DNA from: Myxococcota bacterium
GTDB taxonomy: Bacteria > Myxococcota_A > Polyangia > Nannocystales > Nannocystaceae
Reading direction: 5' to 3'
Assembly (NCBI GenBank): GCA_039028615.1
Contig: JBCCHT010000043.1
Location: forward strand, 1 to 64,000
Length of the DNA stretch: 64,000 bases
Shown: positions 1 to 64,000 of the stretch, piece by piece
Layout of the letters: every line of letters begins with the position of its first letter
Position numbering within the stretch: position 1 is the stretch's first letter
Notes under the pieces: generated by a model
Seen by the model: only the letters and a program-made list of their open reading frames with translations
Database searches by the model: none
What the model was told of the DNA's origin: nothing
Made by a program: the position numbers and the translations under genes

Positions 1-268
1 GCCGAAGCAGAACGCCACAACCGTTCGCTCGGGAGAACGCGCCGCGGGGAGGGCTGAAGCGAAGCCGCGTAGGATGGAGGGGGGCCCGGTCGCGCGGAGG
101 CGGCCGCCGACACCCGTCGCGAAACACCCCGCTGCAACGGCCGCCGAGCACGTCCGGGGAGGGTTCCAGCCGTCAACAGGCGAGCCCTTCAGTCGAACAT
201 TCGCCGAACCATCTCCGAGCACTCCCGCCTCTCGCAGGAACACCCCAGCCCCGCGCCCCCTTCGCAGC

Positions 269-862
269 CTAGAACTTCGACGAAACCGTCAGCATCAGCA
301 GACGATCGTTCGAGTCCCGCAACCGCGCACTGAGCGTCCGAACGAATCGCCAGAGCAGCTCATACGCAAGCTCCCGATCCACGAACATGAGGTCGCGAAG
401 GTCGTCCTTCGGAAGCCGAAGCAGCCGCGACTCCTCGTGCGCGATGGCATCCGCCGACCGCGGCACGTCGTCATCGACGATGGACATCTCGCCGAAGTAC
501 ATCCCCGGCTTGAGGATCGCCAACGCCTCCTCACCAACCCCGGAGACGCTACGGCTGATCCGAACCGCTCCCGTCAGGATGAGGTAGAGCCCGTCGCCCT
601 GGTCACCGTGCCGGAACACGGCCTCGCCAGGCCGGTAGTGCACCTCGCGGACCAGGTTCGCGATGCGCTGGAGGTGCACGGGCAGCAAGCCGTCGAACAG
701 CGAGACCTGCCGCAGCATCCGCTTGAGCACATCCAGGCGCTGCGTCTGCTCGTGCTCGGGAGGCACCGTGGTCGGGGCGGCCTCGCTCTGTTGCTTGATC
801 GGCTCGACGACCGAGTCTTCGGCATCGTCGACGATCCCCAGTTCTTCTAGACCGGCGCCCAT
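269..862 (-). CDS. Cyclic nucleotide-binding domain protein (CRP-like cNMP domain, no HTH)
   Basis: Motifs VFRHGDQGDGLYLILTGAVRI, YFGEMSI and PRSADAIA; start chosen at ATG 862 inside ORF 269..1027. Confidence 0.85.
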   Translation of the reverse strand: MGAGLEELGIVDDAEDSVVEPIKQQSEAAPTTVPPEHEQTQRLDVLKRMLRQVSLFDGLLPVHLQRIANLVREVHYRPGEAVFRHGDQGDGLYLILTGAVRISRSVSGVGEEALAILKPGMYFGEMSIVDDDVPRSADAIAHEESRLLRLPKDDLRDLMFVDRELAYELLWRFVRTLSARLRDSNDRLLMLTVSSKF

Positions 863-1073
863 GGCTCGTCGGAACAGTACCCCACCCCGATGCGATCCGC
901 CCACTGAACGGAGAATCCAGGCATCTCGGGGAACGCCGTACGGCGCCTCGAACACCGCACTTCGGGTGCACCAGCCCCCGAGGCACGCCCAGGCCACGGC
1001 TCCAACGTGCCCGGCCGGGCGGGGCAAAACCGTCCAATCGTAGTTTCACGGGCCCGCCGGCCGTGTTTTCGCC

Positions 1074-2132
<1,059 letters not shown>

Positions 2133-2251
2133 GGCTGGGCTCGCAGCGAGGATAACGACTCGCGGGGCGACGTGCGACGCACGGGCCCGCGTTCGGGCCG
2201 CGCCTCACCGCACGAGGAGGGAAACGCACGACCCGCGAGATCGGTGTGCGC

Positions 2252-3487
2252 TCAGTCGTGGCGCAACGCTTCGATGGGATCGAGCCGGGCCGCGCGCATG
2301 GCCGGATAGAGCCCGGAGACGAGCCCGACCGCGACCGAGACGCCAGTGGCCAGCAGCACCGAGGAGGCCGTCACCACGGTGGGCCAGCCGGCGTAGGCGG
2401 CCACCACCTGGGCGATGCCGACGCCCAGGATCACCCCCGCGATGCCCCCGAGCAGCGAGAGGCTGAACGACGTGAGCAAGAACTGGAAGCGGATGTCGCG
2501 ACGACGAGCGCCCACCGCCCGCCGCACGCCGATGGAGCGGGTCTGCTCGAGCACGGAGGCCAGCATGATGTTCATGATGCCGATGCCGCCCACGAGCAGC
2601 GAGATGCCCGCGATACAGCCCATGACGATGTTGAACAGGCGCTGGGTCTCGCGGCTCTGGGCCAGCAAGGCCTCGGGCACGATGACCTCGTAGTCCTTGG
2701 CCCCGCCGTGGAGCCGGGAGAGCAGGCCGTCGATGGTGGCCGCGACCTCGCCGGGCGCGGCGTCGTCTGCCACTCGCACCACGATCTCGGACAGCGGGGA
2801 CTGCAGCGGGTCGCGCTCGAACTTGCGAAGGGCGGTGGTGAAGGGCACGTAGATCTCGCGCGCCCGAGAGGCCACCGAGACCCCCTGCACGGAGCCGCCG
2901 CTGGGCTCGTTGGCGATGACGCCGATGACCTCGAGCCAGACGTCGTCGACCTTGAGGTGCTGGCCGATCGCGTCGTCGGTGCCGAACAGGTCGCGGCGGG
3001 TGGCCGAGCCGATGACGCAGACCTGGGCGTGCGCGCTCTCGTCGAGGGCGTCGAAGAAGCGACCGGAGGCGAGCGGGAGCTGCACGAGCCCGGCGTGGAA
3101 GCGAGAGACGCCGAAGACGGTGGACTCGCTCTTGCCGCCCGCGGACAGCACCTTGTAGGGCTCGATGGACAGCCGGGGCGCGACGACCTCGGCGTCGGAG
3201 ACCGCCTCGCCGATGGCTTGCACGTCGCGGCGGGAGACGCCGATGGACTTTTTGCGCAGCTCCTCGAGCTCGTCGGCCTCGAAATCCTTGGCCCGCACGA
3301 CGACGTTGCGCACGCCCATGCGATCGATGAGGGCCAGGGCGCTCTCTTCTGCGCCCGCGCCGATCGACAGCATGGAGATCACCGCCCCGACGCCGAACAT
3401 GATGCCCAGCATGGTGAGCCCGGTGCGGAGCTTGTGCTCCGCGAGGCTCTGCAGCGCCGCCCACAGGGCATCCGAGCTGCGCATCAT
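2252..3487 (-). CDS. MacB-like ABC transporter permease (FtsX family)
   Basis: LRTGLTMLGIMFGVGAVI, ISLLVGGIGIMNIMLASV, IGVRRAVGA and YPAMRAARLDPIEALR. Confidence 0.93.
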   Translation of the reverse strand: MMRSSDALWAALQSLAEHKLRTGLTMLGIMFGVGAVISMLSIGAGAEESALALIDRMGVRNVVVRAKDFEADELEELRKKSIGVSRRDVQAIGEAVSDAEVVAPRLSIEPYKVLSAGGKSESTVFGVSRFHAGLVQLPLASGRFFDALDESAHAQVCVIGSATRRDLFGTDDAIGQHLKVDDVWLEVIGVIANEPSGGSVQGVSVASRAREIYVPFTTALRKFERDPLQSPLSEIVVRVADDAAPGEVAATIDGLLSRLHGGAKDYEVIVPEALLAQSRETQRLFNIVMGCIAGISLLVGGIGIMNIMLASVLEQTRSIGVRRAVGARRRDIRFQFLLTSFSLSLLGGIAGVILGVGIAQVVAAYAGWPTVVTASSVLLATGVSVAVGLVSGLYPAMRAARLDPIEALRHD

Positions 3488-4752
3488 TGGACCGGACCGC
3501 CTTCCTCCTTGGGCTTTGCGCCGTCGTCGTCGCCGGACTTGTCGAGCAAGTCGGCGGCGGCCTGGTGGGGGTCGCGAAGCGCGATGTGATCGCCGGCTTC
3601 GAGACCCTCGAGCACGACCACCCGGCCCGCGCTCGACGAGCCCAGCTTCACCTCGACCTCCTCGAACCCGGAGCCCTGGCGGCGATGGACGAACATGCGC
3701 CCGTCGTCCTCGAACACCGCCTGGCGCGGCACGACGATGGCATCGGGCTGCTCGAGGATGATGGTGGCCTGCACCCGCTGCCCGACCTTCATGACCGCGG
3801 CATCGGTCTCGGACAGCTTCAGGGTGACGCCGAAGTACTGCACGGGCACCTTGGGGTGCTTGGGCTTGGCCAGGGTGTCGACCCGGGCGACCGTGGCCTC
3901 GTAGATCCGCTCGGAGTGCGCCTCGACCCGCAGCTCGGCGGGCAGGCCCTCGGCCAGATCGCCCGCGTCGGCCTCGAGCACGAACAGCTCGGCCTCCATG
4001 TCGGTGACCAGCGGGATCTCGGCGACCTTCTGGCCCGGCCAGATGGTGTCGCCCACGCGCATCGGGTTGCCCCGCCAGTCGCGCTCGAGCACGAGGATGC
4101 CGGCATGGGGGGCGGAGATCTCGAGCCGCTCGAGGCCCTCTTTGGCGCGGTCGACCTCGCTCTGCGCGTGCTTGCGGTTGATGTCGTGCACATCGACCTG
4201 GCCGCGGGAGACCGCGCCCTCGACCTCTTTGACCCGGCGCGCGTGCTGGGCCCGCGCCTGAGCCAGGTCGGCGTCGATGCGGGTCTCGATCATCTCGTTG
4301 CGGGACAGGATGCGCTCGTCGTCGGTCTGCAGCGAGCGCGCCATCTCGACCTCGACCCCGGCCAGCGCGGCGGTGCGGTCGCGGGCACGCCCCTTGGCCA
4401 AGCCCATGGCGCGCTCTTTGGCGATCTCCTGGCGAGCCGCGGTGACGTCGTCCTGGCTGTCCTCGAGCTTGCGCGTCATCTCGGAGTCGTCGAAGCGCAC
4501 CACGACCTCGCCCGGCTCGACGTGGGTGCCATCGACCGCGACCCAGGCGATCTTCATGGGCTGACGCGAATCCTGGGGTGCATTGAGCGAGGTGGCCTCG
4601 ACCGCCTGCAGATAGCCCTCGGCGGTCACGCGCCGCACGAAGGCCTCCTGGCGCTGCACCTCGTGGGTGGGCACGTCGGGCGTGCGCTCGACTGGGCCCT
4701 GGCAACCCAGCGAGACGACGAGCAACGCCGCCAGCGCGAGACGGACGTTCAT
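3484..4752 (-). CDS. Efflux periplasmic adaptor subunit (HlyD/MacA family), probable lipoprotein
   Basis: Lipobox VSLGC; DGTHVEPGEVVVRFD; coiled coil; ISAPHAGIL; 4-nt overlaps with neighbouring genes. Confidence 0.88.
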   Translation of the reverse strand: MNVRLALAALLVVSLGCQGPVERTPDVPTHEVQRQEAFVRRVTAEGYLQAVEATSLNAPQDSRQPMKIAWVAVDGTHVEPGEVVVRFDDSEMTRKLEDSQDDVTAARQEIAKERAMGLAKGRARDRTAALAGVEVEMARSLQTDDERILSRNEMIETRIDADLAQARAQHARRVKEVEGAVSRGQVDVHDINRKHAQSEVDRAKEGLERLEISAPHAGILVLERDWRGNPMRVGDTIWPGQKVAEIPLVTDMEAELFVLEADAGDLAEGLPAELRVEAHSERIYEATVARVDTLAKPKHPKVPVQYFGVTLKLSETDAAVMKVGQRVQATIILEQPDAIVVPRQAVFEDDGRMFVHRRQGSGFEEVEVKLGSSSAGRVVVLEGLEAGDHIALRDPHQAAADLLDKSGDDDGAKPKEEGGPVQ

Positions 4753-5954
4753 GATGCCGCCTCCGCCCGCGCGCCTGCGGGGGCCGCCTCGATCTCGTCG
4801 CCTTCCTCGAGGCCCTCGAGCACCTCGACCTGCTCGCCGTTGCGCCGGCCCAGGGTGACCGAGACCGCTTCGACCTCGTCGCCGCGGCGCCGGAAGGCGA
4901 CCGGGCCCTCGGGCGTGGCGGCGATGGCCTCGAGCGGCACGAGCAGAGCGTCTTCGACCCGGGCCGTCTCGACCTTGCCGCGGAACCGCATGCCGGGGCG
5001 GAGCCGACGGCCCTCGGTGTCCTCGAGCGCGATCTTCAGGTGCACGACCTTGAGGGGATTTTCGGGGCTCTGCCGCTGCACGGTGTTGGTGATCTGCCGG
5101 ACCCGCCCGCGCACCTCGGTGTCGGCCTGGGCATCGAGCCGCAGCGAGACCACCTGCCCCTCGGAGACCCGGCTGGCGTCGACCTCGTCGATCTCGCCGC
5201 GGGCTTCCATCTCTTCGAGCGAGACCACCTGCATCACCGTCTCGGCCCGCCAGGCGTTGTCGCCGACCTTCTTTTTCTCGCCCTGCCAGTTGGTCTCGTA
5301 GATCACGGTGCCGCCCCGCGGGGAGGGCACGATCATTTTTTTGATGGCGCTGTCGATCTCGGCCACGCGCTCCTCGGCCCGGTCGCGCTGGCTCCGCCAG
5401 CGGTCGATGTCGGACTGCTGCGCCCGCTGGGAGGACTGCGACTTGCGACGCTGGTAGGCGACCTTCTTCTCGGCCAGCTCGAGGTCGAGCCGGGCCTTGT
5501 CGAGCTCGAGCACCGCCGTGATCTCGGGCGGCGCCTCGGCCTTGAGCCGCGCCTTGCGAAGCTCGGCCTCGGCCTCGGCCAGCGCCAAGCGGTTGTCTTG
5601 CTCGGCCACCCGGGCCGAGGACTGGCTCATGGCCAGCTGCTTGGCGGCGGAGTCCCGCTCGGTGGTCTTTTCTTCGAGGCGACGCTGCAGCTCGGAGGTA
5701 TCGAAGCCGAGGACCGGAGCGTCCTTTTCGATCTCGGTGCCCTCGGGGGCCATCATGGCGATCTTGTAGTTCCAGACCCCGGCCAACCCCGGGGGGCCGA
5801 TGGTGTTGGAGTCGACCGCGGCCAAGGTGCCCGTGACGTCGATGTCGACGACCAGGGTGCCGCGCTCGACCTGGACCCACTGCCCGTCGTCTCGGGGTGA
5901 GCCGCAGGCCACGGCGCACAGCAGGGCCACGATGCACAGCCAGCGCAGCATCAT
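4749..5954 (-). CDS. Efflux periplasmic adaptor subunit (HlyD/MacA family), probable lipoprotein
   Basis: Lipobox AVAC; EGTEIEKDAPVLGFD; VPSPRGGTVI; LRPGM. Confidence 0.88.
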   Translation of the reverse strand: MMLRWLCIVALLCAVACGSPRDDGQWVQVERGTLVVDIDVTGTLAAVDSNTIGPPGLAGVWNYKIAMMAPEGTEIEKDAPVLGFDTSELQRRLEEKTTERDSAAKQLAMSQSSARVAEQDNRLALAEAEAELRKARLKAEAPPEITAVLELDKARLDLELAEKKVAYQRRKSQSSQRAQQSDIDRWRSQRDRAEERVAEIDSAIKKMIVPSPRGGTVIYETNWQGEKKKVGDNAWRAETVMQVVSLEEMEARGEIDEVDASRVSEGQVVSLRLDAQADTEVRGRVRQITNTVQRQSPENPLKVVHLKIALEDTEGRRLRPGMRFRGKVETARVEDALLVPLEAIAATPEGPVAFRRRGDEVEAVSVTLGRRNGEQVEVLEGLEEGDEIEAAPAGARAEAAS

Positions 5955-7159
5955 CCCGCCACCCTCGCCGGCTGGAGTGCGGCGCCCTCTTCGAGGCCAG
6001 CCAGCACGATGCAGTGCTGCGCGTTGCAGGCCCCGAGCTCGACGGGCACCTCTTCGCCCGAAGAACGCCACGCGACGGGCGGCTCCACCGAGGGGTCGAC
6101 CGCGACCCGAGGCACGAGCAGCACATCCTCGTGAAGGGCGGCGACGACGTCGGCCTTGACCGAGAACCCGGGGCGCATGACCTCGGGATCGGCGTCCTGC
6201 AGCTCGAGGACCACGGAGAAGAAGCGCCGCGCGGAGCGGGCCTGGGGCTCGCGGGCCACCGGGCTCACGCTGAGGACCCGCGCCTCCATGGGCCGCTCGG
6301 GGAAGGCATCGACGACGACCTGAGCGGTCATTCCCGCTTCGATGGTGCCGTCGTCGACGTCGCTGAGCTGGGCCTTGACGAGCATGGATTGCAGCTCGGG
6401 CATCTTGGCGACCACCGCCCCGGGCCACACCGTCTCCCCGACCTGGAGCTTGCGCCCCTCCCAGGGGTGCTCGCCCACCGAGACCACGCCGTCGCGCGGG
6501 GCCTGCAGAACGAGGGCGTCGATCTGCTCGTCGGCGCTGTCGAGACGGCGGCGCGCCTTGGTCAGGGCGATGCGCTCGACCTCCTCGGCCAGGCGCCCCG
6601 CCTCGATGGCCGCCCGCAGGTCGTCCTCGGCGGTCGCCAGCGCAGTGGCGGCCTTCTTCTCGGCGAGCAGGAATTGCTGGAACTCGCGCCGCGAGACCAG
6701 CTCGGGATCGACCTGGGCATCGAGCTCGGCCTTGGCCAACGCGATGCGCTGGCTCGCGACCTCGAAGCGCTTGTCCTCGATCTCGACCGCGCTGCGGGCC
6801 CGCTCGCCCGAGAGCTCGATGCCGGCCTGGATGACCGCGAGCTCGTAGTCGCTGATCTGCTCGAGGATGGCGGTGTTGTCGAGCTCGGCCACCCGATCGC
6901 CCGCGTGCACGAAGGCGCCGTCCTCGGCGAGCCAGCGGATGGAGATGGCCCAGCTGTCGGTGCGCGGCACGAGTAAGTCGTGGGCCTCGGCCGCCTCGAG
7001 CTCGCCCGTGAGCAGCACGTGGTGCTCGAGCGACCCGCGGGTGACGGAGAGCGAGGCGACGGGGCTGGTGTCGCCGGGCGAGGCCGGGGCGCAACCCGCC
7101 GCGGCGAGCGCGAGCCCCCACCCGAGGGCCCACCGAAGGCGAGACGACTCAGCGGGCAT
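5951..7159 (-). CDS. Efflux periplasmic adaptor subunit (HlyD/MacA family), probable lipoprotein
   Basis: Lipobox AAAGC; DGAFVHAGDRVAELD; LQAPRDGVV; MRPGFSV. Confidence 0.87.
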   Translation of the reverse strand: MPAESSRLRWALGWGLALAAAGCAPASPGDTSPVASLSVTRGSLEHHVLLTGELEAAEAHDLLVPRTDSWAISIRWLAEDGAFVHAGDRVAELDNTAILEQISDYELAVIQAGIELSGERARSAVEIEDKRFEVASQRIALAKAELDAQVDPELVSRREFQQFLLAEKKAATALATAEDDLRAAIEAGRLAEEVERIALTKARRRLDSADEQIDALVLQAPRDGVVSVGEHPWEGRKLQVGETVWPGAVVAKMPELQSMLVKAQLSDVDDGTIEAGMTAQVVVDAFPERPMEARVLSVSPVAREPQARSARRFFSVVLELQDADPEVMRPGFSVKADVVAALHEDVLLVPRVAVDPSVEPPVAWRSSGEEVPVELGACNAQHCIVLAGLEEGAALQPARVAG

Positions 7160-7880
7160 GACTGGCCTCGTGCGGGGTAGCGCCGACACGACGGCCCTCG
7201 CCGTCGCCCACCACCTCGCCATCGGCGAGGCGAATGGCCCGCGGACACTGCCGGGCGATGGCGGGCTCGTGGGTGACCAGCACGATGGTGTTGCCGGCCT
7301 CGTGCAGCTCGTAAAACAGCTGCATCGTCTCGCGCTCGGTCGAGGAGTCGAGGTTGCCCGTGGGCTCGTCGGCGAGCAGCAGCGTGGGTGACCCCACCAG
7401 GGCCCGCGCGATGGCGACGCGTTGCCGCTCACCGCCGGACATCTGGTTGGGGCGATGACCGACCCGGTGACCCAGGCCCACCCGCTGCAGCGCAGCCGTG
7501 GCCAGCACCTTTCGCTTGCTGCGGGGCACGCCGCGATACACCAGCGGCAGCGAGACATTGGTCAGGGCCGACGAGCGCGCCAGCAGCTGGAAGCTCTGGA
7601 AGACGAAGCCGATGTGCTCGTTGCGCAGCGTCGACAAGGCGTCGTCGGACAGGCCCTGCACGTCTTGGCCGCCCAACCGGTAGGTGCCGCGCGTGGGCCG
7701 ATCGAGGCAGCCGAGCAGGTTCATCAACGTGGTCTTGCCCGAGCCCGAGCGACCGACGATGGCCACGAATTCACCCGGGCGAATGGTGAAATTCACGCCA
7801 CGCAAGGCGGAGATGGTCTCTCCACCCATGCGGAACTCACGATGGAGGTCGATGACCTCGATGGCGGGGGCGACGGCCAT
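7149..7880 (-). CDS. ABC transporter ATP-binding protein (LolD/MacB type)
   Basis: Walker A GRSGSGKT, signature [15 protein letters not shown], Walker [14 protein letters not shown]-loop VTHE. Confidence 0.95.
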
Positions 7881-8253
7881 ACGGGGATCGGTGAGGGCGG
7901 GGTCGTGCTCGGGATCGCAGCGGAACCGCGTCGCTCGGGCGACGCCGCCCTTTGCCTCTGCACGATCGAGACCAACCCTCACGCGAGGTTTTGTGCCTCC
8001 ACGAGCGCCGGTTGTTTCGGCGCGATTGCCCGAAATGCCTGGGTTTTCTCGCTCCTGCTCACGATTGCGCATGGACCGCTGGCTCCCGCGCCGACGCGAG
8101 GAGTGACGAACTGTCTCCATGACACGTCGAGCCCTGTCATTGGTTCCGAGCCGCCGCGGGCCGTTCGCCAGGGCAGGTCGGCGCCCACGGCCGGGTTGCT
8201 TGCATTTGGGCCGACTTCGTTCACATCCCGGACAGCCCGACAGCAGCGACGCC

Positions 8254-8835
8254 ATGCCCAATCCCCGGTACTCCCTCGCGTGCGCCTTCGGTGCACTCCT
8301 GTTCGCCAGCGCCTGCTCGAAGTCGACGACCGAGCAGCAGAGCCTCCCGCCGCTCGAGACGGTGAGCAGCGTCGACCTCGAGCGGTACGTGGGCACTTGG
8401 TACGAGATCGCGAGCTACCCCCAGCGATTCCAGAAGGACTGCACCGGCACCACCGCCACCTACGCCGCAAAGCCCAACGGACAGATCGACGTGCTCAACC
8501 GCTGCCGCAAGGGCAGCCTCGAGGGCCCGCTCGACGAGGCGCAAGGGCGAGCTCGCGTCGTCGACGAAAAGACGCGGGCCAAGCTCGAGGTCAGCTTCTT
8601 CGGGCCCTTTTGGGGCGACTACTGGATCATCGACCTCGACGAGGACTATCGCTACGCCGTGGTCGGGCATCCGGGTCGCGACTACCTGTGGATCCTCAGC
8701 CGCGAGCCTCAGCTCGATCCCGAGACCACCGACGGCATCCTGGAGCGACTCCGCGAGCAGCACTACGACACGTCGCGGTTGCAGTGGACGCTGCAGCCGC
8801 CCGCGGAGCAGGCCGATCGTACCGCTCGGCGTTGA
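8254..8835 (+). CDS. blc: Blc-type lipocalin lipoprotein
   Basis: Lipobox FASAC; VDLERYVGTWYEIA; YWIIDLDEDYRYAVVG; YLWILSR. Confidence 0.92.
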   Translation: MPNPRYSLACAFGALLFASACSKSTTEQQSLPPLETVSSVDLERYVGTWYEIASYPQRFQKDCTGTTATYAAKPNGQIDVLNRCRKGSLEGPLDEAQGRARVVDEKTRAKLEVSFFGPFWGDYWIIDLDEDYRYAVVGHPGRDYLWILSREPQLDPETTDGILERLREQHYDTSRLQWTLQPPAEQADRTARR

Positions 8836-8923
8836 CGGCAGCCCCCTCGTAGACGCCCGCGTCGCCCCCTCCACGGGGTGATTGCGGGCGTTCCCGTCTG
8901 CGCTCCGTCATGGTCTTCGCACC

Positions 8924-9601
8924 ATGGCATTCCCGTCCCGCCGCTCCGTGATCATCGGAGGCCTCGGCTCCGCCGTCGTCGCCACCTCGGCCGTCGTGGG
9001 CACGCGAGCCTACGCCGCAGACATCGAGAAGCCCGCGTACGAAGTCGTCGCGCGCCACCCCGGCTTCGAAGTCCGACGCTACGCCCCGCGACTGGTGGCC
9101 GAGGTCGAGGTGCAGGGGCGAGGCAAGGATGCCGCCAACGCGGGCTTTCGTGTCCTGGCCAACTTCATCTTCGGCGACAACGTGCGTCGCACCGAGATCG
9201 CCATGACCGCGCCCGTCGATCGGCAGGCGCTGTCCGAGGAGATCGCCATGACCGCGCCCGTCGACCGCACGCAGGCGGGCAAGGAGCGCTGGGTCATCGC
9301 GTTCACGATGCCCAGCAAGTACACCGCGGAGACCCTGCCCCGCCCCAACGACGAGCGGGTGATGATTCGCGAGATTCCGCGCTCGCACTTCGCCGCCGTG
9401 CGCTTCTCGGGATCTCCGGGCGAGAAGTCGGTGCAGCGTCGGATGCAGGCACTCGAAGACGCGGTCGAGACGGCGGGGCTGACCTCGGCCGGCCGTCCCC
9501 CCGTCTACTCCCGCTACGACCCGCCCTGGACGCTGCCCTTCCTGCGTCGCAACGAGATCCAGCTGGAGCTGGTGATGGACGAGCCTAGCTCTTCCCCCTG
9601 A
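8924..9601 (+). CDS. SOUL heme-binding family protein with Tat-like signal
   Basis: SRRSVII N-terminus; EKPAYEVV, FEVRRY, GFRVLANFIFG, IAMTAPV (twice) and YDPPWTLPFLRRNEI. Confidence 0.92.
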   Translation: MAFPSRRSVIIGGLGSAVVATSAVVGTRAYAADIEKPAYEVVARHPGFEVRRYAPRLVAEVEVQGRGKDAANAGFRVLANFIFGDNVRRTEIAMTAPVDRQALSEEIAMTAPVDRTQAGKERWVIAFTMPSKYTAETLPRPNDERVMIREIPRSHFAAVRFSGSPGEKSVQRRMQALEDAVETAGLTSAGRPPVYSRYDPPWTLPFLRRNEIQLELVMDEPSSSP

Positions 9602-10256
9602 CCACTGGCCAGGGACCGCGCGCCAGAGACTCGCAGGTGGCATCGGCCGCCGCGGGCGTGTAGGCGAAGGCCACCTCGTTCTGCTCGGAGGTGTTCTTCG
9701 CCACCGCCCCGAGGCAGGCGCCCTTGCTCCCCAGGATCTCCTGCCGCACGTCGACGGTGCCCCGCCCCGACAGCCGCTCGGGGCGGAAGGACGCCTTCGC
9801 CTCGGTGATCGAGCGGTTCGACACGTAGAGTTCACCGCTACACACGGGCGCATCGACCCGGATGGTCATGCCGGGGTTGCCATCCCCGTCGATGTCCTCG
9901 TTGGACCAGCTCACCAGCGAACGCCCCGTGAGCCGCTCCGACTCCTCCCCCGCGGCAAAGAACATGTGCGTGGTGGGCAGCGACTCGACGTCGATGTCGA
10001 TGGTCGCCCCTCCCAGCTTCGCGAACTCCATGCGGCATGCGGTCTGCTCGAGTTCGAAGATGTCTCCTCGCCGACGGAGTCGGGCGATCATGTAGCTATC
10101 GGTTCGAGTGGTGACTTCACCCTTGAACGGCACCCGACGTTTCCCGAATGTGGCCTGGTGACCGGCCCATACAGAGACCGACTGCTCGGTGTCCGCCTCG
10201 GCTGAAGTCACACCAAGCCAAGAGATCATCGTCGTCATGAGTAGAGACCACAACAT
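9585..10256 (-). CDS. Hypothetical secreted protein
   Basis: Signal-like N-terminus, four cysteines, AGGAG RBS upstream. Confidence 0.65.
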   Translation of the reverse strand: MLWSLLMTTMISWLGVTSAEADTEQSVSVWAGHQATFGKRRVPFKGEVTTRTDSYMIARLRRRGDIFELEQTACRMEFAKLGGATIDIDVESLPTTHMFFAAGEESERLTGRSLVSWSNEDIDGDGNPGMTIRVDAPVCSGELYVSNRSITEAKASFRPERLSGRGTVDVRQEILGSKGACLGAVAKNTSEQNEVAFAYTPAAADATCESLARGPWPVVRGKS

Positions 10257-10310
10257 GGAACATTTCTCCTATGCCCCGTAGGAGGGCACGAGGAGTCTTC
10301 AACCTTCCCT

Positions 10311-10321
10311 TTTGTTGTCAA
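10311..10321 (-). promoter_or_regulatory. TTGACAACAAA motif in the divergent region upstream of crtI; candidate operator or -35 element
   Basis: 10/11 identical to TTGACAACGAA at 17280-17290 between crtD and crtE. Confidence 0.4.
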
Positions 10322-10343
10322 ACATCCGAACCCCTTCACGCTC

Positions 10344-11915
10344 TTGGACGTGAAGCGCCTGACCCATGCTCCGAACGTCGCCCAACGCGCCTCTTCTCAT
10401 GGCTCCGATCCGCGACCCCACGCCGTGGTCATCGGCAGCGGGTTCGGGGGCCTGGCTGCCGCAATTCGGCTCGGAGCCCGCGGTTATCGCGTGACGGTGC
10501 TGGAACGCCGCGACCAGCCCGGAGGGCGCGCGTACGTGTATCGGCAAGACGGATTCACCTTCGACGGCGGCCCCACGGTCATCACCGCCCCGTTCCTCTT
10601 CGAGGAGCTGTGGGAGCTGTGCGGCAAGAAGATGTCGGACGACATCGACCTGCGGCCCGTCTCTCCCTTCTATCGCATTCGCTTCCACGATGGCGAAGTG
10701 TTCGATTACACGGGAGACCACGACTCGATGTGTCAACAGATCGAGCGCTTCTGTCCCGAGGACGTGGAGGGATACGAAGAGTTGATGGAGATGAGCCGCA
10801 AGATCTTCGAGGTCGGCTTCGAGCGACTTTCGTATCGCCCCTTCTCCACTTGGCTCGACATGGCCAAGATCGTCCCCGACATGATCAAGCTCCAGAGTTA
10901 CCGCACGGTCTGGGGCCTGGTCTCTCGCTACATCAAGGACCACCGCCTTCGCCAAGTCTTGAGCTTCCACCCCTTGCTGGTCGGCGGCAACCCCTTCCAG
11001 ACCACGTCGATCTACTCGCTCATCTGCTACCTCGAGCGCAAGTGGGGCGTGTGGTTCCCCATGGGCGGCACGGGCCAGCTCGTCCGCGGGCTCGTCAACC
11101 TCATCGAAGGGCAGGGCAACGAGGTCCGGCTCTTCGCCGAAGTCGACGAGATCACGGTGGAGGGCGGCCGGGCCACGGGCGTTCGGCTCGCGGATGGCGA
11201 GCACCTCGAGGCGGACATCGTCATCTCCAACGCGGACTCGGCCTTCACCTACAAGCACCTGCTCCCGGCCGAGCATCGCAAGCGCTGGACCGATCGCAAG
11301 GTCGACCGGGCCCGCTACTCGATGAGCCTGTTCGTCTGGTACTTCGGCACCGATCGCAAGTACGAAGACGTCGCGCACCACACCATCATGCTGGGGCCGC
11401 GCTACAAGGAGCTGCTCGACGACATCTTCGAGCATAAGGTCCTGGCCGACGACTTCAGCCTCTACCTGCATCGGCCCACCGCCACCGATCCCTCGCTCGC
11501 CCCCGAGGGGCACGACGGGTTCTACGTCCTGTCGCCCGTGCCCCACCTCGACGCCGACGTCGACTGGACACAGCAGCGGGAGACCTACCGCAAGAAGATC
11601 GAGCAGTTCCTGTCCGACACGATCATGCCCGACCTGGGTGAGCATGTCGTGAGCTCGCGGATCCTCGATCCCATCGGCTTCCGCGACGACCTGAACTCGG
11701 TCAAGGGAGCCGCCTTCGGCATGGAGCCCGTGCTCCTGCAGAGCGCCTACTTCCGCCCCCACAACTCCAGCGAAGAGGTCGAGCGCCTGTACCTGGTCGG
11801 AGCGGGAACCCACCCCGGCGCGGGTGTGCCGGGGGTGTTGTCCTCGGCCCGAGTCCTCGAAGAGGTCGTGCCCGAAGCCAGCGAGGTCATCCGTGAACGC
11901 GAACACGTGGGCTGA
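10344..11915 (+). CDS. crtI: Phytoene desaturase
   Basis: VIGSGFGGLAAA FAD motif, FTFDGGPTVIT and LYLVGAGTHPGAGVPGV; start could be GTG at 10350. Confidence 0.95.
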   Translation: MDVKRLTHAPNVAQRASSHGSDPRPHAVVIGSGFGGLAAAIRLGARGYRVTVLERRDQPGGRAYVYRQDGFTFDGGPTVITAPFLFEELWELCGKKMSDDIDLRPVSPFYRIRFHDGEVFDYTGDHDSMCQQIERFCPEDVEGYEELMEMSRKIFEVGFERLSYRPFSTWLDMAKIVPDMIKLQSYRTVWGLVSRYIKDHRLRQVLSFHPLLVGGNPFQTTSIYSLICYLERKWGVWFPMGGTGQLVRGLVNLIEGQGNEVRLFAEVDEITVEGGRATGVRLADGEHLEADIVISNADSAFTYKHLLPAEHRKRWTDRKVDRARYSMSLFVWYFGTDRKYEDVAHHTIMLGPRYKELLDDIFEHKVLADDFSLYLHRPTATDPSLAPEGHDGFYVLSPVPHLDADVDWTQQRETYRKKIEQFLSDTIMPDLGEHVVSSRILDPIGFRDDLNSVKGAAFGMEPVLLQSAYFRPHNSSEEVERLYLVGAGTHPGAGVPGVLSSARVLEEVVPEASEVIREREHVG

Positions 11916-12888
11916 GCAGCACGCCCTCGCCCCGCGCGAGGCCGGGGCCGACGCGGACCTGCGGCACTGCACCCAGCTGCTGCAGGCCGGCAGCCGCAGC
12001 TTCTGGGCGGCGTCTCACCTGCTGCCCTCGCGCATTCGTCCCGACGTCACCGCCTTCTACGCGTTCTGCCGCGTCGCCGACGATGCGATCGACGAGGGCG
12101 AGGATCCGGGAGCGGCGCTGGCCAACCTCCACGAGCGGGTCGAGCGGATCTACCAGGGTCGCCCCGTCGACGATCCCGTCGATCGGGCGTTCGCTCGGGT
12201 CGTGTTCGACAACCGCATCCCCGCCGCATTGGTCGAAGCGCTGCTCGACGGCTTCGCGTGGGATCTCGAGGATCGCCGCTACGACACCCTCGACGAGACG
12301 CTCGGCTACGCCGCCCGCGTGGCATCCACGGTGGGCGCCGTCATGACGCTCATCATGGGGGTCGACGATCGCGACGCCCTGTCGCGCGCGTGTGATCTCG
12401 GGGCCGCGATGCAGCTGACCAACATCGCCCGCGACGTCGGAGAAGACGCGCGAATGGGCCGGCTCTACCTGCCCGCGGATTGGCTGCGACGGGAGGGCGT
12501 CGACCCGCAGCAGTGGCTGCACGCTCCCACGCCCAGCCTCGGGATCCGCCGCGCCACGGCTCGATTGCTCGCGCACGCCGATCGCCTCTACGCCCGGGCC
12601 AACGCGGGCATCCCCGCCCTCCCCCGCGACTGTCAGCCCGCGATTCGGGCCGCGAGCACAATCTACGCCGACATCGGTCGAGTGATCGCGCGGCGTGGCT
12701 TCGACTCGGTGACCCGCCGCGCTCGGACCTCGGGCTGGCGCAAGCTGTGGCGACTGGCCCAGGCCTGGACGCGGCGACTCGCCCCCCAGCCCGAGCTGCT
12801 CGCCGTGGCACCCGAGCCCGCCCTGGCGTTCATCGTCGAGACCGTGCGCCCTCGTGCCTTGTGCCCGGCGCCCGGGGTCTCGCCGTGA
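11893..12888 (+). CDS. crtB: Phytoene synthase
   Basis: GSRSF, YAFCRVADDAID and MQLTNIARDVGEDARMGRLYLP. Confidence 0.95.
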   Translation: MNANTWAEQHALAPREAGADADLRHCTQLLQAGSRSFWAASHLLPSRIRPDVTAFYAFCRVADDAIDEGEDPGAALANLHERVERIYQGRPVDDPVDRAFARVVFDNRIPAALVEALLDGFAWDLEDRRYDTLDETLGYAARVASTVGAVMTLIMGVDDRDALSRACDLGAAMQLTNIARDVGEDARMGRLYLPADWLRREGVDPQQWLHAPTPSLGIRRATARLLAHADRLYARANAGIPALPRDCQPAIRAASTIYADIGRVIARRGFDSVTRRARTSGWRKLWRLAQAWTRRLAPQPELLAVAPEPALAFIVETVRPRALCPAPGVSP

Positions 12889-13718
12889 TCCCCAGCGCCC
12901 GGAGTCCGTGGTTCTCGCGGTGGTTTTCCGGTCAGGCGTACGGCCTCGTCCGCAAGAGCTTCGACCAGGTCCACATCGCGGGCGAAGAGCACTTGGCCGC
13001 CGCGCTACGCCGGGGCCCGACCCTGGTGGTCTCCAACCACAGCTCGTGGTGGGACCCGATGTTCGTGCTCGTGCTGACCGACCGCATCGTGCCGGCCGAG
13101 TTCTACGCGATGATGGAGGCCAAGAACCTGCGGCGGCTGCCCTTCTTCGCCAAGGTCGGCGGGTTCGGGGTCGACCGCGACTCTCGGCGCGACGGGGCCC
13201 GAGCCATCGAGTACGCGGGGTCGCTGCTCGATCGTCCGGGCCGACTGGTGTGGATCTTCCCGCAGGGCCAGGAACGGCCCCTGCACGAGCGGCCCCTGTC
13301 TTTCTTCGGCGGGGCGGCACGGGTCGCGCAGCGCAACCCGCAGGCCACGGTGGTCCCGGTGGCGCTGTCGTATCACCACGGAGCCACCCGGGAGCCCGAG
13401 GCCTACATCAGCATCGGCGCCGAGCTCCCGGTGACGAAGTCGGCGGCAGCGGGGACTCGGGCGCAGGTCCAGGCGGTCACCGAGCAGCTCGAGCGCATCG
13501 AGCATGAGCGCTGCGAGCCGGGCACGCAGGGGTTCGAGCCCTGCTTCGAGCATCGGAAGCCAGGCTCAGGAGGCCTCGCGGAGCGGCTGTTGGCCGCCAT
13601 GTCGCGGCCCTTCGTCCCGGGGCTCCGAGCGCTCGAGTACCCCTCCGGGTCCGAGCGAAAGCTCGCGCTGTCGCCAACGCACCCGGCGGGGGCCGAACGC
13701 GGCGCGGCCAAAGGCTAG
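12885..13718 (+). CDS. Lysophospholipid acyltransferase family protein (probable carotenoid-glycoside acyltransferase)
   Basis: NHSSWWD and WIFPQG motifs; translationally coupled to crtB. Confidence 0.85.
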   Translation: MIPSARSPWFSRWFSGQAYGLVRKSFDQVHIAGEEHLAAALRRGPTLVVSNHSSWWDPMFVLVLTDRIVPAEFYAMMEAKNLRRLPFFAKVGGFGVDRDSRRDGARAIEYAGSLLDRPGRLVWIFPQGQERPLHERPLSFFGGAARVAQRNPQATVVPVALSYHHGATREPEAYISIGAELPVTKSAAAGTRAQVQAVTEQLERIEHERCEPGTQGFEPCFEHRKPGSGGLAERLLAAMSRPFVPGLRALEYPSGSERKLALSPTHPAGAERGAAKG

Positions 13719-14792
13719 GAGCAATACGCCGTCGGCGAGCAGCCCGTCGACCAAGAGCCGATGGTGCTGGCCGCCCTGTCCCGACCAATGGCGGGCCACG
13801 AGCGCGACGGCCAGACGAACCAACAGCACGGATGCCAACGCCCCTCCCGCCCAGGGCACGCCCGCGAGCATGGCCACCGCCGCCCCGACGACCAGCAGCG
13901 GCGTCGCGGCCAGCAGCAGCGGATAGCTCACCAGACGCGCGGGACGCTGGGCGCGGATCACCATCAGCCAGCGCGCATACCGGGCCACGACTTGGGCGAG
14001 GCTGCGGTTGGACGCCAATGAGGTCACCACCGCGTTGACCTGGGCCGTCTGCCACCCTCGCGCTCGCAGACGACGGGCCAGCTCCATGTCCTCGCCCAGG
14101 TAGTCCACCAGCGCCCCAAAGCCCCCAATCGCCCGCAGAGCGTCGCTACGGAGGGCAAAGGTCTTGCCCACCAGGCCCCCGCGATCGAGCGGCCCCAGCA
14201 GGGTGAAGGCATGCAGCGACGCCCCCAGGATGCGGGCCGAGAGCCGATCGGCCACAGTCGAGCCATCGAGCTCGACCGGGGCGCACCAGGTGGCGCCCAT
14301 CGTCTCGGAGCATCGCAGCGGCTCGACCAGCGACTCGAGCTCGTCGCCGGTCATGTCCACATCGCTATCGACGACGACCACGACCTCGTCCGAACCGGCG
14401 TCGACGATGCCCGCGAGCTGACTCGTCTTCCGGTTGGGGCCGCGAGGCGGCACGACGCTCACCGAAGCATCGAGGCCCTCGTGTCGCAGCTGGGCCGCGA
14501 CCCGTCGCGTCACGGGCAGCGCCTCGTCGGTCGCCGAGCTCGTGCTGAACACGACCCGCAGCGCGCCCGGGTAGCGAATCCGCCCCGTGGAACGCAGCGA
14601 ATCCTGCAAGTGGGGCTCGAGGCCCGCGCACGGGCGCACCACGACGACCGATGGCCAACGCCCCGGTTGCAGCCGAGCCCCCGGACGCGGCCGTCGCTGC
14701 CGCCACGAACGCACGACGGCCGTCAGGCTCGTCGCGGTCACGAAGCCCGACCACGCCACCAGGCCGCCCCCGGCCAGCTCCAGGCCGTTCAC
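13566..14792 (-). CDS. GT2 / ceramide-glucosyltransferase-like glycosyltransferase (probable carotenoid glycosyltransferase)
   Basis: VVRPCAG, GPNRK, DSD, LGEDM and RW motifs; coupled to crtC. Confidence 0.85.
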   Translation of the reverse strand: MNGLELAGGGLVAWSGFVTATSLTAVVRSWRQRRPRPGARLQPGRWPSVVVVRPCAGLEPHLQDSLRSTGRIRYPGALRVVFSTSSATDEALPVTRRVAAQLRHEGLDASVSVVPPRGPNRKTSQLAGIVDAGSDEVVVVVDSDVDMTGDELESLVEPLRCSETMGATWCAPVELDGSTVADRLSARILGASLHAFTLLGPLDRGGLVGKTFALRSDALRAIGGFGALVDYLGEDMELARRLRARGWQTAQVNAVVTSLASNRSLAQVVARYARWLMVIRAQRPARLVSYPLLLAATPLLVVGAAVAMLAGVPWAGGALASVLLVRLAVALVARHWSGQGGQHHRLLVDGLLADGVLLLAFGRAAFGPRRVRWRQRELSLGPGGVLERSEPRDEGPRHGGQQPLREAS

Positions 14793-15976
14793 GCCCGCCA
14801 GCCCCGACGAATGCGGTACGGGAGCATGCGCTGGACGAGGGGATGGCAGAACCGATCGAGGGACAGCGACTCGTGCATCGCCGTGACCGGCTCGCCCCGC
14901 AGCTGCGTCTCGATGAGCGACCGCGAGTAAAACGGGGCGTTCTCGAGCGTTCGCAGCACCTTGGGCTCGAACCCGACATCCGTTCGCGTGCTCCGCTCCA
15001 TGCCCCACCCGGTACGAGGCAGTCGGTGGGCGGCGGGGGCCTCGAGTCGTTCGATCGTGCCGTCGACGCCGAAGAGCAGGCCCCGCTCCCGCGGCTGCCC
15101 CTCGAGCGTCTGTGCATCGTAGAGGATGGCCGTGCCCGCCTCGGTCTCGGCGCGACACCAGTTCCACGAAGAGAACCCGCGCTCGAGCGGCTCGCGCCCG
15201 AAATTCGTGTCGTGGTAGCCGGAGCCGACGAAGCGAAACCCGGGGCGCTCCATCTCGACCTCGACCTGGGCGAGCGGCGCCACCGGCCACCAGTGATGGC
15301 GGGCCACGGGATCGAGCGCCACCGCCTTGCCGAAGCGTTGGGTCGGCCGCAGCCGAATGACCCCGCGCACGGGCGCGCCCAGGGCCGTGCTGCGCTCGTC
15401 GATGTCGATCCGCAGCTGGCCGTCGTCCCATTGCACCCGGCTTCGCCCCAGCTCCAGGTGCTCGGCCGCCCGCCGAACGCGACGCAGCGGATGCTCGGTA
15501 AACGCCCAGTGCTTGCGCCCCTCGCGATACAGGGCGACGTTGAGCGCACAGAAGCTCTCGGGGCGCGGCACGATCTCGGTGGCGCGTGCCCGAAAGTAGG
15601 TCGGCGAGAACACCGAGCCTACGAAGGCGATGACGGTGACGGCTTCGCGCCCATCGGGGCTGATGCCATCGAGGTACCACCAGGTATAGCCGCCGGGTGG
15701 GACCGTGATGTCGAACCGAGGCCCGTATGCACCGAATGCGCGGCGACTCGGCCACCCAAGGCCACCATCGGGACCCCCGCGCCCGGGTGCACCCCGCCCC
15801 CCACCAGGTACAAGCCGGGCAGCTTCGTCGTGACCCCGGGCCGAGCGAAGGCCCCCATCAGCCCGTGCGTCGCGGTTCCGTAGAGTGCTCCCCCCGCGCC
15901 CGGAAACCTCCGGTCGAAATCGTGGGGCGTGGTGCTGACGATCTTCGTGGGCTCGGCCTCGATTGTCAGCCCACAT
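14789..15976 (-). CDS. crtC: Carotenoid 1,2-hydratase (start uncertain; conserved part begins near 15730)
   Basis: GPRFDITVPPGGYTWWYLDG, IAFVGSVFSP, HHWWPVAP, GYHDTNFG and HESLSLDRF. Confidence 0.88.
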   Translation of the reverse strand: MWADNRGRAHEDRQHHAPRFRPEVSGRGGSTLRNRDARADGGLRSARGHDEAARLVPGGGRGAPGRGGPDGGLGWPSRRAFGAYGPRFDITVPPGGYTWWYLDGISPDGREAVTVIAFVGSVFSPTYFRARATEIVPRPESFCALNVALYREGRKHWAFTEHPLRRVRRAAEHLELGRSRVQWDDGQLRIDIDERSTALGAPVRGVIRLRPTQRFGKAVALDPVARHHWWPVAPLAQVEVEMERPGFRFVGSGYHDTNFGREPLERGFSSWNWCRAETEAGTAILYDAQTLEGQPRERGLLFGVDGTIERLEAPAAHRLPRTGWGMERSTRTDVGFEPKVLRTLENAPFYSRSLIETQLRGEPVTAMHESLSLDRFCHPLVQRMLPYRIRRGWRA

Positions 15977-17202
15977 CGGGACATTTGTTGGAAGATACGA
16001 AGTCGACATCGGCTGAAGTCTGGGTCGAAGGTTTCTTCCCCTCCGCGGGCGGGCGCATTGACCAGACAAAAGAGCCGTTGCTCTCGGTCGTCGATCGCAT
16101 GCTCGACCGCAGAGGGATCGGCATCTTGGGCACACACGTAGATCGTGGGCTCTTCGGGGATTCGCCCCTGGCCGAGGTCATCGAACTCTCGGCGGTAGTC
16201 GGAGCTGAACACCACATTGTGATACGCGAGGGGAAAGTCGTGCACTCGGCCGACCACGGACCACGCCAAGGCGGACGAGGATCGAGGCGCCCGCACCGGG
16301 GCCACGGCTCGGCGAGCATCCGCCCCCAACAGCCCGGCGACCACCGCTCTCGCGTTGGCGTTGACGACGACCGCATCTGCGCGCAGCGTCGTGCCCGAGG
16401 CGAGTCGGACTCCGGTGGCGCGCCCCTTCGACACCGAAACTTCGTCGACCGATGCATCCAGCGCGATCTCACCGCCCCGCTCGACGAACAGCCGCGCCAG
16501 CGCGTCGGCCAGCGTCGTCATGCCCCCCTCGATGGCCCACACGCCGCGTTGCTCGACGTGGGCGATGAGGTTGAGGGTGCCCGGCGCCTGGAAGGGCGAA
16601 GAGCCCGAATACGTGGCGTAGCGCCCGAATAGCTGCAATAGCCGCGGATCTCGAAAGAAGCTCCGCAACGACTTCCACATCGTGCGATGCCAGTCGATGG
16701 TGGTCAGCGCCCGGAGCCCGCTGAGCCCCATGTTCTTGGCCATCTTGGCCAGCCGGCTGCCGTCGCTGCGAATGAAGGGTTCATCGACCGTCTCGTAGAT
16801 GCGCCGGGCGTGCTCGCTGAAGCGCAGGAACCCCTTTGCCTCGCGCGGGCCGGCCATGCGCTCGATCGCGTTCGCGCTGCGCTGCAGGTCGGAGTACAGG
16901 TCGAGCCTCGAGCCGTCGGGCCAAGCGTGTCGCGCCAGCACCTCGAGCGGCTGGAGCTTCACGCGCTCGTCGAAGCTGGCCCCCGCGCGGGAGAACAACC
17001 CGTCGAAGACGTCGCGCATCGTCAATACGGTCGGGCCCGAGTCGATCAATCGATCACCCACTCGAATTCGACGCATCTTGCCGCCGAGCTCGGAGCCGCG
17101 CTCGCAGATCAACACCCGACGACCGAGCGCGGCGAGTTCGACCGCAGCGCACAGTCCGCCTATGCCTGCACCGACGACGATGACGTCCCAACGATCGGTC
17201 AT
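15619..17202 (-). CDS. crtD: 1-hydroxycarotenoid 3,4-desaturase
   Basis: VVGAGIGGL, IDSGPTVLTM, FGRYATYSGSSPF and HPGAGVPM; overlaps crtC. Confidence 0.9.
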   Translation of the reverse strand: MTDRWDVIVVGAGIGGLCAAVELAALGRRVLICERGSELGGKMRRIRVGDRLIDSGPTVLTMRDVFDGLFSRAGASFDERVKLQPLEVLARHAWPDGSRLDLYSDLQRSANAIERMAGPREAKGFLRFSEHARRIYETVDEPFIRSDGSRLAKMAKNMGLSGLRALTTIDWHRTMWKSLRSFFRDPRLLQLFGRYATYSGSSPFQAPGTLNLIAHVEQRGVWAIEGGMTTLADALARLFVERGGEIALDASVDEVSVSKGRATGVRLASGTTLRADAVVVNANARAVVAGLLGADARRAVAPVRAPRSSSALAWSVVGRVHDFPLAYHNVVFSSDYRREFDDLGQGRIPEEPTIYVCAQDADPSAVEHAIDDREQRLFCLVNAPARGGEETFDPDFSRCRLRIFQQMSRCGLTIEAEPTKIVSTTPHDFDRRFPGAGGALYGTATHGLMGAFARPGVTTKLPGLYLVGGGVHPGAGVPMVALGGRVAAHSVHTGLGSTSRSHPAAIPGGTSMASAPMGAKPSPSSPS

Positions 17203-17279
17203 GTTCGCACGAGTTCGTAGGATGCGTTCTGCACTCTGTCCACTGATTGGCCATACGCGGCCATCTGAGGGCGATTGGA

Positions 17280-17290
17280 TTGACAACGAA
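17280..17290 (+). promoter_or_regulatory. TTGACAACGAA motif in the crtD/crtE divergent region
   Basis: Contains TTGACA; matches the motif at 10311-10321. Confidence 0.4.
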
Positions 17291-17314
17291 CAACCATCAC
17301 CCACGCTCCTTCGC

Positions 17315-18214
17315 GTGAAAGCGGACGAGCGAATCGAGCGAGCGCTGGAGCAGGCCCTGAACGCAGGCATCGGACCTTCGACTCCGCCCCTGCTCGCCAA
17401 GGCTCTACGTCATGCAGTCGTCGGTGGTTCGAGGCTTCGTCCCCGGCTCGTGATGGCCGTAGCCGAGGCTTGTGATCGCCCCGTGGATCCCGTGGTGGAA
17501 GCCGCCGCCGTCGCCATCGAGATGCTGCACTGCGCCTCCTTGATCCACGACGATCTCCCGAGCTTCGACGATGCACTCATGCGAAGGGGACGACCCTCGG
17601 TGCATTCCGTCTTTGGTCCACAGATCGCAATCTTGGCCGGAGATGGGCTCATCGTCGCCGCGTTCGAAGCGCTGGCGCGGGGATGCGCCGAGCAGCCCGA
17701 GCGGCTCGGCCCGCTCACCCTCGCCTTGGGTCAGGGCGTCGGCGTCGCCAAGGGCCTGGTCGCGGGCCAGGCGTGGGAGAGCGAGCGCTCCGTCGACCTC
17801 GGCACCTACCACGACGCCAAGACCGGCGCGCTCTTCGAGGCCGCCATGCGGGTCGGGGCCATCGTGGCGGACCAGCCCCCCGAGCCCTGGGCGGAGGTGG
17901 GGCGCATGCTCGGGCAGGCCTATCAGATCGCCGATGACATCGGCGACGCGTCCGGGTCCGGGGCATCCCTGGGCAAACCCGTCGGGCAAGACACCCGCTT
18001 CGGTCGACCGAGCGCGGCGCGGACGATGGGCCTTCGCGGGGCGCAGACCAGGCTGGCGGAGCTGTGTCGCCAGCTGCCCGAGATTATTCCCGCGTGCCCC
18101 GGGCGGCCACGGCTGCGCGTCTCGATGGAGCGGCTGTGCGCACGCATCGTGCCGACCCCGGTCGTCGCGCTGCCTCATCGCGACACGGAGCCGCTGCTCG
18201 AAGCCACGGCCTGA
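17315..18214 (+). CDS. crtE: Geranylgeranyl diphosphate synthase
   Basis: HCASLIHDDLPSFDD..RRG, KTGALF, YQIADD and GKPVGQD. Confidence 0.92.
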   Translation: MKADERIERALEQALNAGIGPSTPPLLAKALRHAVVGGSRLRPRLVMAVAEACDRPVDPVVEAAAVAIEMLHCASLIHDDLPSFDDALMRRGRPSVHSVFGPQIAILAGDGLIVAAFEALARGCAEQPERLGPLTLALGQGVGVAKGLVAGQAWESERSVDLGTYHDAKTGALFEAAMRVGAIVADQPPEPWAEVGRMLGQAYQIADDIGDASGSGASLGKPVGQDTRFGRPSAARTMGLRGAQTRLAELCRQLPEIIPACPGRPRLRVSMERLCARIVPTPVVALPHRDTEPLLEATA

Positions 18215-18267
18215 GCCTCACTGCGGCCGCGAATCCCGACCAGCGAAAAACGCGGAACCACGCGAGC

Positions 18268-18295
18268 AAAAGACGGCCCCGTCGTCACGGGGCCG
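18268..18295. terminator. GC-rich hairpin, terminator-like
   Basis: CGGCCCCGT-cgtc-ACGGGGCCG downstream of crtE, with an A-run on its left side. Confidence 0.5.
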
Positions 18296-18337
18296 CTGTG
18301 ATAACGTGGGAAGCGCCTGCTTTTCGCTTGGACTCGT

Positions 18338-19735
18338 ATGGACCGCAAGATCGCCGCGCTCGTGCTCCCGTCCCTGGTCGCCCTCGGCACGCTGGCCGCC
18401 GCCGGCTCGGCCCAGGCGGCCACCCCCACGTTCTATACCGATCTCGCCACGTTCCAGAGCGACATCACCGTCACCGTCACCGACGACTACTCCGACCCCG
18501 GCTACGTCTTCATCCAAGACGACATCGCCATGAGCGGAGTGCTGGGCGAGACCGACTACATGACGACGGGGTTCAACAACCTCAACATCGTCAACGGCGG
18601 CTACTACTGCGCGGGCTGTAACGGGTCCTTCGAGCTGTCCTTCCTGACCACGTCGGTGGGCGTAGCCACCGGGGTGCACGGGGTCGGTGCGTACATCCAG
18701 ACCCACAACCTCGGCGTGCCCTACTACGCCTACATCACCTTTGCCGACGGCACGAGCCTCGACATCGCCCTGCCTGCCGCGGGCAACTTTTGGGGAGTGG
18801 CGGCGCCGGAGCGGATCGAACGCATCCACTTCGGCCTGAGCATGGGCGGGGCCACCACCAACGGCAGCTTCGGCATCGACGACCTGATCGTCGGCAGCGG
18901 CAACGTGGGCGGCTGCGAGGTCGACAGCGATTGCTTCGACCTCGGCGATCCCTGCACCGACCCCGTGTGTGTCGACGAGCTGTGCGCCTACGAGTTCAAC
19001 ACCGCGCCCTGCGACGACGGCAACATCTGCACCGAGGACGACGTGTGCTTCGAGGGCGTGTGCGACGGCGCGCCCGTCGACTGCTCCGACGACAACGAGT
19101 GCACCAACGAGTTCTGCGACCCCGAGTCGGGCTGCGTGCTTCAGCTGAACGTCGAGCCCTGCGACGACGGCAGCGTGTGCACCCAGATGGACACCTGCAA
19201 CATGGGCGTCTGCGACGGCACGCCCATCGACTGCGGTGACGACGACGTCTGTACCGCCGACTCCTGCGACCCGGAGATGGGCTGCTACAGCGAGCCCATC
19301 CGCGGCTGCTGCGAGAGCGACGAAGAGTGCGGCCCCGACGAGATCTGTGACCTCGGCACCAACATGTGTGTGCCGGAGCCCAGCGGTGGCACGGGCACGG
19401 GCGGCGGAACCGACGGCGATACCGGAGCGGGGGGCACGGCCGCGGGAGAAGACACCGGACTCGAAGACTCCGGCACACCCGCCGACACGGGCGCGGGCGA
19501 GACCGGTGGCGGCACGGGAGTCGGCGAGACGGGAGACGGCGACTCGGGCACCACCGCCAGCGGGGCGACCGAAGGAAACGACGACTCTCCCACGACCGAC
19601 GACGTCCCCGTCGCCGACCCGGCGGGCTGCGGCTGCACCACCACCGACACCGACCCGGAGCGAAGGCTCGGCTGGTTGCTGCTCGGCGTGGTGGGCCTCA
19701 TCGGCCGTCGCCGTCGCCGTCGCCGGGCGGCATGA
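18338..19735 (+). CDS. Secreted Cys-rich repeat protein with MYXO-CTERM-like sorting signal
   Basis: Signal peptide; repeated CDDGNxCT..D.C units; G/T-rich linker; GCGC plus TM plus RRRRRR C-terminus. Confidence 0.88.
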   Translation: MDRKIAALVLPSLVALGTLAAAGSAQAATPTFYTDLATFQSDITVTVTDDYSDPGYVFIQDDIAMSGVLGETDYMTTGFNNLNIVNGGYYCAGCNGSFELSFLTTSVGVATGVHGVGAYIQTHNLGVPYYAYITFADGTSLDIALPAAGNFWGVAAPERIERIHFGLSMGGATTNGSFGIDDLIVGSGNVGGCEVDSDCFDLGDPCTDPVCVDELCAYEFNTAPCDDGNICTEDDVCFEGVCDGAPVDCSDDNECTNEFCDPESGCVLQLNVEPCDDGSVCTQMDTCNMGVCDGTPIDCGDDDVCTADSCDPEMGCYSEPIRGCCESDEECGPDEICDLGTNMCVPEPSGGTGTGGGTDGDTGAGGTAAGEDTGLEDSGTPADTGAGETGGGTGVGETGDGDSGTTASGATEGNDDSPTTDDVPVADPAGCGCTTTDTDPERRLGWLLLGVVGLIGRRRRRRRAA

Positions 19736-19970
19736 GCAGCCCGCGGAGACGTACCCAGGGAACCGGCGGCCGGATGAGCTCCGCGTGACCACCCCGCCCT
19801 GGTCCCACGACGAAGCGAAGCCGTCGCAATGGTCGGCACCGCGGACACGCCCGCTGAACGGTTCGGGCTGACCGATCCGTGCCGGTTCGGCTCGTCGGCT
19901 GGTCGCCGTCGACTCCGCCGTGCGGCCCCGGCTTGGCTCGCGCGCGCGGCTATGCGAAACCGGAACTGCG

Positions 19971-22571
19971 ATGCCGCAGACCGCCCCCAAGTTCGGCCGC
20001 TACGTCGTGCTCGACGAGCTCGACGGGGACGCGGGGGAACGAACCCTGGTCGCGTTCGATCCTCAGCTCGATCGCAAGGTCGGCCTCAAGGTCTTCCCCA
20101 TCGCCTCCGAGCCCGCGCAGGCCCGACGACGAGACCGCGCCAAGATCCTCGCCGGCATCGTGCATTCGAATGTCGTGTGCCTGCACGACATCGGCACCTT
20201 CGAAGGTCGTCAGTTCGCCGCGATGGACTTCGTGGAGGGCCACACCATCGGCCCGTGGATCGAGCGCCGCACCCCGTCTTGGCGACAGGTGCTCGACGTG
20301 TACCTCGCCGCGGGTGATGGCCTGGTCGCCGCCCACGAAGCGGGCCTGGTGCACGGACGCTTCGGGCCGCAGACGGTCGTGGTCGGGGACGACGGTCAGA
20401 TCCGCGTGATCGACTTCGTGCGCTCCACCCTCGACATCGGTCCCGCGGCCAACGTCGCCGACGACCGCAAGGCCTGGTGCGATGCCGTGGTCCAGGCGCT
20501 GTGGACCGAGGATCCCGAGCGCAGCGCCCCCCGCCCGAGCTCGCCTCGCCTGGACCGCAAGGTCCGCCGCCTCGTCGAAGAGGGCCGCGACCCGAGCGGT
20601 CGTTTCGACTCGATGGGTGCATTGCTCGACGAGCTGCAGCGGGCCGTCACCACTCCCCGCCAGGTGCGTGGCGCCCTCGTCCTGCTCGCGTTGGTGGCCG
20701 GCCCGGCGATCTGGTGGGCCTCGAGCGACAAGCCAGCCCCCGAGGTCGAGTCCTGGTGCGCGGGCATCGATGCCCGACTCGAACAGACCTGGAACCCGGA
20801 GGTCGCCGCCCGCGGGCACCAGGCCTTCACCGCGACCGGCGTGCCCTTTGCCGAGACCGCGTGGGAGACGGTGGAGCCCACCCTCGATCGCTTCGTCACC
20901 GATTGGCGCACCACCCAGACCGAGCTGTGCGAGGCCGAGCCGCGCAACCCCAGCGGGGCGAGCAATGCCGCGGCCCAGATCTGCTTGCATCGGCACTTCC
21001 AGAGCCTGCGTGCCTTCGTCGACGCCCTGGAGACGGCCGACCCCGCGCTCGTGGCCAGCGCCCCCCGCTCGGCCGCGACCCTGGGCAACCCCTCGCAGTG
21101 CGCCTCGGGGCAGGAGGAGCCGTACGACGAAGCCGACCTCGAGCAAGCGCTGGCGATCGAATCGCTGATCTCCCAGGCCGCCGTGCAGCGCAGCCTGGGG
21201 CGCTACCCGGAGAGCATCACCTCGGGCCGCGATGCCCTCGCCCGCGCGAACAACCTCGGCAACCGGGCCCTGCTCGCTCGAGCCGAGCACACCCTGGCCC
21301 TGACCAACGCTCGCTACGGTCGAGAAGACGAAGCAGAGCGGGGCTACCACGAAGCCTTCTCCGCCGCGCTCGCCTCGGGGCTGCACGAGATCGTCGCGCG
21401 CAGTGCCCTCGACCTCACCTCGTTGATGGCCGAGCAGGGTCGCCACGACGACGCCGACCGCTGGATCGAGCACGCCCGCGCCGCGCTCGAGCATACCGAC
21501 CACCCGCGCCTGCAGACCCGACTCACCGTGGTCCAGGGCCTCGCCGCCTATCGCCGCGGCGACAACGAGCAAGCCAAGGAGCACTACGAGCGGGCCATCG
21601 AGATGGCCGACGCCGAGGATCCACCCGACCTCTACGCCAAGATCCAGGCCGCGCAGAACCTGAGCAACACGCTGGGGCGGCTCGGCGAGGCGAAGGCAGA
21701 GATCGAGCTGCTGGAAAAGAGCATGCGGGTGGTCGAGGCGGAGCTCGGCTCCGAGCACCCCACGATGGGCGACCACCTCAACTCGCTCGGCGTCGCCCTG
21801 TCGCACCGCGGCAGCCCGAAGCTGGGCCTCGACGCCCAACGCGAGGCGCACGCGATCTTCCACGCCACCTTCGGCCCCGACCACCCCAAGACCATCGCCG
21901 CGCAGACCAGCATGGCCGCCACCATGCACGAGACCGGCGACGACGAAGGGGCGGGCAAGGCCTACGCCGATGCGCTGGCCGCCGCCAAGCGAACCTTCGA
22001 TCCGAAGGACCCGCGCTTCGTCAACGTGCTGGGCAACGTCGGCATGTTCCACGCCATGGTCGGTGACCTCGACCGCGCCGCCGAGCTGCTGGCGCGCTCC
22101 GCCGAGGCCAACGAGGCGATCCACGGACCCGAGCACCAACACACGCTCGGCAACCTGACCAACCTCGCCGCGACCTACATGTTCGCGGAGCGCTACGACG
22201 AAGCAGCGAAGATCTACGGCACCCTCGTGGATCGCACCGACAACGCACTTGGGGCCAAGCATCCGCAGATGGTGCCCGTGCTCCTGGGACTGTCGCGGGT
22301 CGAGCTGCTGCGGGAGCAGCCCGAAAACGCCATCGCCCCGCTCGAGCGTGCCCTGAGCCTGTCCAAGGAACGCGAGGTCGAGCCCATTCGCATGGCCACC
22401 GTCCAGCTCGAGCTGGCCCAGGCGCTATGGGACGCCGATGCCGATCGCGCACGCGCTCGCTCGCTGGCCCAGGCCGCGCGCCAGAGCTATGTCGCCGCGA
22501 GCAACGGCGGGTCGAAGGCCGAGCACCACGTCACGCGCGTCGACGAGTGGCTCGCCGAGCACAAACTTTGA
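19971..22571 (+). CDS. Degenerate Ser/Thr kinase-like domain + TM + TPR repeat protein
   Basis: FGRYVVL..DPQLDRKVGLK; HRD replaced by HGR and DFG by DFV; GxxHP-type TPR repeats. Confidence 0.85.
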   Translation: MPQTAPKFGRYVVLDELDGDAGERTLVAFDPQLDRKVGLKVFPIASEPAQARRRDRAKILAGIVHSNVVCLHDIGTFEGRQFAAMDFVEGHTIGPWIERRTPSWRQVLDVYLAAGDGLVAAHEAGLVHGRFGPQTVVVGDDGQIRVIDFVRSTLDIGPAANVADDRKAWCDAVVQALWTEDPERSAPRPSSPRLDRKVRRLVEEGRDPSGRFDSMGALLDELQRAVTTPRQVRGALVLLALVAGPAIWWASSDKPAPEVESWCAGIDARLEQTWNPEVAARGHQAFTATGVPFAETAWETVEPTLDRFVTDWRTTQTELCEAEPRNPSGASNAAAQICLHRHFQSLRAFVDALETADPALVASAPRSAATLGNPSQCASGQEEPYDEADLEQALAIESLISQAAVQRSLGRYPESITSGRDALARANNLGNRALLARAEHTLALTNARYGREDEAERGYHEAFSAALASGLHEIVARSALDLTSLMAEQGRHDDADRWIEHARAALEHTDHPRLQTRLTVVQGLAAYRRGDNEQAKEHYERAIEMADAEDPPDLYAKIQAAQNLSNTLGRLGEAKAEIELLEKSMRVVEAELGSEHPTMGDHLNSLGVALSHRGSPKLGLDAQREAHAIFHATFGPDHPKTIAAQTSMAATMHETGDDEGAGKAYADALAAAKRTFDPKDPRFVNVLGNVGMFHAMVGDLDRAAELLARSAEANEAIHGPEHQHTLGNLTNLAATYMFAERYDEAAKIYGTLVDRTDNALGAKHPQMVPVLLGLSRVELLREQPENAIAPLERALSLSKEREVEPIRMATVQLELAQALWDADADRARARSLAQAARQSYVAASNGGSKAEHHVTRVDEWLAEHKL

Positions 22572-22572
22572 C

Positions 22573-22720
22573 TTGCCACGTCGGCGGCGTGCTGTATCCT
22601 CCGTGCCGGGTGCTCAGGGGTGCCCAGCCCGCCAAAAGGCGCGACCACCCTGAAATCGAACAAACCGACGCACTGATGCAGTTGCGTTCCCTCGGCCCAA
22701 CGGAGCGGGTGCCGGCCACG
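22573..22720 (+). promoter_or_regulatory. Sigma70-like promoter followed by a highly paired 5' leader (candidate cis-regulatory RNA)
   Basis: TTGCCA-16-TATCCT; nested stems CCGG/CCGG, GCTC/GAGC, CAGGG..TG/CACCCTG, CGCC-AAAA-GGCG and GACGCA/TGCGTT. Confidence 0.45.
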
Positions 22721-22736
22721 AGAAAGGAACGAAACG

Positions 22737-23258
22737 ATGCTCGATGCGATCGAGGAGTTGAAGATCAGAGCGCGCCTGCTCCATCGGCGCGCTCGCAACG
22801 GCGACGAACAAGCGCTACAGCGAATCGGCAAACTGCCCGAATTCGCCAAGCAGGAGCCCATTAGCGCCGAGATCCAGCTCAAGCACGGCTTGGCGGTGCT
22901 CGCCCGCGAGTTCGGTTTTTCCGGCTGGCCCCACGCGCGCCGCGTGCTCGAAGGGCAGCCCGACGAGTCCGATCTGGGCACCATGCTCTACCCGCGCGGC
23001 TGCTTCGCGTTCACCAACCATTGGTTCGCCCGCTACGAGGAAGCTCGCGAGGTCCGTGAGCAGACCGGAGGCTACTTGCTGGCCTACCGCACCCAGTTCT
23101 TCGTGGTGACGCGGACCTACGTCGAGACCATGGGTCTCGATCCCGACGACCCGGACTGGTCCGCGATCGGTTGGGATTGGGCGCGCCCGGCCAGGCCCCG
23201 GGCGCGAGCGCGGCTCTACGCCAAGCTGGTCGCCGCTCGGGCGCCCGAAGCCGCCTGA
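22737..23258 (+). CDS. Hypothetical protein with LAREFGFSGW motif
   Basis: AAAGGA RBS; coherent 173-aa ORF. Confidence 0.8.
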   Translation: MLDAIEELKIRARLLHRRARNGDEQALQRIGKLPEFAKQEPISAEIQLKHGLAVLAREFGFSGWPHARRVLEGQPDESDLGTMLYPRGCFAFTNHWFARYEEAREVREQTGGYLLAYRTQFFVVTRTYVETMGLDPDDPDWSAIGWDWARPARPRARARLYAKLVAARAPEAA

Positions 23259-23308
23259 GTCCCCAATGCGCGGGTCTGCCGACGCAGGCCCGCGCTATCG
23301 TGGCGGCC

Positions 23309-24097
23309 ATGAAGCTGCCTCTGTACCAGGTCGACGCGTTCACCCAGCGGAGCTTCGCGGGCAACCCGGCCGCGGTCTGCCTGCTCTCGCAGTGGCTCGA
23401 CGACGCCGTGCTCGCGGCCATCGCCGCCGAGAACAACCTGTCCGAGACCGCCTTCGTCGTGCCCGCAGGGGACGACTGGGAGCTGCGTTGGTTCACGCCC
23501 ACCGCCGAGGTCGACCTGTGTGGCCACGCCACGCTGGCGACCGCGTTCGTGCTCTTCCATCGCAGTCCCGACACGACGCAGCTGCGCTTTTCCACCCGCG
23601 AGGCAGGAGAGCTCCGCGTGGAGCGACGCGACGACACGCTGGTGATGAACTTTCCCTCACGGCCTCCGAAGCCGATCGAGACGCCGCCGGGGCTGGTCGA
23701 GGCTCTGGGCGGCGCGAAGCCGCAGGCCATCCTGCGCGCCAGCAAGACCATGGCCGTGTTCGAGACCGAGACCCAGGTCCGGGCCATCGCGCCCGACTTC
23801 GGCTTCATCGCGCAGATGGACGGCGACGGCCTCATCGTCACCGCGCCCGGCGACGACGTCGACTTCGTGTCGCGCTACTTCGCTCCGCATGTGGGCATCG
23901 ACGAAGACCCGGTCACGGGCAGCGCTCACTGCACGCTCGCACCGTACTGGGCCCAGCGCCTCGGTCGCGACTCCCTGCGCGCCCGGCAGGTCTCCAAGCG
24001 CAGCGGAGACCTGCGCTGCACCGTGCTCGGCGATCGCGTCGAGCTGGCCGGCCACGCCGTGCTCTATCTCGAGGGGACCATCGACGTTCCCACGTAG
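23309..24097 (+). CDS. PhzF family isomerase/epimerase
   Basis: QVDAF..GNPAAV, NLSETAF, EVDLCGHATLA and EDPVTGSAH. Confidence 0.95.
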   Translation: MKLPLYQVDAFTQRSFAGNPAAVCLLSQWLDDAVLAAIAAENNLSETAFVVPAGDDWELRWFTPTAEVDLCGHATLATAFVLFHRSPDTTQLRFSTREAGELRVERRDDTLVMNFPSRPPKPIETPPGLVEALGGAKPQAILRASKTMAVFETETQVRAIAPDFGFIAQMDGDGLIVTAPGDDVDFVSRYFAPHVGIDEDPVTGSAHCTLAPYWAQRLGRDSLRARQVSKRSGDLRCTVLGDRVELAGHAVLYLEGTIDVPT

Positions 24098-24165
24098 GGC
24101 ACAACTGCCGGCGATTTGCACCGCACCTGCACGAGTTCTGCACATTCGTCTGCCACGCTGGCGGC

Positions 24166-24834
24166 ATGAGCACCTCGTTGGCCGTCAGCCCCCCCGTCTC
24201 CTCCGCCGTCGTCGTGGCGGCTCTGCGCGATGACGTGCCCGGCGAGGCGCCCGGAGACACCCCCATGGGCGTGGCGCGAACGCTGATGATCGCCCTGGGC
24301 GGCTCCGCCCTGTTCGGCATCGCGCTCGGCAGCTTCAGCGGGTCGCCCGCGCAGATGGTCTCTTCGGCGATCAAGGCTCCCATGCTGCTGATGGGCACCA
24401 CCGCCCTGTGCTTCCCCGCGTTCTTCGTCATGCAGCTGACCCGGGCGGCGAAACCGGTGAGCCTCACCCGCGCGCTGTCGATCGAGTCGCACGCCCTGGC
24501 CGCGACCGCCCTGTGGTGGGGGGCGCTGTCGCTGCCGCTGTTGTTCCTGGCCAGTACCGTGCAGGGCTATCGGATGGCGCAATTCCTGGCGCTGGTCGTG
24601 GGAGCGGTCGGCGGCGCGGTGGGCCTGCGTCGGTTCTGGACCGGGCTGGTCGCGCGCATCGGCCCCGCCCCGCGCGGCACGATGATCGCCTACTTCGTGC
24701 TCTATGGCGTGGTCGGGGCCCAGCTGTCGTGGTTCTTGCGCCCCTTCGTCGGCTCGCCCGACCAGCCCTTTACCCTGGTGCGAGGCCTCGAGAGCAACTT
24801 CTTCGCGTTCTTGGGCACCATGCTGCGAGGGTGA
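24166..24834 (+). CDS. Hypothetical integral membrane protein
   Basis: About five TM segments; VGAQLSWFLRPFVG. Confidence 0.78.
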   Translation: MSTSLAVSPPVSSAVVVAALRDDVPGEAPGDTPMGVARTLMIALGGSALFGIALGSFSGSPAQMVSSAIKAPMLLMGTTALCFPAFFVMQLTRAAKPVSLTRALSIESHALAATALWWGALSLPLLFLASTVQGYRMAQFLALVVGAVGGAVGLRRFWTGLVARIGPAPRGTMIAYFVLYGVVGAQLSWFLRPFVGSPDQPFTLVRGLESNFFAFLGTMLRG

Positions 24835-24856
24835 CCCGCTTCGTGTAGCGTCGGAA

Positions 24857-25438
24857 GTGAACGTCGTGGCCTCGTCGAGCGCAGCATCATCGACCCGGGC
24901 GTGGGTCCTGTGGCTCGGCTACGTCGCGCTCGTCTACGCCCTGCTGCCCGTGTCCCGCGACGTGCTCATCACCCTCGACCAACACGAGCTCATCGGAGCG
25001 TTCATCACCGCGGCCTACTGCGGCGCGGCCATCCTCGTCGTCTATCACATCGTCTTCGACGTCCGGCTCACCGATCGGGTGGCCTTCGCCGCGGTGGTGG
25101 TGCTCGGCTTGACCTTCGGCGGCCTGGTGCTGGGCATGTCGATCCCCGAGGAGCGGCTCCACTTCCTGCAGTACGGCTTGATGGCCATCTTGGCGCGACG
25201 AGCCCTCGCCCCGCGTTTCGGGCCGCGTCGTGCCTATGTGTGGGCGCTGGTGGCCGTGGGCCTCATCGGCTGGGGCGACGAGGCGATCCAGGGCTTTTTG
25301 CCCGACCGCGTCTACGACCCCATCGACGTCGGCATCAACCTCCTCGGCGCCCTGCTGACCCTGGCCGGCTACGAAGCGCTGCACAACGAACTCGGCTGGC
25401 GCGCGACGACGCCCCCCGCCCAGAGGCCCTCGCCGTGA
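24857..25438 (+). CDS. VanZ-like membrane protein
   Basis: EERLHFLQYG and DEAIQGFLPDRVYDPIDVGIN; start approximate. Confidence 0.8.
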   Translation: MNVVASSSAASSTRAWVLWLGYVALVYALLPVSRDVLITLDQHELIGAFITAAYCGAAILVVYHIVFDVRLTDRVAFAAVVVLGLTFGGLVLGMSIPEERLHFLQYGLMAILARRALAPRFGPRRAYVWALVAVGLIGWGDEAIQGFLPDRVYDPIDVGINLLGALLTLAGYEALHNELGWRATTPPAQRPSP

Positions 25439-26118
25439 AGCAGATCCTCATCGTCGACGACGAGCCCGCGGTGGCCGATGTCCTGGACTTCGCCCTGCGA
25501 CGCGCCGGGTTCGGGGTGACCACGGTGGGCACCCTCGCCGCCGCCCGCAAGCGCCTGCGGGCTGGCCCCAACCCCGCGCTGGTGGTGCTCGACCTCGGCC
25601 TGCCCGACGGCGATGGCCTCGACCTGTGCCGATGGCTGCGCGAGCGCGGCGAGGTCCCCGTCCTCATGCTCACCTGTCGCGACGAAGAGATCGACCGCAT
25701 CCTCGGCCTCGAGCAAGGCGCCGACGACTACGTGGTCAAGCCCTTCTCACCGCGCGAGGTCGTCGCACGCATCCGCACCATCCTGCGCCGCAGCGAGCGA
25801 GCCCAGACCGCCGCCACCATCGAGCACGCCGGGATCACCCTCAACCCCGAGGAGCACTGGGTCAGCGTCCAGCAGAGCCCCATCGAGCTCACCCCGCGCG
25901 AGTTCGACCTGCTGCACACCCTGCTGCGCTCGCCGTCGCGGGTGTTTTCGCGGGACGACCTGGTCGAGCAGGCCTATCGCGGCCAGGCCGTCGTCTCGGG
26001 GCGCACGGTCGACTCCCACATCAAGGGCATTCGCCGCAAGGCGGCCGAGGCCGTCCCCGGCTTCGATCCCATCGAGACCATCTACGGCGTGGGCTACCGC
26101 GCGCGTGCACCCGAGTGA
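25435..26118 (+). CDS. OmpR-family response regulator (CreB-like)
   Basis: ILIVDDE, VLDLGLP, GADDYVVKPFS and winged-helix IETIYGVGY. Confidence 0.95.
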   Translation: MKQILIVDDEPAVADVLDFALRRAGFGVTTVGTLAAARKRLRAGPNPALVVLDLGLPDGDGLDLCRWLRERGEVPVLMLTCRDEEIDRILGLEQGADDYVVKPFSPREVVARIRTILRRSERAQTAATIEHAGITLNPEEHWVSVQQSPIELTPREFDLLHTLLRSPSRVFSRDDLVEQAYRGQAVVSGRTVDSHIKGIRRKAAEAVPGFDPIETIYGVGYRARAPE

Positions 26119-26127
26119 GCCCCGGCG

Positions 26128-27219
26128 ATGAGTCCCGCTCCGCTTCGTCGCCCGCTGTCGCGCCGCATCATGTGGATGCTCTTCGTGCTCATCCTGGTGC
26201 CGATCGCCGGCTGGTCGCTGCTGGGGCCGGTGCTGCGAGCGCCGGACAAGCTCAGCGACCCCGCCGACGCCCAGCTCATCGACGCGCTGCTCACCGAGGT
26301 TCGCGGGCGCCTGGTCATCGTGCTGCTGGCCAGCTTCGCCGCGCTCGGGGGGGTGCTGCTGTACTTGCGGCGCTCGGTGATCGAGCCGCTCGCGAGCCTG
26401 GCCGGCCGCGCCCGGCATGCGGCCGAGCACGGACAATGGTCGCCGCCGCCCGAGCGCGAGCGCCCCGACGAGATCGGCGACCTCGCCCACGCGCTTCACC
26501 ACAGCTTCACCGCGCTCCACCAACGAGCCGAGGGCGCCGTGCAGGTCACCGCGAACCTCAGCCACGAGCTGCGCACCCCGCTGGCCGCGATCCGTGGCGC
26601 GGCCGAGCTCATCGACGAGGGCGACGTCGAGCCAGCCGACCTCCGCCGCTTCGCTCGCAACATCGGCACCGAGTCCCAGCGCCTCGAACGTCTGGTCGTG
26701 GGCCTGCTGGACATGCACCGCGCCGACCGGGACGGGCCGCGCATCGACTCCGCCACCTGCGACCTCGCCACCGTGCTGCGCGCGGGCACCGAGCTCGCCC
26801 AGCCCCTGCTCGTGCGCAAGTCGATGACGGTCAGCCTGGACCTGGGTACCGAGCCCCTGCCCGCTCAGATCTCCGCCGAGCGAGCGCAACGGGTGCTGCT
26901 CGGTCTGCTCGAGAACGCGATCAAGTTCTCGCCCTCCGCCTCCACCATCACCATCGCGGCCCGACACGCGGCGGAGTCCATCGAGGTCCAGCTCTGCGAT
27001 CAGGGACCCGGCGTTCCCGAACAGCTGCGGGAGGCGATCTTCGACCGCTACTTCAGTGCGCCTCGCGAGGGTGGCCCGGGCTCGCGGGGTACGGGCCTGG
27101 GCCTCGCCTTGGTGCAGAGCTTGGTCCAGGGCGCGGGCGGGCAGATCGAGGTCGACTCGGGCCCGACGGGCGGTGCGTGTTTTCGCTTCGAGATCCCGCG
27201 CGCCTCGGAGGACTCATGA
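26128..27219 (+). CDS. HAMP-domain sensor histidine kinase
   Basis: DEIGDLA, SHELRTPL, NAIKFS, DQGPG and GTGLGL. Confidence 0.95.
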   Translation: MSPAPLRRPLSRRIMWMLFVLILVPIAGWSLLGPVLRAPDKLSDPADAQLIDALLTEVRGRLVIVLLASFAALGGVLLYLRRSVIEPLASLAGRARHAAEHGQWSPPPERERPDEIGDLAHALHHSFTALHQRAEGAVQVTANLSHELRTPLAAIRGAAELIDEGDVEPADLRRFARNIGTESQRLERLVVGLLDMHRADRDGPRIDSATCDLATVLRAGTELAQPLLVRKSMTVSLDLGTEPLPAQISAERAQRVLLGLLENAIKFSPSASTITIAARHAAESIEVQLCDQGPGVPEQLREAIFDRYFSAPREGGPGSRGTGLGLALVQSLVQGAGGQIEVDSGPTGGACFRFEIPRASEDS

Positions 27220-27404
27220 CCGAAGCCCTCGTGCTGCTGTTCTGCCTCGCCGCCATGCTGGCCACGCCCGTCTGGCTCGTCGCTCGCTTCAGCCGCGGTC
27301 CGCTGGGGCTCGAGGGCGAGTCGGGACCGCCACGCCGCTCGCTGCCCCGCCCGGCCCCGAGTCCCTCGCCGTCGACCGCGCCCGCCCCCCGGAATGCGCC
27401 GTAG
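27216..27404 (+). CDS. Small single-TM protein
   Basis: GGAGG RBS; ATGA overlap with the kinase; MTEALVLLFCLAAMLATPVWLV. Confidence 0.5.
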   Translation: MTEALVLLFCLAAMLATPVWLVARFSRGPLGLEGESGPPRRSLPRPAPSPSPSTAPAPRNAP

Positions 27405-27489
27405 AACGCCATCCGAGGGCGGTCCACGCCCCCCCGCACAACCTTGGTTTTCGTTGAAATGCGCTCCCGCGGCCGGGCGTCTAGGGGGC

Positions 27490-28659
27490 ATGCCGATGCG
27501 AAGGATCGAGCTGGTCGTGGGGATGGGGCTTCTGCTGGGCCCCCTGGCGTACGCGCTCACCCTCGAGCCCCAGACGGAGACCGAGCTGGTGATCGTCCAC
27601 GAGGTCGCCCCGGCGCCCGAGGCCTTCCCGCAAAGCGAGACCATTCCCGTGCTCGAGCCCGCCGCCGAGGCCGAGCCCGCCGCGGCCGAGCCTGCGCCCG
27701 AGCCCATCCCCGAGGATGCGATCGCGTTCGCGTTCGTCAACGAAGCCGGCATCGTCCTCGATCCCGACGCTGACCCCTCGTGGGGCAAGGGTCGTCTGCG
27801 TGGCCACCCCGGCCCCGCCGAGTACCGAGCGGCCAAGCGAGCCGACGGCACCCGCGTGCCGGCCGAGCTGTGGGCGCAGCGGGGACGCACCTTCGACCTG
27901 TACGGACGCGAGGGCAAGCTGTGCACCGTCCGCATCGGGGACCTGTCCGTCCTCGCGCAGCACAACGGCCCCGATCTGTACGAAGTGTTCGCGGGCGACG
28001 GGGTCGACCCGATCGACTGGGACACCTTCGACCCCAAGAGCAAGAGCCGTCGCCAGATCCGCCATCAAGTCTGGCGCCACACCACCGACTTCAACCCCTG
28101 GCTGGTGGCCGAGCCCCTCGACGACGAGTCGTGCGAGGGCGCGCTGTGGGCCCGAGACAGCCGGCTCCCGGCGCCCGTCGTGCTCACGCGATCGATGGAC
28201 GCCAACGAGCATACCGGCCGCCGACTGGCCCAGTTCGCCACCTCGGAGGAGCTGGCCAGCAACAAGTCCAACTACGAGGAGTACTACGCCGAGCTCGATG
28301 AAGAGAGCCGCGAGTACTACGACGAGTGGGACAGCATCGCGGCCGAGCACGCCGCGAGCGCGTGGTCGTGGCGCGATGCCCAGGGCGTGACGCAGCTGGT
28401 CGAGATGACCTTCGGCGTCGACGAAGAGGGCTGCGGCGAGGGGTACTCCACCCTGATCACCAACGTGGACCGCGTCGTCGACGAGGCGTTCGTGCCCACG
28501 GAGCTCATGCCCAATGCCGTGACCGTCTTCGACGCCGACAACGATGGCCAGTGGGAAGCGCTCTACGACCACTCGTGGAACGGCGACGTCAACTATCTCG
28601 AGAGCGCGACTCTGGAGGCCGCCTGGGACATCCTTCGCGCCTACGAGTGCCCCTGCTGA
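27490..28659 (+). CDS. Hypothetical exported acidic protein ending in ECPC
   Basis: N-terminal hydrophobic segment, Pro/Glu linker, DADNDG motif. Confidence 0.75.
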   Translation: MPMRRIELVVGMGLLLGPLAYALTLEPQTETELVIVHEVAPAPEAFPQSETIPVLEPAAEAEPAAAEPAPEPIPEDAIAFAFVNEAGIVLDPDADPSWGKGRLRGHPGPAEYRAAKRADGTRVPAELWAQRGRTFDLYGREGKLCTVRIGDLSVLAQHNGPDLYEVFAGDGVDPIDWDTFDPKSKSRRQIRHQVWRHTTDFNPWLVAEPLDDESCEGALWARDSRLPAPVVLTRSMDANEHTGRRLAQFATSEELASNKSNYEEYYAELDEESREYYDEWDSIAAEHAASAWSWRDAQGVTQLVEMTFGVDEEGCGEGYSTLITNVDRVVDEAFVPTELMPNAVTVFDADNDGQWEALYDHSWNGDVNYLESATLEAAWDILRAYECPC

Positions 28660-28674
28660 AGAGCCGCCGCTCGG

Positions 28675-29253
28675 CTACTCGTGAAACTTCGAGGGGGCGG
28701 TGGCGGAGAGCACCGTGCCCTCGCGGCGGATCTGCGGTACGTCGATCGCCTGCTCGATGACGTGCTTGGCGATGACCGGCGCGACAGGGCGAATCTCGTC
28801 GTCGTACGACGCCCCGATCGCTGCGCCTCCCGCCCCGACCGCGGCCAGCAAGATCGCCGCGGCTCTCGCGCCTCGCCAGACTCGGCGCTCGACATGCAGC
28901 GACTGCTCGATGAGCGTGGGCTGAGCCAAGATCATCCGAGACGGTCGGGGTGTCCGCGTCGAGCGCCTGCGGCCACAGAGGCGCTCGACCTCGTGCACCA
29001 CCGCGCGCGGCGTCTCGAAACCCAAGATCTGGAAGTCCCCCTGGTGGTCGGGATCGATGCCGCGACGGAGCTTCTCCGCCAGGCCCGGCTCGATCTTCGG
29101 CACGCAGAGCACACGGAGCGTCGGCGGCCCCGGAGGTGCGCGTCGGACCCAACGACGGGCGCGACTGCCCAGCTCGACCCGCACCGAAAACCCCCGCGCA
29201 CGCAGCGAGTCCTCGACCGGCCCCAGCTGAGGCCCGAGGACCTCGGGCGCCAT
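28675..29253 (-). CDS. Hypothetical protein with one TM segment
   Basis: ORF 28675..29358; start chosen at MAPEV. Confidence 0.55.
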   Translation of the reverse strand: MAPEVLGPQLGPVEDSLRARGFSVRVELGSRARRWVRRAPPGPPTLRVLCVPKIEPGLAEKLRRGIDPDHQGDFQILGFETPRAVVHEVERLCGRRRSTRTPRPSRMILAQPTLIEQSLHVERRVWRGARAAAILLAAVGAGGAAIGASYDDEIRPVAPVIAKHVIEQAIDVPQIRREGTVLSATAPSKFHE

Positions 29254-29464
29254 CAGCAGCACACGGGACGGGCCTTCGACCTCGTTCGCACGCTCGCGAG
29301 CAGAAGCAGAGTACCGCCGTCGTGTGCTGTGAAGTGCCACCGCCTTCCGTGGTTCCACAGCTGCGGCGCAGCTCCAAAGAAACGGCGAGACGCGTCCCCT
29401 ACTGAACGTCGGCTCTCCCCACGACGGGCACCGCCCCTCGGGTCGCTTACGTCTTCAACGACGA

Positions 29465-29496
29465 GAGCCGACTCGCAGGGACATGCGAGTCGGCTC
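29465..29496. terminator. Perfect 13-bp hairpin immediately downstream of tRNA-Phe
   Basis: GAGCCGACTCGCA-gggaca-TGCGAGTCGGCTC. Confidence 0.65.
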
Positions 29497-29498
29497 GG

Positions 29499-29578
29499 TG
29501 GTGCCTCGGGACGGACTCGAACCGCCGACGCCCACAGGTTCAGTGTGGCGCTCTTGATTTCCACTGAGCTACCGAGGC
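29499..29578 (-). tRNA. tRNA-Phe(GAA), atypical (C37, 12-nt D-loop), CCA encoded
   Basis: GCCTCGG TA GCTC AGTGGAAATCAA GAGC G CCACA CTGAACC TGTGG GCGTC GGCGG TTCGAGT CCGTC CCGAGGC A CCA. Confidence 0.85.
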
Positions 29579-29660
29579 GAGTGTGACCGGGTGCGGCCCG
29601 ACCTCGTTCGTCAGGAACGAGAGCCGGGCGAGCCGAAACACTCGCCGCCACAACCATCAG

Positions 29661-29733
29661 TGCCAGGGGTGGGATTCGAACCCACGATCGTCGCTTCATG
29701 AGAGCGCTGCCTTGACCACTCGGCCACCCTGGC
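29661..29733 (-). tRNA. tRNA(CAT), probably elongator Met (Ile2 not excluded), atypical G37
   Basis: GCCAGGG TG GCC GAGTGGTCAA GGC A GCGCT CTCATGA AGCGA CGATC GTGGG TTCGAAT CCCAC CCCTGGC A. Confidence 0.87.
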
Positions 29734-29929
29734 AGAGGGGAGCGAGGCAGTGCGCATGAGTTCGTCGTGGGTCGTGATGCGTTGAAGTCGTAGAGTCATC
29801 GTTCGTTCTCTCGGGTGGTGCCGGGCCAACGAGGTGCCGGCCGGCGAACACGGAGCCATGACCCGTGAAGAGCCCCTTACGGGTGCTCGACCATCAATGA
29901 AATGACCAATGGAGTTGCACCCGAAACGC

Positions 29930-30007
29930 TCAACACGTGCCGAACATGAAGCCCATGCCGAACATTCGCTCGGTGTTCATGGGGGTCGTCGTCGTGAAGC
30001 GTTCCAT
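29930..30007 (-). CDS. Putative Met/Phe-rich leader peptide MERFTTTTPMNTERMFGMGFMFGTC
   Basis: Manual translation; AAGG RBS; 5 ATG and 4 TTC codons in 25; lies between the promoter and tRNA-Met/tRNA-Phe. Confidence 0.6.
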   Translation of the reverse strand: MERFTTTTPMNTERMFGMGFMFGTC

Positions 30008-30049
30008 GATGCAACCTTGGTTGCCCGTCGGTTCGACGGAGGTTCATTT

Positions 30050-30078
30050 TGTTTACGGCGCAGATCCGAGGTGGTCAA
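30050..30078 (-). promoter_or_regulatory. Sigma70-like promoter of the Met/Phe tRNA unit
   Basis: TTGACC-17 nt-TAAACA. Confidence 0.5.
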
Positions 30079-30217
30079 GCGATGAAATCGAAGAAAGTTT
30101 CGCCCACTCTGTCGCACCGCGGGACTCGAGCATTGACCCTTCGCACCACGCCAACTCAGCGAAGCCCGTCGACCGACGCAAAGCCACACCCCTTCCATCG
30201 TCGTCACGACACAGTCG

Positions 30218-30377
30218 CGACTCGACGCCCCTCGCCATCACGGCCAAACCACGACACGGCGCCCCTGGTCGTGACGATGAGGCTGCGACTCGACGGCCCC
30301 GCCGTGATGACGAACGCGGGACTCGACGGCCCTCGCTCCACGACCAGGCCACGCGACGCGACGGCCGGCGCGGCCAC
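30218..30377. repeat. Degenerate tandem repeat of about 34 bp, 4-5 units
   Basis: Units begin cgactcgacgccc, cgacacggcgccc, cgactcgacggcc, ggactcgacggcc and cgacgcgacggcc at 33-35 bp spacing. Confidence 0.45.
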
Positions 30378-30453
30378 TCCTTCGCTCGAGCGATGTGCTC
30401 GGTCCCCTCACGAGGACCGCTCGCGCTTTGTCCTTGAAGTCCTCCAATCGTGC

Positions 30454-30485
30454 ATTATTATGAGTGGGCGGTCACCCACAATAAT
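30454..30485. promoter_or_regulatory. Imperfect inverted repeat, probable TetR operator
   Basis: ATTATTATGAGTG-ggcggt-CACCCACAATAAT (11/13 match) just before the hydrolase-TetR operon. Confidence 0.6.
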
Positions 30486-30488
30486 CCA

Positions 30489-31349
30489 ATGGCGAAAATC
30501 AGCAGTCAATTCATCGAGGTAGAGGGCCTACGGCTCCATTGCCTGGTCGCTGGCGAGGCACTCGGGGATCCCGTCCTCCTCCTGCACGGGTGGCCCACCA
30601 ACGCTCAGCTGTGGCGGCACGTGCTCGCGCAGCTGGGTGAGCACCGCCGAGTCATCGCCCTCGATCTGCCCGGCTACGGCCTCTCCGACAAGCCGACCGA
30701 CGTCCGCTACTCGTTCCGGTTCTTCCAGAAGATCATCGACGGCACCCTCGACGCACTGCAGATCGACGAGCTGAGCCTTGGTGTGCACGACGCGGGCGGA
30801 CCCATCGGCATGTACTGGGCGGCCCACAACCAGCCGCGGGTCAGGTCGCTGGCGCTGCTCAACACGCTGGTCTTTCCCGAGATGTCCTGGGCGGTCAAGG
30901 CGTTCTTCCTCGCCCTTCGAACGCCCGGTCTGTCGCGCTTCATGACCAGTCCCCGCGGCATCGCCACCGCCATTCGTCTCGGCGTGGTCAACCGCGACAA
31001 GATCGACACCGAGGTGGCCGCCCTGTACCAAGCGCCCTACCGCGATCGCGAGTCTCGGGCGGCGCTCCTGCACGCAGCCAAGGGCCTCAGCCTCCGCGGC
31101 TTCCACACCATCGCCAAGGCCATCCCCGAGCTGAAGATCCCCGTGCGCATCATCTACGGCGAGATCGACCGCGCCCTCCCCGACGTCGCCAAGACCATGG
31201 CTCGGGTGCAGACGCTCGTGCCCCACGCCGAGCTCACCTCCTTGCCCAACATCGGCCACTTTCTGCAAGAAGACGCCCCCGAAGAGGTCGCGGCGCTGGT
31301 CACCGAGTTTTTCGCTCGCTCCGAGACTCGGGTGCGCCAGTCGGCGTAG
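30489..31349 (+). CDS. Alpha/beta hydrolase (haloalkane dehalogenase/epoxide hydrolase-like)
   Basis: LLHGWP, DLPGYGLSDKP, HDAGG nucleophile elbow and GHFLQED. Confidence 0.93.
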   Translation: MAKISSQFIEVEGLRLHCLVAGEALGDPVLLLHGWPTNAQLWRHVLAQLGEHRRVIALDLPGYGLSDKPTDVRYSFRFFQKIIDGTLDALQIDELSLGVHDAGGPIGMYWAAHNQPRVRSLALLNTLVFPEMSWAVKAFFLALRTPGLSRFMTSPRGIATAIRLGVVNRDKIDTEVAALYQAPYRDRESRAALLHAAKGLSLRGFHTIAKAIPELKIPVRIIYGEIDRALPDVAKTMARVQTLVPHAELTSLPNIGHFLQEDAPEEVAALVTEFFARSETRVRQSA

Positions 31350-31361
31350 GCTCCAATCGTC

Positions 31362-31961
31362 GTGCCGCGCATCTCGAAGGAAGAACGCAAGCTCGTACGG
31401 GCGCGCCTGCTCGACAGCGCCGCCCGGCACTTCGCCGAGCACGGCCTCGCCGGGGCCAACATCAACCGCATCTCGCTCGACGCCGGCTACGCCAAGGGCA
31501 CCATCTACAACTACTTCGCCTCGAAGGAAGAGCTGTTCGCCACGATCTTGCGCTCGGGCAGCGACGTCACCGTGCTGCGCTATCGCGAGCGCCAGGTCGA
31601 GGGCGACCTGCGAGTTCACCTGCTCGCGCTCGCCGAAGAGGACGTCGCCCTGGTCCAAAAGCACGAGCCCTTCATGCAGGTCATCGTGCGCGAGCTGCTG
31701 AGCACCCGACCCGCGACCCGCGAGCATCTCGATGCCGGGCTGCGTCCGCTGATGGAGGTCATCGTCGGGCTCATCGACGGTGCACGCCAGCGGGGGGAGC
31801 TGCGCACCGACCTCGAGACCCCGCAGCTGGCCACCCTGTTCGTGGGCCAAATGACGATGCTCTACGCCGAGCACTGGCGCAGCGACGGCGTCTGGCCCAC
31901 CTGGGAACAACTCCCGCAGCTGCTGGTCACCGTGTTCTTCGAAGGCATGAAGCCCCGCTGA
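31362..31961 (+). CDS. TetR/AcrR family transcriptional regulator
   Basis: FAEHG..INRISLDAGYAKGTIYNYFASKEELF. Confidence 0.95.
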   Translation: MPRISKEERKLVRARLLDSAARHFAEHGLAGANINRISLDAGYAKGTIYNYFASKEELFATILRSGSDVTVLRYRERQVEGDLRVHLLALAEEDVALVQKHEPFMQVIVRELLSTRPATREHLDAGLRPLMEVIVGLIDGARQRGELRTDLETPQLATLFVGQMTMLYAEHWRSDGVWPTWEQLPQLLVTVFFEGMKPR

Positions 31962-32020
31962 ACGCGGGCCCTGCCGCTGTCCGCCCGATTGGTCTATACG
32001 GGAGGCAGGATCCGCCGTTC

Positions 32021-33115
32021 ATGGAGCTGTCGACCGCCCACGGGCCCCTGCCCGCCCCTTGCTACATCCCCGACGCGACCCGCGGGTTCGTGCGCTCCGT
32101 CGACGCCAGCGACCTCGAGGCGGTGGGCATCCCCGCGTTGATGATCAACGCGTACCACCTCATGACGCGGCCCGGCATTCGGGTAGTGCAACGGCTGGGT
32201 GGGCTGCATCGCTTCGCGGGATGGTCGGGGCCGATCGTCACCGACTCGGGCGGCTTTCAGGTGTTCTCGCTGATCCGGCAGAACCCCAAGCACGGACAGA
32301 TTCGCGACAACGAGATCGTCTTCCGCCCTCCCGACGGCAAGGACAAGCTCATCCTCACCCCCGAGAAGGTCGTGCAGACCCAGTTCCGGCTGGGCGCCGA
32401 CGTGATGGTCGCCCTCGACGACTGCACCGGACCCGAAGCGCCTGCCGACGAGCAGCGCCGGGCCGTCGATCGCACCGTGGCCTGGGCCCGACGCGCGCTC
32501 GTGGAGTTCAATCGTCAGCTTGCCCAGCGTCGCAGCAAAGACATTCCCCCGACCCTGGTCGCCCCGATTCAAGGCGGCAACGATCCCGCGCTACGACGAG
32601 ACTGCGCCAACGCCCTGCTCGATGCCGGCCTCACCACCTTTGGCTTCGGCGGCTGGCCCCTCGACGAGCACGGTGCGCTGCAGCTCGACATGTTCCAGGT
32701 GCTGCACGAGCTGCTGCCCATGACCACGCCTCTGTTCGCGCTGGGCGTGGGCAAGCCCGAGCACCTCACCGCCATCACGGCGCTGGGTCGACCCGCCGTG
32801 TTCGACAGCAGCCTGCCCACCCGCGATGCTCGACACCATCGCCTCTACCGCTTCCGCGACGCGCTGCCCGAGGGGCCGCTGACCTCGGGCCGAGACTTCT
32901 TCGAACGGCTGTACATCCTCGACAAGAAGCACGCGACCGCCGACGAGCCGATCTCGCCGCATTGCGATGCGTTGTGTTGTCGCCGCTATAGCCGGGGTTA
33001 TCTGCACCACCTGTTCAAGTGCGAAGACCCTCTGGCCAAGCGCCTGGCGACGCTGCACAACCTGCGCTTTTACACGCAGCTGGCGGCCCATCTGCAAGAG
33101 CACGGCGCTCGCTGA
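32021..33115 (+). CDS. tgt: tRNA-guanine transglycosylase family protein (divergent)
   Basis: NAYHL..RPG, TDSGGFQ, LDDC, IQGG, GVG, FDSSLPTRDARH and HNL. Confidence 0.9.
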   Translation: MELSTAHGPLPAPCYIPDATRGFVRSVDASDLEAVGIPALMINAYHLMTRPGIRVVQRLGGLHRFAGWSGPIVTDSGGFQVFSLIRQNPKHGQIRDNEIVFRPPDGKDKLILTPEKVVQTQFRLGADVMVALDDCTGPEAPADEQRRAVDRTVAWARRALVEFNRQLAQRRSKDIPPTLVAPIQGGNDPALRRDCANALLDAGLTTFGFGGWPLDEHGALQLDMFQVLHELLPMTTPLFALGVGKPEHLTAITALGRPAVFDSSLPTRDARHHRLYRFRDALPEGPLTSGRDFFERLYILDKKHATADEPISPHCDALCCRRYSRGYLHHLFKCEDPLAKRLATLHNLRFYTQLAAHLQEHGAR

Positions 33116-33390
33116 AGCCCGGTCGTCGCCGCGCCTACGACTCGCCCCCGGAGTCACCGGCCGCGAGTCGGTTGAAGCCGTGGCCCTTCACAATGGGGAC
33201 GACGCGGGTCACCGCGAGCCCATCGGTCGCACCAATTGCGAACCGACGCGGCCAACTCGTCCACCGTGTTCGACTGCACTGTACCACTGACTGTCAGAAC
33301 CGCAACGAGGAAGTCTATGCCGCCAGATAGCCCTTGCGCCACGAATTCGGCCGGTCATACTCGCCAACCGTGGTTGAGGTGGAACACCCA

Positions 33391-33897
33391 ATGGAGGTGC
33401 CGGACTCCGTGTCTCGGCAATTGTCGGACGACGAGCAAGCCCGGCTGATGACCTGGTGGATGACCCTGGACGCCGACGAGCGACGTGCACTCGTCGGGTC
33501 GTGGGCCGCCGACGCTCCGTCGCGACCCGAGCTCGACGACGAGCTGATGCTCTTGCTGGAGCCGCGCTTCATCGACCCGAGCAACCGCGAGCACCAGCGG
33601 AACCTCGAGGAGAACTACGAAGCCTACGTGCAGCGACTCGAGTACATCCGCTCGCATCCCGAGTACAAATGGTCGCTCGAGGTTCGCAATTTTCACATCT
33701 GTCGAGCCCACCGCCGAGCCCGAGCGGCGGTCGAGACGGGCCGGCTGCGCGCCGACTTCGAGTGTCCTCTCGCTCGCGATTCGTGTCCCATGCGGAGGCT
33801 GCTCGACCTGCGACCGGGTCATGATGTCGAGCTCGCGATCGTGGGCCTGCGGTCTGGCCGAGCGCTCCCTTCGAGCCATGACCGACCTTCGATGTGA
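33391..33897 (+). CDS. Hypothetical protein with possible metal-binding C/H motif
   Basis: FHICRAH...FECP..CPM; start uncertain. Confidence 0.65.
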   Translation: MEVPDSVSRQLSDDEQARLMTWWMTLDADERRALVGSWAADAPSRPELDDELMLLLEPRFIDPSNREHQRNLEENYEAYVQRLEYIRSHPEYKWSLEVRNFHICRAHRRARAAVETGRLRADFECPLARDSCPMRRLLDLRPGHDVELAIVGLRSGRALPSSHDRPSM

Positions 33898-34195
33898 AGG
33901 CGGTTGCCTACGTGGTGCGGTGCGTTTCGCAGTCACGCTGCCCAGCAAGTGGTGTGCCCACTGCCGCCGCCACCTCTGCCGAAAGGTCCACGGTGCGGCG
34001 TACGTCACAGGGCTCGGCAAGGGCGAGGACTGCTTCGAGTTCACGAAGGGTGAAGACGGTCGTCCGCGTTCACCTCCTCCGCGCAGGCGTAGCGCGGTTG
34101 ATGTCGGCATTGCGGCAGTAGGAGGCATGGCGCGTCGGCGGAAGGAATCGTTCGGTTTCCCCAGTTCGGAGGAACTCCCGGTACCGAGCCGTTGA
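33878..34195 (+). pseudogene. Degenerate GFA (CENP-V) family gene
   Basis: EGGCLRGAVRF and AHCRRHLCRKVHGA resemble GxCxCG / CHCxxCR with Cys losses; similarity ends after about 60 aa. Confidence 0.6.
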
Positions 34196-34303
34196 AGTAA
34201 GCGGCCTCGTTGATCCGCATCACACCGCGAGTCCATCACGAGCGCTCGAGCGAGTTCCCGACGGCGAGGCGTGGGTGTTTGTCGTTAGGCTTCGCGTGGG
34301 CGC

Positions 34304-35797
34304 ATGACTACGCATCACCCGAATAACCCCCCCACCCCGCGACCCGGTGTCAGCGGACTCTCCTTGTATGTACCTCGACCTCGCGTCTCGCTCGATCAGT
34401 GGTGCGAGTGGACCGGAGCACCCGCCGACAAAGTGCAGGCCGTCGTCGGCCGCAGCTTTCGCATGTGCTCGCCAGCCGAGAACGTCTACACCATGGCCGC
34501 CTCGGCGGCTCTTCGTCTGATCGACGCCTACGACATCGATCCACGACGCATCGGCATGCTGGCTCTCGGTACCGAGTCGAGCACCGACAACGCGGCCGGA
34601 GCCGTCATCGTCAAAGGCATGCTGGACCGAGCCCTGCGCGAGCAAGGTCGACCCGCCATCTCGCGCACCTGCGAAGTACCCGAGGTCAAGCACGCCTGCC
34701 TCGGCGGCATGTATGCCCTCAAGAGCGCGCTGCGTTATGCCAGCTGCGACGCCGACGATCGCGTCGCCCTCGTGCTCGCAGCCGACGTCGCCGAGTATGC
34801 GCGCGGGAGCACGGGCGAGCAGACCCAAGGCGCGGGCGCGGTGGCCATGCTCGTCGAGCGCGAGGCCAAGCTCTTCACCGTCGACCTCAGCCGCACGGGC
34901 AGCGCTGCCGCCTACCGGGGGGCGGACTTCCGCAAGCCGATGGCGCGCCACTTCATGGCCGAGTACGAAGCCGGCACCCGACGCCTGCACGACTTCCCCG
35001 TCTTCAACGGCAAGTACTCCACCCTGTGCTACCTCGACGAAGTCATCGCCGCGCTCGAGGACATGTTCAGCCGCGGTGACCAAGATCCCGAGGAGTTCTA
35101 CGGCCAGCTCGCCGCCGTCTTCCTGCATCGGCCCTATCACTACTTGCCCATTCAGGCGATGGCGCATGCCCTGGTCTGGAGCCTCGGAAAATCCGACGCG
35201 CAGGCCGCACGCTTCGACGCCCTCTGTTCGGAGGCCGGCGTGGACGCGTCGATCGCCCGGACCCAGATCCGCGCCGAGGTCGACCTCGTCCAGGAAGCCG
35301 AGGCCCACGGCCCCGACGCCGACCCCTTCGCCGCCGCCCAGCAGGTCGCCAAGCACTACGGCCGCAGCAAGGACTTCAAGCGCTTCGTCTCCGAGCACAT
35401 GAACCTCGGCACCGAGCGGGTCAAGTCGCTCGGCAACCTCTACACCGGCTCGTTGCCGGCTTGGCTCGCGGGCGCATTCGCGGACGCCCACGCCTCCGAC
35501 CTCTCGCTCGCCGGACGCCGCATGCTCGCGGTCGGCTACGGCAGTGGTGACGCAGCCGAAGCCTGGCCCATCGAAGTCTGCCCCGACTGGAAGGATGCCG
35601 CCGCCCGGATCGGCTTCGACGAGGCCCTCGCCGAAGCCATCGACCTCGACCGCGCCAGCTATGAGGCCCTCCACGACGGCCAAGAGCTCCCCACCCCGCT
35701 CGAGCGACCGTGGGGCTTTTCCATCGCCGACGTCGGCCGCCAGTGCGAGCCGCAGTGGCAAGACATCGGTATCGAGTACTACCGCTGGGCCGGCTGA
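34304..35797 (+). CDS. mvaS: Hydroxymethylglutaryl-CoA synthase family protein
   Basis: GTES, KHACLGG catalytic Cys, GEQTQGAGAVA, HRPY, GNLYTGS and GYGSG. Confidence 0.9.
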   Translation: MTTHHPNNPPTPRPGVSGLSLYVPRPRVSLDQWCEWTGAPADKVQAVVGRSFRMCSPAENVYTMAASAALRLIDAYDIDPRRIGMLALGTESSTDNAAGAVIVKGMLDRALREQGRPAISRTCEVPEVKHACLGGMYALKSALRYASCDADDRVALVLAADVAEYARGSTGEQTQGAGAVAMLVEREAKLFTVDLSRTGSAAAYRGADFRKPMARHFMAEYEAGTRRLHDFPVFNGKYSTLCYLDEVIAALEDMFSRGDQDPEEFYGQLAAVFLHRPYHYLPIQAMAHALVWSLGKSDAQAARFDALCSEAGVDASIARTQIRAEVDLVQEAEAHGPDADPFAAAQQVAKHYGRSKDFKRFVSEHMNLGTERVKSLGNLYTGSLPAWLAGAFADAHASDLSLAGRRMLAVGYGSGDAAEAWPIEVCPDWKDAAARIGFDEALAEAIDLDRASYEALHDGQELPTPLERPWGFSIADVGRQCEPQWQDIGIEYYRWAG

Positions 35798-35817
35798 CCT
35801 TCACGGTCGCTCCAACC

Positions 35818-35856
35818 AAAAGAGGCGGCCAGGGCTCGTAGGGAACCCTGGCCGCC
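35818..35856. terminator. Intrinsic terminator between convergent genes
   Basis: GGCGGCCAGGG...CCCTGGCCGCC, followed by TCTTTT on the minus strand. Confidence 0.65.
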
Positions 35857-35962
35857 CGGTCGACCGCTCACCCTGCCACGCCGAGTTGTGGACAGCGACG
35901 AGGTCGTGCGGCACGGGGGTTGTGCCGCACGGGGGCGAGTCGGTGGACGCAAAAACCCTGCG

Positions 35963-37420
35963 CTAGGGGACTTCGTCGATGCCGGGGTAGCCGGGGGCCT
36001 CCTGCGGGCGGGGATCGCCGTCGACGTCGAAGAGCGGATCGCCCTCGTCCCAGTCGGCGATGTCGGCGAAGACGCTCTGGCCCTCCGCGCTGAGGTGGAA
36101 GTCGCCCGCGGGGGCGTCGACGAACCAATCCGAGTCGAAGATGCCGACGGACTGACCTGCGCCCAGGCCCCCGTCGACGGCGTTGTCGGCGAAGGTGAGC
36201 GAGCACCAGGAGCTGAACGAACCCGGGTAGGCGCCGACGATGATGCTGTTGCGGATCTCTCCGCCCCCGCTGCTGCCGTCACAGCTCACGGTGTTGTGAT
36301 TGCCCGCGATGGTGGAGTGGTACAGCCGCAGCTCACCGCTCTCGATGGAGACGGCGGTGTCGGAGCCAGGGCCGATGCTGCTGTTGGTGGCCTGGAACAT
36401 ACCGTCACCGATGATGCGGATGGCGACGCTCTCCGGCTCGGCGGCGGTGAAGCGGCTACGCCGGGCGTAGGTGTCGCAATCGGTGTCGATCGAGGTGGAG
36501 TAGCCGTTGATGGTGATGTCGTCCATCCACAGCAGGTTTCCGTGGCGACACTGGATGGCGCGGAAGGGGCCGTCGTCGAGGGCGACCTCGGACAGGTAGA
36601 GAATGCGCTGGGTGTCCTCGCTGGTGAGGACGAACAGATTGGTGGCGCCGCCCGTGATGACGGTGCCCGGCTGCCCGATCACCGCGACTTCACCCGCGAC
36701 CTGCAGCGTTCCGTTGATTTCGTAGACCCCCGACGCGAGGCGGATGACCCGCTGCGAGCCGATGCCCAGCTCGCTCAGCGCGGTCTCGAGCTCGTCGGCG
36801 GTGGAGGCATCGACGACGTCGCCGGGGTCGAAGCAGGAGCCCTGCTCGGGGCCCAGCAAGTGGCAGGCGGAGTCGGGACAGTCGGAATGCTCGGTGCACG
36901 CGGCACAGCCGAGACCGGGATCGCAGACCGGAGTGTCGCCCGAGCAGCTGTCGGCCACACAGGCGACACACTGACCTTCGGCACCGCACAGGGGCGCGAG
37001 CGGGTCGTCGTCGGCACACAGCTGGTCGGGCGCGTCGGCGTCGGAGCAAGGACCGCAGGCACCCTCGATGCAGAAGGCTCCGGCGTCGCAGTCGGCGTGG
37101 CCCTCACACTCGGGGGCGGGACCATCGTCGGTGTCGCCGGGCTCGGGGCCATCGGTGTTCCCGTCGGCCCCATCGGCGGAAGGTTGGTCGGTGTCGACCC
37201 CCGGTTCGGGGGTGCCGTCGGTGTCGATGGCGCTCGTGTCGGGGCTGGCGGCCGAGGTGGATCCCTCACCGTCGTCGCTGTCGAGCGGCGACATCTCGGG
37301 GTTGAAGCACGCGGTGGCACCGAGCAAGGCGAGCAACCCGACCGCGGACGACACGGCACCCCGCGAGCGACGAACGGGGAAACAAACAGTGTTATCGGGC
37401 GAACTATTGATGTCGAACAT
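35963..37420 (-). CDS. Cys-rich lipoprotein with probable beta-helix C-terminal domain
   Basis: Lipobox ATAC; acidic linker; Cys repeats; STIAGN/NSII and GDFHL..PGIDE motifs; start may be downstream. Confidence 0.8.
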   Translation of the reverse strand: MFDINSSPDNTVCFPVRRSRGAVSSAVGLLALLGATACFNPEMSPLDSDDGEGSTSAASPDTSAIDTDGTPEPGVDTDQPSADGADGNTDGPEPGDTDDGPAPECEGHADCDAGAFCIEGACGPCSDADAPDQLCADDDPLAPLCGAEGQCVACVADSCSGDTPVCDPGLGCAACTEHSDCPDSACHLLGPEQGSCFDPGDVVDASTADELETALSELGIGSQRVIRLASGVYEINGTLQVAGEVAVIGQPGTVITGGATNLFVLTSEDTQRILYLSEVALDDGPFRAIQCRHGNLLWMDDITINGYSTSIDTDCDTYARRSRFTAAEPESVAIRIIGDGMFQATNSSIGPGSDTAVSIESGELRLYHSTIAGNHNTVSCDGSSGGGEIRNSIIVGAYPGSFSSWCSLTFADNAVDGGLGAGQSVGIFDSDWFVDAPAGDFHLSAEGQSVFADIADWDEGDPLFDVDGDPRPQEAPGYPGIDEVP

Positions 37421-37443
37421 TCGAAGGGTCCTGAGCGAGAAAG

Positions 37444-37520
37444 TGGTACCTGGGGAGGGATTCGAACCCCCAACCTCCCGGGTCTGAGCCGGTCGCCTCT
37501 ACCAATTGGGCTACCCAGGC
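37444..37520 (-). tRNA. tRNA-Leu(CAG), atypical: short variable loop, A37, G1.U72; CCA encoded
   Basis: GCCTGGG TA GCC CAATTGGTAGA GGC G ACCGG CTCAGAC CCGGG AGGTT GGGGG TTCGAAT CCCTC CCCAGGT A CCA. Confidence 0.87.
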
Positions 37521-37565
37521 ATAGGCGTTCCCATCGGGGAACGTGGACGACTTTTTTTCTGCCAG

Positions 37566-37639
37566 CGCGGCGTCGAGGATTCGAACCTCGGGCCTCCCGA
37601 TTCGTAGTCGGGTGCTCTATCCAGCTGAGCTAACGCCGC
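37566..37639 (-). tRNA. tRNA-Arg(ACG)
   Basis: GCGGCGT TA GCTC AGCTGGATA GAGC A CCCGA CTACGAA TCGGG AGGCC CGAGG TTCGAAT CCTCG ACGCCGC G. Confidence 0.95.
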
Positions 37640-37771
37640 ATGTCGTCACGGCGTGCGCACGCACGAACCGCGACCACGCGTCATCACCCGGCGAGCCTCG
37701 CAGGACCTACGAGACCACCGTTGGCAGAGCAACGTCGTCTTGGTTTTGGACTGACTCGCCCAACTGGCGAG

Positions 37772-37885
37772 TTACGCGACGCGAAGAAGGCGTCGACCAC
37801 CCACGCGCAGGCGCAAGCGCAGCCGACCGCCCAGCGTACGCTGGCTGTCTCGCCGCAAGCTCCGTGCCTGAACCTTCGTGGTCAT
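37772..37885 (-). CDS. Putative Arg/Leu-rich leader peptide MTTKVQARSLRRDSQRTLGGRLRLRLRVGGRRLLRVA
   Basis: Manual translation; 11 Arg and 7 Leu in 37 aa; hairpin 37754-37772 at the stop; upstream of tRNA-Arg/tRNA-Leu. In-frame ATGs also at 37906 and 37915. Confidence 0.55.
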   Translation of the reverse strand: MTTKVQARSLRRDSQRTLGGRLRLRLRVGGRRLLRVA

Positions 37886-37892
37886 GGTCTGC

Positions 37893-37923
37893 TTGCTATG
37901 CGGCATGGATCCCATACCGTCAA
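37893..37923 (-). promoter_or_regulatory. Sigma70-like promoter of the Arg/Leu tRNA unit
   Basis: T-tract followed by TTGACG (37923-37918), then a weak -10 (CATAGC/TAGCAA) 17-19 nt downstream. Confidence 0.4.
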
Positions 37924-37952
37924 GAAAAAATCTTCGACTGGTTTCGCCGTCT

Positions 37953-38732
37953 CTAGGACTGCGCCGCTTTGCGGTCGCGCTTGCGGAGCTTCCGTCGCGG
38001 CTTGTCGCGCTCGGTCTCGCTGCCCTCGGTGGGGGCGGGTGGCCCCGCGCCTTCGGGTGCCCCCTCGATCACCAGCACGTACTCACCCCGCAGCTTCGTG
38101 TCGCCCAGCCCCTCGAGCAAACTCGACAAGGTGCCACGCTGGACCTGCTCGAACTTCTTGGTGAGGTCGTTGGCCAGCGCGGCCGGGCGATCGCCATAGA
38201 CCTCGAGCGCGTCGCGAAGCAACGCCTCCACCCGGTAAGGGCTCTCGTAGAAGAGCAAGGTGTGCGGCGAGTACTGGTCGACCTCCAAGAAGCGCTTGCG
38301 CTTGCCCGACTTGCGCGGCGCAAACCCGCGGAAGGTGAACGAGTGTAGCGGCAGGCCGCTGAGCACCAGCGCCATGACGAACGCCGAAGGCCCCGGGATC
38401 ATCGTGACCTCGAGCCCCTCTTCGTGACACAGGCGCACGAGTGAGAAGCCGGGGTCGGCGATGCCGGGCGTGCCCGCGTCGGAGACCAGCGCGACGTCTC
38501 GACCTTCGTGGAGCAGCCGAATGATCTTCCCGCCTACCCGAGACTCGTTGTGCTCGTGGAAGGGCATCTGCCGCGCCTTGATCTCGTGCCGCGTCAGGAG
38601 CTTGGCCGTGTGCCGCGTGTCCTCGCTCGCCACGATGTCGACGCTTCGAAGCACCTCGATCGCGCGGAGCGAGATGTCCTCGAGATGACCGATGGGCGTG
38701 GCGACGACGTAGAGCATCGACCTGGCGAGCAT
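37953..38732 (-). CDS. rsmI: 16S rRNA (cytidine1402-2'-O)-methyltransferase
   Basis: [38 protein letters not shown] and YESPYR. Confidence 0.95.
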
Positions 38733-38976
38733 TGGCCAGCCGGGCCGCGTTGGCAACTGCTCGGACGAACCGGGTCCCCACTCGCGCTCGGCATCGTGCA
38801 GCACGCAATCTCGCCCCCGGCGAGGCGCTCGCGGGTCGCAAAGCCATGGCAACGACTGTCGCCACGCAAACTTTCTCGACATTTCGAGTGAGAGGACGAG
38901 GGCAGCGTGGGAACTACAAGGTCGGTCGCGAGCAATGAGGCGACCACACAACGACCGTATTCGATCGGACCCCCAA

Positions 38977-40212
38977 ATGCTCATGCTCCCCTCCAATCAG
39001 CTCCTTCGCCCCCTCTTTGCCTGCCTGATGGTCAGCACCTGCGTATCCGCGTGCGACGAAGGCGGCGACTTCAACGATGACGAGACCGCACTCGACGACG
39101 TGACGTTGCGCTCGGCCCAGGCTTGCGGAAGCGACATCCCCGTGACCTCGAGCCAGTGGCGTATTCGCAACGCGAGCGTCCAGACCCACTCCGGACAGTG
39201 GGTCATCCGCGAGATGGACTTCTGCGCGGACGCGGCCTGCACCGAGACCCTGACCGGCACCGCGTTCGATAGCGGGGCCTCCGAGAGCTGGAGCGTGGCG
39301 GCCAACGCCTTCGACGGCGATGCCGGCACCATGTGGAAGACCTTCGACACCAACGTCGTGGGACAGTCGTGGATCGGCCTGGAGCTGGACAGCCCCGCCG
39401 CGGTGGCGGGCCTCCGCATTCAGACCGACAACGTCGTCTACTCGGTCGACTCGATCGACGTGGAGTACCTCGACGAGGGCAGCGGCGAGTGGATCACCGC
39501 CGACACCCTCACCGACGTCCCGGCCGGCACCGAGCTCACCTACGAGATCGACGGCCCCGTGATGGACATTCCCTGCGACGTCGAGGTCGACGATCAGGCC
39601 ACGGTCATCATGCCCGGAACCGAGCTGACCGGGCTGTCCGCGGACACGGGCGAGGTGCTCTACTACGCGGTGGTGAACCCGGGACCGGACTTCCTCGTCG
39701 AGATCACCGGGGGCCCCGGCGACGCAGATCTGTACCTGCGATACGGCGAGCTACCCACGGCGTCGGAATACGATTGCCGGCCCTACAAGTGGGGCAACGG
39801 AGAGTCCTGCGAGGTCGCGCAGCCGTCCGGCGGCGTCTACTACATCATGCTGCGCGCCTACGCGAGCTTCAGCGACTTGTCGCTGATCGTCAGCGACGCC
39901 GGGCCCGTCGCGCCCACGCCGGTGGTCGAGGCCGATCTGTCCGCCGCCACGGGCGAGTGGCTCCGCTACGAGTTCGCCGTGCCGATCGGAGCCAGCAATG
40001 CGACCTTTGAGATCGACGGAGGCAGCGGGGACGGAGACATGTACATCCGCTACGGCGAGCAACCCACGGCCACCGAATACGACCACCGCCCCTACAAGTG
40101 GGGCAATGGCGAGACCGTCTCCATCGCGGACCCGCAGGCGGGCGTCTACTACGTCGGCATTCGTTCCTACGCGGCGTTCGCCGGCATGACCCTGACGATG
40201 AGCTACGAGTAG
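38977..40212 (+). CDS. Lipoprotein with a discoidin/F5-8-like domain and two PPC (pre-peptidase C-terminal) domains
   Basis: VSAC lipobox; [11 protein letters not shown]; two copies of GGxGDxDxYxRYGxxPT..[12 protein letters not shown]. Confidence 0.85.
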
Positions 40213-40219
40213 GACCGAC

Positions 40220-41035
40220 TCACGGGGGCGCGGTGTCGATGCAGAACACGATCTCGTGGGCGAAGAGCAGCTCGTGAATCGTGAAGCCGCGCCCCTCGGT
40301 GAACCGACCCATCATCGCACGGTAGGGCTCGACGAGACGTCGGCCCCCGTGCGCACTCACGGCCGGCAAGGACACCACCACGTGCCGAGCCGGGATCGCG
40401 GCCAGCCAGTCGCCGTCGATCTGCGTGGGGTAGTTGCGAGCGAGCCGATGCAGCTCCTTGAGCAAGAGGGCTACGTCGGCGCGCTGCGTCGGGGGGTCGA
40501 GCACGATGTCTCGCACCTCGGCGCCGCCGGGCTGGCCTCGTGCCCGCAGGTACCGGTCGAGGAACTGCACGCGCGCCTCGTGGATGTCGTAGGCGAAGTA
40601 CTGCGTGGTCGCGGGCAAGCCCATCCACGGCATCGCCACCGGGCCCAGCGCGCACGCCAAGTCGAGCACGGTGCCCGGCATGCCCGTCTGCTCGAAGATC
40701 GCGGCGTAGAACTCCCGCACGTAGGGCCAGCGCTCGCGGGTGCTCAGGTGCAACCCGAGCGCCTCCTCGCATAGCGCCTGCTCTCGCGCGGCGTCGCCGG
40801 CCTCGAGCGCCTCGACCACGGCGGGGCCCAGCGTCTCGTAGTCGGGATCGCCCAGGTGATCGGCGACGATGCCATGCAGGCGCTTGCGAACCGCCTTGTC
40901 GAGCGCCTTGCGCTTGCGGTGCTGCGGGAAGGCCTGCTCCACTAGCGCCCGCACCGTGGCCTCCGCGACCGTCCGGTACTTTCGCGAGCTTCGGATCGCC
41001 GCCACCACGGCCTCGATCTGTTCGGCGTCGCTCAC
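40220..41035 (-). CDS. ArmA/Rmt/FmrO-like 16S rRNA (guanine1405-N7) methyltransferase homolog
   Basis: SRKY, KRLH, HLSTRER, VLDLACALGP, YDI, DVALLLK and VVVSLP. Confidence 0.82.
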   Translation of the reverse strand: MSDAEQIEAVVAAIRSSRKYRTVAEATVRALVEQAFPQHRKRKALDKAVRKRLHGIVADHLGDPDYETLGPAVVEALEAGDAAREQALCEEALGLHLSTRERWPYVREFYAAIFEQTGMPGTVLDLACALGPVAMPWMGLPATTQYFAYDIHEARVQFLDRYLRARGQPGGAEVRDIVLDPPTQRADVALLLKELHRLARNYPTQIDGDWLAAIPARHVVVSLPAVSAHGGRRLVEPYRAMMGRFTEGRGFTIHELLFAHEIVFCIDTAPP

Positions 41036-41133
41036 CGCCCGGAGGGTAGCGCGCCACTCCAACGAAAACGACGCCCCCACAGTGCAGGGACGTCGTCTCG
41101 AAGTCAGGGCTGCCGTAGCCCCGGCGGGACCCT

Positions 41134-42522
41134 CTAGGCGAGGATCTCGGTGAGCGGCGTGGTCGACATCGGAGCGCCGCCACCGACGGACGGAGCATCC
41201 GGGTCGAAGGCCCGCAGGCACGACAGGAGCACGTCGCTCATGTTGCCCTCGGACGGCGTGTTGTTGGCGTCCGGGTCGGCCGCGGCGACCGCCTGGTAGT
41301 GGATGCCCGGGTGGACGAGATGGCCACGCCCGGTGCCCGCCAGGATGATGGGCTGACGACGCACGCTGTGCGACCAACCGATGGAGCAGTCGCTGCTGCC
41401 GTAGATGATGGTCGAGTCGAGCAGGTTGGTGCCGTCGAGGTCCTCGGTCTGTCCGAGGATCTGAATCATCTCGGCGAAGCGCTCCATGATGTAGACGATG
41501 CCCAGGTGATAGGCCTCGTTGCCCTCGTGGCTGAGCACGTGCTGGGTGCTGCCGCTGCCGCTGGAGGACTCGGCGAACGCCGCCTCGCCCGCGAGGGGCA
41601 AGAACAGGTTCGAGGCCACCCGCGTGATGTCGCAGGTGAACGCGTACGCGATGAGCTCGGTCATCAGCTGGTTGGTCAGCGTCAGCTGCTCGGCGTTGAC
41701 CGGCTCGTTGTTCTCGTGGTCGGGCTGGGCCGGAAGATCGCAGGTCGGCGGCGTGGCGGTGATCTTCTGCTCGAGTTCGGCCAGGGCCTCGAAGTGAGCA
41801 TCGAGGCGCTGGTTGTCGAGCATGCCCAGCCGCGGACGCAGCTGGTCGGCATCTTCACGCACGGCATCGAGGATGCTCAGGCGCAGCGCGCTGTCGTCGG
41901 GGGCGGGCACGAACTCGCCGAAGATCGACTGCCACACCTGGGCGGGGCTGGACTGACCGTAGAGCGGGGTGAGGCTGCCCGGCTCGCCGCGCACCGAGAT
42001 GGTGGTGGCCGTGGTGCCGTTATCCGCAGGCGAGAAGCCCTTGGAGCACTGCACCTGCATGGAGCGAATGGGCGTGGTGACCCGCTCGGCGATCGCGTCC
42101 GCGATGACCTGGTCGATGGTGGGGCCGCCGTAGTTCGAGGCGAACCCGGGACCGCCCGTCTGCTGGAAGGTATAGCCGCTGAACGCGGTCATGCCCTCGT
42201 GGTGCGTGATGGCATCGGCACACCGGTTTTGCATGCCGCTGACGATCGACACGTAGTCCTGAACCGGAGCGAAGGGAGCGAGCTCCTCGGAGAGCTCGTA
42301 GCCCGGACCGAGGGTGAGCGGCTCCCAACGGCTGTTGATGATGCCGTTGCCCCAGAAGAAGGAGATGAACCGAGTCGGCAGGTCCTGACCGTTGGCCAGG
42401 GCGGTGCCGTTGCTGTTGAGCATGGCCTCGAGGGGCGGCAGGCCCACCGAGACGGCGGCGCCTCCGAGCAGGCCTCGAAGCATGGTGCGGCGGTTGAGCT
42501 GGAACTTGCGCAAGGGATGCAT
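41134..42522 (-). CDS. DUF1552 domain protein (Tat signal)
   Basis: LNRRTMLRG..LPPLEAM, TIDQVIA, CDITRV and LLDST. Confidence 0.88.
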   Translation of the reverse strand: MHPLRKFQLNRRTMLRGLLGGAAVSVGLPPLEAMLNSNGTALANGQDLPTRFISFFWGNGIINSRWEPLTLGPGYELSEELAPFAPVQDYVSIVSGMQNRCADAITHHEGMTAFSGYTFQQTGGPGFASNYGGPTIDQVIADAIAERVTTPIRSMQVQCSKGFSPADNGTTATTISVRGEPGSLTPLYGQSSPAQVWQSIFGEFVPAPDDSALRLSILDAVREDADQLRPRLGMLDNQRLDAHFEALAELEQKITATPPTCDLPAQPDHENNEPVNAEQLTLTNQLMTELIAYAFTCDITRVASNLFLPLAGEAAFAESSSGSGSTQHVLSHEGNEAYHLGIVYIMERFAEMIQILGQTEDLDGTNLLDSTIIYGSSDCSIGWSHSVRRQPIILAGTGRGHLVHPGIHYQAVAAADPDANNTPSEGNMSDVLLSCLRAFDPDAPSVGGGAPMSTTPLTEILA

Positions 42523-42559
42523 GGCGAAGTGACTCCGTTTTCCGAAAATGCCTTTGTGC

Positions 42560-44290
42560 CTACTTGGGGGCGTCCACCAAGCGGAACAGCGGGTTGACGG
42601 TCAGTTCGACCATGAGTGCTTTGTAGTTGTAGTCGGTCTCGGAGAAGCTCTCGTCCAGGGTGGCGATGCCGGCGGCCTGGTCGAGGCCGGGGTCGTGGCC
42701 CAGCGTGCTGCGGTAGAGATTCCGAACGACGCAGTTCGGAACCCGCGGGTCGTTGCGGATGAGCCCGGCGAGGTCGGCCGCGCCGCCGAAGCTACCCACG
42801 CCGCCCACCTCACCCGAGGAGTCGATGGGAAGCCCGTTGTCGAGCTGTCGGAAGGCACCGATCGCACTGTAGCGCTCGAACGCGAAGCCGATGGGATCCA
42901 TGAGCGCATGGCAGGCCGCACAGCTGTCGTCCTGGTTGTGCTCGTTCTCCAGCCACTCGCGCAGGGTCTGGCCCTCCATCGGTGCCGGCGGCATGACCTC
43001 CACATCGGGCGGCGGCGGCAGGATGTCGGTGCACAGCAGCGTCTCCTGCACGAAGAGCCCGCGTCGCGTGGGCGAGTTGATGTCGGGGTGAGAGAAGACG
43101 CTGAGGAACGCGGGGTGCGTCAGGAAGCCCGCGCGCTGCTGGCCTTCGGGGAAGGACACGAGCTGCCACGGGAACTCGGGTGGATCCATCCCGTACAGCT
43201 GAGCGAGGTCGTCGTTCACGAACGTGTAGTTCGCGTCGAAGATGCCCAGGAAGTTGCTCTCCTCTTCGAAGACCACGTTCTGGATGAGCAAGAGCGTCTC
43301 TTGCCGCATCGCCGCCGCGAGGTCGGGGTTGAAGGTGGGGAACAGCTCGGCGTCCTTGCCCTTGTTCTCCAGCTCGCGGAGCTTGTAAAGCTCGTCGTAG
43401 AACTCGGCGAGACGGGTGCGGGCTTCCGGCCGCGTGAGCATGTCTTCGGCGACCGCCCGAATTTGGCCGTCCTCCGACAGCTGCCCCGACTCGGCCGTGT
43501 CCAGCGTCCCCCCGTCGGGCGTATGACCCAGCAGGAAGAACGACAGGCGCGACGCCATCTCGTAGTCGGTGAGAACGCGGTGCTCTCCGTCTTCGGTCTC
43601 CTCGCCAACCTCCACCACATACAGGAAGTTGGGCGACTGGAAGATGGTGCCCACGAGGTACTTGATACCGGTGAGGAAGTCGTTGCCTCCCCATTCGTAG
43701 GCGGCGTTGGCGATCTCGACGACGTCGGCGATCTCCTCGTCGGTCAGCGGTCGACGCCACGCCATGCGCCCCAGCTCGGCGGCGACCGTGTCGTAGCAGG
43801 AGGGGTCCTGACCATCTGCCACGCAAGGCACGAGGGCGTTGAGCGAGGCCGGCTCGTTCATCACCGCGGTACCCATCGCCAGCGCCGAACTCTCGTACAG
43901 CTCGATGTCGATGGGCGTCAGCGGCTCCTCGTTGACGGTCTGCGAGTCGAAAGTGCCCAGCTCGGGCAGCGGAGGCGGGTTGGCGGCTTCGGCAACCTCG
44001 GCTCCGAGGATGACCTCTACGCTCGCGACGTACTGATCGGGTGTCAGGCGACGAATGCCGCCCGGTGGCGGGAGCACATTCGCGTCGCCCCCCGTGTTGG
44101 TACCGTCGGTTCCGGTCTCGTCTGCCGTGCCATCGACACCGTCGGTCCCCCCCGCGGTGCCGGTCCCGCTTTCGGTGCCACCTGCTCCTCCCCCGCCGTC
44201 ATCACCACAACCAGTGGCAGGTACGGCTAGCGCGAGGAGACATAACGGCAGAGTCAGTATGTGACTGGAACGGAGCGGAAGCGTTTTCAT
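42560..44290 (-). CDS. DUF1592/DUF1588-type lipoprotein with CxxCH
   Basis: IRRLT..Y, QSPNFLY, YEMASRLSFFL, SPTRRG and CAACHALMDPIGFAFE. Confidence 0.9.
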   Translation of the reverse strand: MKTLPLRSSHILTLPLCLLALAVPATGCGDDGGGGAGGTESGTGTAGGTDGVDGTADETGTDGTNTGGDANVLPPPGGIRRLTPDQYVASVEVILGAEVAEAANPPPLPELGTFDSQTVNEEPLTPIDIELYESSALAMGTAVMNEPASLNALVPCVADGQDPSCYDTVAAELGRMAWRRPLTDEEIADVVEIANAAYEWGGNDFLTGIKYLVGTIFQSPNFLYVVEVGEETEDGEHRVLTDYEMASRLSFFLLGHTPDGGTLDTAESGQLSEDGQIRAVAEDMLTRPEARTRLAEFYDELYKLRELENKGKDAELFPTFNPDLAAAMRQETLLLIQNVVFEEESNFLGIFDANYTFVNDDLAQLYGMDPPEFPWQLVSFPEGQQRAGFLTHPAFLSVFSHPDINSPTRRGLFVQETLLCTDILPPPPDVEVMPPAPMEGQTLREWLENEHNQDDSCAACHALMDPIGFAFERYSAIGAFRQLDNGLPIDSSGEVGGVGSFGGAADLAGLIRNDPRVPNCVVRNLYRSTLGHDPGLDQAAGIATLDESFSETDYNYKALMVELTVNPLFRLVDAPK

Positions 44291-44551
44291 CGTGGACCTA
44301 GCGATGAAGATGAGAGACCCGCTGGAGGTGCAGACCAGCGAACCCGAAAACAGAAAATTGAACCCCGGAAACACCGCGCCCGTGTCGCGGTGGGTGGACC
44401 GTGCCCTGACCTACATGGCCGAGGACAACAAGATCCTTTGGCAACGGACGTGGTTATCGCGTGACCTTCGAAAATTTGCCAGAGATATCCTCTCCGACGC
44501 CGAATTCGCGATTTTAGGCGACATCCACCTTCATCGAAGGAAAGGTGAGAC

Positions 44552-44821
44552 ATGGCGCTCGGGCTAGTGTCAGTGAAACGCCCAGCCCATCCGTCGATTG
44601 CCAATGAAGTGCCGCGCAGCGGCGATTGGCGGCCACAGGAGACAGCGAACGATCGATCGCAGGTCTTCGTCTGGTGGCAGCGTGAAGGCGTCATCGAACG
44701 CATTGAACTCGGCCGAGTGTTTTTCGAAATGCAGCTCGCGTTTTCGGCGAGCCCTCGCGAGTGCGAGCGCCGAGCTCGATCGTTCAATATGTCGTCGGAC
44801 GTCTTCGGTTTCGCGAAATGA
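44552..44821 (+). CDS. Possible small hypothetical protein
   Basis: AAAGGT RBS before the ATG; no recognisable motif. Confidence 0.25.
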   Translation: MALGLVSVKRPAHPSIANEVPRSGDWRPQETANDRSQVFVWWQREGVIERIELGRVFFEMQLAFSASPRECERRARSFNMSSDVFGFAK

Positions 44822-45481
44822 TCGACGCATTCGACCGCTGCAGATCTGGCCAGCATGCGTGGCTTCGATCCGATGCATGGCAATAACTGCAAAGTCGATC
44901 TCCGCGTCTGTAGCCGGCGGCCTCGCCGACGCGGGCACGATGCAAACGCTCGCGCGGCGATGGACTCCACCATCACCTCGGTGCTCGCGTTGAAAACTCG
45001 ACCGACCATTCGACGCCGAGTGGACTTACCCCGAGCCACTCGATGCTGACACTTTCGATCGACGTCTTTATCCGCCGCGACGCGCGACCCATTGATGCCG
45101 CATTGAAGGGGCGTGCTTCCTCTTATGAACGCTCGAAATCGCGGTCGACAGTGACCCCTTCGATCCCATTTGGGGCCGTGAATTAGGGATCTCCCCGACG
45201 AAGTTACCGTCCGTTTTCGGGCCATTTCGAAATGTGAACGCCCGGAATTTCGACCGTCGTGGAGCAGGTCTCTGAACAATGAAGGCTGCCAATCCGAGTC
45301 CCCGAACAGCGGTTAGACCGTCCGGCCAGTTGATCGCGTATGCCCCTTTAAACCGCCGATAACTACGTTTTAACGGCGCGCGATCATGACCATGCGAGTC
45401 ATCGATCCACGTTGATCGGGGGGGTGAGTCATGCAATCCCTGATACTGGATTTTCCCACCCCCTGATTGGCAGATCGCTTC

Positions 45482-46579
45482 ATGTCGACCCCCCCGACCG
45501 AGCCCCTCGCCCTTCGCGTTCGAGTCCTCGATGGTCCGCTCCGCGGCGCCTCCCATCCCGTGTCTGGTCGGCTGGCGATCGGGCGGTCCAATGGCTCCCA
45601 TATTCAGCTCGTGCACGACGGTGTCTCCCGCCAGCACGCTCAAATCACCACCGACGATCAGGGGCGCCACATCCTGGTCGACCTCGACAGCAGCAACGGC
45701 ACGTTCATCGGGGGCCGGCGTATCCGGCGTCAGATTCTGAGCCCGGGCACGGTCTTCAAGATCATGCGGGTGAAGCTGGTGTACGAGCCAGCCGTCGAAC
45801 AGCCAGTGGAGTGCGACGACTCGGGCACCTTCGCGGTTCAGCCCACCGACCATCGCACGTTGCGGCAGACCACCGACTACGTCGCGGCGGATCTGCCGTG
45901 CCCGGTCAGCCCCAGCTCGAGTGACGGCGAGGACGCCGACATCCCGATCCCTCAGACCCGAGCCCAGTCTTCCACGGGCCCTGCCGCGCAGGCGCTCGGC
46001 GAGGACCGCCATCGGGTCATCGCCACTCGCCCCGACGGCACGGTGTACGAGGGCAGCCTCGTCGACGACCTCATCGAGTACCGAGCCCTTCGAGCTCGCG
46101 AGCTCCGTGGCGAGACGCCGACCGAAGAGGAGTTCGACCGCACCGCCATCCTCCATGGGCGACTGCGGGCGCCACCGTCTCGCTTTCCCAGCAAGCGCAT
46201 CTTCGAACGATTCAGCTGCCACTTCCCCGCAAAACTTCGATTCGCGGGCGAAGAAGAGATGTCCATCGCCGTGCTCGACCTCGGAGCCGACGGCGCCAAG
46301 ATCCGTGCATACGACCACAACCTACCCCACGGCAAGATCGTGTGGTTGGCGATTCACTTGGTCTCGAGAGGCCGAGCGCAGACGGTTGTGTTCACGGGTC
46401 GGGTGACGTGGACATGTCGCGACCATGTGGGTCTGAGTCTGGGTGGCATGCCGGGCTGGGAAGGCGGTCGAGATCGGAAGATCGAGACGCGAACCCGCAT
46501 GGATCTACGTTCCTCGCTGGAATCACATGGCTCGGTCGGAAGCACGATGAACTCCGCATCGGCTCACGCTCCAACCTGA
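45482..46579 (+). CDS. FHA domain + PilZ domain protein
   Basis: IGRS..VSRQHA..DLDSSNGTFI; RIFER...DLGADG. Confidence 0.88.
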   Translation: MSTPPTEPLALRVRVLDGPLRGASHPVSGRLAIGRSNGSHIQLVHDGVSRQHAQITTDDQGRHILVDLDSSNGTFIGGRRIRRQILSPGTVFKIMRVKLVYEPAVEQPVECDDSGTFAVQPTDHRTLRQTTDYVAADLPCPVSPSSSDGEDADIPIPQTRAQSSTGPAAQALGEDRHRVIATRPDGTVYEGSLVDDLIEYRALRARELRGETPTEEEFDRTAILHGRLRAPPSRFPSKRIFERFSCHFPAKLRFAGEEEMSIAVLDLGADGAKIRAYDHNLPHGKIVWLAIHLVSRGRAQTVVFTGRVTWTCRDHVGLSLGGMPGWEGGRDRKIETRTRMDLRSSLESHGSVGSTMNSASAHAPT

Positions 46580-46618
46580 TCGCCCACGACCCGCAGCGCC
46601 TGCGGTATCCTGAGCACC

Positions 46619-48553
46619 TTGTCGAAGCTCGGTCAGCTCCTGTCGTACTTGGAGCGCCCCGACGTCACGGAATTGATCTTCCGATCGGGGTCTCCTGCCG
46701 TGATGCAAGTGGGCAATCGCCAACACCCGCTCACCATCACGCCACTCAAGGTCGCACAGATTCGTCGGTTCTTCGCCGGCACCGAAGTCGTCGATCATCT
46801 ACCGACTTCGAACAACGGCCTCGAGACGCACTCGATGGCGCTGATGGGCACGCCCTACTTGGTGACCATCGGAGGCGATGCACACTCGCTCGAGATCCGG
46901 GTGGGCAATACCGCCAACGAGCCCGAGGCGGCACCGGTGCAAGTCACCGATCAACCCTCGAGCACTCGCGAGCCGCCCACCGAGCAGGGCCAGCACTACC
47001 TGCCTCACCAAGCGCCCACCGACGATCGGCCGGCCCCGCCCAGCGCCGACAGGCCCACGCCCGCCGAGCCCGTGGACTCCGGGCTGGTCATCGAGCGCAA
47101 CGACGACTTCAACGCATCGTTCCACGGCGGCGCCCAGAGCCTGAGCAGCCCCGTGCCCGACGAGCAGCTGCCCCAGATGCCGCCCATCGAGCGCGGCGGC
47201 ATGGTGGTCGACGAGGGCATGCCCGCGGTCGAGATCCCGCGGACGCCTCGGCCCGGGCTGACGCCGGTCGAGTTCCAGGAACAAACGCAGGGTCGGGCCA
47301 GCGCGCTGTCGACCGCCGACCTGCCGCGTCAGACCGCCGAGACGACGCCTGCCCCCCGGCCTCCGCCACCACGCCCCCCCGCCTCGGGCACGCGCACCGA
47401 CACCAGCGCGATGGACGAGCCGCTGCGTCCGAGGTCGGTGCATCCCGGCCTGCGCGAGATCCTGACCGCGGCCAGACAGCACGGGGCCAGCGACGTGCAC
47501 ATCATGTCCGACGCTCCGGTGCGGGTACGCCGAGTCGGTGCGCTCGAGCCCGCGGGCACTCCCGTGCCCGCCGGAGACGTCGCCGACATGGTCGACTCGC
47601 TGCTCGAGCCCCGGCACCGCGCCCAGCTCGAGTCCCTGGGCTACGCCGACCTCGGCTCCGAGCTGGAGGGCGCGGGCCGACTTCGCATCAACATCAACCG
47701 CCAGCGCACCGGGCTGAAGATCTGCGTTCGCCTGGTCGTCACCGTGCCCCCGTCGCTCGAGGCGCTGGGCCTGCCGCCCGAGGTCCGCAAGCTGACCACC
47801 CATCACCAGGGGCTGGCGATCATCTCGGGGCCCAACGGGCACGGCAAGACGACCACCATGTCGGCGCTGGTCGACATGTTCAATGCCCACAAGGCGCAGC
47901 ACATCATCACGGTGGAAGACCCGGTCGAGGTCATCCACCCGCGCAAGCAGGCGCTCGTCACTCAGCGCGAGGTGGGCACGCACACCAGGAGCTTCGAAGC
48001 CGCCCTGGCCGCTTCCCTCCGCGAAGACCCCGACATCATCGCCATCGGTGAGCTCCGGGACCGCGAGACGGTGGAGATGGCCTTGTCCGCCTCGGAGACG
48101 GGACACCTGGTGCTCGCCACCATGAGCACGCCTTCGGGGGCCAAGACCATCGACCGGGTCATCGACATGTTCCCGCCCGACGATCAGTCGCAGGTTCGAG
48201 CCACGCTGGCGGGCGCCCTCAAGCTGGTGATCAGCCAACGCCTGCTGCGTCGCGCCGACGGCCGCGGGCTGGTGGCCGCCTACGAGATGATCACGGGCAA
48301 CGTCCCGCTGTGGACGCTCATCCGCGACAGCAAGCTCTTCCAGCTGCCCAGCTTGCTGCAGCGCGGCCGCAACTTCGGCATGATCCGCCTCGAGGACTCC
48401 TTGCGGGAGCTGCTCGACAAGGGCGTCATCGACCGCGCGGAAGCGGAGCTATACGCCGAAGATCCTCGCGCCCTCTCGCCTACGCCTTCCGCCCAGCCTC
48501 CACCGCCTCCGCCGCCCAAGAAAGAGGGCTGGCGTTTCGGTCGCGGCCGCTGA
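46619..48553 (+). CDS. PilT/PilU family ATPase with N-terminal extension and Pro-rich linker
   Basis: GASDVHI, GPNGHGKTTT, TVEDPVE, LREDPD..GELRD; His box reads ATMST. Confidence 0.9.
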   Translation: MSKLGQLLSYLERPDVTELIFRSGSPAVMQVGNRQHPLTITPLKVAQIRRFFAGTEVVDHLPTSNNGLETHSMALMGTPYLVTIGGDAHSLEIRVGNTANEPEAAPVQVTDQPSSTREPPTEQGQHYLPHQAPTDDRPAPPSADRPTPAEPVDSGLVIERNDDFNASFHGGAQSLSSPVPDEQLPQMPPIERGGMVVDEGMPAVEIPRTPRPGLTPVEFQEQTQGRASALSTADLPRQTAETTPAPRPPPPRPPASGTRTDTSAMDEPLRPRSVHPGLREILTAARQHGASDVHIMSDAPVRVRRVGALEPAGTPVPAGDVADMVDSLLEPRHRAQLESLGYADLGSELEGAGRLRININRQRTGLKICVRLVVTVPPSLEALGLPPEVRKLTTHHQGLAIISGPNGHGKTTTMSALVDMFNAHKAQHIITVEDPVEVIHPRKQALVTQREVGTHTRSFEAALAASLREDPDIIAIGELRDRETVEMALSASETGHLVLATMSTPSGAKTIDRVIDMFPPDDQSQVRATLAGALKLVISQRLLRRADGRGLVAAYEMITGNVPLWTLIRDSKLFQLPSLLQRGRNFGMIRLEDSLRELLDKGVIDRAEAELYAEDPRALSPTPSAQPPPPPPPKKEGWRFGRGR

Positions 48554-48568
48554 GAGTTCAGGCTCGCC

Positions 48569-49648
48569 ATGGCAAGCATCGACGCACTCTTCGACCAGCT
48601 GATGTCTCAGGGAGGCTCGGACCTCCACCTGTCGGTCGGCTACCCGCCCACGATTCGCCTGCGCGGCCTCTTGCATCCGCTGCGCGACGAACCGCTCGAC
48701 CACGCCGAGATGAACCAGCTGCTGTACGGGATCTTGGACGACCGTCGGCGGGCCGAGTTCGAGGAGCGCCACGACCTCGACTTTGCCTACGCCTACGGCG
48801 ACAAGGCCCGCTTCCGGGCGAACTACCTGATGAAGACGACCGGGCCCGGGGCGGTGTTTCGGACCATTCCGAGCAAGGTGCCCACCACCGAACAGCTCGG
48901 CGTGCCCGAGGCCATCGTCCGGCTCGCGGAGCGCCGCGCCGGCCTGGTGCTCGTCACCGGCCCCACGGGCAGCGGCAAGAGCACGACGCTGGCCTCACTC
49001 ATCTCGCACATCAACCACTCGCGACCGGGGCATATCCTCACCATCGAGGATCCCGTCGAGTTCGTGCATCAGCCCGTGCGCTGCCAGATCACGCACCGCG
49101 AAGTCGGCCTCGACACCCCGAGCTTCGCCGATGCGATTCGCTCGGCCGGTCGTGAGAACGCAGATGTCATCTTGGTCGGCGAGCTTCGAGGCCAAGAGAC
49201 CATGCGCATGGCACTGCAGCTGGCGAGCTACGGCGTGCTGGTGTTCGCCACCGTGCACACCAACTCCGCCGCGGCGACCATCGATCGCTTCGTCAACGCG
49301 TTCCCGGCCGGCCAGCAGCCGGCCATTCGCGGCATGCTCTCCGACGCGCTCGCGGGCATCGTGGCCCAGCAGCTGCTACGCACCGCCGACGGCAGCAAGC
49401 GCGTGGCCGTGCACGAGATCTTGGTGGGCACCACGGGCGTCGCCTCGGCGATTCGCGAGTCGAAGACTTCGATGATCTCGAGCTTGATCCAAGGGGGTGG
49501 TCGCGAGGGCATGCAGAGCATGGACAAGGCCCTGCAAGCACTCCTCGACGAGGGCACCATCAGCCCACTCGATGCCCTCGACAAGGCCCTCGACAAGGAA
49601 GCGTTTCAGCGCTTGCCGAAGGTTCGCCACGCCTTGGACAACGCTTGA
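48569..49648 (+). CDS. pilT: Type IV pilus retraction ATPase PilT family
   Basis: GSDLHL, GPTGSGKSTT, TIEDPVE, GELR and ATVHT. Confidence 0.92.
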   Translation: MASIDALFDQLMSQGGSDLHLSVGYPPTIRLRGLLHPLRDEPLDHAEMNQLLYGILDDRRRAEFEERHDLDFAYAYGDKARFRANYLMKTTGPGAVFRTIPSKVPTTEQLGVPEAIVRLAERRAGLVLVTGPTGSGKSTTLASLISHINHSRPGHILTIEDPVEFVHQPVRCQITHREVGLDTPSFADAIRSAGRENADVILVGELRGQETMRMALQLASYGVLVFATVHTNSAAATIDRFVNAFPAGQQPAIRGMLSDALAGIVAQQLLRTADGSKRVAVHEILVGTTGVASAIRESKTSMISSLIQGGGREGMQSMDKALQALLDEGTISPLDALDKALDKEAFQRLPKVRHALDNA

Positions 49649-49994
49649 ATGCACCAGTGTTGACCGCCGGATAAAGAGGCGGATCGACGACCGATCGGAT
49701 CGCTCGTTTTGCTCCTCATGATGCGATCTCGATGAGGGTGCAGGTATGCCGAAAGCGACCTCGGGTCCGGTGTCCTGCGGTGTGACCAACGGGGGAACAG
49801 ATGTACGCAAGACGGACGGTTTGGACGGGTCAGATCGTCGGGTATCCCCTGGAATTGTGGAAAATAGCAACGATTTCGAGCGACATTACAACTGACAGTG
49901 CTACTTGTTCTGGTCGTAGGCTCCGCGATTCCTCGGCTCTCAGTTTCGGTGGTCCCCGTCCACGCCGAACCAGCCGAAGGGGCCACCCGTCCCC

Positions 49995-51050
49995 ATGATG
50001 CAAACGAGAGAACTCGAGGTCACGCGGTGGCAACTCCGCGTCCTGACCGGACCCTTGCGCGGCATGGTTCACGTCGTCGGCGAGCGCACTGGTCTCGGCC
50101 GATCCGTGAGCTCCGATCTTCAGCTCATCGACACCGGCGTCTCCCGTCAACACGCCATGATCGTCGAGAGTGACAACGGTGATCACGTGCTCATCGATCT
50201 GGCGAGCGCAAACGGGACCTATGTCGATGGGCAGCGGGTCGAGCGGGTCGAGCTGCGCCCCGGCATGGTCATCAAGATCGTCGACACCGAGCTCACCTAC
50301 GAGGCCGCGCGTCCCGGGCTCGCCAACCGCCCCACCGCTCCGGTGTTCGCGGTGCCGCAGTCCGACTCGCGAACGCTTCGCGGCACGACCGAGGTGCCGG
50401 CCAACAACTCGAAAGGCGCGAGCGCCGAGTCGGCGACCGGTCCCGACGGTCAGGTCCTCGCGGGGGCGGAGCGCTGCCCGGTGATCTTCGAGAACCCCGA
50501 CGGCACCGAGCAAGGCGGCCAGATCATCGCCGACATCATCGAGTACCGGACGCTTCGCTCGCAGTGCCTCAAGGGTGGCCTGGCCGACCCGGCCCAGCGC
50601 CAGCACTTCAACGATCTCCAGCGCAAGTTGCAGCAACCCCCCGCGCCGCCCCCCGCGTCGCAGCGAGCCTTCTGCCGTTTCGGCTGCTGGTTCCCCGCTG
50701 CGATCCGTTTTGCATCCGGGAGTGAAATTGCTTGCTGGGTGCGAGACTTCGGCGTCGACGGTGCGCAGATCAAAGTCGGCGAGCACGAGATTGTCCGCGA
50801 CTCGATCGTTTGGCTCGCGATGAGCCTCGAATTCGACGGCCGGCCACGCTCCGAGGTCCTAACGGGACGCGTCGCATGGGTCGATGGCGAGTTCCTCGGT
50901 CTGGCATTTACCGGGGCACCACGGTCCGAATACGGGCGCTACACGGCGAACCCCCAGATTCGCGAAGAGCTCGACGACACCCGGACTTTCCCCGATCGGA
51001 CGACGGCACCGCACCGAGGACTGCGGTTGGCTACCGACGGAAAGAACTGA
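49995..51050 (+). CDS. FHA domain + PilZ domain protein (paralog of 45482..46579)
   Basis: LGRS..VSRQHA..DLASANGTYV; IIEYR; RAFCR...DFGVDG. Confidence 0.88.
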   Translation: MMQTRELEVTRWQLRVLTGPLRGMVHVVGERTGLGRSVSSDLQLIDTGVSRQHAMIVESDNGDHVLIDLASANGTYVDGQRVERVELRPGMVIKIVDTELTYEAARPGLANRPTAPVFAVPQSDSRTLRGTTEVPANNSKGASAESATGPDGQVLAGAERCPVIFENPDGTEQGGQIIADIIEYRTLRSQCLKGGLADPAQRQHFNDLQRKLQQPPAPPPASQRAFCRFGCWFPAAIRFASGSEIACWVRDFGVDGAQIKVGEHEIVRDSIVWLAMSLEFDGRPRSEVLTGRVAWVDGEFLGLAFTGAPRSEYGRYTANPQIREELDDTRTFPDRTTAPHRGLRLATDGKN

Positions 51051-51206
51051 ACCGGTTCCGAAACGATCGACCCGGCCACGAGTCGATCCGGTGTGAACGG
51101 TTTTACCGTACCAGCGGACACGATCGTTTCATCGCCGTAGGAACGACCGGTAAAACGACAAATGTGACTCCTGTGCCTTGGCACTGTCACACGAGATTGC
51201 GACCAT

Positions 51207-51572
51207 TTGCTCGTGAATCGGGACTCTCAAACTCAGGAGCAGCAAGCAGACGAGTGCTACCCGCTCTCGTTTCCCGTACAGATCAATGGTGGGCAGCTGG
51301 GCACCGCGGTCGGTCGCTCTCGTGACGCGTCGGCCAAAGGACTTTGTGCCGACGTCAATGCCGAGATGTCGGTCGGTGCTCCGGTCCGAGTTCGCTTTCG
51401 AGTTTCGCCTCGCGAGCGCGCTCAAGATTTCGATGGCACCGTCACTCGGATCGAACGCAACGGACACGGACAGTGGCCGTACCAGCTCGCCGTACAATTC
51501 GATCAACCGAACGCTGCACTGGCCGCTCGGCTCCAAGCCGAGTTCGCCCATCTTCAGCCCGCCGCGCTATAG
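51207..51572 (+). CDS. Stand-alone PilZ-like domain protein
   Basis: SRDASAKGL, GTVTRIE and LAVQF; RxxxR motif absent. Confidence 0.7.
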   Translation: MLVNRDSQTQEQQADECYPLSFPVQINGGQLGTAVGRSRDASAKGLCADVNAEMSVGAPVRVRFRVSPRERAQDFDGTVTRIERNGHGQWPYQLAVQFDQPNAALAARLQAEFAHLQPAAL

Positions 51573-51590
51573 CGCGCGGGTCCGCCCCAA

Positions 51591-51635
51591 CGACGCCCGT
51601 CGTCGGACACGAGCTCGTGTCGACGCCGGGCGTCG
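51591..51635. repeat. Long imperfect inverted repeat after the PilZ gene (terminator or REP-like)
   Basis: CGACGCCC..CGTCG.ACACGAG/CTCGTGT CGACG..GGGCGTCG. Confidence 0.5.
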
Positions 51636-51886
51636 CTGCGTCTGGGCCCGGGCTCCCGTGGTGCCCGCACCGGCCTTCAGCTCCTGAGAACACGATTCAC
51701 TCCGGCATCGATCCGACCCATCGTTCCTGGGTTCAACCGAGAGGGTCTGCGACACAAAGCCCGGTTCGGAATGCGGCCACCGTCTCGCAACTGCGTGCTG
51801 CAGGGCGATAAACGCCGATGCTCGGACATTCGGCCGTGCTCATTGGGGCCGTGGAATCCAACCGGTGGGCGCTCTAGAATCAGCGA

Positions 51887-52654
51887 GTGCTGGCGCTGCT
51901 GTTCCCGCCGTCTCTCGGCCACGTCGCGGCGTCAGCGCGAGCCAGTCTGCTCAGTCAGTGGTTTGCCCGGCAGCTCGGGGTCGAAGTCGACATCCGCGTA
52001 GCCGACAGCTACGAGGCCTTGCGCGGTGCCATCGAGCAGGGCGAGGTCGACCTGGCGTGGGCCCCTCCCTTCGTGTGTGCCGCCGTGCAGGAACACGCGC
52101 ACACGATCCTCAAGGCGAGCCGAGGGGGGCAGTCGATGTACCGCTCCGCGATCATCGCCCGCCGCGGGGAGCTGTCGACGGTGGAGGAACTTCCGGGTCG
52201 TCACGCAGCCTGGGTCGACCGACTCTCGACCGCGGGCTACCTGCTGCCCATGGCCCGACTCCGCGGCCTGGGCTACGAGCCCGACGACACCTTCGCCTCG
52301 CAGAGCTTCATGGGTTCCTACGGCCGCGCGGTGCGGGCCGTGCTCGACCGAGACGCAGACCTGTGTGCGGTCTACGTCCGCGACGCGACCACCGAGTCCG
52401 TCGACGAGACTCTGGTCGACCTCGTCGGCGAGACCGACCAGATCCACGCCGTGGACTTCACCGCCGAAGTGCCCAGCGACGGGTTGGTCGTCGTGCAGAA
52501 GAAGGGGCATACCGAGCTCGAGCACGTCGTGGAGCGCCTACGATCGCTGAGCGATGGCCGTACCCACACGATGCTGCTGACGATCTTCGACGCCGAAGCG
52601 CTCGAGCCCGCCAAGCCCAGCGACTACGACGAGCTCCGGCTGGCCCTGCGCTAG
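51887..52654 (+). CDS. PhnD/phosphonate-binding-like protein without signal peptide
   Basis: SYEAL..GEVDLAW, YRSAII, STAGYLLP and VPSD. Confidence 0.85.
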   Translation: MLALLFPPSLGHVAASARASLLSQWFARQLGVEVDIRVADSYEALRGAIEQGEVDLAWAPPFVCAAVQEHAHTILKASRGGQSMYRSAIIARRGELSTVEELPGRHAAWVDRLSTAGYLLPMARLRGLGYEPDDTFASQSFMGSYGRAVRAVLDRDADLCAVYVRDATTESVDETLVDLVGETDQIHAVDFTAEVPSDGLVVVQKKGHTELEHVVERLRSLSDGRTHTMLLTIFDAEALEPAKPSDYDELRLALR

Positions 52655-54651
52655 ATCAGCTGCACATCGGCCATGATCTCGACCAATGCGGGGCCCTCGT
52701 AGGCCAGCGCCGCGGCCAGGGCTTCGTCGAGCTGGTCGGCGCGCTCGACCCGGGCCCCGTGGGCACCGCAGATCTTCGCGTACTCGGCAAAGTTGGGGTT
52801 GTGCAGCGAGGTCTGCCACACGTGCCAGTTGCCGGCCCGCTGCTCCTTGCTGATCTTGCCCAGCTCGGCGTTGTTGACCAACACGTGGGTGATGTTCATG
52901 CCGTACTTCACCGCGGTGAGCAGCTCGCCCATGTACTGGCCAAAGCCGCCGTCGCCGGTCACGACGACCACCGGGCGCCCCGCGAAGGACGAACCCTTTT
53001 CTTGGGTCGCCGCCCAGGCCCCCATGCCCGCGGGAAAGCCAAAGCCGATGGAGCCGAGGTACCCGGACATGAGCACGGCGTGGCGCTTGCACTCGAAGTA
53101 GCGGCCGAACGAGTAGGTGTTGTTGCCGACGTCGACCGCAATGATCGCGTCCTCGGACAGGCCGCGGGTCAGCGAGTCGAAGATCGACGCCGAGCTCACG
53201 CCTTGGCCGCGGTCGTCCTGGCGACGCCGGGCCTTCTCGTCGCGCCAGATGGCCCAGCGCTCGGCGATCTGCGGCCGTTGGTCTTCGGTGTGGCTCACCT
53301 CGCCCAGGCGCTCACTCAACGCGGCCACCGTCACCGAAATCTCACCCCACACGGGGATGTCGACGGGGTGGAACTTGCCCAGCATCATCGGATCGAAGTC
53401 GACCTGGATGATGGGCAGCTTGGGGGTGATGCCCGTGTGATTGCTGAAGCTCGCCCCGAGCACGAGCAGGCAATCGGACTCGTTCATGAAGTAGCTGGCG
53501 ATGGGCGTGCCGCTGCGCCCCAGCACGCCGCAGCCCAGGGGGTGGTCATCGGCGATCTGGCCCTTGGCCTTGAAGGTGGTGATGACCGGGCACTGCAGCT
53601 GCTCGGCCAGCGCGGTGACGGCCTCCATGTCGAAGCGCGCACCGTGGCCCACGATGATGACCGGGCGCTTGCTGTGAGAGAGCTTGTCGACCGCGGCGTC
53701 GAGGGCCTCGGGCGGCGGCGCGATGGTGCGAGGCGTCAGCCGCCCCTGGGGCCCCCCCGGCTTGGCGCCCTCGGCCGCAGGCAGGGTCTGGACCTCGTCG
53801 GGGAAGATGAGGTGCGAGACACCACGGTTGAGGATGGCGCTCTTGCTCGCGAGGTTCATCAGCTCGGCGTGCTTGCTGCCGTGCATCACCGACTGTGACC
53901 ACTGGGCGACCTTGCCGAAGGCGGCGACGAGGTCGACCTCTTGGAACGCACCCGGGCCGAGCACCTGCGTGTCGACCTGACCGGTCAGCGCGAGCACGGG
54001 CGAGCGGTCGACGTTGGCGTCCCAGAGCCCGGTGAGCAGGTTGGTCGCGCCCGGGCCCGCGATGGCCAGGCACGCCGCCGGCCGCCCGGTGAGCTTGCCG
54101 TAGGCGGAAGCGGCAAAGGAGGCCGCGCCCTCGTGGCGAATGCCGAAATAGCGCAGGTTGCCCTCTTCCTCTTGGACGCGCAGCGCGTCGGCGAGGCCGA
54201 GGTTGGAGTGGCCCACCATGCCGAAGACGGTGGTCACCCCCCAGGCGACCATGGTCTCCGCCATCACGTCGCTCACCGTGCGGACGTGGGGGAGCTCCTC
54301 TTCGATGGCCACGTAGACGCCATCGTCACGGACCTCGACTTGGAAGGTGTCGACGCCGTCGTCGAAGTCACCGGGAGAGCGACCGGTGGTGGGGTCGTAG
54401 TCCCAGCCATGCCAGGGGCAGCGCAGCAGGCCGTTTTCGATCGACCCCTCGCCGAGCGGGCCGCCCTGGTGTGGACAGCGGTTGTCGAGCGCCGCGAACT
54501 CGCCCTTGAAGTGCGTCATGCACAGGGTCTCGAGCCCGCAGGTCACCGTCTTGACGCGGCCCTCGGGGAGCTCGCTGACGTCGAGCGCCTTGTGCCACAC
54601 GAGGTGGACCTTGCCGTCGCGCTTGTCCGTGTCCTTGCTGCCTTCACTCAT
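52651..54651 (-). CDS. Rieske [2Fe-2S] domain fused to a pyruvate oxidase-like TPP enzyme
   Basis: CPHQGG..CPWHG; IRHEGAA, GPGATN and GDGG..NN. Confidence 0.92.
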   Translation of the reverse strand: MSEGSKDTDKRDGKVHLVWHKALDVSELPEGRVKTVTCGLETLCMTHFKGEFAALDNRCPHQGGPLGEGSIENGLLRCPWHGWDYDPTTGRSPGDFDDGVDTFQVEVRDDGVYVAIEEELPHVRTVSDVMAETMVAWGVTTVFGMVGHSNLGLADALRVQEEEGNLRYFGIRHEGAASFAASAYGKLTGRPAACLAIAGPGATNLLTGLWDANVDRSPVLALTGQVDTQVLGPGAFQEVDLVAAFGKVAQWSQSVMHGSKHAELMNLASKSAILNRGVSHLIFPDEVQTLPAAEGAKPGGPQGRLTPRTIAPPPEALDAAVDKLSHSKRPVIIVGHGARFDMEAVTALAEQLQCPVITTFKAKGQIADDHPLGCGVLGRSGTPIASYFMNESDCLLVLGASFSNHTGITPKLPIIQVDFDPMMLGKFHPVDIPVWGEISVTVAALSERLGEVSHTEDQRPQIAERWAIWRDEKARRRQDDRGQGVSSASIFDSLTRGLSEDAIIAVDVGNNTYSFGRYFECKRHAVLMSGYLGSIGFGFPAGMGAWAATQEKGSSFAGRPVVVVTGDGGFGQYMGELLTAVKYGMNITHVLVNNAELGKISKEQRAGNWHVWQTSLHNPNFAEYAKICGAHGARVERADQLDEALAAALAYEGPALVEIMADVQLI

Positions 54652-54654
54652 GCC

Positions 54655-55539
54655 TCACCCCTTGCCTTGGTTGGAGAGCTCCACGCCGGCCGCGTGGGCC
54701 GTGGAGATGAAGCGAAGCAGGCCCTCCGCCCTCGCCTCGCCGCCGTCGATCTCGAGCAGTCGATCGCCACGGAGCACCGCGCCAGTCCAGCCCTCGGTAT
54801 GCCACTGCCCCCCGGCGGGCAACTCCGGCAGCTCGGCCCCCTGCGGTGCCGGCCAGGGATTGACGTAGACGTAGGGCTGGGCGTAGCTGCCGTCGCCCAG
54901 GCTCACGCCGGCCCCCACCGAGCGCATCGACTCGCCCTCGCCTTCGAGCACGTGCAGCGAGGCCATGTCGAAGTGGTGCGGCCACAGCAAGATCGCCCCC
55001 GCCTCGGGGTGCGTGCCACGGAACCATTGCAGGGTCGCATCGGCCAGCTCGAGCCACGCCGCCAGTTCTTTGCCGTGCGCGACGGCGGGCTCCTCGAAGC
55101 TCGCCCCGTCGGCCACCGGGTGGGCGGGCACATCCCCGAGGTGTCCGGGCCTGACGACCGAGCCACTCAGCTCGATGCCCGCCTCCTGGATCGCCGTCTC
55201 CAGCCAGCCGAAGGCCTCGTCGAGGGTCCGCCCCCGCAGGGGAAAGTGCGCGAGCCGGTCATCGTCGCGCCACAGCCCCAGGGCAAAGCCGGTCACGTCG
55301 AGCGCGGCGTAGATGCCCGTTTCCGGCTCTTTGTCGGTGGCCAGGGTGCCGTGGGCCGCGACCCAGTGCAGCGCGGTATGGCTGTAGTCGTCACGGGCAG
55401 GCAGTACGGAGAACCCGAACGATGCCACCGGTTGAGACGCCCAGTGCAGCGTCAGTCGAGACCCGGCCAGCTCGGTCGCAGGCACCGACCCCAGGGTGGC
55501 GAGCAGGGAGGAGGACGGGGGAACGGCGGTCGTCGTCAT
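54655..55539 (-). CDS. Hypothetical protein
   Basis: DDYSHT, LWPHHFD and GVSLGD..PYVYVNPW; co-oriented with the Rieske-TPP gene. Confidence 0.78.
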   Translation of the reverse strand: MTTTAVPPSSSLLATLGSVPATELAGSRLTLHWASQPVASFGFSVLPARDDYSHTALHWVAAHGTLATDKEPETGIYAALDVTGFALGLWRDDDRLAHFPLRGRTLDEAFGWLETAIQEAGIELSGSVVRPGHLGDVPAHPVADGASFEEPAVAHGKELAAWLELADATLQWFRGTHPEAGAILLWPHHFDMASLHVLEGEGESMRSVGAGVSLGDGSYAQPYVYVNPWPAPQGAELPELPAGGQWHTEGWTGAVLRGDRLLEIDGGEARAEGLLRFISTAHAAGVELSNQGKG

Positions 55540-55606
55540 CGGCTCTCCGCGGCAATACGCTGCGACCCTCGCAACAGTTACCGCATCCTAACGCCCACAC
55601 GGCGGC

Positions 55607-57997
55607 TCACGTCCGCTTGCTGGCCCGCATCACCCGGACCAAATCGGCCTCGTCTTCGGCGAAGGCCACCAGGCGATCGCCGGGCTCGATCTCCAAGTCG
55701 AGCCCGGGATTGACCAGCAGTCGCTTCTGCAGCTCGCCCTGCGGCGACGAGCCCTCGAGCGCCTCCGCGTCGTAGGCGTGCACCGCATTGGTCGCCCGAT
55801 AGAGGCCCAGCGGGATGATGCCCGCGCGTGACTCGAGCCCGTACACGGTTCTTCGGACCGTTCGCCAGGTCTCGCCGTGGAACCACTCGGGCAGGGGCAC
55901 GGTGTAGACCTCGGAGTTGTCATCCCGAAACGAGACGGCGCCGTTGAAGATCTCGGCGAACCCCGGGTCCACGCTGGCGGTCGCCATCCAGCTGTCGGCC
56001 AGCTCGCGCCCCTGCACGGGGATGAGCCAGCGGCGGAAGGGGTCGAAGATCTCCTCGGGGTCTTCGTCGGTGGCCTCGGCGAGGGTGACGGGCAGCGAGT
56101 GCTCCTTGCCCACGTCGTCGCCCGCCAGCGCCGGGTGCTGGAGCGGAGGGGCGACCGAAAAGCCGGTCTTGCCCAGCTCGGGACCCAGCTGCGAGCCGTG
56201 GTGCTCGAACTTGCTGCACGCCTGGTGCACCGCCCGAGCGATGCGCAGCGGGTGATAGCGCGGCCCCTGTTCTTCGTGGTCGGGGCTCTTGAGCACGATG
56301 ACCCGCGCCGCCCGGGGGATCCGCAGGCCCGCCAGGTCCTCGGGCACCTCGGGGTTCTGGTGATAGATGGTCAGCCCCTTCACCCGCGCCAGCTGCAGGC
56401 GAACCCGCCGGGGCAGGGTGTCGGAGACGACCACGTGGATCGGCCGCGAGCGCGTCGGCCCCGGGCTCCGCAGCATGCGGATGAGCTGCAGCATGTCCTC
56501 GCGGAAGTTGAGGATCACGATGTGGTTGCGCAGCCGACGGAAGATCCGGGTCTGGTCGCGCGAGAAGATGTTGGTCAGCGCCGCGGTGAACCAGGCGAGT
56601 GACCCGAGGCCGGCGATGGTCGCCATGGCCCCGATGAAGCGCGCCGTCGAGGACTTGAGCGCCTCCGTATCGAAGTTGCCCGTGGCGAACATGTTCATCT
56701 CCCAGAACGAGTCGTTCAGGGTGCGCACGCGGGCGTTGGAGTCGTGCTCGATGGTCCACACCAAGAAGGTGGCGAGCATGACGATGGTGACGAAGCCGGC
56801 GAAGGGGATCAGCGGGTTGGACAGCTGCCCCTCGAGGTTGGCCTCGAGCGGATCCTTGAGCAGACCGCGGCGCTTGAGCAGCCGCCGCACGAAGAACACC
56901 AGCAGGCCGAGGCCGATGGCCATGGCCAGGTTGCGGAGCCAGCGGGACCGGATCTCGTCGCGCTCGCGCTGCTCGGACACCCGATGCAAGGGGATCGGCT
57001 CCTGCTCGGCAAAGTCGCGCCAGCGGTGCTGGATGCCCAGCGCGTTGTGATCGGGGTGCTGCTCGACCCAGTGCACCGCATCGAGCAGCGCATTGACGGC
57101 GAAGTCGATTTCCTCGGCCCGATCGTCGGGCGGCAACGAGGTCAGCAGCACCGTGGTCACGCACACGGTGGGCACCGCGTAGTCGAGGCCGGGATAGGTG
57201 TCGGCCTCGATCTGGCACACGCGGTAATAGGGGTAGCCGTCGATGAGGCGATCGAGCACCTCGTCGGGCAGCGGGTTGACCGTGGCCACGCCGCTGCCGA
57301 CCACCTGGGCGATGATTTCGTGGCCGGGCTCGGTGGTGCGCAGCATGACCCGCAGGTCGCCGCTGCGCAGGGCCTTGAACGCGGCCGAGCTGCCGCTCTG
57401 CTGGAGCTGGAGTTCCTCGGGCGTCAGCCCGGCCGCCCCCACCAGCACCTTGGCCGTCTCGAAGCTGCCCGAGCCGTCCTTGCCCATGAACAGGCGATGC
57501 TTGGAGAGATCGGTGAACGAGTCCAGTCGCAGCGGGCGACGCACGAGCACGTGCACCGCCCCGTCGGTCATGGCGGAGATGAGGCGCAGGTGCGAGCCGT
57601 GGGCATCCTCGGCGGAGACCTTGCACATGAAGCCGCCGGCCTTCTCGAGCGCCACTTCGTCGGACTCGCCTTCGTCGAGCGCATGGTGGGCGGCCTCGCT
57701 GGCCTTGAACGCCTCGGCGGCCACGTCGTACTGCACCAAGGCAAAGTCGAGCTGGCCCTGCAGCAGCCGATGGATGTTGTCGCAGGACCCCTTGGTGTTG
57801 TGGATGTCGATGCTGATCTTCTCGCCGGTATGCTCGAGGCCTTCGGCCACCGCCTTGGAGATCCGGGTGAACCCGCCCGTCTTGCTGCCCGCGCCCCAGC
57901 GATAAGTGGGCGTGTCCGCGAAGGCCCGCTGCGGGATCGAGCCCAGCAGCAGCACCCACGGGAGCATCAGCACCAGGCGTCGGATCGAGTCCCTCAT
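55607..57997 (-). CDS. TAXI-type solute-binding domain fused to a K+-channel-like pore and RCK domain
   Basis: Signal peptide; GSKTGGF, TKGSCDNI, LDFALVQYD, GSGS and IPLH (TAXI); TM, TLNDSFW..FATGNFD, TM; RNHIVILNF (RCK). Confidence 0.8.
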   Translation of the reverse strand: MRDSIRRLVLMLPWVLLLGSIPQRAFADTPTYRWGAGSKTGGFTRISKAVAEGLEHTGEKISIDIHNTKGSCDNIHRLLQGQLDFALVQYDVAAEAFKASEAAHHALDEGESDEVALEKAGGFMCKVSAEDAHGSHLRLISAMTDGAVHVLVRRPLRLDSFTDLSKHRLFMGKDGSGSFETAKVLVGAAGLTPEELQLQQSGSSAAFKALRSGDLRVMLRTTEPGHEIIAQVVGSGVATVNPLPDEVLDRLIDGYPYYRVCQIEADTYPGLDYAVPTVCVTTVLLTSLPPDDRAEEIDFAVNALLDAVHWVEQHPDHNALGIQHRWRDFAEQEPIPLHRVSEQRERDEIRSRWLRNLAMAIGLGLLVFFVRRLLKRRGLLKDPLEANLEGQLSNPLIPFAGFVTIVMLATFLVWTIEHDSNARVRTLNDSFWEMNMFATGNFDTEALKSSTARFIGAMATIAGLGSLAWFTAALTNIFSRDQTRIFRRLRNHIVILNFREDMLQLIRMLRSPGPTRSRPIHVVVSDTLPRRVRLQLARVKGLTIYHQNPEVPEDLAGLRIPRAARVIVLKSPDHEEQGPRYHPLRIARAVHQACSKFEHHGSQLGPELGKTGFSVAPPLQHPALAGDDVGKEHSLPVTLAEATDEDPEEIFDPFRRWLIPVQGRELADSWMATASVDPGFAEIFNGAVSFRDDNSEVYTVPLPEWFHGETWRTVRRTVYGLESRAGIIPLGLYRATNAVHAYDAEALEGSSPQGELQKRLLVNPGLDLEIEPGDRLVAFAEDEADLVRVMRASKRT

Positions 57998-58755
57998 GCG
58001 TCCACCAGCACCAGCAGGCCCGCCGCGTCGCGCACGGGGTGACGGGGACCGGGGTTGATCACCAGCGCGGGGTCGTCCCCCGGCTCGCTCGGGGGCAGCT
58101 GCAGGCCGATGGGCGTCACCGGGCGCCCCTGCTCGTCGCTCTCCACATCGCGAGCCACATCGAAGAAGCTGCCCTCGCGCCACTGCGGCTGGACCTCCCA
58201 CAGCCGCACGCGATAGCGACCACGCAGCAGCCCGTAGACGAACTGGAACACGCCCAGATCGACGCACGCGTGGGCCAGCAGAGCCGCCCGCAGATAGCCG
58301 GGATAGAACACGGTGGCGACGCCGAGCCCCGCGAACTCGTAGGCGGCTTCGGGGTCCTCGACCTCGACGAGGATGTTGGGCACCGCACCGGAGCTGCAGG
58401 CCCGTGCCACCGCCACGCAGGTGAGGCGGGACGCGGCATCGGGCTCTTCGGCGAAGCGATCGGGCAGCACGATCACCGAGCGTGCCGACGCGATGTCGAC
58501 CTGCTTGCGGAGCGTCCGCGCCAGCGGATCGAGGCCTTCGGCCAACCCGGGCGCCTGGACGTACCGCAGCAGCGATCGCGCCGAGCTGTCGGACAAGGCC
58601 TGCTCGACGTCGGCGGCGGCCTCGGTCCCCACACACACCACGGGCGGCAGCTCACCGGGCGAAGGGGGCGCCACTTGGGCCAGGGCTCGGACCAGTCCCT
58701 GTGCTTCGGGTGACCAGTTGATGATCACCATGGGAGCGTAGGGCTTGTCCGTCAC
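57994..58755 (-). CDS. Stand-alone RCK-like (TrkA-N type) regulatory domain protein
   Basis: MVIINW, ASARSVIVL..PDA, NILVEV and PIGL..LVINP; 4-nt overlap with the channel gene. Confidence 0.72.
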   Translation of the reverse strand: MTDKPYAPMVIINWSPEAQGLVRALAQVAPPSPGELPPVVCVGTEAAADVEQALSDSSARSLLRYVQAPGLAEGLDPLARTLRKQVDIASARSVIVLPDRFAEEPDAASRLTCVAVARACSSGAVPNILVEVEDPEAAYEFAGLGVATVFYPGYLRAALLAHACVDLGVFQFVYGLLRGRYRVRLWEVQPQWREGSFFDVARDVESDEQGRPVTPIGLQLPPSEPGDDPALVINPGPRHPVRDAAGLLVLVDA

Positions 58756-58854
58756 CGTACCTTCGTCGATCGGGAACGCACGATGCCCCCAATCCCTTCA
58801 TGGGTCAAGACACGCCCATGCTAGGCTTTCCCTTCGTCGCCCGGGCGCCGCCGC

Positions 58855-59679
58855 ATGCCCCCCACCGAGTTCCTGGTCTTGGGCCTGGTGGCCCTGCTCT
58901 CGTTTGGGCTGAGTTACCTCGGCGCATCGGTGGGCTTGGTGTTCGGGCAGCTGCGCCTGCCGATCCTCGTGTACTGGCTGGGCTCGCCCGTCGTGGGGGC
59001 CGCCACCAGTCTGTGCATCTCGGCCGTGGCTGCGCTGGTGGGCGCGGCTCGACACGCCCGCGCGGGACGGGTCGACCCGCGGCTGTTGGTGACGATCGCC
59101 GTTCCGTCGGCCATCGCCGCGTGGCTGTCCGCTCAGATCGCCCCGCGCCTCGACCCCGGCCTCGTCAAGCTCTTCATCGGCCTGACCTTGGTCATCACCG
59201 GCTTGGTGATGCTGTGGTCGATGGCCCGGAGCCGACGCGAGGCGCTCGAGCGCAAGGGGCACGACGGCGCCGACGAGGTTGTCGACGACGATCCCCCCGA
59301 GGACGACGCGGCCCCACGGCCGCAGCTGGTGGCCGAGGTAGGTGTAGGCGCGAGCTTGGGCGCCATCGCGGGTGTTGTGGGGCTCCTGCTCGGCACCCTG
59401 CGATTGCCCGCCATGATGAAGCTCGGGGTCCAGGCCGACCGCGCCGTCGGCACCAACATGGCGATCGGCAGCATCACCGGGCTGGTTGCCGGAACGGCGG
59501 CCATGACCGAGGGGAACGTCGACCTGTGGGCATTCGGGGTGATCACCCCCGCCACCATGATCGGGGCCTATCTCGGCGCCAGCACCACGGGCAAGCTCGA
59601 CAAGGCGACCCTCCGCAAGCTCATCGCCTGGTCGCTGCTCGGGCTGGGAAGTTGGATGGCCGCCGAGCCTTGGTGGTGA
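58855..59679 (+). CDS. TauE/SafE family sulfite exporter
   Basis: About eight TM segments; GAATSL, AVGTN and GAYLGA. Confidence 0.88.
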   Translation: MPPTEFLVLGLVALLSFGLSYLGASVGLVFGQLRLPILVYWLGSPVVGAATSLCISAVAALVGAARHARAGRVDPRLLVTIAVPSAIAAWLSAQIAPRLDPGLVKLFIGLTLVITGLVMLWSMARSRREALERKGHDGADEVVDDDPPEDDAAPRPQLVAEVGVGASLGAIAGVVGLLLGTLRLPAMMKLGVQADRAVGTNMAIGSITGLVAGTAAMTEGNVDLWAFGVITPATMIGAYLGASTTGKLDKATLRKLIAWSLLGLGSWMAAEPWW

Positions 59680-59812
59680 GCCGAACGACGTTGAGGGAAG
59701 ATGCGCGTGATCGAGCGCCACCGATCCCAATTCAAGCCTCTTGCACGTCCATTGACTTGTCTGGGACCATTTGTGGGTATTTCAGCCGATTTCGGCCAGC
59801 CCGCTCACGCAC

Positions 59813-61822
<2,010 letters not shown>

Positions 61823-61825
61823 GGC

Positions 61826-62743
61826 TCAGGCCCCGTGCACGGCGAGGTTCGACACGCCGATGCGCAACTGCAACGTGCCCGAGCGACGCTCGACGATGTT
61901 GCCCGCGTCGCGGATCCCCGCTTTGACCAGCTGCTGGCGCGCTCGGTAGACCCACAGGTTGAGTAGCTGCAGGTCGATGCCCAGGTCCCGCACGAGATCC
62001 TCGCGATGGATCCAGCCGTGCTCGGAGTCCTTGAGGTGCTCACGCTCGCGGTCGGCCAGGCGAATGCGGGCCAGCGCCAGCAACAGCTGCGCGTGGGCAC
62101 GCGGCTCGATCTCCACCTTGCCGTGCTCGTGCGAGAGCCGAACCGCCACGTACTCGCCGTCGCGGCTGACGAAGAAGTCGAGCGAGATCGCATCGAGCGG
62201 CAGCGGCCGGCTCTCTGCGTCGCGGGTCTGGTCGGACACGGTCGGCAGGTAGATCGTCCACGACACGTCGCCGACCACCACGATCTCTCGATCGCTGATG
62301 ACCTTGGTCGCGTCGCCGCTCTCCATGACCCACTGCCCGGTCGCGTCTTCGAACACGGTGACCTCGGGGTTTTCACCCGAAGGCAGGCAGAGCAGGTTGG
62401 AATCGGCCAACACCGCCGGACCGTCGTTGCCCATCGCCATGAGGCGAGGCGGCTCGATCTCGGCCAGCGTGTAGCGGTCTTCGACGTCGCCGAACGCCAG
62501 CAATGAACCACGACCGATCGGCTTGCGCTCGCCCGCAGCGAGTCGCGTGCCGTCGACGAAGGTGCCATTGCGACTGCCGAGGTCTTGGACCATCCAACGA
62601 TCGCCATCCCAAGTGACTTCGGCGTGAAGCCCGGAGACTTGTGGCTGCGCCAAACGGAGCTGACACGCCGAGCCGCGACCCACTACGTGGTGTGCAGCAA
62701 GCACGTGCCCAACCCCCGAACTGAGGTGCTTGAGGAGTGCCAC
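61826..62743 (-). CDS. FHA domain protein with C-terminal winged-helix-like region
   Basis: VGRG..VSGLHA..DLGSRNGTFVDG; VYRARQQL..IVERR. Confidence 0.88.
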   Translation of the reverse strand: MALLKHLSSGVGHVLAAHHVVGRGSACQLRLAQPQVSGLHAEVTWDGDRWMVQDLGSRNGTFVDGTRLAAGERKPIGRGSLLAFGDVEDRYTLAEIEPPRLMAMGNDGPAVLADSNLLCLPSGENPEVTVFEDATGQWVMESGDATKVISDREIVVVGDVSWTIYLPTVSDQTRDAESRPLPLDAISLDFFVSRDGEYVAVRLSHEHGKVEIEPRAHAQLLLALARIRLADREREHLKDSEHGWIHREDLVRDLGIDLQLLNLWVYRARQQLVKAGIRDAGNIVERRSGTLQLRIGVSNLAVHGA

Positions 62744-62980
62744 TCGGAACACCGTATCATCTCGCGGCGAGCCCGCTGGTTGTCCGGCGCACACTTCGTG
62801 TCTGCGCCCCGTGGGTGCCCTGCTCACGAATTCACGCCTCCGGGTGTGAATTTGGGTCTAGGCCCCACGATGGGTTTCGAATATCAGGGTTCGCCGTACA
62901 CGAGATTCTTCACGCCGCGGGGACGAGTTCATCGCCTTTTTTCGTGGCCCGCGAAGCCGGACTGAGACAATGGAATTCCC

Positions 62981-64000
62981 ATGACCTGGCTCCCGCTTGC
63001 CGGCCTCGTATTCGCCGCCACCACGGCGACCGCAGCGCCCGAGATCCACGAGACCGAAGCGGAACGACTCCACCGTAAAGGGGTCCACTGCATGGAGGTC
63101 ATCGAGCGCTCGGAATGCGCCATCGAGCACTTCGAAGCGCTGCTCGACTTGGACACGCGCCACCGCGAGCTGCTCACCGACGGCCTGCTCCGGCTCATCC
63201 GTCTGTATCGCAAAGAAGGTCGGGAGGAAGAGATCGGCCCGCTGCTGCGCCAGTTCTGGGACGCGGGCGGGGACCGGCGGTCCCGCGGGCACGTGCCCTA
63301 CTCGGCCCGCTTCCTGCCCGTCGAGATCAACATGATGCTGAACATCGACCCGCCGCGGGTGTTGAGCTCGGCGCTGATCGAGCGGGGCGACAACGTCGGC
63401 GAGTACCTGTTCACCTGCGACGACGTCCGCCGCAACGACATCGAGATCGAGCACCGCTGGCATCGCGCCGCCAAGCGAGCCGCCGTCGAGGGCCGCGAGA
63501 CCTGGGAGCTGTTCTACGAGGGTCTCGAAAAAGAGTGGGAGCGCGACCGCAAGCGGGCCGAGATGAAAGAAAAGCGAGAGAAGAAGCAGGAAGAAGGCCG
63601 GGACGCGCCGCCTTCGCTGCTCTTCGCCGTCTCGTGTCCGCTGGTCACCGCGCTGGGGCAGACGGACAACCGCGCCTGGCGGCGCATGACCGGGGCCTCG
63701 CATCACCGCGAGCGGGACAAGGTCGCGGCCATCTTCCAGATCGACGATCTGGATCGGCACCTCGCGTCCGCGGTGGAGGCGGGGCGCCTCGTGCCCGACG
63801 GCCCCGGCCGCTGGAGCCTGCCCGACTTCGAGTTCGGCGAGCAGACCGTGCGCATCGCCTCGCTCGATCACGACGAGCTGGTCGTCGCCCCCGTCCCCAT
63901 CCTCGACCAGATGCAGGCCGCCCGGCGCAAGCGCAAGCGCAACATGAACCGCGAGCTCGACAAGCTCATCGGCAAGGTCCCCAAGGACACCGGAATGTTC
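62981..64000 (+). CDS. Hypothetical secreted protein, partial (runs off the window)
   Basis: MTWLPLAGLVFAATTATAAPEIHE...; signal-like N-terminus; frame appears open to the window end. Confidence 0.75.
   Translation, partial: MTWLPLAGLVFAATTATAAPEIHETEAERLHRKGVHCMEVIERSECAIEHFEALLDLDTRHRELLTDGLLRLIRLYRKEGREEEIGPLLRQFWDAGGDRRSRGHVPYSARFLPVEINMMLNIDPPRVLSSALIERGDNVGEYLFTCDDVRRNDIEIEHRWHRAAKRAAVEGRETWELFYEGLEKEWERDRKRAEMKEKREKKQEEGRDAPPSLLFAVSCPLVTALGQTDNRAWRRMTGASHHRERDKVAAIFQIDDLDRHLASAVEAGRLVPDGPGRWSLPDFEFGEQTVRIASLDHDELVVAPVPILDQMQAARRKRKRNMNRELDKLIGKVPKDTGMF

What the first reader, a model, noticed from the sequence alone, without database searches (positions are those of the whole stretch)
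29465..37923. Two tRNA-pair cassettes, each headed by a leader peptide enriched in the amino acids those tRNAs decode
Seen: the same layout occurs twice, about 8 kb apart on the minus strand, with no obvious shared primary sequence. Each has a TTGAC promoter, a short ORF, hairpin(s) and two tRNA genes. Cassette 1 pairs the leader ...MFGMGFMFG with tRNA(CAT) and tRNA(GAA). Cassette 2 pairs the leader ...RLRLRLRVGGRRLLR with tRNA(ACG) and tRNA(CAG). Known: ribosome-mediated attenuation through codon-rich leaders controls amino-acid biosynthesis operons and pheST. I do not know of codon-matched leaders controlling tRNA genes themselves. Inference: ribosome stalling on codons whose tRNA is depleted or damaged (anticodon nuclease, toxin, loss of modification) switches on replacement tRNAs, giving a self-sensing backup tRNA system.
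Basis: partly seen in the sequence, partly recalled or inferred. Interest (0 to 1): 0.93.

Follow-up and report, generated by a model that had tools for sequence, protein, structure and literature searches.

The report
Codon-matched leader peptides gating spare tRNAs
Short genes placed in front of spare tRNA genes are built mostly from the amino acids those tRNAs carry, and this pairing recurs and is conserved across a family of myxobacteria, which suggests the cell reads its own decoding speed to adjust its tRNA supply.

Summary
Both cassettes have a promoter, a small ORF, a hairpin and two tRNAs. They belong to a system of at least 8 leader-plus-tRNA-array cassettes in this 12.3 Mb genome, which uses two leader families.

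- **Matching in this genome:** the true leader/array pairing is the single best of 40,320 permutations.
- **Matching elsewhere:** in 17 cassettes from other genera, 0 of 200,000 permutations reach the observed match.
- **Translation:** the leader ORFs keep their frame in 24 of 27 cases, across 10 different lengths.
- **RNA structure:** a covarying long-range helix pairs the start-codon region with the stop-codon region. It competes with a hairpin that begins at the stop codon.
- **EF-Tu:** the Arg/Leu-type leader also precedes Pro arrays and a divergent EF-Tu paralogue in 4 of 6 genomes of the genus.
- **Spare copies:** every cassette anticodon also has a leaderless copy elsewhere in the genome.

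Best reading: a ribosome-sensing, attenuator-like leader links decoding speed for given amino acids to expression of spare tRNAs. The polarity, the output step and the trigger are not shown. No U-tract terminator is present, and matching holds at amino-acid level, not isoacceptor level. My five literature searches found no description of such control.

The parts
30050..30100 (-). Cassette 1 promoter. It has an A/T-rich upstream stretch, -35 TTGACC (30078-30073), a 17-nt spacer and -10 TAAACA (30055-30050).
   Evidence: Sequence. Other family-A cassettes and ordinary tRNA genes of the genome have the same layout. The generic scan does not call it.
30025..30039 (-). Small 5'UTR hairpin (6-bp stem, 3-nt loop) between the promoter and the leader start.
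   Evidence: Other family-A leaders have an equivalent small hairpin.
29930..30007 (-). Leader ORF 1 (family A), 25 aa, MERFTTTTPMNTERMFGMGFMFGTC. It has 4 Met and 4 Phe codons after the start.
   Evidence: Covariance model R1 scores it 130.1 bits. 0 of 18,541 random small ORFs are as rich in Met+Phe.
29990..30012 (-). 5' strand of long-range helix P1. It covers the bases just before the start codon, the start codon and codons 2-6.
   Evidence: RNAalifold consensus. On 27 leaders, 91.5% of cells are paired and 8 of 16 pairs show compensatory changes.
29870..29940 (-). Switch region. The last two codons, the stop codon and about 18 nt form the 3' strand of P1 or the 5' arm of hairpin H. H runs from 29931 to 29870.
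29660..29733 (-). tRNA with anticodon CAT. I read it as elongator Met, because leaders upstream of CAT tRNAs are Met-rich. It has G at position 37 where the three other CAT tRNAs have A.
   Evidence: (66.3 bits).
29499..29578 (-). tRNA-Phe (GAA), 80 nt. It has an enlarged D-loop, C at position 37 and an encoded CCA end.
   Evidence: (52 bits).
29465..29496 (-). 13-bp G+C-rich hairpin directly after tRNA-Phe, probably the end of the transcription unit. The tail is only moderately T-rich.
   Evidence: Sequence. The terminator scan does not call it.
37895..37935 (-). Cassette 2 promoter. It has a T-rich upstream stretch, -35 TTGACG (37923-37918), a 17-nt spacer and -10 CATAGC (37900-37895).
   Evidence: Sequence. 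It is conserved in 6 family-B leaders.
37772..37885 (-). Leader ORF 2 (family B), 37 aa, MTTKVQARSLRRDSQRTLGGRLRLRLRVGGRRLLRVA. It has 11 Arg and 7 Leu codons.
   Evidence: R2 scores it 222.4 bits. 61 of 18,541 random small ORFs are as rich in Arg+Leu.
37754..37772 (-). 7-bp hairpin with a 5-nt loop that starts in the stop codon. Its stem sequence is identical in the 4 Arg/Leu leaders and the G004 EF-Tu leader (the loop has one extra base in 2 of them). A compensatory G-C to A-U change occurs in the EF-Tu leader of this genome.
37565..37639 (-). tRNA-Arg (ACG), canonical in shape.
   Evidence: (69 bits).
37444..37520 (-). tRNA with anticodon CAG (Leu), 77 nt, without the long variable arm of ordinary bacterial tRNA-Leu. 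It has A at position 37 where the housekeeping copy has G, A73 and an encoded CCA.
   Evidence: (56.9 bits). Relatives have three such short Leu tRNAs (GAG, CAG, CAA).

Best explanation
Each cassette is one transcription unit. A strong tRNA-type promoter drives a short translated leader, and 60-330 nt downstream lies an array of second-copy tRNA genes.

The leader's variable middle is built from codons for the amino acids that the array's tRNAs carry. Its conserved ends are RNA. In family A (cassette 1), the start-codon region pairs with the stop-codon region (helix P1). This competes with a hairpin (H) that begins at the stop codon. In family B (cassette 2), a conserved hairpin abuts the stop codon.

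Where the first ribosome sits decides which fold forms. A ribosome stalled on the matched codons gives one fold, and a ribosome that has reached the stop codon melts both. The fold in turn decides how much array RNA is made or survives.

I infer that slow decoding turns the array on, so that the cell tops up tRNAs it is short of. The same leader type gates a divergent EF-Tu paralogue.

**Shown:** the anatomy, its conservation, the amino-acid matching, frame conservation, and covariation of P1.

**Inferred:** translation of the leader, the polarity, the output step (termination, Rho, processing or stability) and the physiological trigger.
For: **A repeated system in this genome.** There are 8 cassettes, and their promoters lie 257-416 nt upstream (7 contain TTGAC; the Cys/Gln cassette's box is TAGACA). 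Ordinary tRNA genes have the promoter 40-80 nt upstream.

**Matching of leader to array.**
- The true pairing is the unique best of 40,320 permutations. All 8 arrays find their amino acids most enriched in their own leader.
- For 32 cassettes, 20 non-redundant ones, 17 outside genus g1, and 12 non-redundant outside g1, 0 of 200,000 permutations reach the observed value.
- For 19 of 19 amino acids, the frequency is higher in leaders whose array holds that tRNA.

**The leader evolves with the array.**
- The window's Met/Phe-only array has MFGMGFMFG. Orthologous leaders in front of Met-Phe-Lys-Asn arrays carry Lys and Asn codons.
- Leader 2 keeps the rare CTT and TTG codons. These match the Leu-GAG and Leu-CAA tRNAs that the relatives' arrays still hold.

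**Translation.**
- In 24 of 27 family-A leaders the conserved ATG or GTG is in frame with the conserved TGA. ORF length varies over 10 values from 24 to 48 codons.
- A purine-rich box lies 8-12 nt before the start.

**Rare codons.** A/T-ending codons make up 30 of 83 matched codons against 8.1 expected. Among unmatched codons the figure is 32 of 158 against 15.5 expected.

**RNA switch.**
- P1 has 91.5% of cells paired, against 85.9% in shuffles (0 of 500 reach it). 8 of 16 pairs have compensatory changes. Slid controls pair 22-60%.
- The MFE of the free RNA shows P1 in 11 of 27 and H in 15 of 27, with one or the other in 25 of 27. A ribosome footprint at the stop removes both (1 of 27 each).
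- The upper stem of H shows U-A to C-G changes.

**Spare copies.** All 23 cassette anticodons also occur outside the cassettes.

**Same leader type on other elongation parts.** In the genus, R2 finds 4 Arg/Leu arrays, 2 Pro arrays and 4 EF-Tu paralogues. The EF-Tu paralogue scores 533 bits on TIGR00485 and is 54% identical to the housekeeping tuf.
Against: - **No intrinsic terminator.** No hairpin with a U-tract lies between either leader and its tRNAs, and the hairpins after the stop codons lack U-tails. The classical output step is therefore missing.
- **No predicted switch direction.** Thermodynamic folding with a ribosome stalled two-thirds into the ORF gives H in 18 of 27 and P1 in 7 of 27.
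- **No isoacceptor-level matching overall.** 181 of 234 codons are decodable by the own array against 174.7 expected. Thr is the exception, with 44 of 62 against 32.5.
- **Some leaders match poorly.** G074, G018 and G070 (Thr and Asp arrays; Asp alone in G070) have 3-11% matched residues. G052 and G051 (Thr only) have 10%. The Pro leader of this genome has 11%, which 44% of random small ORFs reach.
- **No expression data.** Translation and regulation are untested.
- **Incomplete and partly biased sampling.** The ORFs for three G000 cassettes (Ser/Tyr, Cys/Gln, Pro) were picked by eye. Several further R1 hits (for example G002:C141, G002:C4, G005:C141, G022:C9) were not examined.
Confidence: 0.7

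Rival explanations
1. The sensor is the same but the polarity is opposite. Stalling on codons of a scarce amino acid shuts transcription of the matching tRNA genes. This would be a codon-specific counterpart of stringent control of stable RNA.
For: - Matching is at amino-acid level, not isoacceptor level. This fits sensing of aminoacylation rather than loss of one tRNA species.
- The hairpin abuts the stop codon, so a terminating ribosome would melt it. If the hairpin is the stop signal, completed translation means read-through.
- With a ribosome stalled in the ORF, H is the favoured fold in 18 of 27.
Against: - The housekeeping tRNA genes, which make up the bulk of tRNA synthesis, have no leaders. 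A saving device placed only on spare copies makes little sense.
- The hairpins lack U-tracts.
- The only studied supernumerary tRNA array, in Anabaena, is induced when translation is impaired (PMC8421152, passages read).
Confidence: 0.15
2. The small ORFs encode functional peptides, for example precursors that tRNA-dependent enzymes modify or extend. The adjacent tRNAs would serve their synthesis rather than being regulated by them.
For: A C-terminal Cys is conserved in 23 of 27 family-A peptides, and the N-terminus M-x-R-(S/T/F)-T is conserved.
Against: - The conserved peptide ends coincide with the two strands of helix P1 and change in a compensatory way at the RNA level.
- The peptide middle is hypervariable and follows the array.
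- No biosynthetic enzyme lies in the unit. The window neighbours are a hydrolase, a TetR regulator, Tgt, an HMG-CoA synthase and RsmI, on other strands or beyond the unit.
- The same leader type precedes EF-Tu.
Confidence: 0.05
3. An untranslated RNA element binds the tRNAs directly through its repeated codons. This would be T-box-like sensing of uncharged tRNA without a ribosome.
For: Codons matched to the tRNAs lie in a structured leader upstream of translation-related genes, as in T-boxes.
Against: - No T-box or any other Rfam family matches either leader, even at E up to 1.
- The frame is conserved across 10 ORF lengths.
- There are many matched codons, whereas a T-box uses a single specifier.
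Confidence: 0.04
4. The pattern is chance: spurious small ORFs in G+C-rich spacers that happen to look matched.
For: Arg, Leu, Ser, Ala and Pro are common in random ORFs of this genome. The Pro, Ser/Tyr and 7-tRNA leaders are not extreme: 44%, 3.3% and 13% of random small ORFs reach their values.
Against: Permutation tests, conservation across at least 8 genera, frame conservation and covariation all argue against chance.
Confidence: 0.01

Closest known systems
Ribosome-mediated transcription attenuation of amino-acid biosynthesis operons (trpL, hisL, pheL, leuL, thrL, ilvL leaders). Recalled from general knowledge; abstracts seen in the listing (PMC1183508, PMC3082878).
   Same: A short leader ORF sits directly behind the promoter and is enriched in 'regulatory' codons, including rare synonymous ones. 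Mutually exclusive RNA pairings overlap the end of the ORF, so that the ribosome's position chooses the fold.
   Different: - The controlled genes are tRNAs and an EF-Tu paralogue, not biosynthetic enzymes.
- Leaders report on two to nine amino acids at once.
- The competing helix pairs the start-codon region with the stop-codon region.
- No hairpin-plus-U-tract terminator is present.
pheST attenuator with the pheM leader
   Same: A codon-rich leader peptide controls a gene of the translation apparatus for the same amino acid.
   Different: It controls an aminoacyl-tRNA synthetase through a classical terminator. Here the tRNA genes themselves are controlled.
T-box riboswitches (recalled).
   Same: They sense the state of one tRNA species and regulate genes that serve that amino acid.
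   Different: They work by direct tRNA binding, without an ORF. No Rfam T-box match was found here.
Anabaena sp. PCC 7120 trn operon, a long supernumerary tRNA array (PMC8421152, passages read; PMC10272220, abstract seen).
   Same: Extra tRNA copies are kept apart from the housekeeping set and induced when translation is impaired.
   Different: - One array of 23-26 tRNAs sits on a megaplasmid.
- It is regulated at the promoter by direct repeats and the repressor TrcR.
- The words 'leader' and 'attenuat' do not occur in PMC8421152.
tRNA arrays of phages and mycobacterial plasmids, seen as countermeasures to tRNA-cleaving defences (PMC12409363 and PMC12803027, abstracts seen).
   Same: They hold spare tRNAs, some with altered anticodon loops. 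Here position 37 differs from the housekeeping copy in Met, Phe, Leu-CAG, His and Gln.
   Different: Those arrays are on mobile elements and have no codon-matched sensor. Here the arrays are chromosomal, small (2-10 genes), sorted by amino acid and each gated by its own leader.

Membership tests
tRNA (Rfam RF00005) | The covariance-model score reaches the gathering threshold of 29 bits. | tested here: met
   One search gives 69, 66.3, 56.9 and 52 bits for the four genes. The fifth ARAGORN call (Ala-AGC, 42671-42756) has no Rfam match.
Leader-peptide (ribosome-mediated) attenuator | A short ORF with a start codon and ribosome-binding site lies directly downstream of the promoter and is conserved as an ORF. 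| tested here: met
   - 24 of 27 family-A leaders keep the frame between the conserved start and the conserved TGA, over 10 lengths.
- A purine-rich box precedes the start.
- The family-B ORF is conserved in 10 loci.
Leader-peptide (ribosome-mediated) attenuator | The leader is enriched in codons for the amino acid(s) that the regulated genes serve. | tested here: met
   Searches support this. Exceptions are listed.
Leader-peptide (ribosome-mediated) attenuator | Mutually exclusive RNA structures exist, and the ribosome's position on the leader sets which one forms. | tested here: met
   P1 and H share one strand. P1 covaries and H partly covaries. A footprint at the stop codon abolishes both. 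This was worked out for family A only.
Leader-peptide (ribosome-mediated) attenuator | An intrinsic terminator (G+C-rich hairpin followed by a U-tract) lies between the leader and the regulated genes. | tested here: not met
   Searches find no terminator-like site on the cassette strand. The tails after H and after the family-B hairpin are not U-rich.
Leader-peptide (ribosome-mediated) attenuator | Leader translation and codon-dependent read-through are shown experimentally. | not testable with these tools
   No RNA run holds the stretch.
T-box riboswitch | Stem I with a specifier loop, plus the conserved T-box antiterminator sequence. | tested here: not met
   The Rfam scan at E up to 1 over 28500-43500 returns only tRNA and weak antisense tRNA look-alikes.
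Long tRNA array (L-array / tRNA array unit) | At least about 20 tRNA genes at high density in one block. | tested here: not met
   Arrays here hold 2-7 tRNAs in this genome and up to 10 in relatives.

The most novel reading that the evidence does not exclude
Nannocystaceae keep a second, normally silent decoding set. It comprises spare tRNAs for at least 18 amino acids, several with altered anticodon loops or body plans, plus a dedicated divergent EF-Tu. The set is split into modules, and each module is switched on by its own leader peptide when ribosomes slow down on exactly the codons that module serves. This would be a self-diagnosing repair circuit for the genetic code's adaptors. It could let the cell survive tRNA-cleaving toxins, loss of position-37 modification or elongation inhibitors.
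Probability: 0.35. Interest if true: 0.95.

Novelty: new variant of a known kind. Interest (0 to 1): 0.88.

Why it matters
tRNA genes are usually thought to be regulated only globally, by growth rate and stringent control. Here each small group of tRNA genes appears to carry its own sensor of how well its codons are being read.

If that holds, it would be the first case of feedback from decoding speed to the supply of the decoding molecules themselves. It would also be a natural example of a modular, inducible second tRNA and EF-Tu set.

It offers a direct handle on three open questions:
- why large-genome bacteria keep divergent extra tRNAs;
- how cells cope with tRNA-targeting toxins or modification failure;
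- how leader-peptide switches can work without classical terminators in G+C-rich bacteria.

A cultured relative that carries the cassette (a record titled Paraliomyxa miuraensis SMH-27-4) makes it testable.

Tried and rejected
- **Expression data.** No RNA holder is listed for 29400-38000. The only listed holder of the stretch is kept as a DNA contig set, so no reads were laid.
- **Generic promoter and terminator scans.** They called nothing useful in either cassette.
- **BLAST-level DNA search.** It finds the tRNAs of cassette 1 in relatives but not its leader. The leader was found only by reading the upstream DNA and then with a covariance model.
- **Isoacceptor-level matching.** I tested for it and did not find it: 181 of 234 against 174.7 expected.
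- **Rho-loading site.**
  - The first half of family-A ORFs is C-rich and G-poor (means 0.35 and 0.24), but the second half is the reverse.
  - This fits internal pairing of the ORF as well as a Rho site, so I left it as undecided.
- **Ribosome-position folding.** It shows two competing folds but not which one a stalled ribosome selects.
- **Distribution of family B beyond the genus.** I could not measure it. Five searches with model R2 failed on the server, and only the genus-wide search was answered.
- **Class-wide search with R1.** Outside the family it gave 1 weak partial match in 133 genomes. I did not follow it up.
- **Pattern scan of the species collection.** 17 of its 23 matches are chance hits inside long ORFs with no adjacent tRNA.
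- **Earlier findings of this scan.** The look-up returned nothing.
- **Literature.** Searches found no paper on leader-peptide control of tRNA genes. Subscription journals are not covered.

Full report
**1. The observation**

ARAGORN finds five tRNA genes in the window. Rfam confirms four of them at 52-69 bits against a threshold of 29:
- Met-CAT at 29660-29733 and Phe-GAA at 29499-29578;
- Arg-ACG at 37565-37639 and Leu-CAG at 37444-37520.

All four lie on the minus strand. The fifth ARAGORN call (Ala-AGC, 42671-42756) has no Rfam match and is probably false.

Upstream of each pair lies a TTGAC box, a 17-nt spacer and a TAAACA or CATAGC box. The generic sigma-70 scan does not call them. However, the genome's ordinary tRNA genes use the same TTGACx-17-TAnAnn layout.

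The two small ORFs exist. Leader 1 is at 30007-29930. Leader 2 is in the reported frame, but conservation places its start at the ATG at 37885. The ATG at 37915 lies between the -35 and -10 boxes.

I compared the leaders with 18,541 random small ATG-ORFs of the same genome. None is as rich in Met+Phe as leader 1, and 61 (0.33%) are as rich in Arg+Leu as leader 2.

**2. It is a system, not two loci**

The genome has 12,267,695 bases in 94 contigs and 86 ARAGORN predictions, some of them false.

Ordinary tRNA genes have their TTGAC box 40-80 nt upstream. Eight arrays have their promoter box 257-416 nt upstream, preceded by an A/T-rich stretch; it contains TTGAC in seven, and the Cys/Gln cassette has TAGACA instead. 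Each of these spacers holds a small ORF whose content follows the array:

| Leader | Array |
|---|---|
| MERFTTTTPMNTERMFGMGFMFGTC | Met, Phe |
| MKRTTTKTHTTTNPVAMGSFTASNSRKFGSC | Thr, Phe, Asn, Lys, Lys |
| MNRSAQTHRHHHVVIVHSMHDICPC | Asp, His |
| MERFTNISTPASAQAAALWSLVRLAGEIVAC | Ser, Ala, Trp, Cys, Val, Ile, Ser |
| MVAHESLAHVFEFCHATAYDSSSSYAYVLGSRSSSRC | four Ser isoacceptors, Tyr |
| MLRFPTELSTNAVCTAGVVVLIGCQQQCACVCG | Cys, Gln |
| the Arg/Leu leader (leader 2 of the window) | Arg, Leu |
| MKIRHQSRFVRREGQRLLFPVSHPSVWRASLNASPRPA | Pro, Pro |

Among all 40,320 ways of pairing these 8 leaders with the 8 arrays, the true one gives the highest summed fraction of matched residues. Each array's amino acids are most frequent in its own leader. 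Three of these ORFs (Ser/Tyr, Cys/Gln, Pro) were chosen by eye. The rest were chosen by homology.

All 23 anticodons found in cassettes also occur in a leaderless copy elsewhere. The cassette tRNAs are therefore second copies.

**3. Conservation, and co-variation of leader with array**

In same-genus genomes, the counterpart of cassette 1 is a Met-Phe-Lys-(Lys)-Asn array, sometimes led by Thr. The counterpart of cassette 2 is Arg (one to three copies) followed by three short Leu tRNAs with anticodons GAG, CAG and CAA. Both leaders are conserved there.

The orthologous family-A leaders keep their ends and change their middles in step with the arrays.
- Where the array has Lys and Asn tRNAs, the leader has Lys and Asn codons.
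- The window's copy, with only Met and Phe tRNAs, has none of the former and one of the latter. It has the most Met and Phe codons.
- Arrays with a CAT tRNA have 3-4 internal Met codons, and those without have 1-2.

Leader 2 still carries CTT and TTG codons, which make up 2% and 8% of Leu codons in this genome. These fit the Leu-GAG and Leu-CAA tRNAs that the relatives' arrays retain and this genome's array lacks.

**4. Wider distribution**

I built covariance model R1 from nine family-A leaders. It finds matches at E below 1e-5 in 21 of 73 genomes of the family, spread over at least eight genera.

I examined 18 fetched loci. One had no downstream DNA. The other 17 all have tRNAs just downstream. 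In most of them the leader again follows the array. Examples:

| Leader | Array |
|---|---|
| MFRFTDHTTTTTTTTVVRGIIVAFMGVDMRPR | Thr, Val, Ile, Met, His, Phe |
| MIRSTTVTTTTTITTTVVVRGIIVC | Thr, Val, Ile, Met |
| MIRFTNMMYMYTPGARFMCVMAPC | Met, Met, Phe, Met, Phe, Met |
| MKRSTKYDHASTVTVVVDIVTHVGDKIHTC | Thr, Val, Asp, Ile tRNAs (10 in all) |

Permuting arrays among leaders, 0 of 200,000 shuffles reach the observed match. This holds for all 32 cassettes, for 20 non-redundant ones, for the 17 outside the discovery genus, and for 12 non-redundant ones outside it. For each of the 19 amino acids represented, the mean frequency is higher in leaders whose array holds that tRNA. Relatedness inflates such tests, so the non-redundant and out-of-genus subsets are the safer figures.

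There are counter-examples:
- three related leaders in one genus (Thr and Asp arrays; Asp alone in one), with 3-11% matched residues;
- two leaders with a lone Thr tRNA, with 10%.

Several further R1 hits were not examined.

Outside the family, R1 finds one weak partial match in 133 genomes of the class.

A pattern scan of the species collection gave 23 matches, of which 6 have tRNAs directly downstream. Their record titles name Nannocystaceae, Nannocystales and Myxococcota assemblies, one assembly labelled Gemmatimonadota, and the cultured strain Paraliomyxa miuraensis SMH-27-4.

**5. Evidence that the ORFs are translated**

In 24 of 27 family-A leaders the conserved ATG or GTG is in frame, without stops, with the conserved TGA. 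ORF length takes ten different values between 24 and 48 codons. A purine-rich box lies 8-12 nt before the start.

Matched codons use A/T-ending synonymous codons far more than the genome does: 30 of 83 against 8.1 expected. Unmatched leader codons do so less: 32 of 158 against 15.5 expected. The Ser/Tyr leader samples codons for all four Ser anticodons of its array. These include AGT, TCT and TCA, which are 1-2% codons in this genome.

Taken over all cassettes, however, leader codons are not more often decodable by the array's own anticodons than genome usage predicts: 181 of 234 against 174.7. Thr is a partial exception, with 44 of 62 against 32.5. The matching is therefore by amino acid.

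**6. RNA anatomy**

The conserved peptide ends of family A (M-x-R-S/T/F-T at the start, Cys-stop at the end) are the two strands of a long-range helix, P1. It pairs the bases flanking and including the start codon with the last two codons, the stop codon and about 18 following bases.

On 27 leaders aligned to the model:
- 91.5% of cells are paired, against a shuffle mean of 85.9%, and 0 of 500 shuffles reach the observed value;
- 8 of 16 pairs show changes on both sides, which 1 of 500 shuffles reaches;
- sliding the partner strand drops pairing to 22-60%.

The alignment was fitted to the model, which favours the structure.

The same 3' strand is also the 5' arm of a local hairpin, H, whose base contains the stop codon. 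The upper stem of H shows U-A to C-G exchanges.

In minimum-energy folds of the free RNA, 11 of 27 leaders show P1, 15 of 27 show H, and 25 of 27 show one or the other. A ribosome footprint on the stop codon removes both, leaving 1 of 27 each.

Family B has a different anatomy. A 7-bp hairpin with a 5-nt loop starts in the stop codon of the Arg/Leu leaders, and the ORF reads through it in the Pro and EF-Tu leaders. Its stem sequence is the same in five of the six aligned leaders, with one extra loop base in two of them, and the EF-Tu leader of this genome carries a compensatory change. In both families, completing the leader would melt a conserved hairpin that a ribosome stalled further upstream would leave intact.

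**7. What is not there**

No hairpin followed by a U-tract lies between leader and tRNAs. The output step of classical attenuation is therefore missing. Rho-dependent termination, processing or stability remain open.

Folding with a ribosome placed two-thirds into the ORF does not favour one fold consistently: H in 18 of 27 and P1 in 7 of 27.

The polarity is therefore an inference from logic. Spare copies behind a sensor of slow decoding make sense as an inducible supply. The only studied supernumerary array, in Anabaena, is induced when translation is impaired, though through a promoter-bound repressor (PMC8421152, passages read; PMC10272220, abstract).

**8. Link to EF-Tu**

A profile of the family-B alignment finds a third member in this genome, at contig 40, 88077-88264. 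It lies about 360 nt upstream of a full-length EF-Tu gene (TIGR00485, 533 bits against a cut-off of 522). That gene is only 54% identical to the housekeeping tuf next to the Thr-Tyr-Gly-Thr cluster.

In the genus, model R2 finds ten leaders in 5 of 6 genomes: four before Arg/Leu arrays, two before Pro arrays and four before this EF-Tu paralogue. The EF-Tu leader uses 18 of the 20 kinds of amino acid and is not Arg/Leu-rich. The G002 Pro leader has 6 Pro in 41 residues.

**9. The spare tRNAs are unusual**

- The Leu tRNAs of these arrays lack the long variable arm.
- Position 37 differs from the housekeeping copy in five tRNAs. Met has G instead of A, and Phe has G or C instead of A. Leu-CAG, His and Gln each have A instead of G.
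- Many carry an encoded CCA end.

Whether these differences bear on charging, on modification or on resistance to anticodon-loop nucleases is not known. From general knowledge, position 37 carries the t6A, i6A and m1G modifications. The changes would therefore remove the usual modification sites. This is a lead, not a result.

**10. Context in the window**

Between the cassettes lie an alpha/beta hydrolase, a TetR regulator, a Tgt homologue, an unknown protein and an HMG-CoA synthase. The Tgt homologue scores 259.7 bits, below the equivalog cut-off of 306.75. RsmI ends 30 nt before the cassette 2 promoter. None looks co-transcribed with the tRNAs.

**11. Novelty**

I ran five full-text searches:
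- tRNA gene array, leader peptide, attenuation;
- tRNA array, translational stress;
- leader peptide, tRNA genes, ribosome stalling;
- Nannocystaceae, Paraliomyxa, tRNA;
- supernumerary or backup tRNA, anticodon nuclease, leader peptide.

None returned a paper that describes leader-peptide control of tRNA genes. The library lacks most subscription journals.

The mechanism class is known. Its application to the tRNA genes themselves, the multi-amino-acid leaders, the start-to-stop helix and the link to an EF-Tu paralogue are not.

**Verdict**

Polarity, trigger and output step are open.

Noticed in passing
G000 contig 40, 88077-89769 (locus L094/L104); also L099, L101, L103: A family-B leader lies about 360 nt upstream of a divergent EF-Tu paralogue. 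The paralogue has 382 aa and is 54% identical to the housekeeping tuf. The arrangement is conserved in 4 of 6 genomes of the genus. The leader peptide uses 18 kinds of amino acid and reads through the conserved hairpin.
   Followed up: partly
window 42671-42756 (+): ARAGORN calls an 86-nt tRNA-Ala (AGC) with its anticodon at position 32. Rfam finds no tRNA there, so it is probably a false positive.
   Followed up: yes
window 32021-33115 (+): A Tgt (tRNA-guanine transglycosylase) homologue lies between the two cassettes. It scores 259.7 bits, below the equivalog cut-off of 306.75, so it may be a divergent copy. I did not check whether the genome has another tgt.
   Followed up: no
window 29660-29733, 29499-29578, 37444-37520; other cassette tRNAs of G000: Cassette tRNAs differ from the housekeeping copies at position 37. 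Met has G instead of A, and Phe has C or G instead of A. Leu-CAG, His and Gln each have A instead of G. These are the positions that normally carry bulky or methyl modifications.
   Followed up: partly
window 29734-29790 (-); the same place in L002, L004, L026: A stretch about 20-55 nt upstream of tRNA-Met is conserved in four genomes. It would even read as a conserved peptide (H/Y-D-E-x-M) running into the tRNA. It may be a processing signal or the relic of a spacer between a lost Thr tRNA and the Met tRNA.
   Followed up: no
G000 contig 23, about 7171-7190 (L031); L026 upstream of tRNA-Thr: The last bases before the first tRNA can pair with the 5' strand of its acceptor stem. One compensatory difference separates the two genomes. 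If real, this could hold the first tRNA unfolded.
   Followed up: no
G000 contig 27, 172144-172280 (L030): The first 'tRNA-Ser (CGA), 73 nt' of the 7-tRNA array seems mis-bounded. A matching 5' acceptor strand lies about 60 nt further upstream, which would imply a hairpin insertion of about 45 nt in the D-loop.
   Followed up: no
L090 (record titled as a Gemmatimonadota assembly): This locus has a family-A leader, MKRSTTYTATTTTNLVVVAVVLPIMGDMTPC, followed by Thr, Thr, Asp, Asp tRNAs. The assembly is labelled outside Myxococcota, so this is either a binning or labelling error or horizontal spread.
   Followed up: no
window 37740-37753 (-), and the same place in L014, L015, L016, L025: A C-rich, G-poor tract of 20-25 nt directly follows the family-B hairpin in 5 of 6 leaders. 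It may be a Rho-loading or protein-binding site.
   Followed up: no
G000 arrays as a whole: Arrays tend to group tRNAs by the first letter of their codons. Thr, Met, Lys and Asn read ANN codons. Ser, Tyr, Cys and Trp read UNN codons. Arg, Leu and Pro read CNN codons. Asp and His have GUN anticodons. From general knowledge these are also the classes that share one position-37 or position-34 modification. I did not test this statistically.
   Followed up: no

What the first reader, a model, noticed from the sequence alone, without database searches (positions are those of the whole stretch)
29930..30078. Met/Phe-rich 25-aa leader upstream of tRNA-Met and tRNA-Phe
Seen: ATG GAA CGC TTC ... ATG TTC GGC ATG GGC TTC ATG TTC GGC ACG TGT TGA. 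Nine of 25 codons are ATG or TTC, the cognates of the downstream CAT and GAA anticodons, and six fall within an 8-codon patch near the stop. An AAGG RBS and a TTGACC-17-TAAACA promoter lie upstream. Such AT-rich codons are unlikely to cluster by chance in DNA this GC-rich (not computed). Caveat: an overlapping His-rich frame starts at an ATG near 30047. Inference: this is the sensor peptide.
Basis: partly seen in the sequence, partly recalled or inferred. Interest (0 to 1): 0.85.

Follow-up and report, generated by a model that had tools for sequence, protein, structure and literature searches.

The report
Codon-matched leader gating spare tRNA genes
A tiny gene written largely in methionine and phenylalanine codons sits in front of spare tRNA-Met and tRNA-Phe genes and looks like a ribosome-read sensor that ties their production to how well those codons are decoded.

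Summary
On the minus strand, a 25-codon ORF (30007..29930, MERFTTTTPMNTERMFGMGFMFGTC) lies behind a TTGACC-17-TAAACA promoter. It sits 196 nt upstream of extra, divergent tRNA-Met and tRNA-Phe genes.

It is not chance. It belongs to a conserved leader family that covariance models found in 22 of 73 genomes of this bacterial family. Across 37 loci the ORF keeps its start, its frame (16 different lengths) and its TGA stop. In 36 of them it precedes a tRNA gene or array.

The peptide composition follows the downstream tRNAs. Asp/His-rich leaders precede Asp-His arrays, and Thr/Val/Ile-rich leaders precede Thr-Val-Ile-Met arrays. An independent Met/Phe-rich leader precedes a Met-Phe array in another genus. 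Swapping arrays among 17 non-redundant loci never matched the observed fit (0 of 20000). Only the ORF frame shows the match (44% against 10-14% in the other sense frames).

Two mutually exclusive helices co-evolve: start region with post-stop segment, and post-stop segment with a downstream segment. A canonical terminator is not supported across the family, so the polarity of the switch is inferred.

My reading is a trp-style leader-peptide attenuator that controls tRNA genes. Seven literature searches found no published account. This scan has noted the same logic before on other DNA, mostly phages.

The parts
30081..30100 (-). A/T-rich UP-like stretch (AAACTTTCTTCGATTTCATC) just upstream of the -35 element
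   Evidence: Sequence read. Homologous loci carry T or A runs at the same place. A role as an UP element is inferred.
30073..30078 (-). -35 hexamer TTGACC
   Evidence: TTGAC lies 55-85 nt upstream of the leader start in 29 of 37 homologous loci.
30050..30055 (-). -10 hexamer TAAACA, after a 17-nt spacer
   Evidence: Relatives carry TAAACC, TAGACC or TACACC at the aligned place. The consensus scan did not call it.
30025..30039 (-). 5' stem-loop of the leader transcript (CCGTCG-AAC-CGACGG)
   Evidence: One search lists this inverted repeat, reading it on the + strand. Relatives have a different stem with a TTCG loop at the same place.
30015..30018 (-). Shine-Dalgarno-like AAGG, 7 nt before the ATG
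   Evidence: Homologues carry purine-rich GGAAC, GAGATC or GAGGTC at the same distance.
29930..30007 (-). Leader ORF of 25 codons plus TGA: MERFTTTTPMNTERMFGMGFMFGTC
   Evidence: The frame, start and stop are conserved in 37 loci. Covariance model scores are 61.3 bits with R1 and 58.9 bits with R2.
29999..30016 (-). Segment A: the start-codon region (GGUUGCAUCAUGGAACGC), which pairs with segment B
   Evidence: The A:B duplex is -22.7 kcal/mol and A:B forms in the MFE fold of the free leader. Compensatory changes appear in the MAFFT alignment. Cognate A:B pairs are more stable than swapped ones.
29913..29932 (-). Segment B: the stop codon plus the next 17 nt (UGAGCGUUUCGGGUGCAACU). It pairs either with A or with C/D.
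   Evidence: The B:C helix is 80% paired on an unfitted alignment against 39-57% when slid. Alignment-free co-evolution gave 0 of 5000 permutations.
29891..29912 (-). Small hairpin in the loop between segments B and C
   Evidence: Present in both the free and the masked folds.
29880..29888 (-). Segment C (GAGCACCCG). It pairs with B (CGGGUGC) or with D.
29870..29876 (-). Segment D (GGGGCUC). With C it forms a GUAA-capped hairpin of -12.1 kcal/mol, followed by UUCAC.
   Evidence: The hairpin forms when 16 nt from the stop are masked. C:D is not supported across the family.
29734..29869 (-). C-rich, G-poor spacer (39% C, 24% G). Its last 35-40 nt or so form a box conserved with relatives upstream of tRNA-Met.
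   Evidence: BLAST matches to same-genus genomes begin about 35-40 nt before the tRNA.
29660..29733 (-). Spare elongator-type tRNA-Met(CAU) with anticodon loop CUCAUGA (G37)
   Evidence: The same loop is conserved in array Met tRNAs of two genera. Housekeeping CAU tRNAs lie on C37, C29 and C2.
29499..29578 (-). Spare tRNA-Phe(GAA), 80 nt, with a D-loop insertion, loop CUGAACC and an encoded CCA
   Evidence: A paralogue lies in the C23 array at 80% identity. The housekeeping Phe tRNA lies on C21.
29465..29496 (-). Operon-end hairpin with a 13-bp stem, followed by UCGUCGUUG
   Evidence: (self-complementary BLAST hit).

Best explanation
The 25-codon ORF is the leader peptide of a ribosome-mediated attenuator that controls a small operon of spare tRNA genes (tRNA-Met and tRNA-Phe).

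Transcription starts at the TTGACC/TAAACA promoter, and a ribosome loads on the leader while it is still being made. The position of that ribosome decides how the segment just after the stop codon (B) folds.

- With no ribosome, B pairs with the start-codon region (A), which closes off the ORF.
- With a ribosome sitting on the stop codon, B is covered.
- With a ribosome held up on the ATG/TTC codons (codons 15-22, which are 12-33 nt before the stop), B is free and pairs with the downstream segment C.

I read B:C as the anti-terminating form. On that reading, slow decoding of Met and Phe codons lets RNA polymerase run on into the tRNA genes, while smooth decoding leaves C free to form the C:D hairpin or expose the C-rich spacer, and transcription stops.

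What is shown: the ORF, its conservation, the match between its codons and the tRNAs, and the co-evolving A:B and B:C helices.

What is inferred: that the ORF is translated, that the output is transcription read-through, and the polarity. I put about 0.75 on a translated, codon-matched sensor of some polarity. Within that, I put about 0.6 on 'stall turns the tRNAs on'.
For: (1) A homologous leader ORF lies upstream of tRNA arrays in the same genus and on contig C23 of this genome. Covariance models found it in 22 of 73 genomes and 8 of 17 genera of the family, and in 21 of 51 genomes at least 85% complete.

(2) Frame conservation covers 37 loci. The start is ATG in 35 and GTG in 2. The stop is TGA in 37, within TGAG in 35. 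There are 16 distinct ORF lengths from 24 to 61 codons, all in frame between two anchors that are fixed by RNA pairing.

(3) Codon-to-tRNA match: 24 of 36 loci with a downstream tRNA have binomial p<0.01.
- MNRSTTDSHHHMRDHVVFVHSMHDICPC precedes Asp-Asp-His.
- MIRSTTVTTTTTITTTVVVRGIIVC precedes Thr-Val-Ile-Met.
- MIRFTNMMYMYTPGARFMCVMAPC, in another genus, precedes Met-Met-Phe-Met-Phe-Met.
- The metagenomic MKRFTTQPRTTTAMVAMWMFTAKMCRNFGSC precedes Thr-Met-Phe.

(4) On 17 leaders that I picked as non-redundant, the summed Z was 69.1 against 28.5 +/- 6.0 when arrays were permuted (0 of 20000). Cognate residues were 229 of 520 in frame 0, 51 of 493 in +1 and 67 of 492 in +2. Phe frequency was 0.093 with a Phe tRNA downstream and 0.014 without; Met was 0.064 and 0.020.

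(5) There are codon-level hints. ACA is 1% of genomic Thr codons but makes up 3 of 4, 2 of 3, 1 of 3 and 1 of 3 Thr codons in leaders that precede a lone tRNA-Thr(UGU).

(6) Structure. A:B shows compensatory changes on an unfitted alignment. On the model-fitted alignment, 88.5% of cells pair against 36-42% when slid. The B:C helix pairs in 80% of cells against 39-57% when slid. Cognate A:B duplexes average -17.2 against -12.9 kcal/mol for swapped pairs, and B:C -24.3 against -20.5, each with 0 of 5000 permutations. In the window the free leader folds as A:B plus C:D, while B:C is the alternative at -27.4 kcal/mol.

(7) The tRNAs are extra copies beside canonical Met and Phe genes. Canonical arrays of this genome (the Thr-Tyr-Gly-Thr, Gln-Glu and Glu-Lys clusters) have no such ORF.
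Against: No expression or ribosome data exist for this organism.

The C:D terminator is weak in the window (-12.1 kcal/mol, followed by UUCAC). It is not supported across the family. At fixed columns 48.6% of cells pair, no better than shuffles. Cognate C:D duplexes average -15.5 against -15.7 kcal/mol for swapped pairs (2966 of 5000 permutations). U-tracts are mostly absent.

Twelve of 36 loci show no clear amino-acid enrichment at p<0.01. Nine of them have p>0.2; these are the long leaders before Thr/Asp, Asp or single Thr genes.

Conserved peptide ends (M-K/N/E-R at the start; Cys-stop in 33 of 37) may reflect RNA pairing, not coding. The ORF interior also forms co-varying hairpins, so RNA constraints and coding constraints are entangled.

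Simple masking of a stalled ribosome does not by itself forbid A:B in the thermodynamic fold. The Met/Phe patch includes a 9-nt duplication.
Confidence: 0.55

Rival explanations
1. The sensor is the same but the polarity is opposite. The large post-stop hairpin B:C is itself the stop signal, and A:B (or a ribosome on the stop codon) prevents it. A ribosome stalled on Met/Phe codons then lets B:C form and shuts the spare tRNA genes off. This would be a private, codon-specific form of stringent control.
For: Only A:B and B:C co-evolve; C:D does not. B:C is on average the more stable helix, at -24.3 against -17.2 kcal/mol. Hairpins at the ends of these arrays also often lack clear U-tracts, so terminators without U-tracts may be normal in this lineage.
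Against: B:C encloses loops of 25-45 nt with sub-hairpins. That shape is typical of antiterminators, not of intrinsic terminators (established knowledge). In the window's own genus a neat tetraloop-capped C:D hairpin is present. When B is masked, C re-pairs downstream in 27 of 37 loci against 202 of 740 shuffles. Divergent spare tRNAs that are on by default are harder to rationalise than ones kept off until needed (inference).
Confidence: 0.2
2. The region is a structured non-coding 5' leader, acting as a processing or stability element for the tRNA precursor, and the open frame is incidental.
For: 35 base pairs spanning the whole ORF have covariation support. GC-rich DNA has few stop codons, so short open frames are common. 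The conserved first and last codons overlap paired segments.
Against: A structure alone does not explain several observations. The match to the locus's own tRNAs appears in only one of the three sense frames (44% against 10-14%; an antisense frame reaches 33%). It tracks array content across loci (0 of 20000 permutations). All 16 length variants keep the frame, and the start, Shine-Dalgarno-like element and stop are conserved.
Confidence: 0.08
3. The peptide itself is the product, for example a small protein or modified-peptide precursor, or a trans-acting leader peptide, and its position next to tRNA genes is secondary.
For: The N-terminal M-K/N/E-R-S/T/F-T motif and the C-terminal Cys (33 of 37) are conserved. 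Trans-acting leader peptides exist in other bacteria (PMC7298713, seen as search listing and start of abstract only).
Against: The middle of the peptide is not conserved as sequence; only its composition tracks the tRNAs. The neighbouring genes are unrelated chromosomal genes with no conserved partner: a hydrolase, a TetR regulator, TGT and a two-component system. This reading does not exclude the sensor role.
Confidence: 0.05
4. The overlapping His-rich frame (30047..29877) is the real ORF, or the Met/Phe ORF is a chance frame.
For: The His-rich frame is open for 56 codons in the window.
Against: Its ATG lies next to the -10 element and is not conserved. The +1 and +2 frames match the arrays at only 10% and 14%. 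The operon has no tRNA-His. The chance expectation for the Met/Phe patch at this place is about 4e-4 (plus my arithmetic).
Confidence: 0.01

Closest known systems
Leader-peptide transcription attenuators of amino-acid operons (trp, his, leu and pheA type; named from established knowledge, general description also in PMC1183508, seen as listing and start of abstract)
   Same: There is a promoter-proximal short ORF rich in regulatory codons. The stop codon abuts a segment that can pair in two ways. There is a 1:2 / 2:3 / 3:4-like arrangement of pairings (A:B, B:C, C:D in the window).
   Different: The controlled genes are tRNAs, not biosynthetic enzymes, so the signal (slow decoding) and the output (more decoder) are the same molecule class. 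Segment A sits on the start codon, so the whole ORF lies inside the A:B loop. No hairpin with a U-tract was found.
Multivalent leaders (thr and ilv operons; recalled)
   Same: One leader mixes codons for several amino acids, as in the Thr/Val/Ile/Met, Lys/Asn/Phe/Met and Met/Phe leaders seen here.
   Different: Here the mix mirrors the set of tRNA genes downstream and changes with it from locus to locus.
Attenuator of the phenylalanyl-tRNA synthetase operon (pheST leader; recalled)
   Same: A Phe-codon leader controls a component of the translation apparatus.
   Different: It controls a synthetase, not a tRNA, and it belongs to a different sequence family.
Rho-dependent leader-ORF attenuators (tna, mgtA, mgtCBR; recalled)
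   Same: A leader ORF and alternative stem-loops sit upstream of a C-rich, G-poor stretch. In the window the spacer is 39% C and 24% G, and C exceeds G in 29 of 34 loci.
   Different: No rut site or Rho dependence has been tested here, and the targets are tRNA genes.
T-box riboswitches
   Same: They sense tRNA status in cis in a 5' leader.
   Different: They work by direct tRNA binding without translation.
Spare tRNA arrays of phages and some bacteria, and the proposal that phage tRNAs escape anticodon nucleases through anticodon-loop changes (PMC10264068, seen as listing and start of abstract)
   Same: These are clusters of extra tRNAs whose anticodon loops differ from the housekeeping copies.
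   Different: The arrays here are chromosomal, with no phage similarity or phage genes nearby. No codon-matched leader is mentioned in the part of that paper I saw.

Membership tests
Leader-peptide (ribosome-mediated) transcription attenuator | Short ORF with a start codon and ribosome-binding site in the 5' leader, between the promoter and the first gene | tested here: met
   ORF at 30007..29930, AAGG 7 nt upstream, promoter at 30078..30050. The same layout occurs at 37 loci.
Leader-peptide (ribosome-mediated) transcription attenuator | ORF enriched in codons cognate to what the operon supplies | tested here: met
   In the window 8 of 24 residues match, p = 1.3e-5. Across the family, 0 of 20000 permutations reached the observed score, and the match is specific to the ORF frame. 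24 of 36 loci have p<0.01 and 12 do not.
Leader-peptide (ribosome-mediated) transcription attenuator | Reading frame conserved among homologues | tested here: met
   16 ORF lengths are all in frame, with 35 ATG and 2 GTG starts and 37 TGA stops.
Leader-peptide (ribosome-mediated) transcription attenuator | Mutually exclusive RNA pairings, one of which is blocked by a ribosome at the stop codon | tested here: met
   A:B and B:C share segment B, which starts at the stop codon.
Leader-peptide (ribosome-mediated) transcription attenuator | Intrinsic terminator (GC-rich hairpin plus U-tract) before the first structural gene | tested here: inconclusive
   The window has a C:D hairpin of -12.1 kcal/mol followed by UUCAC. 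Across the family there is no covariation or co-evolution of C:D, and U-tracts are few.
Leader-peptide (ribosome-mediated) transcription attenuator | Read-through responds to shortage of the cognate charged tRNA | not testable with these tools
   No RNA data are available. This needs reporter or 3'-end mapping experiments.
Leader-peptide (ribosome-mediated) transcription attenuator | Controlled genes encode amino-acid biosynthesis, transport or charging enzymes | tested here: not met
   The only genes between the leader and the operon-end hairpin are tRNA-Met and tRNA-Phe. This is the respect in which it is a new variant.
T-box riboswitch | Match to the T-box leader model (specifier loop plus T-box sequence) | tested here: not met
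   cmscan with E up to 5 over 28500..31500 returned only the two tRNAs and weak unrelated matches.
Spare tRNA array | Clustered same-strand tRNA genes that duplicate isoacceptors present elsewhere in the genome | tested here: met
   Met and Phe are clustered here. Canonical Met lies on C37, C29 and C2, and canonical Phe on C21. Homologous loci carry 1-11 tRNAs.
Rho-dependent leader attenuator | C-rich, G-poor unstructured rut region downstream of the leader ORF | tested here: inconclusive
   The spacer is 39% C and 24% G in the window, and C exceeds G in 29 of 34 loci. No background control and no Rho test were done.

The most novel reading that the evidence does not exclude
This lineage keeps a second, nearly complete set of divergent tRNAs split into small operons. 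Each operon sits behind its own codon-matched leader, so each sub-set is made only when ribosomes report that its codons are being decoded slowly.

In this genome alone, seven arrays with such leaders or leader candidates cover 17 amino acids. Their anticodon loops differ from the housekeeping copies: Met has G37, and Phe has G37 or C37.

The set could therefore be an on-demand backup against loss of the primary tRNAs. Such loss could come from anticodon nucleases of competitors or phages, or from failure of position-37 modification. On this reading the set is not a response to amino-acid starvation.
Probability: 0.25. Interest if true: 0.92.

Novelty: new variant of a known kind. Interest (0 to 1): 0.85.

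Why it matters
Leader-peptide attenuation is textbook for amino-acid operons. tRNA genes, in contrast, are thought to be controlled mainly at promoters (growth rate, stringent response).

A leader that reads its own operon's codons would be a direct feedback from decoding speed to tRNA supply. It would be specific for each group of tRNAs.

It would also give a function and a regulatory logic to the puzzling spare tRNA arrays of large genomes. The system is easily testable through codon swaps in the leader, and the leader composition predicts which tRNAs an array supplies.

The family found here (37 genomic loci plus 3 metagenomic ones) provides natural 'codon-swap' variants of one scaffold. 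That is unusually strong comparative evidence for a sensor.

Tried and rejected
- RNA evidence: no RNA holder was listed for this stretch.
- Consensus promoter/terminator scan: it did not call the TTGACC/TAAACA promoter. Its one terminator-like hit is the 5' stem-loop read on the other strand.
- DNA similarity to phage records: none. Pfam on 17 neighbouring ORFs showed ordinary chromosomal genes and no phage genes.
- Plain BLAST of the locus against relatives aligned only the tRNAs. The leader homology was seen only after reading the upstream regions.
- Probable false positives of the covariance models were set aside. L040 (E = 0.0076) has no ORF and no tRNA. L045-type weak hits were kept because they have both an ORF and tRNAs. 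L060, the only hit outside the family (1 of 128 genomes), is the N-terminus of a long ORF.
- The C:D terminator failed as a family-wide helix in two tests.
- T-box or any other Rfam family: none.
- Earlier scan notes by place and by sequence: nothing.
- Literature: seven searches found no paper linking a leader peptide or uORF to tRNA genes or arrays. PMC3082878 was opened for 'tRNA operon' and the passage was irrelevant. Subscription journals are not covered by that library.

Full report
**Observation.** The feature lies on the minus strand. Searches show ATG at 30007 and TGA ending at 29930. The 25 codons read MERFTTTTPMNTERMFGMGFMFGTC, with 5 ATG and 4 TTC codons, six of them in codons 15-22. 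Upstream lie AAGG (30018..30015) and TTGACC (30078..30073), then a 17-nt spacer and TAAACA (30055..30050). Downstream on the same strand are tRNA-Met(CAU) at 29733..29660 and tRNA-Phe(GAA) at 29578..29499 (Rfam 66.3 and 52 bits). A 13-bp hairpin closes the unit at 29496..29465.

**Chance.** I took background amino-acid frequencies from 2712 long high-GC3 ORFs of this 12.27-Mb, 68% GC genome. Against them, 8 of 24 residues after Met1 are Met or Phe where 1.2 are expected (p = 1.3e-5). Across the whole genome, 30 places in 24.5 million 8-codon windows of all six frames have at least 6 ATG/TTC/TTT codons, and most are TTC runs. One such place within 300 nt upstream of the only Met-Phe tRNA pair, on the right strand, has an expectation of about 4e-4 (my arithmetic). 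The patch contains ATGTTCGGC twice, so part of the enrichment may be a single duplication event.

**Homologues and frame.** BLAST of the locus against 41 related genomes aligned only the tRNAs. Reading the DNA upstream of those tRNAs showed the same promoter, a 31-codon ORF (MKRTTT...NFGSC) and the same post-stop sequence. This held in four same-genus genomes and on contig C23 of this genome.

A covariance model of the ORF region (R1) hit 29 places in 22 of 73 genomes, covering 8 of 17 genera of the family. A second model (R2) hit 21 of 51 genomes at least 85% complete and four places in this genome. In a class-wide sample R2 hit 8 of 22 genomes of the family and 1 of 128 outside it. That single outside hit is the start of a long ORF.

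Of the 29 places, 28 have an ORF starting at the same model position, followed by same-strand tRNAs. L040 has neither and was dropped. Nine further loci came, giving 37 loci. The start is ATG in 35 and GTG in 2. The stop is TGA in all 37, within TGAG in 35. There are 16 different ORF lengths, from 24 to 61 codons. The start and the post-stop motif are tied together by RNA pairing, so keeping the frame through that many length changes argues for a read frame. Three metagenomic stretches (two distinct) add to the set.

**The leader mirrors its tRNAs.**
- MNRSTTDSHHHMRDHVVFVHSMHDICPC precedes Asp-Asp-His.
- MIRSTTVTTTTTITTTVVVRGIIVC precedes Thr-Val-Ile-Met.
- MKRTHTARFSRPTAIVVVTVITDVIDDTHVC precedes Thr-Thr-Asp-Asp-Val-Ile-Ile-Val-Val-His.
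- MERFTNISTPASAQAAALWSLVRLAGEIVAC (this genome, C27) precedes Ser-Ala-Trp-Cys-Val-Ile-Ser.
- MERFTTQKRTAAKPALVRMVAPTKGRNMGAC precedes Lys-Asn.
- In another genus, MIRFTNMMYMYTPGARFMCVMAPC precedes Met-Met-Phe-Met-Phe-Met. This is an independent parallel to the window.

The window's leader shares its first six residues with the Lys-Asn leaders, but it has no Lys and has four extra Met and four Phe.

Of the 36 loci with a tRNA downstream, 24 have binomial p<0.01. Twelve do not: L023 at 0.044, L046 at 0.010, L043 at 0.09, and nine with p>0.2. Those nine are the 29-61-codon leaders before Thr/Asp, Asp or a single tRNA-Thr.

I chose 17 leaders by eye as non-redundant, dropping 11 close relatives of the first 28. 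On these, the summed Z was 69.1 against 28.5 +/- 6.0 with arrays swapped among loci (maximum 53.5; 0 of 20000). The result was the same after removing the first six residues and the last one. Cognate residues are 229 of 520 in the ORF frame, 51 of 493 in +1 and 67 of 492 in +2. One antisense frame reaches 33%, as expected from codon complementarity among Val, Asp and His.

There is a codon-level hint as well. ACA is 1% of Thr codons in the genome, yet it is used for 3 of 4, 2 of 3, 1 of 3 and 1 of 3 Thr codons in leaders before a lone tRNA-Thr(UGU).

**RNA structure.** RNAalifold on a MAFFT alignment of six leaders pairs the start region (GRAACGC) with the post-stop GCGUUYC. It also pairs the SD-proximal stretch with the next eight bases, with compensatory changes. 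On the model-fitted alignment of 28 leaders, 88.5% of cells pair against 36-42% when slid, and 25 of 35 pairs change on both sides. That alignment leans towards its own structure.

A second helix joins the post-stop segment B to a downstream segment C. On an unfitted MAFFT alignment of 30 loci it pairs in 80% of cells (85% in the 10-bp core) against 39-57% when slid. An alignment-free test agrees: cognate A:B duplexes average -17.2 against -12.9 kcal/mol for swapped partners, and B:C -24.3 against -20.5, each with 0 of 5000 permutations.

A and C compete for B, and B begins at the stop codon. In the window the free leader folds as A:B (-22.7 kcal/mol duplex) plus a GUAA-capped C:D hairpin (-12.1). 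The alternative, B:C, is -27.4 kcal/mol.

The third helix of the classical scheme is the weak point. Masking 16 nt from the stop makes C re-pair downstream in 27 of 37 loci, against 202 of 740 shuffles. However, a C:D helix at fixed columns pairs in only 48.6% of cells, no better than the controls. Cognate C:D duplexes are no better than swapped ones, and U-tracts are rare. A conserved ACACG follows the hairpin in many loci; its role is unknown. The spacer up to the first tRNA is C-rich and G-poor (window 39% C and 24% G; C exceeds G in 29 of 34 loci). That would suit Rho, but I ran no control.

**Mechanism.** What the sequences show is a translatable, codon-matched ORF whose stop codon abuts a two-way RNA switch in front of tRNA genes. 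I infer that the ribosome's position sets the switch, as follows.
- A ribosome stalled on cognate codons leaves B free to pair with C.
- A ribosome at the stop codon, or no ribosome at all (A:B formed), leaves C unpaired.

By analogy with trp-type attenuators, from the large branched shape of B:C, and because divergent spare tRNAs are more plausibly kept off until needed, I favour 'stall gives read-through' at about 0.6 within the sensor model. The opposite polarity, with B:C as the stop signal, is a live rival.

**The tRNAs.** The genome has 86 predicted tRNAs, including canonical elongator Met, initiator, a third CAU tRNA and a canonical Phe elsewhere. The window's Met has loop CUCAUGA (G37), which is conserved in array Met tRNAs of two genera. 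Its Phe has a D-loop insertion, loop CUGAACC and a compensatory A-U pair at the base of the anticodon stem. These features suggest selection on function, not decay.

Cognate-rich sORFs sit before seven arrays of this genome. Four are hit by the models: C23 Thr-Phe-Asn-Lys-Lys, C27 Asp-His, C27 Ser-Ala-Trp-Cys-Val-Ile-Ser and the window's Met-Phe. Three are candidates of other sequence families: C3 Ser x4-Tyr, C9 Cys-Gln and the window's Arg-Leu. The canonical Thr-Tyr-Gly-Thr, Gln-Glu and Glu-Lys clusters have none. That screen picks the best sORF per region, and it also produced obvious false positives inside genes, so the three candidates need the extra features described below under things noticed in passing.

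**Comparison and novelty.** It works like a leader-peptide attenuator, and it meets four of that family's sequence-level criteria. It differs in its target (tRNA genes), in placing segment A on the start codon, and in lacking a recognisable terminator. It is not a T-box.

Seven literature searches found no account of a leader peptide controlling tRNA genes. The library lacks most subscription journals.

This scan's own earlier notes describe the same logic in several phages and one other cellular genome. They are AI notes on other DNA. I read them after forming this reading, and I did not test them.

**Limits.** The genome is an uncultured assembly, and no RNA data could be used. All functional statements rest on comparative sequence analysis and thermodynamic folding.

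Noticed in passing
window 37772..37885 (-), with tRNA-Arg 37565..37639 (-) and tRNA-Leu 37444..37520 (-): There is a second candidate codon-matched leader in the same window. MTTKVQARSLRRDSQRTLGGRLRLRLRVGGRRLLRVA has 11 Arg and 7 Leu codons among the 36 after Met1. It lies behind a T-run plus TTGACG, has a hairpin right after its stop, and sits 132 nt before tRNA-Arg(ACG) and tRNA-Leu(CAG). A 37-codon homologue in a same-genus genome precedes three Arg and three Leu tRNAs. Models R1 and R2 do not hit it, so it belongs to a different sequence family.
   Followed up: partly
window 37444..37520 (-); own genome C27:171191-172216: Some array tRNAs with Leu or Ser anticodons are only 73-77 nt long and lack the long variable arm expected of these isotypes. 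Which amino acid they carry is open.
   Followed up: no
window 42671..42756 (+): ARAGORN calls an 86-nt tRNA-Ala(AGC) with the anticodon at position 32. The call looks doubtful. I found no leader there.
   Followed up: no
own genome C3:258280-258723 and C9:257702-257854: Further candidate leaders occur in this genome. MVAHESLAHVFEFCHATAYDSSSSYAYVLGSRSSSRC spells AGT TCG TCT TCG TAT (rare Ser codons) before Ser(GCU)-Ser(GGA)-Ser(UGA)-Ser(CGA)-Tyr. MLRFPTELSTNAVCTAGVVVLIGCQQQCACVCG lies before Cys-Gln.
   Followed up: partly
loci L026, L027, L032, L035, L039, L055 (other genomes), directly after tRNA-Asp: Long tandem repeats of a roughly 7-nt unit (TAGTTGG-like) begin within a few bases of the last tRNA-Asp of the Thr/Asp-type arrays. 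These are the same loci whose long leaders show no codon enrichment.
   Followed up: no
loci L028, L034, L044, L045, L057 (other genomes): Several arrays carry CAU tRNAs that resemble the genome's initiator tRNA (5' end TGCGGGG, loop CTCATAA) and not the elongator type.
   Followed up: no
L069 (metagenome contig), 1..2700: A 16-tRNA island holds Pro-Pro-Leu-Leu-Leu-Arg, then Gln-Gln, then a family leader (MKRTTTSETTTTIAVAMWSFAAHKGSDIVAC), then Thr-Asp-Ala-Trp-Cys-Val-Ile-Met. The sub-arrays can therefore lie side by side.
   Followed up: partly
window 32021..33115 (+): A queuine tRNA-ribosyltransferase (TGT) gene (Pfam E = 4e-84) lies 2 kb from the leader on the other strand, beyond an alpha/beta hydrolase and a TetR regulator. 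Any link to the tRNA operon is untested.
   Followed up: no
alignment A4 columns 81-86; window 29864..29869: A short motif, (G)ACACG, follows the post-stop hairpin in most family members (UUCACG in the window). In many loci it is complementary to the GCGUGU at the top of segment B. Its role is unexplained.
   Followed up: partly

What the first reader, a model, noticed from the sequence alone, without database searches (positions are those of the whole stretch)
37754..37923. Arg/Leu-rich 37-aa leader upstream of tRNA-Arg(ACG) and tRNA-Leu(CAG)
Seen: MTTKVQARSLRRDSQRTLGGRLRLRLRVGGRRLLRVA has 18 of 37 residues Arg or Leu, and 12 of the last 17, including CGG CTG CGC TTG CGC CTG CGC. A hairpin ACTCGCC-AGTTG-GGCGAGT overlaps the TAA. 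The TTGACG promoter would make the mRNA nearly leaderless. Caveats: Arg-rich spurious ORFs are common at high GC, and some codons (CGG, TTG, CTT) are not read by these two tRNAs. The alternating RL pattern and the parallel with the Met/Phe cassette carry the argument.
Basis: partly seen in the sequence, partly recalled or inferred. Interest (0 to 1): 0.78.

Follow-up and report, generated by a model that had tools for sequence, protein, structure and literature searches.

The report
Leader peptides gating spare tRNA genes
A tiny reading frame rich in arginine and leucine codons sits in front of spare arginine and leucine tRNA genes, and every set of spare tRNA genes in this myxobacterium has such a frame matched to its own amino acids, which suggests the ribosome itself senses which tRNA is running short and switches on the matching spares.

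Summary
Observation confirmed; it is one case of a genome-wide system. The 37-codon ORF (37885-37772, minus strand; 18 Arg/Leu), its promoter and stop-overlapping hairpin recur before Arg/Leu tRNA cassettes in 5 other genomes (family Nannocystaceae) and 4 metagenome contigs, with different neighbours. A Leu-only cassette has a Leu-rich leader, an Arg-only one an Arg-rich leader. In this genome 8 of 45 tRNA clusters have a promoter plus leader ORF; all 8 hold second-copy tRNAs, and the true leader-cassette pairing is best of 40,320 permutations. In relatives 46 of 51 leaders exceed expected cognate content. Frame and RNA pairing are conserved, the peptide sequence is not. Against a textbook attenuator: no U-tract terminator in 8 of 8 leaders, and no Rho in 73 of 73 family genomes, so the off-switch is unidentified and nothing is measured. 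Best reading (0.6): a ribosome stalled on cognate codons permits read-through into spare tRNAs. The spares often lack position-37 modification signals (13 of 24 versus 1 of 34). My paper searches found no leader-peptide control of tRNA genes; the scan's earlier notes show such leaders only before synthetase or biosynthetic genes. New variant of a known kind; interest 0.8.

The parts
37918..37923 (-). -35 box TTGACG of the cassette promoter (predicted)
   Evidence: Invariant CTTGACG in 9 of 9 aligned leaders; not called by the stock scan
37895..37900 (-). -10-like box CATAGC, 17 nt after the -35 box (predicted)
   Evidence: CATA invariant in 9 of 9 and followed by exactly 11 nt to the ATG; implies a 5' leader of only a few bases (inference)
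37772..37885 (-). 37-codon leader ORF, Arg/Leu sensor codons in its 3' half
   Evidence: start, frame and stop kept in relatives; stop is TAA, TGA or TAG; length changes are whole codons
37799..37883 (-). Long RNA stem inside the ORF: the 5' half pairs with the Arg/Leu half
   Evidence: RNAalifold on 8 leaders; whole structure 93% of cells paired, 8 of 38 pairs with changes on both sides
37754..37772 (-). 7-bp hairpin H1 whose 5' arm overlaps the stop codon; no U tract behind it
   Evidence: 13 sequences: 91 of 91 cells paired, 4 of 7 pairs with changes on both sides; no terminator
37640..37753 (-). 114-nt structured spacer, not conserved in sequence (107-250 nt in relatives)
37565..37639 (-). 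Second-copy tRNA-Arg(ACG), A37 (housekeeping twin on contig C73 has G37)
37444..37520 (-). Second-copy tRNA-Leu(CAG), 77 nt with a short variable loop, A37 (housekeeping twin on C46 is 84 nt, G37)
   Evidence: 0.87 identical to a long-array tRNA-Leu versus 0.73 to its twin
37953..38732 (-). Upstream neighbour, rsmI-like tetrapyrrole-methylase-family gene; not part of the module
29930..30007 (-). Sister module: 25-codon Met/Phe-rich leader ORF
   Evidence: 8 of 24 cognate, 1.2 expected
29499..29733 (-). Sister module: second-copy tRNA-Met(CAT) and tRNA-Phe(GAA)

Best explanation
This is a ribosome-read sensor that turns on spare tRNA genes for the amino acids it encodes. Shown: the anatomy, its conservation, the match between leader codons and downstream tRNAs, and the two RNA helices. 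Inferred: a sigma-70-type promoter makes a nearly leaderless transcript; the first ribosome translates the 37 codons behind RNA polymerase. If charged, functional tRNA-Arg and tRNA-Leu are plentiful it reaches the stop quickly, covers the 5' arm of hairpin H1, and the RNA behind folds into a state that stops transcription before the tRNAs. If it stalls on the Arg/Leu run, H1 forms and polymerase reads through, supplying spare tRNA-Arg and tRNA-Leu. The stem inside the ORF probably refolds behind the ribosome and limits later rounds of translation. The genome has eight such cassettes covering 18 amino acids, each with its own matched leader, so it can top up tRNAs by amino acid. The step that actually stops polymerase is not identified: it is neither a U-tract terminator nor Rho. 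The most likely trigger is loss or damage of housekeeping tRNA (cleavage, missing modification, blocked charging) rather than plain amino-acid hunger, which more tRNA would not cure.
For: Conservation of promoter, ATG spacing, frame and hairpin in G002, G003, G005, G083, G079 (5' end replaced) and metagenome loci L091, L092, L096, L100. Natural swap: after the conserved mid-point, Leu-only cassette L100 has 2 Arg and 8 Leu of 20 codons, Arg-only cassette L091 has 8 Arg and 3 Leu of 20, the seven mixed cassettes have 5-9 Arg and 5-7 Leu of 18-22. Genome-wide: 8 of 45 tRNA clusters have promoter plus leader ORF; true pairing best of 40,320; all 27 tRNAs in them have a housekeeping twin. Relatives: 504 cognate residues versus 182 expected over 51 cassettes, 46 of 51 above expectation, 0 of 20,000 shuffles reach it (kin are not independent). 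Ser cassettes with a tRNA-Tyr have 1-5 Tyr codons (8 of 8), those without have 0-1 (6 of 6). A model of one leader class holding no tRNA sequence gave 11 new hits, 10 directly before tRNA genes. pN about equal to pS (0.19-0.37 synonymous, 0.14-0.32 non-synonymous) argues that translation, not the peptide, matters. Helices open at the stop codon in 28 of 51 leaders versus 30 of 149 control ORFs. Sign of the switch: the homologous leader also precedes a second EF-Tu in 4 genomes, a class of gene induced by translation stress in Streptomyces (PMC7157823, passages); supernumerary tRNA arrays are induced by translation stress in Anabaena (PMC8421152); a mixed-codon uORF with a true U-tract terminator that forms only when a ribosome is placed on the stop precedes a tRNA-binding/RNA-ligase gene in this genome.
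Against: No expression, start-site or ribosome data. No U-tract terminator inside 8 of 8 leaders, although 16 of 40 housekeeping tRNA clusters have one. No Rho: 0 of 73 family genomes match its RNA-binding domain, control 9 of 14. Folding with a masked ribosome gives no common alternative structure in the nine Arg/Leu leaders, and in this genome H1 is not in the naked minimum-energy fold (P 0.01) and reaches 0.73 only for a late stall. Only 11 of 18 sensor codons are read by the two tRNAs here. The Pro leader of this genome is not enriched (4 of 37, P 0.2), and the 8 Thr and/or Asp cassettes found by the RNA model are weakly or not enriched (4 below expectation). The stop-opening helix is missing in most Ser/Tyr leaders. 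Of 4 uORF-terminator leaders folded in two states only 2 flipped. The leader-picking rule ignores composition but was written after I had seen the eight leaders.
Confidence: 0.6

Rival explanations
1. Same sensor, but the output is RNA processing or stability, not transcription: the stalled ribosome and the helices decide whether the precursor survives and is cut into tRNAs.
For: No intrinsic terminator and no Rho; spacers are long and highly structured; the Cys-stop class forms a 25-35 bp imperfect helix of the kind double-strand nucleases cut (inference).
Against: RNase J, the obvious ribosome-blocked nuclease, was not found in this genome (0 of 1, 96.7% complete). The helices are the ground state with or without a stall, so only a transient, co-transcriptional state differs. 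tRNA excision is normally fast (own knowledge).
Confidence: 0.15
2. Opposite sign (pyrBI-like): H1 is itself a U-less pause/terminator that a fast ribosome prevents, so the spare tRNAs are made when Arg and Leu are abundant, as in a feast on prey.
For: H1 forms in every stalled state of 8 of 9 leaders and cannot form with a ribosome on the stop; in the EF-Tu/Pro class the ORF often reads right through H1; no other terminator is visible.
Against: H1 has no U tract; the loop would be positive feedback; the spares are divergent and depart from modification signals, which fits backup rather than bulk supply; analogous genes are stress-induced (PMC8421152, PMC7157823).
Confidence: 0.1
3. A general translation-stress sensor (any stall, for example by antibiotics); the amino-acid match is a by-product or relic.
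For: The homologous leader before EF-Tu has no single-amino-acid run; long mixed arrays in other Myxococcota have mixed uORFs; weak match in Pro, Thr and Asp cassettes.
Against: The Leu-only/Arg-only swap, Tyr codons tracking tRNA-Tyr and the permutation results need selection for the match. General stress may well induce all cassettes too; the readings are not exclusive.
Confidence: 0.08
4. The product is a functional Arg-rich small peptide, or a structured non-coding RNA whose ORF is accidental, and the tRNAs are constitutive.
For: The ORF body folds into a covarying stem, which could explain much of its sequence conservation; Arg-rich frames are common at 68% GC.
Against: pN about equal to pS; stops interchange; length changes are whole codons; composition follows the tRNAs across unrelated leader classes; no Pfam match.
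Confidence: 0.05

Closest known systems
   Same: Short ORF with cognate control codons in its 3' half, own promoter, helices overlapping the ribosome's stop position; pheM is a feedback on charged-tRNA supply.
   Different: The controlled genes here are the tRNAs themselves; there is no U-tract terminator and no Rho; the leaders read several amino acids chosen to match each cassette; a whole set covers 18 amino acids.
Anabaena trn operon / L-arrays, repressed by TrcR (PMC8421152: abstract, sections 21, 22, 29 and first part of 25 read; PMC10272220: search listing and abstract start only)
   Same: Supernumerary tRNAs apart from the housekeeping set; inducible under translation stress; neighbours in RNA repair and translation. 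The short-arm tRNA-Leu here is 0.87 identical to one in a myxococcal long array.
   Different: One long array under a protein repressor binding direct repeats, versus eight small cassettes each with an RNA/ribosome sensor. The words 'leader', 'attenuat' and 'T-box' do not occur in PMC8421152. Only 7 of 22 spare tRNAs are closer to long-array tRNAs than to their twins, so descent from one split array is not shown.
Streptomyces WblC regulon (PMC7157823, passages)
   Same: uORF attenuation at the top of a response that induces six tRNA genes, tuf3 and paralogous synthetases.
   Different: One general sensor acting through a transcription factor; here each tRNA cassette has its own codon-matched sensor in cis.
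Mycobacterial leaderless polycysteine sORF attenuators, 'ribulon' (10.1101/834739, abstract and outline)
   Same: Leaderless short ORFs with cognate codons acting as a dispersed, ribosome-directed regulon in a high-GC bacterium.
   Different: They work by freeing a downstream ribosome-binding site; tRNA genes have none, so the output must differ.
T-box riboswitches
   Same: Read the charging state of a specific tRNA.
   Different: No Rfam T-box match in the window or in five related loci; sensing here is through an ORF. I recall a possible T-box before tRNA genes in Clostridium acetobutylicum but could not check it: the paper is not held and PMC11404447 (passages) does not mention it.

Membership tests
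Classical leader-peptide transcription attenuator | Short conserved ORF with control codons cognate to the downstream function | tested here: met
Classical leader-peptide transcription attenuator | Own promoter upstream of the ORF | tested here: met
   Invariant boxes and spacing in 9 of 9 leaders; consensus only, start site not mapped; stock scan negative
Classical leader-peptide transcription attenuator | Mutually exclusive helices set by ribosome position | tested here: inconclusive
   H1 is real by covariation and lies under a terminating ribosome, but no common alternative helix in the Arg/Leu class; an alternative hairpin appears in some Cys-stop leaders
Classical leader-peptide transcription attenuator | Intrinsic terminator (GC hairpin plus U tract) between leader and gene | tested here: not met
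   0 of 8 leaders versus 16 of 40 housekeeping tRNA 3' ends
Rho-dependent leader attenuator (mgtL/tnaC type) | Rho factor encoded in the genome | tested here: not met
   0 of 73 family genomes, control 9 of 14
Classical leader-peptide transcription attenuator | Read-through rises when the cognate charged tRNA is scarce | not testable with these tools
   Needs reporter or transcript data
L-array / trn operon | Supernumerary tRNAs duplicating housekeeping anticodons | tested here: met
   27 of 27 have a twin
L-array / trn operon | One long array of many isotypes | tested here: not met
   Two tRNAs here; 2-7 per cassette in this genome
L-array / trn operon | Repressor direct repeats over the -10 box and start site | not tested
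   No search for such repeats was run; bases around the boxes vary between relatives
T-box riboswitch | Match to T-box covariance models | tested here: not met
Leaderless sORF translational attenuator (mycobacterial ribulon) | Downstream ribosome-binding site sequestered by the leader RNA | tested here: not met
   The downstream genes are tRNAs

The most novel reading that the evidence does not exclude
Nannocystaceae run an amino-acid-resolved tRNA surveillance and replacement system: each class of tRNA has a silent backup cassette whose own leader ORF lets the ribosome detect failure of exactly that class (cleavage by anticodon nucleases of prey, rivals or phage defence, loss of modification, blocked charging) and switch on spares whose anticodon loops differ from the damaged ones, through an RNA switch that needs neither a U-tract terminator nor Rho.
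Probability: 0.4. Interest if true: 0.9.

Novelty: new variant of a known kind. Interest (0 to 1): 0.8.

Why it matters
How bacteria set the level of individual tRNAs is largely open (PMC8421152, discussion: mechanisms of differential tRNA gene regulation 'remain largely unknown'). These cassettes offer a direct, testable feedback loop from decoding speed to the gene of the very tRNA that is limiting, replicated over many leader classes with natural swap experiments already in the sequence. They also point to an undescribed way of attenuating in a lineage without Rho, and to a set of natural tRNAs (short-arm tRNA-Leu, altered position 37) that may work without common modifications or escape anticodon nucleases.

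Tried and rejected
Rho-dependent attenuation: my first guess for the off-switch, rejected because Rho was not found. RNase J protection: no RNase J match in this genome. H1 as a DNA operator: rejected, its loop length varies and its stem covaries. H1 as a genome-wide motif: one exact copy only; the loose pattern in 73 genomes was mostly chance. Origin of all cassettes by splitting one long array: only 7 of 22 spares support it. rsmI read-through: neighbours differ. RNA evidence: no RNA holder listed for 37300-38100, so no reads were laid. Phylum-wide search with a mixed cassette returned single-tRNA matches, nearly all to one position of the query, and says nothing on range; its 30 loci were not analysed. 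Class-wide search with the Leu tRNAs scored only 2 candidates per genome and found 7 genomes outside the family, with longer or mixed arrays. Viral contigs: no match to a short-arm Leu pattern; phage and plasmid records match the tRNAs only. Rfam has no family for the leaders. The terminator count was flawed (U tails absorbed into stems) and was redone. Chance hits set aside: 3 of 6 loci, 7 of 11, 2 of 13, 1 of 11 new hits. No protein homolog or structure search was run for the 37-aa peptide beyond Pfam.

Full report
Observation. On the minus strand the window reads: rsmI-like gene ending at 37953, a TTGACG box at 37923, CATAGC 17 nt later, ATG at 37885, 37 codons, TAA, a 7-bp hairpin (37772-37754) starting on the stop, a 114-nt spacer, tRNA-Arg(ACG) and tRNA-Leu(CAG). 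The counts are right: 11 Arg and 7 Leu, 12 of the last 17. Genome composition predicts 6.3; 20 of 13,280 short ORFs reach this share and 4 reach 12 of 17. The stock scan called neither promoter nor terminator.

Organism. The genome is 12.3 Mb, 68% GC. A contig of a same-genus relative carries the title Nannocystaceae bacterium, which places it in that myxobacterial family.

Conservation. A DNA search of 41 genomes matched the leader region in G002, G003 and G004 and the tRNAs in G005; G079 and G083 came from the hairpin pattern. A metagenome scan gave 11 loci, 4 with tRNA cassettes (L091, L092, L096, L100), 7 chance. A sequence model built from 13 of these leaders found 13 matches in 8 of 73 family genomes: 11 strong ones in 7 genomes (6 before Arg/Leu tRNAs, 4 before a second EF-Tu, 1 before Pro tRNAs; 10 of them were in the training set) and 2 weak ones that were noise. 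So this leader class is narrow: two genera among those searched. In 9 aligned leaders CTTGACG, CATA, the 11-nt gap to ATG and the hairpin are invariant. An in-frame ATG 21 nt further up occurs in most but lies between the promoter boxes; the start is not mapped. Upstream neighbours differ, so the module does not depend on rsmI. Stops are TAA, TGA or TAG, length changes are whole codons, and synonymous and non-synonymous divergence are about equal among the five 37-codon leaders: the frame is kept, the peptide is not.

Leader codons follow the tRNAs. In one metagenome two paralogous cassettes split the job. L100 has four Leu tRNAs and 2 Arg, 8 Leu in the last 20 codons; L091 has five Arg tRNAs and 8 Arg, 3 Leu; the seven mixed cassettes have 5-9 Arg and 5-7 Leu. 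Relatives also carry Leu(GAG), Leu(CAA) and sometimes Arg(CCG), so the window's two-tRNA cassette looks reduced; 11 of its 18 sensor codons are read by its own tRNAs. Pooled over 8 leaders CTT is used 11 times (1.5 expected) and CTC 4 times (20.8 expected).

Genome-wide system. ARAGORN gave 86 calls. A filter dropped 16 (12 spurious by eye, 4 real, of which tRNA-Asp was added back by hand). Of 45 clusters, 8 have a promoter followed by a 15-70 codon ORF, 14 have a promoter 40-143 nt upstream and no ORF, 23 gave no promoter match. The rule ignores composition but was written after I had seen the eight leaders and after a looser version mis-picked one. The 8 are Ser/Tyr, Cys/Gln, Thr/Phe/Asn/Lys, Asp/His, Ser/Ala/Trp/Cys/Val/Ile, Pro, Met/Phe and Arg/Leu; seven are individually enriched (P 0.01 to 8e-7), Pro is not (P 0.2), and the true pairing is the best of 40,320. 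All 27 tRNAs in them duplicate a housekeeping anticodon. For relatives I took 51 cassettes found by tRNA similarity, hairpin pattern or RNA model; left out were housekeeping clusters, duplicates, two Pro cassettes with EF-Tu between leader and tRNA, one locus cut short, the truncated G079/L092 leader and the long arrays. They hold 504 cognate residues against 182 expected, 46 of 51 above expectation, 0 of 20,000 shuffles as high. Kin are not independent, so this overstates; the single-genome test is the cleaner one. The five below expectation are four Asp or Asp/Thr cassettes of one genus and one mis-pick. Tyr codons number 1-5 in 8 Ser cassettes with a tRNA-Tyr and 0-1 in 6 without. A model of the Cys-stop leader class, with no tRNA in it, gave 11 new hits, 10 directly before tRNA genes in three further genera; their match is clear for Lys/Asn and weak for Thr and Asp.

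RNA structure. The ORF's 5' half pairs with its Arg/Leu half: over the predicted structure 93% of cells pair and 8 of 38 pairs change on both sides; slid controls pair 31-43% (the structure was derived from these sequences, which favours it). H1 pairs in 91 of 91 cells over 13 sequences with 4 of 7 pairs covarying. With a ribosome footprint masked, H1 forms in all stalled states in 8 of 9 leaders and, trivially, not with the ribosome on the stop; in this genome it competes with a spacer pairing and reaches 0.73 only for a late stall; no common alternative helix emerges. Across classes a helix opens at the stop in 28 of 51 leaders against 30 of 149 control ORFs, but not in most Ser/Tyr leaders.

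The missing off-switch. No leader has a U-tract terminator (0 of 8) though 16 of 40 housekeeping clusters do. Rho was not found in this genome or in any of 73 family genomes, control 9 of 14; PMC11347177 (passages) lists one Rho-less myxobacterium, Haliangium. RNase J was not found either. Translation-coupled attenuation still looks possible here: contig C24 has a mixed uORF with a U-tract terminator that forms only when the stop is masked, before a tRNA-binding/RNA-ligase gene; of three similar leaders before long arrays in other families one flipped and two did not.

What the spares are. Of 24 spare tRNAs with G, A or U at position 36, 13 lack the usual signal for position-37 modification (G37; A37-A38), against 1 of 34 housekeeping tRNAs (Fisher P 9e-6; the enzyme assignments TrmD, MiaA, t6A are from my own knowledge; trmD is present). 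Both window tRNAs have A37 where their twins have G37. The tRNA-Leu has a 5-nt variable loop but keeps A73 and the A15:U48 pair that I recall as leucine identity elements; charging is untested. It is 0.87 identical to a long-array tRNA-Leu, but only 7 of 22 spares are closer to long-array copies than to their twins.

Mechanism. Shown: anatomy, conservation, codon-tRNA match, two helices. Inferred: leaderless translation, stalling on cognate codons, read-through when H1 can form, induction by tRNA failure. Unknown: what stops polymerase. I put 0.9 on the ORF being a translated regulatory leader matched to its tRNAs, 0.6 on stall-on transcriptional control, 0.15 on control of processing, 0.1 on the opposite sign, 0.08 on a general stress sensor, 0.05 on peptide, ncRNA or chance.

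Comparison and novelty. It works like a leader-peptide attenuator but fails the terminator and Rho tests, so I do not file it as a classical one; it shares purpose, not control, with the Anabaena trn operon and the WblC regulon. Ten full-text searches of the held library (seven of them aimed at leader, uORF, T-box or accessory-tRNA control of tRNA genes) listed no paper on leader-peptide control of tRNA genes; I judged most from titles and abstract starts. Read: PMC8421152 (abstract, sections 21, 22, 29, first part of 25, term search), passages of PMC7157823, PMC11347177 and PMC11404447, abstract and outline of 10.1101/834739. No supplements were opened; array lists in PMC8421152 could include these cassettes. 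Subscription papers are mostly not held, and a recalled T-box before clostridial tRNA genes could not be checked. The scan's earlier notes describe cognate leaders before synthetase and biosynthetic genes in other genomes, none before tRNA genes.

Verdict. Real, conserved and part of a larger unreported system; new variant of a known kind; interest 0.8.

Noticed in passing
window 29499-30078 (-): Sister cassette: promoter, 25-codon Met/Phe leader ending in Cys-stop within a conserved helix, tRNA-Met with G37 and an 80-nt tRNA-Phe with C37.
   Followed up: yes
window 35963-37420 (-): 485-aa Cys/Asp-rich ORF with no Pfam match starts 24 nt after tRNA-Leu with no terminator between; could be co-transcribed. 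It was not seen at this position in the relatives examined.
   Followed up: partly
window 42671-42756 (+): ARAGORN's tRNA-Ala(AGC) lies inside a long ORF and has no Rfam match: a false call.
   Followed up: yes
window 32021-33115 (+): Queuine tRNA-ribosyltransferase-family gene between the two tRNA cassettes; link to them not examined.
   Followed up: no
family-wide, 73 genomes: No Rho RNA-binding domain found in any Nannocystaceae genome searched; RNase J not found in the window's genome.
   Followed up: partly
G000 C40:88088 onward (L214): A second EF-Tu gene sits behind a homolog of this leader whose ORF reads through the hairpin; also in G003, G004, G005, with Pro tRNAs after it in G003 and G005. 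The EF-Tu label is from the recognised sequence, not from a family search.
   Followed up: partly
G000 C24:74960 downward (L215): Mixed-codon uORF with a canonical U-tract terminator before a tRNA-binding-domain/RNA-ligase fusion gene: a likely translation-stress attenuator on an RNA repair enzyme.
   Followed up: partly
G000 C9:93585-93671: Housekeeping tRNA-Leu has anticodon AAG and no Leu(GAG) was found, suggesting inosine at position 34 of a leucine tRNA.
   Followed up: no
L236, L237, L238, L240, L241, L242, just after the last tRNA: In two other genera the Thr or Asp cassette is followed by 100-350 nt of short tandem repeats (units like GGATAGTT or GTTATCGAGTT), in at least three cases before a U-tract terminator; possibly a protein-binding RNA array.
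   Followed up: no
L066 and L092 (G079): The promoter and first codons of the Arg/Leu leader are missing, replaced by the start of the divergent neighbour gene; natural deletion or assembly fault.
   Followed up: partly
L076 1307-1382, L091 1752-1825, G000 C27:171191 and 172144: Unusual spare tRNAs: Arg with anticodon GCG, and 73-nt tRNA-Ser calls without a long variable arm.
   Followed up: no
L101, L102, L103, L104, L106, L108: Long mixed tRNA arrays in other families of the class, several with an HNH-like ORF (motif recognised by eye) or an EF-Tu gene inside, led by mixed-codon uORFs; three have canonical terminators.
   Followed up: partly
L172, L173, L178, L179, L141, L143 (genus g17): Arrays of 7-13 Pro, Leu and Tyr tRNAs (long-arm Leu) behind a Leu/Pro/Tyr-rich leader of a different class.
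   Followed up: partly
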